Shown one piece after another: positions 1 through 22,413 of a stretch of DNA of 22,413 nucleotides. The notes under the pieces were generated by a model. It was not told the origin of the DNA. It saw nothing but the letters and a program-made list of their open reading frames with translations, and did no database searches. Position 1 is the stretch's first letter. Each line of letters begins with the position of its first letter. The translations under genes were made by a program, and so were the position numbers. The DNA comes from Trueperaceae bacterium (lineage in GTDB: Bacteria > Deinococcota > Deinococci > Deinococcales > Trueperaceae), in NCBI GenBank assembly GCA_040905465.1, contig JBBDRK010000051.1, forward strand, positions 3,919-26,331, written 5' to 3'.

Positions 1-743
1 GTAGCAACCTTTTGATACTGGAAGGTGCGACTGTACAGCAGGATATAGAAACCGATACCGCCGGCACCGACCAATCCCAGAATCTCCGCTTCACGGATGT
101 TGAGTTCCAGCCTGAACAGGCTGTCACGTGCCAGGTCGGGCGCGATCTGACTCAATACCCCGTAGCGAATCTTTTGTAACCAGGTTGCCCCGGCGCTGTC
201 CAATGCCTCCAGGGGGCCCGGGCGCGCGTTTTCGAAGGCTTCGGCATAGAACTTGCTGAGCATTCCGGTCGAGTGGAGAGCGACAGCCAACACGCCTGGG
301 AGCGGACCGAGTCCCAGGGCACTCACGAACAGTAGGGCCAGCAGTATCACCGGTATTGCCCGGAGCGTCGTCAGGACCGATCTCAACGGCAGGTGTAACC
401 ACCTTGGCGTGAGGTTTGTGGCTGCCAGCAATCCGATGGGGAACGAGATCAAGATGCTGCAGAAGGTTCCCAGGAATGCGATCTGCAGTGTTTCAGCGAC
501 GGCCAGCATGGCGGTGTCTGCAATCGACAGGTCGGGAGGGGTCGCACGGCCGATGAAGTCGGCGACACGCGCCGGACTGCTGCGCAGTACGTCGCTTCGT
601 ACATCGAGATTGCTGATCGCCCACGCGACCAACAGCAGCAAGACGGCGAGTCCGCTATAGCGGAGAAGGCTTTGCCGCATGGTGGGCTGTGGATACGGCG
701 CTGACGCAAAACGTTCTTGCGAATCACGGTCCATGTTGCTCAC
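1..743 (-). CDS. phnE: PhnE-like ABC transporter permease (3' end truncated by window edge)
   Basis: Not in the ORF track; translated manually. GTG at 743 overlaps the phnC stop (GTGA). The frame stays open to the edge: MSNMDRD...AVAETLQIAFLGT...LRAIPVILLALLFVSALGLGPLPGVLAVALHSTGMLSKFYAEAFE...EALDSAGA...FRLELNIREAEILGLVGAGGIG. These are typical PhnE/PtxC motifs including the EAA loop. Substrate uncertain. Confidence 0.92.
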   Translation of the reverse strand, partial: MSNMDRDSQERFASAPYPQPTMRQSLLRYSGLAVLLLLVAWAISNLDVRSDVLRSSPARVADFIGRATPPDLSIADTAMLAVAETLQIAFLGTFCSILISFPIGLLAATNLTPRWLHLPLRSVLTTLRAIPVILLALLFVSALGLGPLPGVLAVALHSTGMLSKFYAEAFENARPGPLEALDSAGATWLQKIRYGVLSQIAPDLARDSLFRLELNIREAEILGLVGAGGIGFYILLYSRTFQYQKVA

Positions 744-1513
744 GGCTCCTCTGCGGCCGACTCGACCTCGCCCTCGTAGACTGCCCGAATCGCCGCTTCG
801 CTCAATGTGTCTGCTCGCTCGTCGAGGACGACGCGCCCCGCGCGCAGGCCGATGATCCGGCTGGCGTAACGGCGCGCCAGGTCGGGTTGATGCAGGCTCA
901 TCACCAGGGTAGCGGTTCGTCCCTTGCTTACTTCTATCAGCAGATTCAGGGCGTCGTCGGCGAGCGCTGGATCGAGGCTGCTGACGGGCTCGTCCGCGAG
1001 AATGATCTCGGGTTCTTGGGCCAGCACCCGGGCTATGGCCACGCGCTGCTGCTGTCCGCCGCTGAGCGTATCGCATCGCTGCGCCGCTTGATCCCGCAAA
1101 GCGACTTCATCGACCGCCTGCATGGCGATATTCTTGTCGTGCCTACTGAAGTGGCCGAACAAACTCGCCACTGCATGTGCGTGTCCTAACCGTCCCCAAA
1201 GCACATTCTCGAAAACCGTCGCCCGCTCGACCAGGTTGAAGCTCTGGAATACGAAGCCCACCCGAACGTCGTGGCGGCGGGCATTGGGCGCGGTCTTTTC
1301 GTATCCCAGAACGTGCAGGCTGCCAGTGGCCGAGTGCACATAGCCATTGATCAGGCGCAGGAGTGTCGTTTTGCCGGCACCACTGGAGCCGATGAGCGCG
1401 ACACGCTCACCCTGAGGGATGGTGAGGCGATCGATATCGAGGACCGCCTTGCCAGGATCGTCGTAGTAAACCTGGATGCCCGACAGAGCGATTGCTTCGG
1501 CAGCAGTCTGCAC
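740..1513 (-). CDS. phnC: PhnC-like ABC transporter ATP-binding protein
   Basis: Walker [11 protein letters not shown]-loop FQSFNLVER, PhnC-typical NVLWGRLG, signature [13 protein letters not shown], Walker [14 protein letters not shown]-loop SLHQ. Confidence 0.93.
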
Positions 1514-1525
1514 CTGAGGATGGTA
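1514..1525 (-). promoter_or_regulatory. Putative leaderless -10 element (TACCAT-N6-GTG) for phnC-phnE
   Basis: The minus strand reads TACCAT cctcag GTG with no Shine-Dalgarno. This matches the TANNNT-N5-7-start arrangement of leaderless genes. A small GC hairpin at 1551-1565 follows the phnD stop. Confidence 0.5.
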
Positions 1526-1566
1526 GGCGATTGCCGGTCCTTGCCCGGCCCGCCGCCCTGCGGCGT

Positions 1567-2487
1567 TTATTCGCCCTGCTCTACTTCCGCCACTAGTCCG
1601 TAACGCCGGGCAAGGTCACGGACGCCGTCGTATGCACTGTCCTCCACCCGAACGTAGCCATCCGGACTGTAGACGTACTGGAGCAGATGGCGATAGTCGG
1701 GTTCGTTGAGTTTCAGCATCGCCACCGTAAAAGTCTCGGCGAGCTCGGGTGAAAACCCTCGGCGCGCGATCACAGCGTGCGACGGAATGGGATCGGACTC
1801 GGCGATCCAACGGATCTGCTGCAGTTGGTCGGGGCGCAAGGAAACAGTGACATACTCGCTTGCTCCCGCGGCATCGACGAAACCGTTGATCACGCTTTCG
1901 ACTGCCTGCTGATAACCGCCCGCGAAGTAGACATTTCCAAAGAACTCCTGCGGATCGTCGCCGGCTTGCAGCAGCCCCGCTTGGACTAAGATATCCAACG
2001 GATAGAGATACCCGGACTCGGAAATGGGGTCCGCAAAGGCGACGCTGCGCCCCCGTAGGTCCTCGATCGTCTCGATGTCGCTGTCCGCGCGTACGAATAT
2101 GCGGCCGTGATACACGTCGTTTCCGCGGTAAACCTCTCCCAGTATCACCTCGGCACCTGCCAGTTCATGTGCCAAGACGTAAGGCAAGCCTCCCATGAAC
2201 GAGATGTCCGCGGTGCAATTACGCAGCGCTTCCACTGCCGCTGCATGGTCCAGCGCGACGAAGCCATCTACCGGTACACCCAGTTCCTGCTCGAGGTAGT
2301 CGCTGATGACTTCTACATCGTCGACCAGTTTTTCAGGGTTCTCTTGGGGAATGTATGCGAGCGTCAGCGGGCGCGAGGGGCCAACTTCAATGTCCAGACA
2401 GTCGGATGATTGAGCCGCCGCACCTGATAGTCCAACGGTTACGAGCACCACCATCAGTACCCTGGTGCATCTGCCATGTTGCTGCAT
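1567..2487 (-). CDS. PhnD/PtxB-family substrate-binding protein with atypical ligand-site residues
   Basis: Signal peptide; PhnD-fold motifs YLEQELGVPV, AVEALR, YHGRIFVRADSDIETIEDLRG, FADPISESGYLYP, SDPIPSHAVIAR; GGAGG RBS upstream; adjacent to phnC/phnE. Confidence 0.9.
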   Translation of the reverse strand: MQQHGRCTRVLMVVLVTVGLSGAAAQSSDCLDIEVGPSRPLTLAYIPQENPEKLVDDVEVISDYLEQELGVPVDGFVALDHAAAVEALRNCTADISFMGGLPYVLAHELAGAEVILGEVYRGNDVYHGRIFVRADSDIETIEDLRGRSVAFADPISESGYLYPLDILVQAGLLQAGDDPQEFFGNVYFAGGYQQAVESVINGFVDAAGASEYVTVSLRPDQLQQIRWIAESDPIPSHAVIARRGFSPELAETFTVAMLKLNEPDYRHLLQYVYSPDGYVRVEDSAYDGVRDLARRYGLVAEVEQGE

Positions 2488-2511
2488 CGTATGTCCTCCA
2501 TCCGTTACGCG

Positions 2512-4434
2512 TTATCTCAGTACAGGGCCGTACTCTTCGACCAGCTCTTCGTACTCTTCGTACCGGGATTCTGCCAGTGCCCAGTCATCCTGTTCGATCG
2601 CCGCTTTGATCTCATCCAGTTTGTCGGCGACTTCGAACACCAGCCCAGCGTTGCCGTAATCTTGCAGGCCGCTGGAATCGGCACGCAGGTCCGGAGCGAC
2701 AGTGTCGATCAGCAGGCGCGCGTGAAAGGAGTCCTGCCGCGGAATCAACATCGATCCCAATGTCGTCGCAAATGTTGTCAACTCCCCCCAAGCCAGCTGG
2801 AACGGCGTATTCTCGTCGTCGAAGACTTCATAGGGTTCATCGGCCGCCCCGACGGTCCGCAAGTACTCGGACAAGTCCGCGAGTTGCTGGTCGTCCAAAT
2901 CCATCTGGAAGCGCCTGTTCTTCCAGTTGGCTACATCTTCCAGTGTCGCCAGTGAGCCGTCGTGGAAATACGGGGATGTGTACGCGGAGTTGAGCAGAGT
3001 CGGCGTCTCAAGGTAGTTCGCGAAGCCATAGTCACCGCTCGCATCGTTGATCGAGCCGATATTCCACTGCTCGCCGTCGGCGAACAGAGAACCCTGGGTG
3101 TGGCAGGCGGCGCAGGACATGCCGCCCATCATGCCCTCGTAGGGCGTTTCAAAGATGACCTGACCACGGCGCGCGCTCTCGGACGCACGTTCGGTGAGCG
3201 TCCCATCCGCGTTCAGATAGGAGTTCGGCAGGAAATCGAACTCGAGCACATACGCAACCAACGCGTCGAGCATGAACTCGGTCGGTTCCGGACCGCCGAA
3301 CTCTTGAACGTGGACATTTCGAAGGAAGGCGCGCAGGCTGCCGAAGCGCCCGTCGCGGCCATAAGGGGCGGTGAAACGCAGCCCTCGTAGCGACGGTATG
3401 TCCAAGGAGTCGCTGCGTTGATCATTGAAGTACGGGTTGAAGAAAGCCCCATCGACGTCGACCGCCCCTGGTTGATGGCTGATGCCGGGAATGAAGAATG
3501 ACCGGTTGATGTCACTGCGGTTGTGGCAGGTCGCACAGGCAAGGCCGATGCTGCGCGCCGGCCCACCAAAAACCTCCGGTGAGTCGAACACCATGTCCCC
3601 GAAAGCTACCAGCGGGATGTCGGCTTCATCGAATCCGCGAGCCTCGAAGTTCAGCCGCAGTAGGGGCAATGGAACCTGGTCGTTGAGGTTGGTGCCGGGG
3701 GGCGTCCATACGGGGATGGCGGCATTCTCGGCGGTCACCGGGATGGGAGCAAAGCGCTGTCCGACGGGGGTGTCGGTCACGAAGCCGCCATCTTCGAAGT
3801 TGGTGATGAGGTAAGGCTCGATGACTGCCTTGGCGGCAGCGAATTGGCCCGGGTCAGCTGCTGTTCCGCCCAAGCCAACGATGCCCGCATTGCCTGCGCT
3901 GTGGGCCATATCCAGCCAGGCGCGACCCAGCGACCCGAAGGCTTCCGGGTCTGCCTCGCTGATGAAGTCCTGACCGAAGGCGCGATAGACTTGTTGGGCC
4001 GCGAGCACGTCCTGCAGTGCCGCGCCGGGTGACGAAAGCTTTTCTTCGGCCTGGCTGACATAGAATCGTACTGTTTGGGAGACGGCACGAGTCGTAGCAT
4101 CGAATAGGGCGCTAGGGTTCTGCTTGCCGATCGCCTGTTCGATAGGCACGACCAGCGTTGAGTCGAAGGCGTCCTCGACCGATTCGAGAGCTTCAAGAAC
4201 CGAAGCGAACGGGTAGCCTTCTTCCGAAATGCTCGCCGTGTACTCTCGTTCCACGAGGTCCCAATCGATCTGAGGCCCCAGGTTCAAGTAAAACGTACTG
4301 CGCAAATAGGCGGCGGCTACCGGATGCCACGGCTGTGCCGGCACAATATCTGCAAAGACGGTGTAGGTACCCATTCCCATAGCCAGGAGACAGAACAGAA
4401 TCAGTAGACGTCTCGGAGCACCTTGCCTCAGCAT
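2512..4434 (-). CDS. Secreted di-heme cytochrome c, bacterial cytochrome c peroxidase/MauG superfamily-like, with extra N- and C-terminal helical domains
   Basis: N-terminal signal peptide; two CxxCH motifs (CATCH at 3523-3537, CAACH at 3100-3114); bCcP-like motifs PSLRGLRFTAPYGRDGR and ETPTLLNSAYTSPYFHDGSLATLEDV; AAGGAAGGA RBS. Confidence 0.85.
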   Translation of the reverse strand: MLRQGAPRRLLILFCLLAMGMGTYTVFADIVPAQPWHPVAAAYLRSTFYLNLGPQIDWDLVEREYTASISEEGYPFASVLEALESVEDAFDSTLVVPIEQAIGKQNPSALFDATTRAVSQTVRFYVSQAEEKLSSPGAALQDVLAAQQVYRAFGQDFISEADPEAFGSLGRAWLDMAHSAGNAGIVGLGGTAADPGQFAAAKAVIEPYLITNFEDGGFVTDTPVGQRFAPIPVTAENAAIPVWTPPGTNLNDQVPLPLLRLNFEARGFDEADIPLVAFGDMVFDSPEVFGGPARSIGLACATCHNRSDINRSFFIPGISHQPGAVDVDGAFFNPYFNDQRSDSLDIPSLRGLRFTAPYGRDGRFGSLRAFLRNVHVQEFGGPEPTEFMLDALVAYVLEFDFLPNSYLNADGTLTERASESARRGQVIFETPYEGMMGGMSCAACHTQGSLFADGEQWNIGSINDASGDYGFANYLETPTLLNSAYTSPYFHDGSLATLEDVANWKNRRFQMDLDDQQLADLSEYLRTVGAADEPYEVFDDENTPFQLAWGELTTFATTLGSMLIPRQDSFHARLLIDTVAPDLRADSSGLQDYGNAGLVFEVADKLDEIKAAIEQDDWALAESRYEEYEELVEEYGPVLR

Positions 4435-4543
4435 CTGATTTTCCTTCCTTCCGCGCCATTGAAGAACGAGTCACGAATCAGGTACGAAGCCGCCGCGAGA
4501 ACCGAGGCGGACCTGCAGTAACGCTGGCCGGCTCGAATCCGGT

Positions 4544-5218
4544 TCATTCGATGACTTCGCCGCGTACCAGGGTGGCGAGCTCCTTGGAGATCACGACTCT
4601 TCTGCCGCCGATCTCGATGTGGAGTAACCCGCCGAGTGGTTCCCGTTCGAGTACCAGCACGCGCTGACCCGGATGAATCCCGAGCTTGGCGAGGTAGGCG
4701 AGGACGTCCGCGTCCTGGGTCCGCAGCCGTGAGAGCAGCAGGGCCGCGCCGATATCGACCGCGGTGAGGGGCGTGTTGGGTGTGTTGGGCAAGTTGCCAT
4801 CGAGGCTGGGGATGGGGTCGCCGTGCGGGTCGTGCGTCGGGTGATCGAGTAGTGCCGCCAGGCGTTCGGTAAAGCGATCCGAAATGACGTGCTCTATCAC
4901 TTCGGCCTCGTCGTGGACCTCGTCCCAGGAGTAGCCGAGATGCTCGATCATGAACGTCTCGAGCAGACGATGCCGCCGCATGAGCCGGAGGGCTTCGCGC
5001 TCGCCTTGTTCAGTGAGCCGTACGCCGCGGTAGCGTTCGTACTCGATTAGTCCGCTGTCCTGCAGGCGGGCGAGCATCGCGGAGACGGAGGGAGATGAGA
5101 CGCCGAGTACCTCAGCAATGGCGTTCGTTGAGGCGGGTTTGCTGTTGGAAACGGTCCAGATGGCCTTGAGGTAATCCCCGACCGAGGTTGAGAGGTGGGC
5201 ATCTTGAGATATAGACAT
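4544..5218 (-). CDS. mntR: DtxR/MntR-family metal-dependent transcriptional repressor with C-terminal FeoA/SH3-like domain
   Basis: GDYLKAI, HTH (IAEVLGVSSPSVSAMLARL), RRHRLLETF, VHDEAEVIEH, PTHDPHGDPIP and a FeoA-like tail. Asp in DYLK and Glu in EAEVIEH are the Mn-type ligands, rather than the Met/Cys of iron-sensing DtxR. Start moved to ATG 5218 because the listed TTG lies at the -10 element. Confidence 0.92.
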   Translation of the reverse strand: MSISQDAHLSTSVGDYLKAIWTVSNSKPASTNAIAEVLGVSSPSVSAMLARLQDSGLIEYERYRGVRLTEQGEREALRLMRRHRLLETFMIEHLGYSWDEVHDEAEVIEHVISDRFTERLAALLDHPTHDPHGDPIPSLDGNLPNTPNTPLTAVDIGAALLLSRLRTQDADVLAYLAKLGIHPGQRVLVLEREPLGGLLHIEIGGRRVVISKELATLVRGEVIE

Positions 5219-5223
5219 GTCTA
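5212..5223. promoter_or_regulatory. Perfect palindrome TAGACATGTCTA, candidate MntR/DtxR operator
   Basis: 12-bp AT-rich perfect inverted repeat covering the predicted transcription start and the ATG of the regulator. It resembles TTAG...CTAA boxes of DtxR-family repressors. Confidence 0.7.
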
Positions 5224-5229
5224 AACTCA

Positions 5230-5258
5230 ACTATAGGGGAGACTTCTATTTCTGTCAA
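5230..5258 (-). promoter_or_regulatory. Sigma70-type promoter of the mntR operon
   Basis: Minus strand TTGACA (5253-5258) - 17 nt - TATAGT (5230-5235), 11 nt before the ATG. Confidence 0.8.
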
Positions 5259-5357
5259 TGTCGGCCCGGTGCACCCGACTTCGCAGAGCATGAAAGAGGG
5301 TCGTGGCATCCTCGTGACTCCCCGGCCGGTATCTCCACCGCCTGGTTACCGGCCACT

Positions 5358-5386
5358 TTGAATCGCCGGCGACTCGCTGGTATCGT
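5358..5386 (+). promoter_or_regulatory. Putative divergent sigma70-type promoter
   Basis: TTGAAT (5358-5363) - 17 nt - TATCGT (5381-5386) with an extended TG, upstream of the ORF at 5439. Confidence 0.5.
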
Positions 5387-5438
5387 TGGGGCAACAGCTG
5401 TCTCGATCGGCGCAACTGGAAGGAGGGCAAAGGAAGTC

Positions 5439-5828
5439 GTGTTCGCACTAGCTACACCGCGATCGGGTCCTCTTCGCGAGGATCTCGTGAGGCGGCGAGC
5501 GGGCCAACTTCTAGCCGCCCTCCTCCTACTGTTGCTGTCCGGGCTGCCGCAGGTCGGCATCTCCGTCAGTAGCCTCGAACTGAGCGAAGAGCGCCTGCAG
5601 TCGGTGCCGGTCACTCGCTCGCTGCTGCTGGACAAGCTGCTTCCTGAGAGCACGTCGCTGACGCCGCCCCTGAACTCGAATTTCCCGCCGCTGCTCTCGG
5701 CGCCACCTGCTGCGCTCTCGCTACCTGTTCCAGCCAGTCACTACGCCGACAACGATACTCACAGACCGGCATGGTGGCTGCTTGACCTCATGTCCAACCT
5801 CTATCGACATCGATCCAACTACATCTAG
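5439..5828 (+). CDS. Hypothetical protein with N-terminal hydrophobic segment and Pro/Ser/Leu-rich body
   Basis: GTG after AAGGAGGG/AAGGA; RRR followed by LLAALLLLLLSG (signal or TM segment). Alternative start GTG 5487. No family recognised. Confidence 0.4.
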   Translation: MFALATPRSGPLREDLVRRRAGQLLAALLLLLLSGLPQVGISVSSLELSEERLQSVPVTRSLLLDKLLPESTSLTPPLNSNFPPLLSAPPAALSLPVPASHYADNDTHRPAWWLLDLMSNLYRHRSNYI

Positions 5829-5904
5829 ACAGGTTACCCAGCGACCGACGAGACTCATCGCGTTTCAACGGCTCCCGCTTTCACGGCGGCGGCAAGGGGT
5901 AACC

Positions 5905-6057
5905 ATGACAACAGCAGACATTCGCAACAACGAGCCGGGCGTAGCTACCGCGGCACATTCGCCAACTGGCATCGTTCCAGCCTGCGGGGCGTTCCGCCAC
6001 CGAATCTGTACCAGTGCCGACGCGACCTTCAACATATTCCCGGGATGCGGTCGATGA
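5905..6057 (+). CDS. Putative 50-aa small protein (3 Cys, 2 His)
   Basis: AAGGGGT RBS then ATG 5905; the stop overlaps the next ATG (ATGA at 6054-6057). Confidence 0.35.
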   Translation: MTTADIRNNEPGVATAAHSPTGIVPACGAFRHRICTSADATFNIFPGCGR

Positions 6058-6437
6058 AGGGGCTCGATGTAGGCAACCTTCAGAAGGATGCGGTGACGCA
6101 AGGTGCCGAAACCGGAGAGGCGCGGCTTGCCGGTCTGCCGGGCCGGGGAACGCTGCAAGTGTGGCGAGGCCGCAGGCACGACGTAATTCGGATCCTGGGG
6201 ACCTGGCGGCGGCAGCAGAATTCCGATGACCTGGCGACGCTTCGAGAAGCGATGGAGAGCGCCCAGCCGATCATCTACGAAGGCTTCCTCGATGACCCGG
6301 CAAACGTCGACCGGCAGGAGGTGCGGGCAGAGGTCGTGGTCTCCTCCATCAGCTCCTATCAACTCGGTGGACGCGGCGAAGAACCGTACTGCTTCGTGAA
6401 CTTCCTGCCGCGCGAACCCGAGGAGGTGGCAACCTGA
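6054..6437 (+). CDS. Hypothetical protein (127 aa)
   Basis: Protein-like composition and GC3-rich codons; ATGA coupling to the upstream small ORF (alternative start 6045). Confidence 0.55.
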   Translation: MKGLDVGNLQKDAVTQGAETGEARLAGLPGRGTLQVWRGRRHDVIRILGTWRRQQNSDDLATLREAMESAQPIIYEGFLDDPANVDRQEVRAEVVVSSISSYQLGGRGEEPYCFVNFLPREPEEVAT

Positions 6438-6440
6438 CCT

Positions 6441-6566
6441 GCCTCGGACGCCGGCTTGCCACAGCAGCCGGCTGAACAGTCTCGAAACCGGCCTCTGCTA
6501 GCCTGGAGGCCACATGTGCGGCGGAACCCTATCGGGCGTTCCGCCGCCCGTCTCGACTGCGAGGCC
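6441..6566 (+). promoter_or_regulatory. Multi-stem structured leader overlapping the antiporter RBS and start (candidate cis-regulatory RNA)
   Basis: Complementary pairs: 6441-6446/6560-6565, 6450-6456/6466-6472, 6477-6481/6555-6559, 6490-6495/6506-6511 and a 10-bp perfect stem 6518-6527/6538-6547. Confidence 0.35.
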
Positions 6567-7527
6567 AACGGGGGGCACGACGACAAGCGATCTGATAACT
6601 CTGGCGCTGGGGACGCTTCTGCTCTATCTGGGCGGCGAGGCGCTGGTGAGGAGCGCCATTCGGCTCTCTTCCCAGTGGGGAGTAAAGCCGATGGTCATCG
6701 GCCTGACGATCGTGGCTTTCGGAACGTCGGCGCCCGAGCTGTTCGCTTCTCTCCTGGCCGCCCTGCGCGGAACGACCGATCTCACCATCGGCAACGTCAT
6801 CGGCTCGAACACCGCCAATATCGGCTTGATCCTGGGCGTTACGGCGCTTATCTCGCCGATCCGAACCCACGCCATGTTCATCAGGCGTGAGGTGCCGTTC
6901 ATGCTCGGCGTGGCCGTCGTCCTGTTGGCGTTGGTTCTGACAGGCAACATCGGGCGGCTGGCCGGGGCGTCACTCCTTGGCCTGACGGCCCTTTACCTCG
7001 TGGTCCTGTTGCACGGAGGCGAGGCCCCCGATGTAGAGCAGGAGTTCAACCGGGAGTACGGCGAGGAGCGACGCGCTCCGTCGCTGCTGCCCTGGCTCGG
7101 CCTGGGTGCGGGTCTGCTGTTGTTGAGCGGCGGCGCCCACCTTCTGGTAAACGGCGCTTCCGGCATCGCCCGGTCGCTCGGGATCGCCGAGCTGACCATC
7201 GGGCTGACGATGGTGGCCGTCGGCACCAGCCTCCCGGAACTGTTCACATCGGTCGTGGCCGCGCTGCGCCAGGAGCCCGACATCGCCCTGGGAAACGTCG
7301 TCGGTTCCAATATCCTCAACGTGCTCTTCGTGCTGGGAGCCAGTGCACTGGCGCGGCCGCTACCGATAGCCGCGGGCAGCGGCGTGATCTGGGACGTGGC
7401 GGTGATGCTCGGCTTCAGCTTGCTGCTTATTCCGTTCCTGCTCACTGGACTGCGTCTCGCAAGGCGCGAGGCCGCTCTCCTGCTGGCCGCGTACGCAGGC
7501 TATGTCGTCTACCTCTTCGCGACATGA
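6514..7527 (+). CDS. Calcium/sodium antiporter (CaCA superfamily, YrbG-like)
   Basis: Two alpha-repeats, GTSAPE...GNVIGSNTAN and GTSLPE...GNVVGSNILN; about 10 TM segments; GGAGG before ATG 6514. Exact start uncertain. Confidence 0.92.
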   Translation: MCGGTLSGVPPPVSTARPTGGTTTSDLITLALGTLLLYLGGEALVRSAIRLSSQWGVKPMVIGLTIVAFGTSAPELFASLLAALRGTTDLTIGNVIGSNTANIGLILGVTALISPIRTHAMFIRREVPFMLGVAVVLLALVLTGNIGRLAGASLLGLTALYLVVLLHGGEAPDVEQEFNREYGEERRAPSLLPWLGLGAGLLLLSGGAHLLVNGASGIARSLGIAELTIGLTMVAVGTSLPELFTSVVAALRQEPDIALGNVVGSNILNVLFVLGASALARPLPIAAGSGVIWDVAVMLGFSLLLIPFLLTGLRLARREAALLLAAYAGYVVYLFAT

Positions 7528-7621
7528 CCGCTCGAGATCCTACGGCCGCTCCGCCTCCGCGCGACACTCCCCTATCGCGACTGTGTCGGCATCGGAACGT
7601 AATGGAGCGGGCGCAAGGCTG

Positions 7622-7630
7622 TGATACATT
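7622..7630 (+). promoter_or_regulatory. Putative extended -10 (TGaTACATT) for the oxidase operon
   Basis: TGnTANNNT match about 75 nt upstream of the coxB start; AGGAGG RBS before GTG 7706. Confidence 0.4.
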
Positions 7631-7705
7631 GGTTCGGTGTTTGTCGATCACTCGGACGTCGAGTAATCGACTCCGGTTTCATCCCAACCGTCCTAGGAGG
7701 AACAA

Positions 7706-8836
7706 GTGCCGGTAGTTCGTTGGTTCCGTCGGGTTGCGCCGCCGCTCGGCCTGACGTTGATGTTGGGCGGATGCGTCACCGATGGGCCTCGCTCCATGAT
7801 GCATCCCGCGGGCGAGGTAGCTCGTCAGCAGATGGACCTGTTCATGTGGACCTTCTGGCTCAGCATCGCCGTTCTGATACTGGTCGTCGGAGTGCTGACT
7901 TTCGCGATCATACGATTTCGCAGGCAGTACACCGGGGACAAGGACGCGATTCCGAACCAGGTTCACGGCAGCGTCCCTCTGGAAATAACCTGGACGATCA
8001 TCCCCGTGATAATCGTGATCCTGGTAGCCGTGCCGACAGTGCGGGCGATATTCGCGACCGAGGTGCGGGTGACGGCCGAAGAGGGCGATACGATCGTCAA
8101 CGTCACCGGATATCAGTGGTGGTGGCGCTTCGAATACCCGGAGCTGGGAATAGTCACGGCCAACGAGTTGCACATGCCGGTGGGAAGCCGACTGATACTC
8201 GACCTGGACTCGGCCGACGTGCTGCACTCGTTCTGGGTGCCGAAGTTGGCCGGTAAGCGTGACATGATCCCGAACCAGGAGAACCAGCTGTGGCTGTCGG
8301 CCGATGAGCCGGGGGTTTACTACGGCCACTGCGCCGAACTGTGCCTGGGCGCCCATGCCTACATGCGATTCCGCGTGATCGTTGACACTCAGGAGGATTA
8401 CGACGCCTGGGTCGCCGCTTTCCAGAACGCGGGCCAGCAGGCCGAAACGCCTGCGCAACCGGTTCAGGACGCTCAACTGATCGATCAAGGACGCGCCTTG
8501 TTCGCGCAGAAGGGCTGCATCGGCTGCCATACGGTAGAGGGCTTCGCCAGCTTCCCGACCGGCAACCCCGATTACCCGAACCTGACCAACTTTGGCCTGC
8601 GCAGGACGGTAGGCGCCGCGGTCCTGGAAAACAACCGCGAAAATCTTGCCCGCTGGATTCGGAATCCGCAGGCGGTAAAACCGGGCAACTACATGCCTAC
8701 GCTATGGCGAGCCGATGATCCCGCCGCCGAGGAGGAGTCCAGTGCGATCGCTGCCTACCTCCTCAGCCTCGGCAGCGAGGGTCAGGAGCCGCGTACGCAG
8801 GCCGACGCCCGAGGAGGATCCGATGGCGATAGGTAG
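7706..8836 (+). CDS. coxB: Cytochrome c oxidase subunit II with fused C-terminal cytochrome c (caa3 type)
   Basis: Lipobox-like LGGC; LEITWTIIP; GYQWWWRFEY; CuA ligands DVLHSFWVP and CAELCLGAHAYM; heme c motif CIGCH with KPGNYMP. Confidence 0.96.
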   Translation: MPVVRWFRRVAPPLGLTLMLGGCVTDGPRSMMHPAGEVARQQMDLFMWTFWLSIAVLILVVGVLTFAIIRFRRQYTGDKDAIPNQVHGSVPLEITWTIIPVIIVILVAVPTVRAIFATEVRVTAEEGDTIVNVTGYQWWWRFEYPELGIVTANELHMPVGSRLILDLDSADVLHSFWVPKLAGKRDMIPNQENQLWLSADEPGVYYGHCAELCLGAHAYMRFRVIVDTQEDYDAWVAAFQNAGQQAETPAQPVQDAQLIDQGRALFAQKGCIGCHTVEGFASFPTGNPDYPNLTNFGLRRTVGAAVLENNRENLARWIRNPQAVKPGNYMPTLWRADDPAAEEESSAIAAYLLSLGSEGQEPRTQADARGGSDGDR

Positions 8837-10739
8837 GCAACCCGCCGCAACGGGTGATTCAGGTGTTCTTTCTCGTCCGACCTGGACGACCGGTTGGGCG
8901 AGCTGGCTGACGACCGTCGACCACAAGCGGCTGGGGTTGCTCTACCTGGTCAGCAGCTTCATCTTCCTGGGATTCGGCAGCATCGAGGCCTTCCTCATCC
9001 GGCTCCAACTGGCGCGACCGGAACAGCAACTGATCTCCCCGGACGTCTTCAACCAGATGTTCACGATGCACGGGGTGACCATGGTGTTCCTGGCGATCAT
9101 GCCGATGGGCATCGGATTCGCCAACTACTTCGTGCCGCTGATGATCGGCGCTCGCGACCTGGCGTTCCCCAGGCTCAACGCCTTCGGCTACTGGGTCTAT
9201 GCGCTTGCCGGGCTCTTCCTCTACACCAGCTTCTTCCTCGGCGGAGCGCCCGACGTGGGCTGGTTCGCCTACGCTCCGCTCACCTCGCTGTCGAACAACC
9301 CCGGCAACGGAGTCGACTTCTACATGATCGCGCTGCTGGTGAGCGGTGTCGGCACGCTGGTAACGGCCATGAACCTGATCGTCACCGTCATCAACCTGCG
9401 CGCTCCGGGGATGACCTTCATGCGCGTCCCGCTGTTCGTGTGGATGATGCTGGTGACCTCGTTCCTGATCATCTTCGCGTTCCCGCCGCTTACCATCGCG
9501 CTGTTCCAGGTGATCATGGACCGCACCTTCGGCACCCTCTTCTACGTGCCCGAAGCCGGCGCGTTGCCGATCCTCTGGCAGCACCTGTTCTGGATCTTCG
9601 GCCACCCGGAGGTCTACATCATCATCCTGCCTGCGTTCGGCGTGATCTCCGAGGTCATCCCCACCTTCAGCCGCAAGCCGCTCTTCGGTTATCCGATCAT
9701 GGTTCTCTCGGGCATCTTCATCGGCTTCATGGGTTTCGCGGTGTGGAGCCACCACATGTTCACCACCGGACTCGGCCCTGTCGCCAATACGGCGTTCGCG
9801 CTGACTTCGTTCGTCATCGGCATTCCTACCGGCATCAAGGTCTTCAACTGGATCGCCACCATGTGGGGCGGACACGTGCGCTTCGCGGTGCCGATGCTGT
9901 ACGCCACGGCCTTCCTGATCACGTTCACGCTCGGCGGCATAACCGGAATAATGCTGGCCGTGCCGCCGTTCGACGCTCAGGTGCAGGACAGCTACTTCGT
10001 GGTCGCCCACTTCCACTTCGTGATGGGCGGCGGCGCCCTGCTGTCGTTCCTGGCGGCCCTGTACTACTGGTTCCCGAAGATGACCGGCCGCATGATTCCC
10101 GAGGGTCTGGGGCGCATCGCCTTCTGGCTGGTCGTACCCGGCTTCTACCTGATCTTCTGGCCACAACACTTCGCCGGGATGGTAGGCATGCCCCGGCGGG
10201 TTCAGACCTACGAGGCCAACATCGGACTCGACGCCTACAACATGATGTCGACGGCCGGGACCTTCGTCTTCGGCGCCGGCATGTTGCTGGTGCTGTTCAG
10301 CGCCATATGGGCGATTCGCAACGGCAAGATCGCCGGCGACGATCCCTGGGACGGCCGGACACTGGAGTGGGCGACCACCTCTCCCCCGCCCCACTACGAC
10401 TTCGATGTTGTGCCTGAAGTAAATGACCGGGATCCGGTCTGGCTGCAGAAGCATCCCGAACTGCTCGAGCGCCGCGATGCGATTTCCGAAGCGGCCGACC
10501 CCGAGCACATGCCTCCGGAACACGTGGAGCAGGAGTCCATCCATATCCCCGGGCAGTCGTGGTACCCGTTCATCGCAGCCCTCGGCACGTTCGTCGGCTC
10601 CTATGCGCTGCTCTACCACAACCTGTTCCTGGGCCTGTTCGCCTCGCTTATCATCTTCATCTCCTGCTACGCCTGGGCGTTCGAGGGCGTCGGGGGTCAT
10701 CACGAGCACGTAACGCCGACCGTTGGAGGTCGATCATGA
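8823..10739 (+). CDS. coxA: Cytochrome c oxidase subunit I (A1-type heme-copper oxidase)
   Basis: TVDHKRLG, FTMHGVTM, DLAFPRLN, WIFGHPEVY, WSHHMF, PTGIKVFNW, VAHFHFV, GMPRR. Start set to ATG 8823 after GGAGG. Confidence 0.97.
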   Translation: MAIGRQPAATGDSGVLSRPTWTTGWASWLTTVDHKRLGLLYLVSSFIFLGFGSIEAFLIRLQLARPEQQLISPDVFNQMFTMHGVTMVFLAIMPMGIGFANYFVPLMIGARDLAFPRLNAFGYWVYALAGLFLYTSFFLGGAPDVGWFAYAPLTSLSNNPGNGVDFYMIALLVSGVGTLVTAMNLIVTVINLRAPGMTFMRVPLFVWMMLVTSFLIIFAFPPLTIALFQVIMDRTFGTLFYVPEAGALPILWQHLFWIFGHPEVYIIILPAFGVISEVIPTFSRKPLFGYPIMVLSGIFIGFMGFAVWSHHMFTTGLGPVANTAFALTSFVIGIPTGIKVFNWIATMWGGHVRFAVPMLYATAFLITFTLGGITGIMLAVPPFDAQVQDSYFVVAHFHFVMGGGALLSFLAALYYWFPKMTGRMIPEGLGRIAFWLVVPGFYLIFWPQHFAGMVGMPRRVQTYEANIGLDAYNMMSTAGTFVFGAGMLLVLFSAIWAIRNGKIAGDDPWDGRTLEWATTSPPPHYDFDVVPEVNDRDPVWLQKHPELLERRDAISEAADPEHMPPEHVEQESIHIPGQSWYPFIAALGTFVGSYALLYHNLFLGLFASLIIFISCYAWAFEGVGGHHEHVTPTVGGRS

Positions 10740-11338
10740 GCCACACCGTGGTCGCTCCCACGCACGAGGAGTACCGCTCCACCAAGCTTCCCGACATCAA
10801 GCTGATGATGTGGATCTTCCTGGCGTCCGACTGCATGTTCTTCGGGTCGCTGATCGGCACCTACCTGGTCTACAAGGATAAGAGCCTGGTTGGTCCGTAT
10901 CCGATCGACATCCTCAACATCCCCCTGACCACCGTAAGCACCTTCGTCCTGCTGATGAGCTCGTTCCTGATGGTGCTGGCGCTGCACTCGCTGCGCAGCA
11001 ACGACATCCCCAAGTTCCGCCTGTGGACCTTCGGGGTGTGCTTCTTCGGAGCGATCTTCCTCGGTTTCCAGGTCTTCGAGTTCAGTCACTTCGTCCACGA
11101 AGGGCTGACGTTGAGCCAGAACCTCTTCGGAACTACGTTCTTCGTGCTTACCGGGACGCACGGAGTCCACGTGACCATCGGGGTGCTGATGCTGCTGTCG
11201 CTGCTGATCGCTTCGTACGTCCGCCCGGTGGCCGCCAAGGACGCCGTTTACCTGGAGGTGACCGGTCTCTACTGGCACTTCGTGGACATCGTCTGGATCG
11301 TGATCTTCACGGTCATCTACCTCGTAGAGTTCGTCTAG
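10736..11338 (+). CDS. coxC: Cytochrome c oxidase subunit III (short form)
   Basis: MWIFLASDCMFF, TFVLLMSS, FFVLTGTHGVHV, GLYWHFVDIVW. ATG 10736 after GGAGG, with ATGA overlap with coxA. Confidence 0.95.
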   Translation: MSHTVVAPTHEEYRSTKLPDIKLMMWIFLASDCMFFGSLIGTYLVYKDKSLVGPYPIDILNIPLTTVSTFVLLMSSFLMVLALHSLRSNDIPKFRLWTFGVCFFGAIFLGFQVFEFSHFVHEGLTLSQNLFGTTFFVLTGTHGVHVTIGVLMLLSLLIASYVRPVAAKDAVYLEVTGLYWHFVDIVWIVIFTVIYLVEFV

Positions 11339-11351
11339 GAGTAACGGGTCA

Positions 11352-12401
11352 ATGAGCCACAAGCACCACGGTAATCCGGTAGCGACCTACATCATCACGG
11401 CGCTGATCCTCGGGGTAATCACCTACCTGGAGTTCGCACTCGTGGAGTACGACGTCGCCTGGCTCTCGCGAGCCGCCACGATTTTCTGGCTGATCGCGCT
11501 GTCGGTCATCAAGTTCGTGATGGTGATAGCCATCTTCATGCACCTCAAGGACGACGAGAGAACCTACACCGGTTTCTTCGGCAGCGGCATGGTCATCGCC
11601 CTCGCCACCTTCCTGATTCTGCCCCTGCTGTTCACCGTCCGCGGCCTGGAGGGCCAGGCTTCGGCTGCCCCCGGCGGCGAGGCGCACGCCGAAGCGGACG
11701 CCGGCGACGCCGGCCACGCGGAGTCCGCGCTGAGCGCGGAGACCCGCGAATCGATCGAGAGCGACGGCTACAACCGGTCGCAGTCCGAGCAACTCGACAC
11801 GCCGCCGCCGATGCGGCGTTCGCTGCGCGTCGAACCGCCGGCCGCCCGCGAACCGGAAGCCGGCCTGCGCACGGGGGAGCCGGACGCACAGGCCGATGAG
11901 CCGGCCGCCGCTCCGGACGACGCCGCTCCGGCGCAAGCCGACGAGCCGCAGGCCGAGGCAGATGCGCAGCAGGCAGCGGAGGAGCCCGTTGCGGAACTCG
12001 AGTTCGACCGCGAGCTGGGCGAGCAGACTTACGTCTCGAGCTGCCAGGGTTGCCATCAGGCCGAAGGCCAGGGCATGGCGGGGGTATTCCCGCCTCTCGC
12101 CGGCAACATGCCTCGACTCCACAACGCCGAAGGCGGCCGTGAATACCTCATCGACGTGCTGCTGCACGGCCTGAGCGGCCAGATCGAGGTCAACGGCGAG
12201 ACCTACAACGGCAGCATGCCGCCGTGGACCAGCCTGTCCGACGAGCAGATCGCGGCGGTGCTCAATCACGAGCTGACCGCCTGGGGGAACGACGCCGAGC
12301 TGACCGACTTCACCCCAATCGCCGGGCAGGAGGTGGCCACGCGGCGAGGCGAAAGCCCGGGTGACCTGCTCGAGCGGCGGGCACAATTGCAAGCGCAATG
12401 A
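11352..12401 (+). CDS. Oxidase subunit IV-like 3-TM domain fused via an acidic linker to a c552-like cytochrome c
   Basis: N-terminal 3 TM segments with KFVMVIAIFMHLK (subunit IV motif); Ala/Glu/Pro/Asp-rich linker; CQGCH (12042-12056), FPPLAG, GGREYLIDVLLHGLSGQIEVNG, YNGSMP, LSDEQIAAVLNH. Confidence 0.88.
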   Translation: MSHKHHGNPVATYIITALILGVITYLEFALVEYDVAWLSRAATIFWLIALSVIKFVMVIAIFMHLKDDERTYTGFFGSGMVIALATFLILPLLFTVRGLEGQASAAPGGEAHAEADAGDAGHAESALSAETRESIESDGYNRSQSEQLDTPPPMRRSLRVEPPAAREPEAGLRTGEPDAQADEPAAAPDDAAPAQADEPQAEADAQQAAEEPVAELEFDRELGEQTYVSSCQGCHQAEGQGMAGVFPPLAGNMPRLHNAEGGREYLIDVLLHGLSGQIEVNGETYNGSMPPWTSLSDEQIAAVLNHELTAWGNDAELTDFTPIAGQEVATRRGESPGDLLERRAQLQAQ

Positions 12402-13036
12402 CCGCGGCAGACGCCGGCCCGATCCGGGCGATCGCCTTCGACTGGGGCGGCATCTTCACCGAGGGCACCTTCGACTCCGACGCGATCATCAACCTCGCCG
12501 CGCTTTGCGAGGTGAGCGAGGAGCGAATCGCCGAGCACTACTTTCCGCTGATGGCGGAACTCGAGACCGGCGCTTTCGATGTCGACGACTTCGTGGCCCG
12601 ATTCCAGACGGAATCGGGCATCTCGTTCGAACCGGAACGCTTTCGCTCGACCTTCCTCGCGTCCGGCCGCGAGAGGCCGGCCATGTACCGCCTGCTGGCG
12701 GCGATCCCGGCCGGTTACTCGGTGGCGGTGCTGTCGAACAACGTGCCTCTGCTGTGCGACCGGGTGCGAGACGACGAGCGCATGAAGCGAGTCGACACAT
12801 TCCTCTTCTCCAACGAACTGGGCGTGCGCAAGCCCGATCCTGCCGCTTACGCGGCCCTGGCGGAGGCGCTCGGTTTGCCACCCCGAGAGATCGTCTTCAT
12901 CGACGACAGCGCCGACAACATCCGGGCCTGTCGCGACCTGGGCTTCAACGGCATCCACCTGCGCGGCTTCAGCGCATTCCTGGCCGAGTTCGCTCAGGTC
13001 GCGCCCGACGTGCCGCTGGCCGACGTGCATGGCTGA
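12398..13036 (+). CDS. HAD-superfamily phosphatase (YihX-like)
   Basis: Motif I AFDWGG, motif II LSNN, motif III RKPDP, motif IV FIDD; ATGA overlap with the upstream gene. Confidence 0.88.
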   Translation: MTAADAGPIRAIAFDWGGIFTEGTFDSDAIINLAALCEVSEERIAEHYFPLMAELETGAFDVDDFVARFQTESGISFEPERFRSTFLASGRERPAMYRLLAAIPAGYSVAVLSNNVPLLCDRVRDDERMKRVDTFLFSNELGVRKPDPAAYAALAEALGLPPREIVFIDDSADNIRACRDLGFNGIHLRGFSAFLAEFAQVAPDVPLADVHG

Positions 13037-13370
13037 GAACGAGCGGGCGATCAAGCTCCTGCAAGGCTACCTCTGGCATCCGCGGGAGTTGGAACTCGAC
13101 CTGGCCGACTACCTGCCGAGCGAGCTGGCTGGGGGCGTGCACCTGCTGTGGGACCCGCTTCCGCAGGCACCATTCACCTTCTTCGACGACGGAACCCTCG
13201 CCGCCACCCAGCAGGTCTACCAGTTCACCGCCCTGAAGCTCGTGGAGGATGAAGAGGAGGACCCGTCGGGCATGGTTCCCTGGCTCGCCGAGACACTGCA
13301 GGAAAGGCTCGAGCGTACGCCCGAAGGGGTCGGCTGGCAGGTCTTCGAGGACTTGCGTGACGTCGGCTGA
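13029..13370 (+). CDS. DUF3208-like protein (Deinococcus-Thermus conserved hypothetical)
   Basis: LLQGYLWHP...LLWD...PFTFFDDGT...Q.VYQFT...TPEGVGWQVFEDLR pattern, recognised from memory of this family. Confidence 0.75.
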   Translation: MAENERAIKLLQGYLWHPRELELDLADYLPSELAGGVHLLWDPLPQAPFTFFDDGTLAATQQVYQFTALKLVEDEEEDPSGMVPWLAETLQERLERTPEGVGWQVFEDLRDVG

Positions 13371-13385
13371 GCCGGGAGCTCGCCG

Positions 13386-14690
13386 GTGACCGGGGAGTCG
13401 GCCAACACCGCCAGCACACCGGCGACGCAGCCGGACGGACCGATCCGGGCGACGGCACAAAGCTATGCCGTCTTCGTCGTTTTCGTCCTCGCCTACTTCT
13501 TCTCGTACTTCTACCGGTCCGCGAACGCCGTGATCGCCGAGGATCTCTCGCGAGACCTGGGACTGGGCCCGGCACAGCTCGGCCTGATGACCAGCCTCTT
13601 CTTCCTCGCCTTCGCGGCCGTCCAGGTGCCGCTGGGCGCGGCGCTCGACCGCTTCGGGGCGCGCTTCGTCACCTCGGGCCTCATGCTCTCTGGCGTCGTC
13701 GGTTCGCTGCTGTTCGCGGTCGCCGAGAGCTTTGCGCTCTTGGCGTTGGGCAGAGCGCTCATCGGGGCGGGTATGGCCGGCGTGCTGATGGGTTCGCTCA
13801 AGGCCTTCAGCGGCTGGTTTCCACCCCAGAAGTTCGCCACCGTTTCGGGCGTGTTCCTGGGCATCGGCTCGCTTGGCGCACTGGCCGCGGCAACTCCGCT
13901 GGCCGCCCTGAACGCGGCGATCGGTTGGCGCGCCGTATTCGTCGGTGGCGCCTTCCTCGTGTTGGCAACGGCAGCCGGAATCGCCCTCTTCGGCCGGCAG
14001 GCGCCCATCGCGAAACGCGCCGCTCCCGTCGAACCCGGCGAGCGCGGCTCACCCTGGCAGGTATTCGGATCGCCGACCTTCTGGCGCATCGGCCTGCTCG
14101 GCTTCGCGGTAACCGGCAGCATGTTCGCGTTTCAGGGCCTGTGGGCGGGACCGTATCTGATAGAGCGGATCGGACTCACGCCCATAGCAACCGGAAACCT
14201 GCTGCTCCTGCTGGGTATCGGGGTGAGTGGCGGCTACATGGTGGTGGGCTGGGTCGCCGACAGGCTGGGGCTGGCGCGCGTCACGGCAGGCGGCGCCGTC
14301 GGCATGCTGGTAGTCCAACTGGTCCTGGCCTTCTTCCCGGCGGGCTCGGCGCCGGACGGCCTGCTCGCCACCTTGTTCCTGCTGTTCGGCCTCTTCGGTT
14401 CATTCAGCGTGCTGTACTTCGCGCACGTTCGCCTGGTGTTCCCGCTGCACATGACCGGCCGGGCGATAACGGCAGTCAATCTGCTGGGAATCGGCGGCAG
14501 TGCCCTGCTGCAGTGGTGGCTCGGAGTGGTCATCGGCCTGTTCACGCGTACCGAGACAGGCGCCTACCCACCGCACGCCTACACCGCGATCTTCCTGGTG
14601 ACCGCTACCCTGGTGGCCGCTGCCCTGATTATCTACTGGCCGCTGCTTCGCGACGACGGCCGGGCGGCGGAAGCTCGAACCCGACCATAG
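13386..14690 (+). CDS. MFS transporter
   Basis: About 12 TM segments; motif A-like GAALDRFGAR and GWVADRLG; GRALIG; WFPP. Substrate unknown. Confidence 0.92.
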   Translation: MTGESANTASTPATQPDGPIRATAQSYAVFVVFVLAYFFSYFYRSANAVIAEDLSRDLGLGPAQLGLMTSLFFLAFAAVQVPLGAALDRFGARFVTSGLMLSGVVGSLLFAVAESFALLALGRALIGAGMAGVLMGSLKAFSGWFPPQKFATVSGVFLGIGSLGALAAATPLAALNAAIGWRAVFVGGAFLVLATAAGIALFGRQAPIAKRAAPVEPGERGSPWQVFGSPTFWRIGLLGFAVTGSMFAFQGLWAGPYLIERIGLTPIATGNLLLLLGIGVSGGYMVVGWVADRLGLARVTAGGAVGMLVVQLVLAFFPAGSAPDGLLATLFLLFGLFGSFSVLYFAHVRLVFPLHMTGRAITAVNLLGIGGSALLQWWLGVVIGLFTRTETGAYPPHAYTAIFLVTATLVAAALIIYWPLLRDDGRAAEARTRP

Positions 14691-14712
14691 CCGGCGGCCC
14701 GGGCGGCGCGGG

Positions 14713-16278
14713 CTAGAGCGGGATGTTGCCGTGCTTCTTGAACGGCCGCTCGATCTTCTTCTCCTGCAACATCCGCAGATGACGCACCAATTGCCGGCGG
14801 GTGTGCTTGGGATCGATGACGTCGTCGATATAGCCCCGCCCGGCGGCCCAATAGGGGTTGTCGAACTTGCCACGGTATTCGGCGATCCGCTCGCTGCGAG
14901 CTGCCGAAGAGTCCTTCGCCGCCTTGATCTCGCGCCGGTAGATGATGCTGGCCGCACCCTCGGCGCCCATCACCGCCACCGCCGAAGTCGGCCAGGCCAG
15001 GACCACGTCCGCCCCCATGTCGCGTGAGTTCATCGCCAGGTAAGCCCCACCGTAGCTCTTGCGGGTGATGAGGGTGATCTTGGGAACAGTCGCCTCGGCG
15101 TAGGCGTAGAGCATCTTGGCGCCGTGACGGATGATGCCGGCGTGCTCCTGCGCCACCCCGGGGAGGAATCCGGTTACGTCGACCAGCGTGAGGATCGGGA
15201 CGTTGAAGCAGTCGCAGGTGCGGATAAAACGAGCCGCCTTGTCGGAAGCGTCGATCGTGAGGGTGCCGGCGAGATGACGCGGGTTGTTGGCGACGATGCC
15301 GATCGAGTCTCCGCCCAGCCGGGCGAAACCCACGACCAGGTTACGGGCGAAATCCGGCTGCACTTCCATGAATCCTTGGTCGTCCACCAGTGCGCGGATC
15401 ACGTCGTGCATCGGGTAGGGCCGCCGCTGATCGGGATGAACCACTTCGAGCAGTTCGGGCGTCTCGCGCTCGATCGGATCATTGGACTCAAGGCGTGGCG
15501 GCTTCTCGCGGGCAGACTGTGGCAGGAACGCCAGCAGCTCGCGAATCATCTGCAGCACCTCGGCGTCGTTCTCCCCTTCGAAGTGCGCCACACCCGACTT
15601 GCGGCTGTGCACGTCCGCTCCGCCCAACTGCTCGAAGGTGACCTCCTCCTTGGTCACCTCTCGAATCACCTCCGGGCCGGTGATGAACATGTACGACGAA
15701 CCTCTCGCCATCAACACGAAGTCGGTGAGCGCCGGGCTGTAGACGGCGCCGCCGGCACAGGGCCCGAGGATCGCAGATACCTGCGGCACAACTCCGGAGT
15801 AGACGGCGTTGCGGTAGAAGACCTCGCCGTAGCCCGAGAGCGAGTCGACGCCTTCGTGGATCCGCGCTCCCGCGGAGTCGTTGAGGCCGACGATCGGCGC
15901 ACCCGTGTGGGCCGCCAGATCCATTACCTTGGCGATCTTCTGGGCGTGCATCTTGCCAAGCGACCCGCCCAGCACGGTGAAGTCCTGGGAGAAGATGAAA
16001 ACTGTGCGGCCGTCGATCTCGCCGTAGCCGGTCACCACGCCCTCACCCGGGGCGTCGATTCCCTGCATCATCTCGCCGCCGATGTGGCGGACGAACACGC
16101 CGAGCTCGACGAAGGTGCCCTCGTCGACCAACGCCTCGATCCGCTCGCGGGCGGTCATCTTGCCGGCCTCGTGCTGCCTGGCAACGCGCTCCGGGCCGCC
16201 ACCACGCTCCACTCGCTTGCGGCGCTCTTCCATCTCGGCCGTGAGCTCGTTCATCCACGCCAGCGTGTCGTCAGCCAC
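14713..16278 (-). CDS. pccB: Acyl-CoA (propionyl-CoA-like) carboxylase carboxyltransferase beta subunit
   Basis: GKMTARERI, QDFTVLGGSLG, DSAGARIHEG, GPCAGGAVYSPALTDF, DVTGFLPG, RKSYGGAY, AVMGAEGA, KKHGNIPL. Start set to GTG 16278 after GAGGT (the track gives 16314). Confidence 0.93.
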   Translation of the reverse strand: MADDTLAWMNELTAEMEERRKRVERGGGPERVARQHEAGKMTARERIEALVDEGTFVELGVFVRHIGGEMMQGIDAPGEGVVTGYGEIDGRTVFIFSQDFTVLGGSLGKMHAQKIAKVMDLAAHTGAPIVGLNDSAGARIHEGVDSLSGYGEVFYRNAVYSGVVPQVSAILGPCAGGAVYSPALTDFVLMARGSSYMFITGPEVIREVTKEEVTFEQLGGADVHSRKSGVAHFEGENDAEVLQMIRELLAFLPQSAREKPPRLESNDPIERETPELLEVVHPDQRRPYPMHDVIRALVDDQGFMEVQPDFARNLVVGFARLGGDSIGIVANNPRHLAGTLTIDASDKAARFIRTCDCFNVPILTLVDVTGFLPGVAQEHAGIIRHGAKMLYAYAEATVPKITLITRKSYGGAYLAMNSRDMGADVVLAWPTSAVAVMGAEGAASIIYRREIKAAKDSSAARSERIAEYRGKFDNPYWAAGRGYIDDVIDPKHTRRQLVRHLRMLQEKKIERPFKKHGNIPL

Positions 16279-16328
16279 CGGATTCCACCTCTCGAAGCCA
16301 GAATACCGTGCCACCGGGCACCGGCGGC

Positions 16329-16685
16329 TCAGCGGGGTTCGCTGGTGACGACCCTGACCTCATCGGGATACATGTAGCCTTGCCGCCGCGACAGCTGCTC
16401 GCGGTATGCCTGGTCGTCGCCATGCTCGATTACCGCCTGGAGCGCCTCGGCTTCCCGCTCGAGCGTGGAGACCTGACGCTCGAGCCGGGAGATCGACATC
16501 TCCGCTCGCGCAAGGCGCAACACCTCGACGCCGATCATGAACAGCACGTGGATGCTTCCGAGCGAGACGATGATCAGCAGCAGCCAGCGGGCGCCCCGAG
16601 CCGGTCCGGCCTGGGACCGGACCGCACTCACGGGCGGCGCCGCCTGCGTACCGCTGCCACCGGCCCGGCCCGAAGGCACGATCAT
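16329..16685 (-). CDS. Septum formation initiator family protein (FtsB/DivIC-like)
   Basis: Single TM, then a coiled coil (ISRLERQVSTLEREAEALQ) and AYREQLSRRQGYMYPDE, a typical DivIC/FtsB C-terminal pattern. Confidence 0.75.
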   Translation of the reverse strand: MIVPSGRAGGSGTQAAPPVSAVRSQAGPARGARWLLLIIVSLGSIHVLFMIGVEVLRLARAEMSISRLERQVSTLEREAEALQAVIEHGDDQAYREQLSRRQGYMYPDEVRVVTSEPR

Positions 16686-17677
16686 TGCCCGACCTCTTCC
16701 AATGCCAGCGCCTCACGAAGAAATCGCGCGGCGTCCTCCGGCGGCGTCGGATTCACGTAGAAGCCGCTGCCCCAGTCGAATCCGGACTGGTAGGTGAGCC
16801 GTGGGAGTATCTCGATGTGCCAGTGGAAGGCCTCGTCGCCGCTGGGGAGCGTGTGGAGGACGAGGTTGTAGGGCGGATGATTGAGTGCCGTGTTCATTCC
16901 GCGAAGTACCGACTGCAATATCTCGGCTAGCGCCGGAAGCAGGTTGCCCGGCTCGGCGGTGAACGACCCGGGGTGGCGCCGAGGGAGGATCCAGGTCTCG
17001 AACGGGCGCTTGGCCGCGTAAGGTGCGATCGCCGCGAAGGAATCGTTGTGGGTTATCAGGCGTTCACGGTCTGTCAGTTCGGAGTCCAGCACCTGGCAGA
17101 ACAGGCAGCAGCCGGTCGCTTCATGGTGGTCTCGCGCCACCGTGAGCTCCTCCTCCAGCCAGCGGTTGAGTACCGGAACCGCCAGGATCTGGGCGTGCGG
17201 ATGGTCGTATAGCGCGCCCGCCGCGCGTCCGATGCTCCGGCTCACCTGCACGTGACGAATGCCGTCCTTTCTGGCCAACAGGGCCAGCCTGTCACGGTAG
17301 ATGCGCAGCACGTCGACCAGATGCTCGCGCGGCATCGTCTCCAAGCACTCATGCGCGTTCGGGTGTTCGACGACTATCTCCTGAAAGCCCCTACTGACGG
17401 CGAACTGGAACGGCGCCTCGCCGGCGAATGCCGCCGGTCGGTCCTGCACCAGCGACGCCGGATGTTCGACCACGCGAACGCGCCAGTCGGGGCCGCCTGC
17501 TTCTGCCGCGCTCGGCCTGAGCGCCAGGATTTCACGCCAGGGATCTTCCTCATTCGGTGACAGGGGCGAGGTGCGCTCTTTCACGGTAACGGAGCCGAAA
17601 TCCGAGGCCTCGAGCCCCCGTTCTGGCGAGATCAGCACCCAGGCGTGGCCGAACGGGTCTTTTCGGAACAGCGGCAT
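16682..17677 (-). CDS. GalT-family (HIT-related) nucleotidyltransferase, divergent
   Basis: RKDPF..WVLISPER, GRAAGA, HPHAQI nucleophile motif, CLFC, PFETWILP, PPYNLVLH, FHWHIEILPRL, GFDWGSGFYVNPTPPE. Confidence 0.85.
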   Translation of the reverse strand: MPLFRKDPFGHAWVLISPERGLEASDFGSVTVKERTSPLSPNEEDPWREILALRPSAAEAGGPDWRVRVVEHPASLVQDRPAAFAGEAPFQFAVSRGFQEIVVEHPNAHECLETMPREHLVDVLRIYRDRLALLARKDGIRHVQVSRSIGRAAGALYDHPHAQILAVPVLNRWLEEELTVARDHHEATGCCLFCQVLDSELTDRERLITHNDSFAAIAPYAAKRPFETWILPRRHPGSFTAEPGNLLPALAEILQSVLRGMNTALNHPPYNLVLHTLPSGDEAFHWHIEILPRLTYQSGFDWGSGFYVNPTPPEDAARFLREALALEEVGQ

Positions 17678-17684
17678 CTCTGAA

Positions 17685-17693
17685 AGTCTAGCA
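17685..17693 (-). promoter_or_regulatory. Extended -10 (TGcTAGACT) 7 nt upstream of ATG, leaderless galT-like transcript
   Basis: The minus strand reads TGC TAGACT ttcagag ATG; no Shine-Dalgarno. Confidence 0.6.
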
Positions 17694-17753
17694 GGAAGCC
17701 CTCAGGCGCCCGAGTGAGCAACGCTATACCGGCGCCGGCTCGGACCCGCGGAG

Positions 17754-17830
17754 CGGCTTACGGGCTCCGTCTCCCGGGCCGGCTTACGGGCTCCGTCTCC
17801 CGTGCCGGCTTACCGGTTCGGTCGCCAGGC
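17754..17830. repeat. Tandem 26-bp repeat (two near-identical copies plus a degenerate third)
   Basis: cggcttacgggctccgtctcccgggc (17754-17779), cggcttacgggctccgtctcccgtgc (17780-17805), then cggcttaccggttcggtcgccaggc. Confidence 0.85.
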
Positions 17831-17857
17831 TCCGTCCCTTGGCCCGGTCTCTCCCGC

Positions 17858-18622
17858 TCAGCGAGCCGTGTCGAAGAGTGACGGCTGTCGTTGCTCGTCT
17901 TCTTCGACCGGCAGCGCCGTGATCTCACGAAACTCCAACCCCTGGCGTTGCAACTGCTCGAGCGCGGGTGCCGTGATGGCGGGCGCGGCGAGAACTCCTC
18001 GCACCCTCAACCCTGTGAAACCCTCTACCCTCTCGACGTAGCGGTAGAGCTGGTGCACCGCCTCCTGGCCGGCCTTGCCGCGCTTGAGCTCAACTACCAC
18101 CAGGTTGCCCCGGCAGTCACGAGCGTAAAGGTCGATGCCCCCCACCTCGGTCGGCAACTCTCGATCCAGCAGCGTGAGGCCCTCCTCGATCAGTTCGGGT
18201 CGGCGTGCCAACGCCCGCTGCATCTCGGCCTCCGATCCCACCAGCATGAAACCCGGGGTCTCCCGCAGCACCAGCGCCTGAGCCAGGACCGGCCGCAGGA
18301 ACGCGACTCGCACGAACTCGGCCGGCGTGAAACGCTCCGAGTAGAGCACGGCGGAGCCGTCTTCCAGAAGGACCCGCACGGTGTCGCTCTGGGGCTGCCA
18401 GTTCACCGGCTTCACGCCGCGATGCCCGTGCACCTGCAGGCTTCCGTCGCGTTTGGCCATCACCACGTAGTCACCGGCTTCGGCCACGCTCGCGGCACGC
18501 CCGTGGTAGAGCACCTCGCACTCGCCCACCACCTGCACGAGGCAGTCACCGGAGCGCAGGTGCTGGTCGAGGAATTCGCACAACTCGGCCGACGTCGGTT
18601 CGTGGATGAGGGCGCGCAGCAC
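17858..18622 (-). CDS. nucS: Endonuclease NucS/EndoMS (mismatch-specific)
   Basis: CEVLYHGRA, KRDGSLQVH, KPVNWQP, GSEAEMQ, RELPTEVGGIDLYARD, VVVELKR, QLYRYV, RGVLAAP. Start set to GTG 18622, since the track's 18637 start lies upstream of the -10. Confidence 0.93.
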   Translation of the reverse strand: MLRALIHEPTSAELCEFLDQHLRSGDCLVQVVGECEVLYHGRAASVAEAGDYVVMAKRDGSLQVHGHRGVKPVNWQPQSDTVRVLLEDGSAVLYSERFTPAEFVRVAFLRPVLAQALVLRETPGFMLVGSEAEMQRALARRPELIEEGLTLLDRELPTEVGGIDLYARDCRGNLVVVELKRGKAGQEAVHQLYRYVERVEGFTGLRVRGVLAAPAITAPALEQLQRQGLEFREITALPVEEDEQRQPSLFDTAR

Positions 18623-18627
18623 AGGAG

Positions 18628-18636
18628 AGGTTACCA
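18628..18636 (-). promoter_or_regulatory. Extended -10 (TGgTAACCT) for leaderless nucS
   Basis: The minus strand reads TGG TAACCT ctcct GTG. Confidence 0.55.
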
Positions 18637-18678
18637 CCCGGCCAGCGGCCGGTCAGTCCGCTCGGCGGACGCCTGCGG

Positions 18679-18684
18679 TAGACT
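18679..18684 (+). promoter_or_regulatory. -10 element (TAGACT-N7-ATG) for leaderless nfo
   Basis: TAGACT cccgaac ATG; no Shine-Dalgarno. Confidence 0.6.
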
Positions 18685-18691
18685 CCCGAAC

Positions 18692-19555
18692 ATGGACACC
18701 CTCGACCTTCTGGGAGCACACGTATCGGTCACCGGCGGTGCCCACACCGCCTTCGAACGGGGCGCGGAAATCGGCTGTCGCTCGCTGCAGATCTTCGTCA
18801 AGAGTCCCAGCCGTTGGACGGGAGCGAAGCTCGACGACGGCCAGGTAGCGCAGTTCCGGGAGGCTCGCCAGGCCGGCCCTCAGCCGGTGATCGCCCACGC
18901 AGCCTATCTGATCAATCTCTGCGGCGACAAACCCGATCTGCTGGAGAAGTCGCGGCGCGCCCTGGCCGATGAACTCGAACGCTGCGGCCGCCTCGGCGTC
19001 GACGGCCTGGTGGTTCACCCGGGCGCACACCTCGGCCAGGGTACCGACGCCGGCGTCGACGGTATCGCCCGTTCGATAGACGATGTCCTGGCCGGCCTGG
19101 AAGACTCGGGGACCCGGTTGCTCCTGGAAAATACCGCCGGGCAGGGAACGACGATGGGATCGACGTTCGAGGAGCTGGGAGCAATCATCGCGCGAGTGGA
19201 CCAGCCGCAGAGGCTGGGAGTTTGCCTGGACACCTGCCACGCTTTCGCCGCCGGATATCGCCTCGATGAAGCCGACGGATACACGAGGATGCTGGAGGCG
19301 ATCGAGGAGAGTTGCGGCACCGTCCGGATCGAGGCCCTGCACCTCAACGACTCGAAGCATCCGGCCGGCTCACGCAAGGATCGCCACCAGAACATCGGCC
19401 ACGGTGAGATCGGTACGGAGGCGTTCACCCGGCTGATGCTGGAGCCGGCGTTTGCCGGGCGACCGATGGTGTTGGAGACGCCGCTGGGCGACGAAGGCAA
19501 CGGCCACGGTCAGGACCTGCAGCGGTTGCGCTCCCTGCTGAGTGCCGGCGACTGA
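18692..19555 (+). CDS. nfo: Endonuclease IV (AP endonuclease)
   Basis: LGAHVS, QIFVKSP, HAAYLINL, VVHPG, LLENTAG, CLDTCH, HLNDSK, DRHQNIG, LETP (trinuclear metal-site motifs). Confidence 0.96.
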   Translation: MDTLDLLGAHVSVTGGAHTAFERGAEIGCRSLQIFVKSPSRWTGAKLDDGQVAQFREARQAGPQPVIAHAAYLINLCGDKPDLLEKSRRALADELERCGRLGVDGLVVHPGAHLGQGTDAGVDGIARSIDDVLAGLEDSGTRLLLENTAGQGTTMGSTFEELGAIIARVDQPQRLGVCLDTCHAFAAGYRLDEADGYTRMLEAIEESCGTVRIEALHLNDSKHPAGSRKDRHQNIGHGEIGTEAFTRLMLEPAFAGRPMVLETPLGDEGNGHGQDLQRLRSLLSAGD

Positions 19556-19575
19556 ACGACGCACGCCGGCAGCGC

Positions 19576-20052
19576 TCACTCCGTGAGGTCGAACTCCCCT
19601 ACCCGCGCATAGCGGCCACGATGGTAGACGAGCGGGACGCCCTCTTCGTATCCGAGGCGCTCGACCTCACCGACGAAGATGGTGTGGTCGCCCGCATCGT
19701 GCGCAGCGCTGACCCGGCAGAGTAGCCGGGCGAGCGAGCGGTCGACGAAAGGGAAACCTTCCTTGATGAGCAGCGGATCGGGCAGCTCTACGGGACGGTC
19801 GGCGAACAGGTCGCTTATCGCTTGCTGGTCCTTGCCCAGTACCGAGACGCCGAAGGTCCTGCCCGGCCGCAGCAGATCGTGCGCCCTGGCACCGCGACCG
19901 ATGGCCACCGCTATCAGGGGCGGCACCAGCGACACCGACATGAAAGAACTCACCGTGATTCCGTGGGGCTCGTCCCCGTCCATCACCGTCACCACCGTCA
20001 CGCCGCTGACGAAGCGGCTCAGGGCGTTCCGGAATTCATACGGTTCGATCAT
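19576..20052 (-). CDS. Flavin reductase family protein (HpaC/RutF-like)
   Basis: FRNALSRFVSGVTVVT, SFMSVSLVPPL, AGDHTIFVGEV, PLVYHRGRY; AAGGGA RBS. Confidence 0.92.
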   Translation of the reverse strand: MIEPYEFRNALSRFVSGVTVVTVMDGDEPHGITVSSFMSVSLVPPLIAVAIGRGARAHDLLRPGRTFGVSVLGKDQQAISDLFADRPVELPDPLLIKEGFPFVDRSLARLLCRVSAAHDAGDHTIFVGEVERLGYEEGVPLVYHRGRYARVGEFDLTE

Positions 20053-20164
20053 TCAATCCCTTCGGCGCCGGAGTTCACGCCCGCCCGAAGGGGCCGGACT
20101 CTTCCGGATGCCTTCCATGGTGACTCATTTCGCCGGCCCACAAAGCATCGACGGCGACCTAAAC

Positions 20165-20193
20165 TTGACCGTGACGAGAATCGCACCTAAGGT
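20165..20193 (+). promoter_or_regulatory. Putative sigma70-type promoter for the ehu operon
   Basis: TTGACC (20165-20170) - 17 nt - TAAGGT (20188-20193). Confidence 0.45.
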
Positions 20194-20512
20194 AGATATA
20201 CTTGCAGCGCCACGCATCGGAGAGCACGCCAGCGGACGACCGTCGCGCCAGATCGTGTGTAACCGAAAAAATGCGCCGTTGCGCATGGGGCATGATCGTA
20301 TGTGATAGCAACCTTTGCAACGCCACGGCTCGGCTCGCCGAACCGAATCAGAAGAAGGCGGACAAGTGCACGAGCACCAGGACCAAAGGGGTCCGCACCG
20401 CCCGTAAGGAGATGAAGAAACCAGGTACGTGAGCACCATTGCCGGGCGTTCGTCCGGAATCGGCCCCGTACCGTCAACTACTGTACCGACGCCAACCATC
20501 CGGGAGGAATTT

Positions 20513-21349
20513 ATGTCTATCGGCGAAGCTTCATCCGCCCAAGCCACGGCACCGGCGAATGGCCCGAACGGGACCGACAAACAGCCCATGGTACGGTTCG
20601 AAAAGGTCCGGAAGGCATTTGGAGAGCTGGTTGTGCTGCGCGATCTCGACTTCGAGGTCGCCGAGGGCGAAAAGATCGCCATCATCGGCCCCAGCGGTTC
20701 CGGCAAGACGACCATCCTTCGAGTGCTGATGACGCTTGTACGCCCGGACCGAGGCAAGATCTTCGTTGACGGCGAGCCGTTGTGGCATAAGGAGGTCGGT
20801 GGCAAGACGCTGCCGGCCGACGAAAAGCATCTGCACAAGGTGCGCAACAAAATCGGGATGGTGTTCCAGCATTTCAACCTGTTCCCCAACATGAACGTGC
20901 TTCGCAACGTCACTGAAGCTCCGATCCATGTGCGCGGAATCAAGCGCGCCAAGGCCGAGGAGCACGCCAAGGAACTGCTCGACATGGTCGGCTTGGGCGA
21001 CAAGTTCGATGCTTTTCCGACGCAGCTGTCGGGCGGCCAGAAGCAACGGGTGGCGATAGCCCGTGCGCTAGCGATGGAACCGAAGGTGATGCTCTTCGAC
21101 GAGGTGACCTCGGCGCTCGATCCGGAGTTGGTGGGTGAGGTGCTCGGAATCCTGCGCACCCTCGCGACGGAAACGCAGATGACGATGCTCATAGTCACTC
21201 ATGAGATGGGGTTCGCCCGCGACGTTTCCGACCGGGTGGTTTTCTTCGATGCCGGCCAGGTGGCCGAAGAGGGTCCTCCGGCTCAAATCTTCAGCGACCC
21301 TCGCGAGGACCGAACTCGCGAGTTCCTCAAGGCCGTCCTGGAGCACTGA
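20513..21349 (+). CDS. ehuA: Ectoine/hydroxyectoine ABC transporter ATP-binding protein
   Basis: [77 protein letters not shown] before ATG 20513; adjacent to ehuB. Confidence 0.88.
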
Positions 21350-21434
21350 GGGACATTCGCCGCAATCCGATCAGGAGGTAAGGATGGCAAGGAGAGGGAC
21401 ATGCCGAGGACCGATTTCGTGAACGTCCACGGCA

Positions 21435-21462
21435 CCGGGTTGCCGCCCCCACGGCGACCCGG
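21435..21462 (+). other. Intercistronic GC hairpin between ehuA and ehuB
   Basis: ccgggttgccg / cggcgacccgg, an 11-bp stem with one G-U pair; no U-tract. Confidence 0.55.
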
Positions 21463-21519
21463 CAAGGAACCAAGAAAGCGACGCAACCTGCCGTCTCTAC
21501 ATTTTGGAGGTAACGAAAC

Positions 21520-22383
21520 ATGAACCGAACGATTCGCACATTACTCGCGTCGACCTTGGCCGTGGTCCTGCTCGGCTCCCTGGCATTCGCTCAGGTAGAC
21601 CTGGACCGGGTGCTTGATTCGGGATCGATACGCATCGCCACCGCCAACGAAATCCCCTACGGCTGGGTCGATGAGGACGGCCGGGCCCGGGGCATTGCTC
21701 CGGAGACGGCAATCGCCGTGCTCGAGCGCATGGGCATCACCGACATCGAGTGGACCGTCACCGAGTTCGGCTCGCTGATCCCCGGGCTGCTCGCCAACCG
21801 CTTCGACCTGGCGGCGGCCAGTCAGGCGATCCTGCCCGCCCGTTGTGAGCAGGTCATCTACTCGAAGCCCAACTCCAGCTATGGGGAAGGTCTGTTGGTT
21901 CAGGCCGACAACCCGAAGGACGTCCACGGCTATGAAGACTTCGTGGATGATTCGAGCTTGCGCCTTGGCATCGTTTCCGGAGCCGACCAGCTCGACTTCG
22001 CACACGCCTACGGCATTTCCGACAGCCAGATCGTGGCGATTCCTTCCAACACCGACGCACTGTCGGCGGTAGCCACCGGCCGCATCGATGCCTATGCCGC
22101 CACCGGCCTCACCGCCGCCCGTCTTGCCGAAAACTCCGACCGGGTGGAGCTGGCCCAGCCGTTCACGGACCCCGTGATCGACGGAACGCTCGTTCGCTCC
22201 TGGGGCGGGTTTACCTTCCACCGCGGTTCCACCGAGTTCCGTGACGCCTTCAACGAAGAGCTGGCCGCATTCCAGGAGACGGAGGAGTACCGCGACATCC
22301 TGCGCACGCACGGTCTCAGCGATCAGGACATCGATTCGGCGCTCGAAGCGAGCACCGAGGAGCTCTGCTCAGCGGACGGCTGA
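21520..22383 (+). CDS. ehuB: Ectoine/hydroxyectoine ABC transporter substrate-binding protein
   Basis: Signal peptide; ANEIPYG, EFGSLIPGLLANRFD, ILPARCEQV, NPKDVHGYED and a C-terminal TEELC (EhuB-like Cys pair); GGAGGT RBS. Confidence 0.85.
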   Translation: MNRTIRTLLASTLAVVLLGSLAFAQVDLDRVLDSGSIRIATANEIPYGWVDEDGRARGIAPETAIAVLERMGITDIEWTVTEFGSLIPGLLANRFDLAAASQAILPARCEQVIYSKPNSSYGEGLLVQADNPKDVHGYEDFVDDSSLRLGIVSGADQLDFAHAYGISDSQIVAIPSNTDALSAVATGRIDAYAATGLTAARLAENSDRVELAQPFTDPVIDGTLVRSWGGFTFHRGSTEFRDAFNEELAAFQETEEYRDILRTHGLSDQDIDSALEASTEELCSADG

Positions 22384-22413
22384 GTAGCTGTGCCGGGGGC
22401 CCCCGGGGGGGGG

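Follow-up and report, generated by a model that had tools for sequence, protein, structure and literature searches.

FbpABC is a type I ABC importer whose class II substrate-binding protein (SBP) is related to anion binders and coordinates a hard cation with Tyr, His and Glu side chains and a synergistic anion; ferric binding proteins use a Tyr/Tyr/His/Glu set. Among di-heme enzymes, MauG matures pre-methylamine dehydrogenase and MbnH matures MbnP. Metal regulons often contain enzymes that do not need the scarce metal. The transporter genes considered here resemble those of the PhnCDE, PtxABC and HtxBCDE systems in the fold family of the SBP, the PhnC-type ATPase, the PhnE-type permease and the D-C-E gene order.

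The locus lies at the start of a 22,413-nucleotide stretch of a Trueperaceae genome, referred to here as the window. Five minus-strand ORFs are co-oriented in the order mntR, di-heme protein, SBP, phnC and phnE, with one promoter in front (Table 1) and with gaps of 109, 24, 53 and about 2 nt between them; the five genes, the single near-consensus promoter and the palindromic operator of the preliminary description are all present. phnE lacks its 3' end, being truncated at the start of the window, where a scaffold gap (an N run) lies just beyond. A consensus scan of positions 1-5600 returned one promoter-like site and shuffled sequences averaged 1.4, so the count by itself is not significant and the weight of the site comes from its position directly before mntR. 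The mntR ATG lies 12 nt past the -10 hexamer, which points to an mRNA that probably has little or no 5' leader. Terminator-like sites were found at chance level (three): the two on the operon strand are intragenic, and the third, between the SBP gene and phnC, is on the opposite strand.

Table 1. Features of the operon; positions are those of the window.
Feature	Position	Strand	Description
phnE, PhnE-type permease	3..737	-	TIGR01097 241.9 vs cut-off 216.7; profile positions 3-227 of 252
phnC, PhnC-type ABC ATPase	740..1513	-	PF00005 115.5; TIGR02315 250.9, slightly below cut-off 266.1
PhnD/PtxB-fold SBP gene	1567..2487	-	PF12974, 204 bits
Secreted di-heme protein gene	2512..4434	-	640 aa; PF03150 45.8 bits vs cut-off 25.6
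Second heme-binding motif CAACH (C441-H445)	3100..3114	-	C441, C444 and H445 invariant in 62 homologs
First heme-binding motif CATCH (C300-H304)	3523..3537	-	C300, C303 and H304 invariant in 62 homologs
mntR	4544..5218	-	224 aa; Fe_dep_repress (PF01325), Fe_dep_repr_C (PF02742) and FeoA (PF04023) domains
Candidate MntR operator	5204..5230		imperfect 27-nt palindrome TTGAGtTTAGACA/TGTCTAtaTCTCAA; perfect core TAGACATGTCTA at 5223-5212
Sigma-70-type promoter	5230..5258	-	TTGACA 5258-5253, 17-nt spacer, TATAGT 5235-5230; 11/12 consensus positions

Relatives of the di-heme protein are encoded at 270 genome loci, and the record titles name Chloroflexota, Deinococcota, Methylomirabilales, Desulfobacterota, Dadabacteria, Spirochaetia, Acidobacteriota, and Alpha- and Gammaproteobacteria (about ten phyla). 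The locus counts given here come from the best-scoring 80 of the 270, about half of which are closely related Rhodobacterales, so that the counts are not independent. Of 72 loci with 1 kb or more of downstream sequence, 71 have the SBP gene directly after the di-heme gene; phnC comes next in 68 of 69 loci, and phnE after it in 65 of 66. An MntR-family gene adjoins the cassette in 43 of the 74 loci with enough upstream DNA, either as a co-oriented three-domain regulator like that of the window (six loci) or as a divergent two-domain one (37 loci); in the other 31 the adjacent regulator is missing, and for the most part they lack a clear box as well. The neighbourhood check proposed in the preliminary description is thus borne out for DtxR/MntR-family regulators, together with a conserved MntR-type operator. 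The contrary picture that it had drawn, clusters without metal regulators amid phn or ptx genes, is not what these loci present: no phn/ptx catabolic gene occurs among 105 flanking ORFs from 21 diverse loci, and PhnJ (C-P lyase) was not found anywhere in the window's genome, which is 95% complete. In Rhodobacterales and in loci L004 and L010 the cassette has genes for metal efflux and resistance as neighbours (P-type ATPase, CDF, SCO1, DUF411, MerR, MerB), which fits metal handling without singling out manganese.

The cassette is present in four of 301 sampled Deinococcota genomes and absent from both other genomes of the window's genus, and the window's di-heme protein has its nearer relatives in Chloroflexota (68-70%), with the copies of other Trueperaceae further off (58%). 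From its distribution and sequence relationships the cassette appears to be an accessory unit, patchy in occurrence and acquired by transfer, and the suggested link to the Mn-phosphate antioxidants of Deinococcota is weakened.

The window palindrome is centred on the mntR ATG, overlaps the expected transcription start and the start codon, and agrees at 11 of 12 positions with the box TTAG(A/C)C-N2-G(G/T)CTAA, which is similar to published MntR boxes (PMC1698941, text and Table S5). With up to one mismatch allowed, its core occurs a single time in the 3.53-Mb genome. Putative MntR-type boxes matching at least 11 of 12 positions are found in all 38 loci with a divergent mntR, 20-56 nt before the di-heme gene, and in six of 36 loci without an adjacent mntR; before a co-oriented mntR, boxes matching 10-11 positions occur in five of six loci (background, 19 of 1600 random 300-nt windows). 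Four alphaproteobacterial loci without an adjacent mntR (L027, L029, L041 and L059) carry Mur-box-like sites 49-83 nt upstream, defined as at least 14/19 matches to a consensus drawn from Table S4 (background, 5/1600). These sites stand in place of the MntR box, a putative regulator swap. In the window's genome the box occurs at the cassette alone, and essentially so in five Rhodobacterales genomes, and the classical Mn transporters therefore cannot be joined to the cassette through a shared regulon. ZnuA/SitA-family binding proteins are also present (two to three in each of the five Rhodobacterales genomes, two in the window's genome), so the cassette would be an additional route for manganese and not the sole one.

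The best solved relatives of the window MntR are 5zr4 (226 aa, 176 bits), which we take to be MntR of M. tuberculosis, 8pvt, ScaR and SloR, with IdeR (93) and DtxR (73) lower; the NCBIfam model of Thermus-type MntR gives 210 bits, short of its cut-off of 350. The two-domain regulator of Rhodobacterales matches E. coli MntR (2h09) with 127 bits and, aligned to B. subtilis MntR, retains the D..E and DAEGIEHH motifs. Both subtypes have Asp/Glu where DtxR and IdeR carry Met/Cys. By these comparisons the cassette regulators are of the Mn type and not of the Fe type, and we infer the metal effector of the dedicated regulator from homology only.

The SBP scores 171.5 against the PhnD equivalog model (cut-off 261.1), and its best solved relatives are the PtxB structures 5lv1, 5o2j and 5jvb. 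Its homologs are labelled "phosphonate transport system substrate-binding protein" in the sources. Pairwise HMMER alignments, at low identity, place the Te_PtxB ligands Y55, Y100, S130, T131, S132 and H160 at H81, Y126, S156, E157, S158 and Y192 of the window SBP, and the cap residue Y208 and its partner D22 at H237 and Q48, giving a pocket of Q48, H81, Y126, S156-E157-S158, Y192 and H237. Three of the six ligands are retained (Y126, S156, S158), and four of the eight phosphite-binding ligand or cap residues are changed (Y55H, T131E, H160Y, Y208H), in addition to D22Q, so that a His/Tyr/Glu/Tyr/His set results. The pocket residues are 96-100% conserved across 73 cassette SBPs. Two canonical paralogs in the same genome, C36 (Y/Y/S-T-S/H retained) and C49 (N/Y/S-N-S/H), do not have the His/Tyr/Glu/Tyr/His set. 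As aligned, the pocket has exchanged much of its oxyanion set for metal-type residues, and by analogy with FbpA and transferrin the Tyr/His/Glu set may form a trivalent-metal site.

The di-heme protein begins with a signal or anchor helix, followed by a helical N-domain of about 225 aa, a bCCP/MauG-type di-heme core (about residues 260-537) and, at the C-terminus, a four-helix bundle (538-640). Fold searches with the N-domain gave zero significant matches, the top Foldseek rows being EfeO (E 0.24) and EfeM (E 1.2). The core superposes on the peroxidase 3o5c (Z 14.0, rmsd 3.0 Å, 214 residues aligned), MauG 3l4m (Z 13.7, 3.3 Å, 212), the MbnH-like 6e1c (Z 13.1, 3.8 Å, 218) and BthA 6v59 (Z 12.3, 4.1 Å, 224). 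The top NCBIfam match is the MbnH family (48.8, far under the cut-off of 362.85), and the protein falls far under the cut-offs of both the curated MauG and MbnH models. The position of the Met ligand of canonical peroxidases is not conserved (K505 in the window, mainly F across the family).

Co-folding of the di-heme protein with the SBP gave ipSAE values of 0.74, 0.71 and 0.70, against 0.00 for the best control. Among 157 solved complexes 116 attained this mark, as did 2 among 215 mismatched pairs; these counts apply only roughly here because our own alignments were used and hemes were included. The runs have at least 83% of contacts in common, with partner pLDDT of at least 83. The predicted interface joins residues 140-191 and 584-596 of the di-heme protein to D80-A82, D153-I155, Y187-G190 and Q193-Q194 of the SBP, which flank pocket residues; contact with the SBP is made by the helical domains rather than by the heme core, and these domains are placed over its cleft. 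The models support a complex in which the di-heme protein docks onto the SBP.

The basis of our interpretation is in silico: gene order and its conservation, regulator type and operator, pocket substitutions, and predicted docking. From it we infer which metal is handled, that a redox step occurs and in which direction, and that import takes place, and with a little better than even confidence we read the cassette as a Mn-repressed, redox-coupled manganese importer, perhaps taking up Mn(III) with or without an anion. The operon would be autoregulated, would serve manganese acquisition, and would be repressed under plentiful Mn. With sufficient Mn(II), MntR would occupy the palindrome over the transcription start and keep mntR, the di-heme gene and phnDCE off; when Mn is scarce, the operon would be expressed. 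The secreted bCCP/MauG-superfamily enzyme would dock through its helical N- and C-terminal domains at the mouth of the SBP cleft and perform a redox step on the metal, most likely oxidation of Mn(II) to Mn(III), or alternatively reduction or solubilisation of oxidised Mn. The former oxyanion pocket (two His, two Tyr, one Glu and the two Ser that were kept) would capture the ion, possibly with synergistic phosphate or carbonate, and the SBP would hand it to the PhnE/PhnC-type ABC importer. The earlier proposal of a redox-coupled Mn or Fe importer on a phosphonate-transporter scaffold is partly supported: narrowed to Mn, it is the best reading in view of the Mn-type regulators, the operator, the remodelled pocket and the predicted docking. 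If read rightly, the di-heme/PhnDCE-like unit is probably an undescribed manganese uptake route in many bacterial phyla.

An alternative explanation, unlikely in our estimate, is that the di-heme protein is a maturation enzyme that oxidatively modifies a residue of the SBP pocket, such as a Tyr or His, to a protein-derived metal ligand, the modified SBP then binding Mn for import. If this were the case, one could account for a core that fits MauG, 6e1c and BthA about as well as peroxidases, for a top family match to MbnH (though far under its cut-off), for the lack of conservation at the peroxidase Met ligand position, for the strict adjacency of the di-heme and SBP genes, and for predicted docking at the cleft mouth beside H81 and Y192. 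However, no modified residue is apparent from the sequence, the predicted contacts to the SBP are made by the helical domains and not the heme core, and a catalytic maturase need not pair one-to-one with its target per operon, though MbnH and MbnP do.

Uptake of ferric iron or some other hard cation in place of manganese, with a Mn-type regulator that senses a different metal or cross-regulates, is improbable as both regulator subtypes are nearest to characterised Mn sensors, with Asp/Glu in place of Met/Cys, and as four alphaproteobacterial loci have Mur-box-like sites in lieu of the MntR box; the Tyr/Tyr/His/Glu set typical of ferric binding proteins, the non-significant N-domain matches to EfeO and EfeM of an iron uptake system, and the genes for handling other metals beside some loci speak for it. 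Also improbable, to our mind, is a Mn-sparing response to Mn starvation in which a heme peroxidase replaces Mn-dependent antioxidant defence while the transporter imports an unrelated small anion: the core does belong to the bacterial cytochrome c peroxidase superfamily and metal regulons do often hold such enzymes, but the strict four-gene colinearity across phyla, the remodelled pocket and the predicted enzyme-SBP docking would be left unexplained. Least probable is the automatic annotation, a plain phosphonate, phosphite or phosphate ABC importer with cytochrome and regulator beside it by chance, which can point to PF12974, TIGR01098 and TIGR01097 scores above cut-off, to the names of homologs and to three kept PtxB ligands, but conflicts with the sub-threshold PhnD equivalog score, the conserved replacement of T131, H160, Y55 and the cap Tyr, the canonical paralogs in the same genome, the lack of PhnJ in that genome and of P-catabolic genes among the flanking ORFs, and an operator of MntR type rather than a Pho box.

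Compared with PhnCDE, PtxABC and HtxBCDE, then, the cassette differs in its pocket (Y55H, T131E, H160Y and Y208H plus D22Q), in the di-heme gene directly upstream (71/72 loci), in a putative MntR or Mur operator rather than Pho control, and in flanks free of phn/ptx catabolic ORFs (0/105). It may hold a hard cation in the same way as FbpABC; its regulator, however, is of the Mn type, and FbpABC is not known to have a dedicated heme enzyme partner. As in the oxidase-coupled iron uptake of EfeUOB and Fet3-Ftr1, an extracytoplasmic heme or copper oxidoreductase would work alongside a permease, conversion and capture of the metal forming a single step, and EfeO and EfeM head the N-domain matches, though not significantly. 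The cassette enzyme is of the di-heme bCCP/MauG type, whereas theirs is a DyP or multicopper oxidase, its transporter is an SBP-dependent ABC system instead of Ftr1/EfeU, and its regulator is again of the Mn type. With MauG-preMADH and MbnH-MbnP it shares the di-heme superfamily and a partner encoded next door, here with predicted docking, and MbnH-MbnP likewise serves metal acquisition, namely of copper (title of 6e1c). Unlike in those pairs, the partner is an SBP of PhnD fold that supplies an ABC importer, not MbnP or a dehydrogenase, and the extra N- and C-terminal helical domains (about 250 and 100 aa) form the predicted interface. Finally, the same kinds of repressor and box precede MntH, MntABC/SitABCD and MntX; the SBPs of MntABC/SitABCD belong to the cluster A-I ZnuA/TroA fold whereas that of the cassette has the PhnD fold, and the cassette would add a redox partner that MntH, MntABC/SitABCD and MntX do without.

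Within bases 1-5258 of the window, five open reading frames lie head to tail on the minus strand behind a promoter-like site (see the table below); the source assembly comprises 3.53 Mb in 81 contigs and is 95% complete, and the window covers positions 3919-26331 of its contig C51. An imperfect 27-nt palindrome with the perfect core TAGACATGTCTA is centred on the ATG of the regulator gene, which is located 12 nt past the -10 hexamer. Because gene order, promoter and palindrome are all present in the ORF calls, the promoter scan and the sequence itself, the preliminary description of five co-oriented genes under a single promoter with a palindromic operator is correct. Terminator-like sites in bases 1-5600 occur at chance level: there are three, of which two are on the operon strand inside genes and the third is on the opposite strand, between phnC and the binding-protein gene. 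Just before the first base of the window, phnE is interrupted by a scaffold gap (a run of N) that takes away roughly the last 25 codons expected of it. The genes on the far side of the gap are unrelated; they encode two membrane proteins, one of 165 aa and one resembling ferric reductases, and a two-component system (histidine kinase and response regulator). The caa3-type cytochrome c oxidase operon located upstream encodes COX2 with a cytochrome c domain, COX1, COX3, and a COX4 fused to cytochrome c. Homologs of cytochrome oxidase subunit I labelled with an organism come from Trueperaceae or Deinococcales, apart from one 'soil metagenome' entry, and reach 86% identity at best, which makes a member of the Trueperaceae (Deinococcota) the most likely host.

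Features of the window and of related loci (unprefixed positions are counted within the window)
Feature	Position	Strand	Basis or remark
Promoter-like site TTGACA-17-TATAGT	5258-5230	minus	sole such site in 1-5600
DtxR/MntR-family regulator	4544-5218	minus	domain profiles
640-aa di-heme protein	2512-4434	minus	N-terminal hydrophobic helix, two CxxCH motifs
PhnD-like binding protein	1567-2487	minus	family profiles
PhnC-type ATPase	740-1513	minus	family profiles
PhnE-type permease	3-737	minus	family profiles
Scaffold gap cutting phnE (contig C51)	L003:3820-3918		N run
Na/Ca-exchanger-family gene and caa3-type oxidase operon	6514-12401	opposite to operon	upstream of operon
NucS endonuclease gene	17858-18637		
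Perfect box before tctC-tctB-tctA (window's genome)	G000:C16:39791-39804		
Further DtxR-family regulators (window's genome)	G000:C43:91591-92637; G000:C68:8-217		
ORF directly upstream of mntR (Desulfobacterota, Dadabacteria)	L013:6321-7121; L014:6141-7022; L015:6629-7459; L016:6340-7149; L017:4638-5447	same as mntR	no Pfam match

The 640-aa di-heme protein has 1117 homologs at E <= 0.001 among the 8000 candidates scored. The best 120 are all full-length (593-752 aa, 48-79% identity) and include no fusion forms; one 752-aa homolog carries a FeoA domain, and its gene was probably called together with the adjacent regulator. With one genome scanned per species, 270 loci with a relative were recovered, and the best 80 of these were analysed. 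The PhnD-like gene directly follows the di-heme gene in 71 of the 72 loci with enough downstream DNA, phnC comes next in 68 of 69, and phnE in 65 of 66. The sole exception, L050, is a degenerate copy in which a 43-residue fragment of the binding-protein gene follows the di-heme gene. Another degenerate locus is L072, whose di-heme gene stops early and abuts a phnE fragment. Judged by record titles, the carriers belong to the Chloroflexota, Deinococcota, Methylomirabilales, Desulfobacterota, Dadabacteria, Spirochaetia, Acidobacteriota, and the Alpha- and Gammaproteobacteria, and they include cultured, non-pathogenic strains of the Roseobacter group, for example in Marinovum, Sulfitobacter, Planktotalea, Roseovarius and Paracoccus isoporae. 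Closely related Rhodobacterales make up about half of the 80 loci; the raw counts therefore exaggerate independence, which the breadth across phyla does not do. The case for a special role in the Deinococcota, which had been proposed with manganese-phosphate antioxidants in mind, is weakened: in a sample of the phylum the di-heme gene is present in 4 of 301 genomes, all four in one family, it is absent from both other genomes of the window's genus, and the copy in the window resembles those of Chloroflexota more closely than those of other Trueperaceae.

In the Rhodobacterales loci (L034-L083) and in L004 and L010, the cassette is found amid metal-handling genes, which in the Rhodobacterales are those of metal efflux and resistance. 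These neighbourhoods contain genes for a P-type ATPase, CDF exporters, SCO1/SenC, DUF411, Lnt, LspA and YkuD; the neighbours in L004 include ArsR, a CopZ-like protein, MerR and MerB, and the cassette of L034 is located on a 114-kb plasmid.

The regulator of the window has the architecture of the DtxR family (PF01325, 64.4; PF02742, 112.9; PF04023, 53.8). Compared with solved proteins it scores higher against manganese sensors (176 bits for 5zr4, which we take to be MntR of M. tuberculosis, 146 for 8pvt, 117 for ScaR and 116 for SloR) than against the iron sensors IdeR (93 bits) and DtxR (73 bits). Its DYLK and HDEAEVIEH motifs align with those of manganese regulators, with Asp or Glu at what are presumably the positions where DtxR and IdeR have Met or Cys. 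It misses the curated equivalog cut-offs (NF047407, 210.3 against 350; NF008273, 77.3 against 153). The neighbourhood search that had been suggested for regulators of this type found a DtxR-family gene immediately upstream of the cassette in 43 of the 74 loci with enough upstream DNA, again among the best 80 of 270, and these genes fall into two subtypes. Six loci from Desulfobacterota, Dadabacteria and one Caldilineaceae have a co-oriented three-domain regulator as in the window, and 37 loci from Alpha- and Gammaproteobacteria have a divergent two-domain regulator. The type found in Rhodobacterales scores 127 bits against MntR of E. coli and keeps the D-x-x-E and DAEGIEHH motifs, which align with MntR of B. 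subtilis and presumably hold manganese ligands. To judge from these sequences, the regulation of the cassette points to manganese. In five loci from Desulfobacterota and Dadabacteria (L013-L017), mntR is directly preceded by a conserved ORF in the same orientation (about 270-290 aa), which may belong to the unit as a sixth gene. The window's genome encodes two more DtxR-family regulators, and neither adjoins its two ZnuA/TroA-type ABC systems (contigs C15 and C35).

A shared box, TTAG(A/C)C-N2-G(G/T)CTAA, matches at 11 or more of 12 positions in all 38 divergent loci, 20-56 nt before the di-heme gene. In co-oriented loci the match is 10-11 of 12 before mntR in five of six, with 11 of 12 in the window, and a match of at least 11 of 12 occurs in 6 of 36 loci without an adjacent regulator; the background is 19 of 1600 random 300-nt windows drawn from the same loci. 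The half-site resembles the enterobacterial MntR box as quoted in PMC1698941, and the box also resembles the alphaproteobacterial MntR sites in Table S5 of that paper. Four alphaproteobacterial loci without mntR (L027, L029, L041 and L059) have, 49-83 nt upstream, a match of at least 14 of 19 positions to the Mur box, for which we derived a consensus from Table S4 of PMC1698941 (background 5 of 1600). The MntR subtypes, the MntR boxes and the Mur-box-like sites tie several manganese repressors to the same cassette, which appears to be associated with two subtypes of one repressor and, in some lineages, with the other. Three proteobacterial loci (L050, L054 and L057) have a perfect 20-22-nt palindrome, (C)ATGTGAACAGCTGTTCACAT(G), about 30-60 nt upstream of the di-heme gene in place of the MntR box, which points to a putative further regulator. 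Under the heading 'MntR regulon', PMC1698941 calls the mntR of Mesorhizobium sp. BNC1 'enigmatic', the sole site predicted there being upstream of mntR itself; a divergent cassette of this kind in that strain would explain the observation.

The palindrome core is unique in the window's genome. Four other matches to the box at 11-12 of 12 positions occur there, near tctC, an aldehyde dehydrogenase gene and an integrase fragment, with the fourth on contig C7. A perfect box on contig C16, TTAGCCCAGGCTAA, is located 6 nt before the tctC-tctB-tctA tripartite tricarboxylate transporter operon; it could be due to chance, or mark a second target such as metal-citrate uptake. Five Rhodobacterales genomes have the box at the cassette and, in three of them, one extra site with one mismatch, counts that are below those of a reversed-pattern control (5-23). 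Within these six genomes the box is essentially private to the cassette and gives no tie, through a shared regulon, to classical manganese transporters. The regulator is therefore dedicated to the cassette, and its homology is what suggests manganese as the effector.

The binding protein passes the family profiles PF12974 (204 bits against 27) and TIGR01098 (174.2 against 112.05) but misses the PhnD equivalog TIGR03431 (171.5 against 261.1 bits), and its closest solved relatives are PtxB and HtxB proteins. As described in the binding-site portion of PMC5700983, the phosphite ligands of Te_PtxB are Y55, Y100, S130, T131, S132 and H160, with Y208 as a cap and D22 as the partner of the cap. When the window's protein was aligned to the Te_PtxB chain with HMMER, Y100, S130 and S132 were found to be kept (as Y126, S156 and S158), and these are the only ligand or cap residues retained; Y55 is replaced by H81, T131 by E157, H160 by Y192, the cap Y208 by H237, and its partner D22 by Q48. 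Each of the mapped residues is 96-100% conserved in 73 binding proteins from cassettes. Two other strong PF12974 proteins in the window's genome are without the new residue set (the paralog on contig C36 keeps Y/Y/S-T-S/H, and that on C49 has N/Y/S-N-S/H); the change in the pocket is therefore specific to the cassette. We infer that the cassette's protein is no longer an oxyanion binder and that its pocket has been rebuilt for a cation. In PtxB the side chains at these positions all point at one small ion, so that the two His, two Tyr and one Glu of the cassette's protein would make up a compact coordination sphere. Ferric binding proteins and transferrins use such ligand sets for hard cations, which are often trivalent. 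The serines that remain could bind a synergistic anion.

Both CxxCH motifs of the di-heme protein (C300-H304, C441-H445) are invariant; PF03150 matches the protein (45.8 against 25.6) over residues 424-503 only. In the AlphaFold2 model (mean pLDDT 86.3, pTM 0.83), VIA-align finds residues ~260-537 to resemble di-heme peroxidases, MauG, an MbnH-like protein, BthA and the gamma subunit of hydrazine synthase (Z 12.3-14.0, rmsd 2.9-4.1 A, 194-224 residues aligned, 19-28% identity). The top matches are 3o5c (Z 14.0, 3.0 A, 214 aligned) and 3l4m (Z 13.7, 3.3 A, 212 aligned), and 5c2v_C reaches Z 13.6 (2.9 A, 194 aligned); Foldseek matches to the model are weak, with E from 1.3e-4 to 8e-4 for the top two rows. 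The model has a two-domain di-heme fold of the bCCP/MauG superfamily, and the curated cut-offs for the group of MauG, MbnH and BthA are far off (TIGR03791, 42.9 against 443.85; TIGR04039, 48.8 against 362.85). In canonical bCCPs the electron-transfer heme presumably has a Met ligand 14 residues after the His of PYFHDG, a position that we read off the N. europaea and S. oneidensis proteins in the alignment. This position is K505 in the window, unconserved and mostly F in the family, so that this mark of a canonical bCCP is absent; the neighbouring W504 is invariant. Y489 is invariant too and was considered as a MauG-like Tyr heme ligand, but HMMER alignments place it within the PYFHDG motif, which is common to Met-ligated peroxidases, and for this reason the assignment was dropped. 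Residues 538-640 form a generic four-helix bundle in the model that matches PsbQ/CyanoQ and cytochrome b562-type bundles at Z 11-13 (1nze, Z 13.3, rmsd 2.6 A, 103 aligned); such values are common among helical bundles, so no function is drawn from them. The N-terminal domain modelled alone has a pLDDT of 92.9 and gave no Foldseek row at or below 0.001, the top rows being EfeO 7wgu (E 0.24) and EfeM 7q1g (E 1.2). Its best VIA-align match is 5xa5 (Z 7.1, rmsd 4.5 A, 147 aligned), the highest Z for this domain and within the noise range for helical models, and the imelysin 3n8u reaches Z 5.7 (5.0 A, 131 aligned).

Co-folding residues 30-640 of the di-heme protein with the mature binding protein and two hemes gave scores of 0.74, 0.71 and 0.70, against 0.00 in all three controls. 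Solved complexes attain the docking mark in 116 of 157 cases and mismatched pairs in 2 of 215, reference counts that hold only roughly for runs with their own alignments and riding ligands. The runs have at least 83% of their contacts in common, and the partner pLDDT is at least 83. The predicted interface involves residues 140-191 and 584-596 of the enzyme and D80-A82, D153-I155, Y187-G190 and Q193-Q194 of the binding protein; the latter segments flank pocket residues, so that the helical domains of the enzyme would cap the mouth of the cleft. The models support binding of the di-heme protein to the binding protein at this site.

The most economical account of these observations is a manganese-repressed importer. 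The di-heme enzyme would convert or present the metal at the mouth of the binding protein, the pocket rebuilt for a cation would receive it, and the PhnE/PhnC-type ABC system would import it. Oxidation to Mn(III) suits both the Tyr-rich pocket and an enzyme family whose chemistry is oxidising; which way the redox step runs is a guess. A close rival has the di-heme enzyme leave a permanent modification on the binding protein, in the way that MauG and MbnH act on their partner proteins. Iron import, with which the ferric-type ligand set would also agree, is less likely, the regulator being closer to manganese sensors than to iron sensors. A manganese-sparing peroxidase role, suggested by the resemblance of the core to di-heme peroxidases, is likewise less likely for an enzyme predicted to dock on a transport protein. 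Plain phosphonate transport is less likely as well, despite the family profiles: clusters sitting with phn/ptx catabolic genes, which the preliminary description had named as evidence against a metal importer, were not encountered, as C-P lyase, phosphite dehydrogenase or related genes account for none of 105 flanking ORFs in 21 diverse loci, and PhnJ is absent from the window's genome (95% complete). Nramp was found neither in the window's genome nor in the five Rhodobacterales genomes, but ZnuA/SitA-family systems are present in all of them, which rules out the manganese-repressed importer as their sole candidate manganese importer.

More tentatively, and with some doubt on our part, the cassette might be the first dedicated bacterial pathway for the uptake of oxidised manganese, spread by transfer, or else involve a ligand installed by the enzyme. 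On the first of these readings, the secreted di-heme enzyme would act at the mouth of the binding protein, either by oxidising Mn(II) or by capturing Mn(III) that is bound to a ligand. A Tyr2-His2-Glu pocket that arose from a site for phosphite or phosphonate would keep the Mn(III) ready for ABC import, perhaps together with phosphate as a synergistic anion. Gene transfer would have spread the cassette across at least 10 phyla, marine Roseobacters included. Alternatively, the enzyme would install a new protein-derived ligand in the binding protein.

Full-text searches of open-access papers and bioRxiv found no description of the combination of MntR, PhnD-like and di-heme genes. We saw no named homolog under any label other than phosphonate-binding protein or cytochrome c peroxidase, the atlas labels being the generic 'cytochrome c peroxidase'; metagenome surveys therefore count these genes as phosphorus scavenging or peroxide defence. 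If the manganese-repressed importer is real, this systematic mis-annotation would be corrected, and a widespread new route for manganese, pairing a manganese-regulated heme oxidoreductase with a repurposed oxyanion transporter, would link manganese nutrition to the redox cycle of manganese in soils, sediments and seawater, environments in which Mn(III)-ligand complexes or oxide account for much of the element. The cultured Roseobacter-group carriers make the cassette directly testable. It combines elements of known kinds, namely metal ABC import, oxidase-coupled uptake and MauG-type partner enzymes. To our knowledge, the known bacterial manganese importers (Nramp/MntH, MntABC/SitABCD and MntX) take up Mn(II) without chemistry on the metal; the design of the tentative pathway for oxidised manganese would parallel ferroxidase-coupled iron uptake.

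What the first reader, a model, noticed from the sequence alone, without database searches (positions are those of the whole stretch)
1771..2253. PhnD-fold binding protein with its oxyanion site rewired to His/Glu/Tyr/His
Seen motifs: DHAAAVEAL (~2245-2250), YHGR, DPISESG (SESG at 2011-2022), GGYQQ (~1901-1920) and IPSH (~1771-1790). As I recall them, canonical PhnD/PtxB proteins have DY..(I/V)EA, the phosphonate-binding STS(G/S), a (G/S)H motif and IP.D. The changes would be Tyr to His, Thr to Glu, His to Tyr and Asp to His. Inference: a Glu in the STS anion-binding loop plus two new His residues disfavours a bare phosphonate and resembles a transition-metal coordination set.
Basis: partly seen in the sequence, partly recalled or inferred. 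Interest (0 to 1): 0.8.

Follow-up and report, generated by a model that had tools for sequence, protein, structure and literature searches.

The report
Manganese-regulated PhnD-fold metal uptake cassette
A phosphonate-type binding protein whose anion pocket has been rebuilt with metal-binding residues sits in a widely conserved, manganese-regulated operon with a two-haem enzyme, and probably marks an undescribed bacterial metal (most likely manganese) uptake system.

Summary
The gene at 1567..2487 (-) encodes a 306-aa PF12974 (PhnD/PtxB-family) binding protein. The positions that hold phosphite in solved PtxB structures read H81, Y126, S156-E157-S158, Y192 and H237, instead of Tyr, Tyr, Ser-Thr-Ser, His and Tyr/Asp. 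All are invariant in 120 of 120 homologues (58-100% identity).

The gene belongs to a fixed cassette: di-haem CCP/MauG-like protein, binding protein, PhnC, PhnE. The di-haem gene was found in 77 of 80 genome loci from at least eight phyla and on 42 Rhodobacterales plasmids.

In the window the cassette follows a DtxR-family regulator with the MntR-type metal-site residues. The single promoter carries a TTAG-N6-CTAA-type operator, the class bound by the Deinococcus Mn sensor DR2539. 39 of 66 loci carry such a box, and Hyphomicrobiales loci carry Mur (MRS)-like boxes instead.

Best reading (0.55): a Mn-repressed ABC importer whose PhnD-fold protein binds a metal cation, coupled to a periplasmic di-haem redox enzyme. 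Metal binding itself is untested. Iron, or a metal-anion complex, remains possible. I found no paper describing it.

The parts
5230..5258 (-). Sigma-70-like promoter TTGACA-17-TATAGT. It is the only such site in window 1..5600.
   Evidence: 11 of 12 matches. Sequence read.
5208..5227 (.). Operator-like palindrome (core TAGACATGTCTA, 5212-5223) directly after the -10 box. It contains the regulator's probable ATG (5216-5218).
   Evidence: second-best hit in the whole own genome of a matrix built from 37 boxes of related loci. Same TTAG-N6-CTAA class (one mismatch) as the DR2539 site of the dr1709 promoter and the published alpha-proteobacterial MntR boxes.
4544..5218 (-). DtxR-family regulator, MntR type, with a C-terminal FeoA/SH3-like domain. 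The listed ORF starts at TTG 5230; the ATG at 5218 is more likely.
   Evidence: Pfam PF01325, PF02742 and PF04023. Best PDB relatives are Mn sensors: 5zr4 at 7.7e-51, DR2539 8pvt at 1e-41, then ScaR and SloR, all ahead of IdeR/DtxR. Asp and Glu sit at the positions of B. subtilis MntR Asp8 and Glu99.
2512..4434 (-). Secreted 640-aa di-haem protein of the CCP/MauG superfamily. CxxCH motifs at C300-H304 and C441-H445. N-terminal helical domain (38-213) and C-terminal four-helix bundle (545-640).
   Evidence: PF03150 at 45.8 bits against a cut-off of 25.6. Hydrazine synthase gamma, CCP and MbnH-like chains are the best PDB sequence hits. 69 orthologues aligned. AF2 model pLDDT 73.
1567..2487 (-). 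PhnD-fold substrate-binding protein with pocket residues Q48, H81, Y126, R129, S156-E157-S158, Y192-Q193, S236-H237. Signal peptide about residues 1-25.
740..1513 (-). PhnC-type ABC ATPase
   Evidence: TIGR02315 at 250.9 bits, just under its cut-off of 266.1. PF00005 also hits.
1..734 (-). PhnE-type permease, cut by the window start. Probable ATG at 732-734. The ORF continues to contig position C51:3696.
   Evidence: TIGR01097 at 240.2 bits, above its cut-off of 216.7. Start position; remainder of the ORF in L086.

Best explanation
The five genes form one manganese-repressed operon for metal uptake.

Shown:
- The binding protein has the PhnD/PtxB fold, but its oxyanion-holding residues are replaced.
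- It is always encoded next to a secreted di-haem CCP/MauG-like protein and a PhnC/PhnE translocator.
- The operon is preceded by operators of manganese regulators.

Inferred:
- When cellular Mn is low, the MntR-type repressor leaves the operator that overlaps the only promoter, and the operon is expressed.
- The binding protein captures a metal cation, most likely manganese, between its two lobes. The ligands would be His81, Glu157 and His237, with Tyr126 and/or Tyr192. Glu157 sits where the phosphonate or phosphite oxygen sits in PtxB, at the N-terminus of the lobe-2 helix.
- The loaded protein docks on PhnE2C2, which imports the ion at the cost of ATP.
- The di-haem protein performs a redox step on the metal in the periplasm. 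It either oxidises Mn(II)/Fe(II) so that the phenolate-containing site can hold it, or reduces Mn(III)-ligand complexes to release the ion.

This would be a type-I ABC metal importer analogous to FbpABC, but derived from the PhnD family.
For: (1) Pocket. H81, S156/E157/S158, Y192 and H237 align to Te_PtxB Y55, S130/T131/S132, H160 and Y208. These are the phosphite ligands and cap (PMC5700983, passages). All are invariant in 120/120 homologues. They are among the positions that separate the subfamily from 62 canonical representatives.

(2) Fold. AF2 model pLDDT 88. Foldseek top hits are PtxB, ArrX, HtxB, AioX and PhnD. In VIA, the first hit outside that family is diferric human transferrin (Z 20.8, rmsd 3.8, 260 aligned), ahead of every other bacterial binding-protein family.

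(3) Cassette. The di-haem gene was found in 77 of 80 loci. The three misses have under 300 bp of upstream DNA.

(4) Regulator.
- A DtxR-family gene is adjacent in 25 of 80 loci.
- 21 of those 25 were aligned with the window's. All 22 have Asp at the MntR Asp8 position. 20 have Glu and 2 have Asp at the Glu99 position. PMC6860424 names these residues as MntR-family specific.
- The window regulator's best solved relatives are Mn sensors.
- PGAP names the plasmid copy 'manganese-binding transcriptional regulator MntR'.

(5) Operators.
- TTAG-N6-CTAA lies within 1 kb upstream of the di-haem gene in 39 of 66 loci: 44 hits in 64.8 kb against 9 in 793 kb elsewhere.
- It is the same class as the DR2539 site in the mntH promoter and the published MntR boxes.
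- Eight further loci have Mur MRS-like sites: 10 hits in 23 kb against 39 in 835 kb (consensus from Table S4).
- In the own genome the box matrix also hits upstream of a ZnuA-family ABC operon and of a multicopper-oxidase/ZIP-like pair.

(6) One promoter and no inter-genic terminator in the operon.
Against: - No binding or transport data exist, and I could not inspect model coordinates. The claim that the residues converge rests on homology to PtxB.
- Tyr126 is conserved family-wide. Tyr192 and His237 also occur in clades that keep the Ser-x-Ser/Tyr anion pattern, so only His81 and Glu157 are new.
- Tyr-containing sites are typical of Fe(III), not Mn(II) (recalled).
- Mn-type DtxR regulators such as DR2539 also respond to Fe2+, Zn2+ and others in vitro. 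Some loci carry Fur-like boxes instead, so the metal could be iron.
- The cassette is not the only candidate Mn importer. The own genome has two ZnuA-family proteins. Five Rhodobacterales genomes with the cassette each have two, and three of the five have an Nramp hit.
- PhnC/PhnE look like ordinary phosphonate-type components.
- The invariant Arg129 and the retained Ser156/Ser158/Gly159 could still hold an anion.
- The closest relatives (L001, L002) have an ArsR-type neighbour, not a DtxR-type one.
Confidence: 0.55

Rival explanations
1. Ferric-iron system. The di-haem protein acts as a periplasmic ferroxidase. The binding protein holds Fe(III) with a His/Glu/Tyr/Tyr(+His) set like FbpA or transferrin, possibly with a synergistic anion held by Arg129 and the Ser-x-Ser-Gly helix cap. 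The Mn-type regulator responds to Fe as well.
For: - The ligand composition equals the His/Glu/Tyr/Tyr set of Neisseria/Haemophilus FbpA (recalled, not checked here).
- Transferrin is the nearest fold outside the family.
- A review states that transferrin and phytotransferrin arose among phosphonate-binding periplasmic proteins (PMC7676907 citing McQuaid 2018, passage).
- Fur-like boxes occur in L046 and the Geminicoccaceae loci.
- DR2539 binds DNA with Fe2+ too.
- Oxidase-coupled iron uptake (EfeUOB, FtrABCD) is an established theme (recalled).
Against: - All 22 regulators examined carry the MntR-type Asp/Glu(Asp) pair rather than the Met/Cys of DtxR/IdeR (Met10/Cys102 recalled).
- The operators match published Mn-regulon sites (mntH, sitABCD) of MntR and Mur.
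- PGAP names the plasmid regulator MntR.
Confidence: 0.17
2. Still a small-molecule or oxyanion binder. The pocket binds a non-metal ligand, or a preformed metal-anion complex (for example Mn-phosphate). The His/Glu/Tyr residues act as hydrogen-bond partners, and the di-haem enzyme makes or consumes that ligand.
For: - Ser156, Ser158 and Gly159 of the anion-binding helix cap and Tyr126 are retained, and Arg129 is gained.
- The family is known to have re-tuned this pocket for phosphite, hypophosphite, arsenite, arsenate, phosphate and glycerol phosphate (PDB titles).
- Neighbouring clades show other pockets: DMSG/DEQ and SSSG/YEQ.
- PhnC/PhnE are unchanged in type.
Against: - A carboxylate at the central position of the STS loop should repel a bare anion (inference).
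- No phosphonate, phosphite, arsenic or selenium metabolism genes recur beside the cassette.
- Regulation is by metal sensors in several lineages.
Confidence: 0.13
3. Maturation pair. The di-haem protein is a MauG/MbnH-like enzyme that oxidatively modifies a residue of the binding protein (for example a Tyr or Trp). The modified protein is the functional metal binder or sensor.
For: - Strict gene adjacency of a MauG-superfamily di-haem enzyme and a small secreted protein with invariant Tyr, Trp and His residues.
- MauG-preMADH and MbnH-MbnP are precedents (PDB titles; the MbnP chemistry is recalled).
Against: - The MbnH and MauG NCBIfam models score far below their cut-offs: 48.8 vs 362.85 and 42.9 vs 443.85.
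- The protein is twice the size of MauG and carries extra helical domains.
- Nothing tested here bears on contact between the two proteins.
Confidence: 0.07

Closest known systems
PtxB / PhnD / HtxB / AioX / ArrX (PF12974 oxyanion-binding proteins of ABC importers and sensors)
   Same: Same Pfam family and fold: E 4.6e-28 to PtxB 5lv1, Foldseek E 1e-25, VIA Z 24-27. Same PhnC/PhnE partners. Same pocket positions are used.
   Different: The Tyr / Ser-Thr-Ser / His / cap residues that hold the anion are His / Ser-Glu-Ser / Tyr / His. The protein is below the PhnD equivalog cut-off. No C-P lyase, ptxD or htx genes lie nearby. It is obligately linked to a di-haem protein and is under Mn regulators.
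FbpA-type ferric binding proteins, transferrin and phytotransferrin (ISIP2a)
   Same: Class II binding-protein lobes that hold a metal between two domains with Tyr/His/carboxylate ligands. Transferrin is the nearest non-family fold (Z 20.8). The literature derives (phyto)transferrin from phosphonate-binding proteins. FbpABC is the precedent for a type-I ABC importer of a bare metal ion.
   Different: No detectable sequence membership. Residue-by-residue equivalence to the transferrin ligands was not tested. No synergistic anion is known. The regulation points to Mn rather than Fe.
MntABC / SitABCD / PsaABC (cluster A-I Mn ABC importers, PF01297)
   Same: Mn-repressed ABC import under MntR or Mur. 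The His/His/Glu part of the ligand set resembles their His/His/Glu/Asp site (recalled).
   Different: Unrelated binding-protein fold and a different permease type. Those systems have no redox partner. Genomes with the cassette also carry PF01297 systems.
Oxidase-coupled metal uptake (EfeUOB, FtrABCD, Fet3-Ftr1)
   Same: A periplasmic redox protein is encoded with, and presumably acts before, a metal transporter.
   Different: Those systems use cupredoxin, DyP or multicopper oxidases with Ftr1-type permeases, and they take iron. Here the pair is a di-haem c-type protein and an ABC importer.
MauG / MbnH / bacterial di-haem cytochrome c peroxidases
   Same: Two CxxCH motifs about 141 residues apart, PF03150, and a PYFHDG-type motif aligned to the Nitrosomonas CCP.
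   Different: 640 aa, with an N-terminal helical domain and a C-terminal four-helix bundle. All specific NCBIfam models score far below their cut-offs. The substrate is unknown.

Membership tests
PF12974 / TIGR01098 phosphate-phosphite-phosphonate binding protein family | Profile match above the curated cut-off | tested here: met
   PF12974 scores 204 bits against a cut-off of 27. TIGR01098 scores 174.2 against 112.05.
PF12974 / TIGR01098 phosphate-phosphite-phosphonate binding protein family | Two-lobe class II binding-protein fold of PtxB/PhnD | tested here: met
   AF2 pLDDT 88. Foldseek E 1.9e-25 to 5lv1. VIA Z 27.0 to ArrX and 26.6 to PtxB.
PhnD phosphonate binding protein proper (TIGR03431 equivalog) | Score above the equivalog cut-off | tested here: not met
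   171.5 bits against a cut-off of 261.1.
PhnD/PtxB oxyanion binders | Anion-holding residues: lobe-1 Tyr, hinge Tyr, Ser-Thr-Ser helix cap, His ('STS-H'), Tyr/Asp cap | tested here: not met
   Only the hinge Tyr126 and the two Ser are kept. The other positions read H81, E157, Y192 and H237.
PhnD/PtxB oxyanion binders | Encoded with PhnC and PhnE | tested here: met
   PhnE TIGR01097 scores 240.2, above 216.7. PhnC TIGR02315 scores 250.9, just under 266.1. Both are conserved across the loci.
PhnD/PtxB oxyanion binders | Neighbourhood of phosphonate/phosphite use genes (C-P lyase, ptxD, htxA) | tested here: not met
   None in the window. None among the recurrent neighbours of 80 loci (crude ORF picking, two nearest ORFs per side).
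Cluster A-I metal binding proteins (ZnuA/PsaA/MntC, PF01297) | PF01297 profile match | tested here: not met
   No PF01297 hit at E <= 0.001. The genome has two separate PF01297 genes.
Transferrin / FbpA-like metal-binding lobes | Fold similarity to a transferrin lobe | tested here: met
   3v83_A Z 20.8, rmsd 3.8, 260 aligned. Foldseek E about 1e-13, TMq 0.63-0.66.
Transferrin / FbpA-like metal-binding lobes | Ligand residues structurally equivalent to Asp/Tyr/Tyr/His plus an anion site | not testable with these tools
   The tools give no residue-level structural alignment and no model coordinates. The equivalence is an inference from topology.
Transferrin / FbpA-like metal-binding lobes | Measured metal binding | not testable with these tools
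   Needs the purified protein.
MntR (Mn-sensing DtxR-family) regulon member | Regulator with MntR-type Asp8/Glu99 residues next to the operon | tested here: met
   Window regulator and 21 neighbours: Asp in 22/22. Glu in 20/22 and Asp in 2/22. The rule is taken from PMC6860424.
MntR (Mn-sensing DtxR-family) regulon member | Operator of the known class at the promoter | tested here: met
   Window box at 5208-5227. 39 of 66 loci carry the box. The class matches the DR2539 site and the Table S5 boxes.
MntR (Mn-sensing DtxR-family) regulon member | Mn-dependent repression in vivo | not testable with these tools
   No RNA data were available.
MauG / MbnH di-haem maturation enzymes | Equivalog-level profile match | tested here: not met
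   TIGR04039 scores 48.8 against 362.85. TIGR03791 scores 42.9 against 443.85.
Di-haem CCP/MauG superfamily (PF03150) | Two CxxCH motifs and a PF03150 match | tested here: met
   45.8 bits against 25.6. C300/C303/H304 and C441/C444/H445 are conserved in at least 97% of 69 orthologues.

The most novel reading that the evidence does not exclude
The cassette is a manganese(III) (or mixed Mn/Fe(III)) acquisition pathway. The di-haem protein oxidises periplasmic Mn(II), much as ceruloplasmin does before transferrin loading. The PhnD-fold protein then holds the trivalent ion in a transferrin-like Tyr/Tyr/His/His site, in which Glu157 takes the place of the synergistic carbonate.

That would make it the first bacterial importer for Mn(III). 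It would also be a living bacterial example of the PhnD-to-transferrin transition that has been proposed for eukaryotic transferrin and phytotransferrin.
Probability: 0.15. Interest if true: 0.9.

Novelty: new variant of a known kind. Interest (0 to 1): 0.78.

Why it matters
As I recall them, the described bacterial manganese importers are Nramp/MntH, cluster A-I ABC systems, MntX, a P-type ATPase and ZIP proteins. None uses a PhnD-fold binding protein or a dedicated haem enzyme. If the reading holds, four things follow.

1. Thousands of genes now annotated 'phosphonate ABC transporter substrate-binding protein' and 'cytochrome c peroxidase' are mis-assigned. They occur in Alphaproteobacteria, Chloroflexota, Acidobacteriota, Thermodesulfobacteriota, Deinococcota, Spirochaetota and others. 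This affects estimates of phosphonate use in marine and soil metagenomes.

2. Redox-coupled Mn uptake would link bacterial nutrition to the environmental Mn(II)/Mn(III) cycle.

3. The protein offers a natural experiment on how an anion site becomes a metal site, which is the step proposed at the origin of transferrins.

4. The cassette travels on conjugative roseobacter plasmids beside other metal genes. It is therefore easy to test in cultured Phaeobacter, Tritonibacter or Roseovarius strains.

Tried and rejected
It never ran: the queue was full or the call came too early, and the tool was then declared unavailable. Nothing can be said on contact between the two proteins.
- RNA evidence: no RNA holder is listed for the operon.
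- Earlier findings of this scan: none by sequence or by words.
- Literature: ten searches found no paper on a PhnD-family protein linked to MntR, Mur or a di-haem protein. This covers only the held open-access library. McQuaid 2018 is not held; I saw only a review's sentence about it.
- FbpA ligand residues could not be confirmed from the library and are given as recalled.
- MnoP: I could not establish that the PF13557 outer-membrane neighbour is MnoP-like, so that idea is dropped.
- Phyletic complementarity (cassette present where other Mn importers are absent) was not found.
- Context of the nearest non-subfamily clade: a metagenome scan with P0128 returned only relatives of 39% identity or less, so it says nothing.
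- ESM Atlas for the binding protein with PF12974 excluded: all hits scored under 0.9.
- Fold of the di-haem protein: Foldseek gave only weak CCP/MauG rows, best E 6.8e-3. VIA matched the C-terminal four-helix bundle to PsbQ/CyanoQ (Z 12.9), which is within the range the tool calls uninformative for helical bundles.
- A lanthanide or arsenic reading was considered and rejected. The pocket has too few carboxylates and no Cys, and no such genes lie nearby.
Full report
**The gene and the observation**

Window 1567..2487 on the minus strand encodes a 306-residue secreted protein. It matches Pfam PF12974 'Phosphonate-bd' over its whole length (E 3.1e-60). It passes the broad NCBIfam model TIGR01098, but fails the PhnD equivalog TIGR03431 (171.5 bits against a cut-off of 261.1).

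- H81 at 2245-2247
- Y126 at 2110-2112
- S156-E157-S158-G159 at 2011-2022
- Y192 at 1912-1914
- H237 at 1777-1779

Its best solved relatives are three PtxB proteins (5lv1 E 4.6e-28, 5o2j, 5jvb) and HtxB, followed by ArrX, AioX and PhnD.

In those alignments, the query's DH, SES, GGY and PSH stand opposite DY, STS, G(S/T/A)H and PQY in the PtxB chains. In HtxB the last motif is P-N-D.

**Do these residues line the pocket?**

I could not read model coordinates, so the argument rests on homology. Bisson et al. 2017 (PMC5700983; passages read) give the phosphite ligands of Trichodesmium PtxB as Y55, S130 and H160, with Y208 as the cap. For P. stutzeri PtxB they describe an 'STS-H motif' and a hinge Tyr.

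The ungapped offset of 26 in the alignment places the query residues as follows:

| Query | Te_PtxB |
|---|---|
| H81 | Y55 |
| S156 / E157 / S158 | S130 / T131 / S132 |
| Y192 | H160 |
| H237 | Y208 (cap) |
| Q48 | D22 (the partner of the cap) |

Residues that all touch a four-atom anion must converge on one small volume. A set of His, Glu, His plus one or two Tyr in that volume is a plausible metal site. A carboxylate in the middle of the STS loop should disfavour a bare anion (inference).

The AF2 model is confident (pLDDT 88, pTM 0.80). It matches the PtxB/ArrX/HtxB/AioX/PhnD structures by Foldseek (E 1e-25 to 1e-19) and by VIA (Z 24-27).

**How specific is the pattern?**

A search of the large protein collection gave 1425 proteins with E <= 0.001 among 8000 candidates scored. 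In the 120 best (58-100% identical), H81, Y126, R129, S156, E157, S158, G159, Y192, Q193, Q194 and H237 are each invariant, 120 of 120.

A filter-free search of 1.84 billion cluster representatives gave 6804 relatives at E <= 0.001. Among the best 150, SESG occurs in 12, all at least 50% identical to the query.

Against 62 canonical representatives, the subfamily-specific positions include exactly the pocket:

| Subfamily | Canonical representatives |
|---|---|
| Q48 | mostly S |
| H81 | Y in 54/62 |
| R129 | Q or L |
| E157 | T in 45/62 |
| Y192 | H in 62/62 (by selection) |
| Q193 | D in 46/62 |
| S236-H237 | N-D |

One qualification. Neighbouring clades at 38-41% identity already have Y192 and [ST]-H237 while keeping Tyr81 and S-[STA]-S. 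So the truly new residues are H81 and E157, together with R129, Q48 and Q193.

**The cassette**

On the same strand lie five genes:
- a DtxR-family regulator (4544..5218)
- a 640-residue secreted di-haem protein (2512..4434)
- the binding protein
- PhnC (740..1513)
- PhnE (..734, cut by the window edge)

A pattern scan of 185,579 species genomes found 227 confirmed relatives, of which the best 80 loci were kept.

By tblastn, the di-haem gene lies directly upstream of the binding-protein gene in 77 of 80 loci. The three misses (L014, L018, L040) have under 300 bp of upstream DNA. PhnC and PhnE follow wherever the DNA extends. One locus (L030) has the order PhnC-PhnE-di-haem-binding protein.

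The loci come from Chloroflexota, Deinococcota (Trueperaceae), Methylomirabilota, Thermodesulfobacteriota/Dadabacteria, Acidobacteriota, Spirochaetota, Verrucomicrobiota, Myxococcota and many Alphaproteobacteria.

The cassette is also on 42 plasmids of marine Rhodobacterales, of which 35 are conjugative or mobilizable. Five genera share identical binding proteins (quick tree).

Among 25 relatives of the window's genome, only one carries the cassette. The window's copy groups with Phototrophicaceae and then Trueperaceae. The distribution is therefore patchy, with transfer.

**The regulator and its operator**

The window's regulator has PF01325, PF02742 and a FeoA domain. Its best solved relatives are manganese sensors: 5zr4 (7.7e-51), Deinococcus DR2539 (8pvt, 1e-41), ScaR and SloR. 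These rank ahead of IdeR and DtxR.

A DtxR-family gene is adjacent in 25 of 80 loci. It is co-directional in Caldilineaceae, Dadabacteria and Thermodesulfobacteriota, and divergent in Rhodobacterales.

I aligned 21 of these with the window's. Four others were mis-called by my ORF picker and left out. All 22 carry Asp at the position of B. subtilis MntR Asp8. At the Glu99 position, 20 carry Glu and 2 carry Asp. PMC6860424 (passages) names these two residues as conserved in the MntR family; that DtxR has Met and Cys there is my recollection.

The only sigma-70-like promoter in window 1..5600 is TTGACA-17-TATAGT at 5258..5230 (11 of 12). It is followed at once by a palindrome with core TAGACATGTCTA (5212-5223), which contains the regulator's likely ATG.

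The same element stands between the divergent mntR and the di-haem gene in Rhodobacterales, for example as TTAGCCATGTCTAA.

An exact TTAG-N6-CTAA occurs within 1 kb upstream of the di-haem gene in 39 of 66 loci with a defined start. That is 44 hits in 64.8 kb against 9 in 793 kb elsewhere.

This is the class of site that DR2539 binds in the mntH (dr1709) promoter, ATTTTAGTCGCGCCTAAAAT (bioRxiv 10.1101/2024.02.12.579695, passages). It closely resembles the MntR boxes that Rodionov et al. 2006 list before mntH (Table S5).

In Hyphomicrobiales-type loci without that box, I found sites resembling the Mur-responsive sequence of sitABCD/mntH (consensus from Table S4). They occur in 8 of 66 loci: 10 hits in 23 kb against 39 in 835 kb. 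One of the eight is weak.

L046 and the Geminicoccaceae loci carry Fur-like boxes.

In the window's own genome, a matrix built from 37 boxes gives five hits above score 14:
- upstream of a multicopper oxidase followed by a weak ZIP-like gene
- the window's own promoter
- upstream of a TctC gene
- upstream of a ZnuA-family ABC operon
- one further site

**What speaks against, or limits, the manganese reading**

- Binding has not been measured.
- Tyr ligands favour Fe(III), or Mn(III), over Mn(II) (recalled chemistry).
- DR2539 binds DNA with several divalent metals in vitro.
- Some loci use Fur-like boxes.
- The two closest relatives have an ArsR-type neighbour instead of a DtxR-type one, although they still carry a TTAG-N6-CTAA box.
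- The cassette is not the sole candidate Mn importer. The own genome (95% complete) lacks Nramp but has two PF01297 proteins.
- Five Rhodobacterales carriers all have two PF01297 proteins, and three have an Nramp hit, only one of them strong.
- The retained Ser156, Ser158 and Gly159 and the new invariant Arg129 leave room for a co-bound anion.

**The di-haem protein**

It has two CxxCH motifs (300-304 and 441-445) and passes PF03150. Its best sequence hits are hydrazine synthase gamma, bacterial CCPs and an MbnH-like enzyme. It is far below the MauG and MbnH model cut-offs.

In 69 orthologues, many Asp, Glu and Arg residues around the haem motifs are conserved.

The model (pLDDT 73) has a confident N-terminal helical domain (38-213) and a C-terminal four-helix bundle. 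Structure searches gave nothing decisive.

Its role is therefore inferred only from its fixed position in the cassette: a periplasmic redox step on the metal, or on the binding protein. The planned complex prediction could not be run.

**Relation to known systems**

The protein is a member of the PF12974 family by sequence and fold. It fails the defining anion-binding residues, and no phosphonate or phosphite use genes lie near the cassette, so it should not be filed as a phosphonate, phosphite or phosphate binder.

It would work like FbpA-type 'bacterial transferrins', as a type-I ABC importer of a bare metal ion. It would also work like oxidase-coupled uptake systems.

The nearest fold outside its own family is diferric human transferrin (Z 20.8), ahead of SsuA (16.5), TctC-type proteins (about 14) and FbpA (12.7). 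[quoted passage not shown]

A bacterial PhnD-family clade with a Tyr/Tyr/His/His/Glu pocket under metal control is therefore of evolutionary interest as well.

**Verdict**

My odds:

| Reading | Probability |
|---|---|
| Mn-repressed metal (probably Mn) importer with a redox partner | 0.55 |
| Iron version | 0.17 |
| Anion or complex binder | 0.13 |
| Maturation pair | 0.07 |

I found no description of this system in ten literature searches of the held library. It is a new variant of a known kind (binding-protein-dependent ABC import). It is widespread, mis-annotated, and directly testable in cultured roseobacters.

Noticed in passing
Own genome G000 C69:36205 (locus L083, about 3206); genes L083:1979-3088 (-) and L083:798-1982 (-): The best genome-wide hit of the operator matrix lies 118 bp upstream of a multicopper oxidase gene. 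That gene is followed by a weak ZIP-like transporter gene. This would be a second oxidase-plus-transporter pair, possibly in the same regulon.
   Followed up: partly
Own genome G000 C15:20590 (locus L081, about 1272), upstream of L081:1402-2400 (+): An operator-like box precedes a ZnuA-family (PF01297) binding protein and an ABC ATPase. This is probably the classical MntABC-type system of the same regulon.
   Followed up: partly
L163 (Phaeobacter inhibens plasmid pP54_b, 66339-84290) and 41 other plasmids: The cassette with mntR sits on conjugative or mobilizable roseobacter plasmids, inside a metal-gene island. The island holds a DUF411 protein, a ZIP transporter, lspA/lnt, a Caa3_CtaG-type oxidase assembly protein and a cation P-type ATPase. 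Five Rhodobacterales genera share identical binding proteins.
   Followed up: partly
L023:4124-4933, with the same position in L025, L026 and L049: In Acidobacteriota loci, a PF13557 (Phenol_MetA_deg) outer-membrane-type protein lies between paired TTAG-N6-CTAA boxes and the di-haem gene. It may be an outer-membrane entry channel for the same substrate.
   Followed up: no
Proteins P0123, P0127, P0131, P0135, P0138: Sister PhnD-family clades (40-52% identity) carry other non-canonical pockets, such as D-M-S-G with D-E-Q and S-H, or S-S-S-G with D-E-Q. The family may hold several unrecognised cation-type binders.
   Followed up: no
Window 2512-2805 (di-haem protein residues 545-640): The C-terminal four-helix bundle's top structural matches are PsbQ/CyanoQ, extrinsic proteins of the photosystem II Mn cluster (Z 12.9). 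The tool's own guidance says this is not significant for helical bundles.
   Followed up: partly
L024, L036, L041, L044, L053, L054, L055, about 200 bp upstream of the di-haem gene: Geminicoccaceae-type loci share a conserved leader. It has a Fur-like box over the promoter and a conserved A/T-rich stretch with short ATG-started frames. It could be a leader peptide or an RNA element.
   Followed up: no
Window 5210-5235: The regulator's probable start codon lies inside its own operator, about 11 nt after the -10 box. This implies a leaderless or near-leaderless autoregulated transcript.
   Followed up: no
Window 6514-12401: A Na/Ca-exchanger family gene and a cytochrome c oxidase operon (COX2 with a cytochrome c domain, COX1, COX3, COX4 fused to cytochrome c) lie next to the cassette. 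No link to it was seen in other loci, although Rhodobacterales loci have a Caa3_CtaG gene nearby.
   Followed up: no
Window 1-5260 against 5261-22413: The operon has 60.4% G+C against 64.7% for the rest of the window. The cassette was found in only 1 of 25 relatives. Both fit acquisition by transfer.
   Followed up: partly
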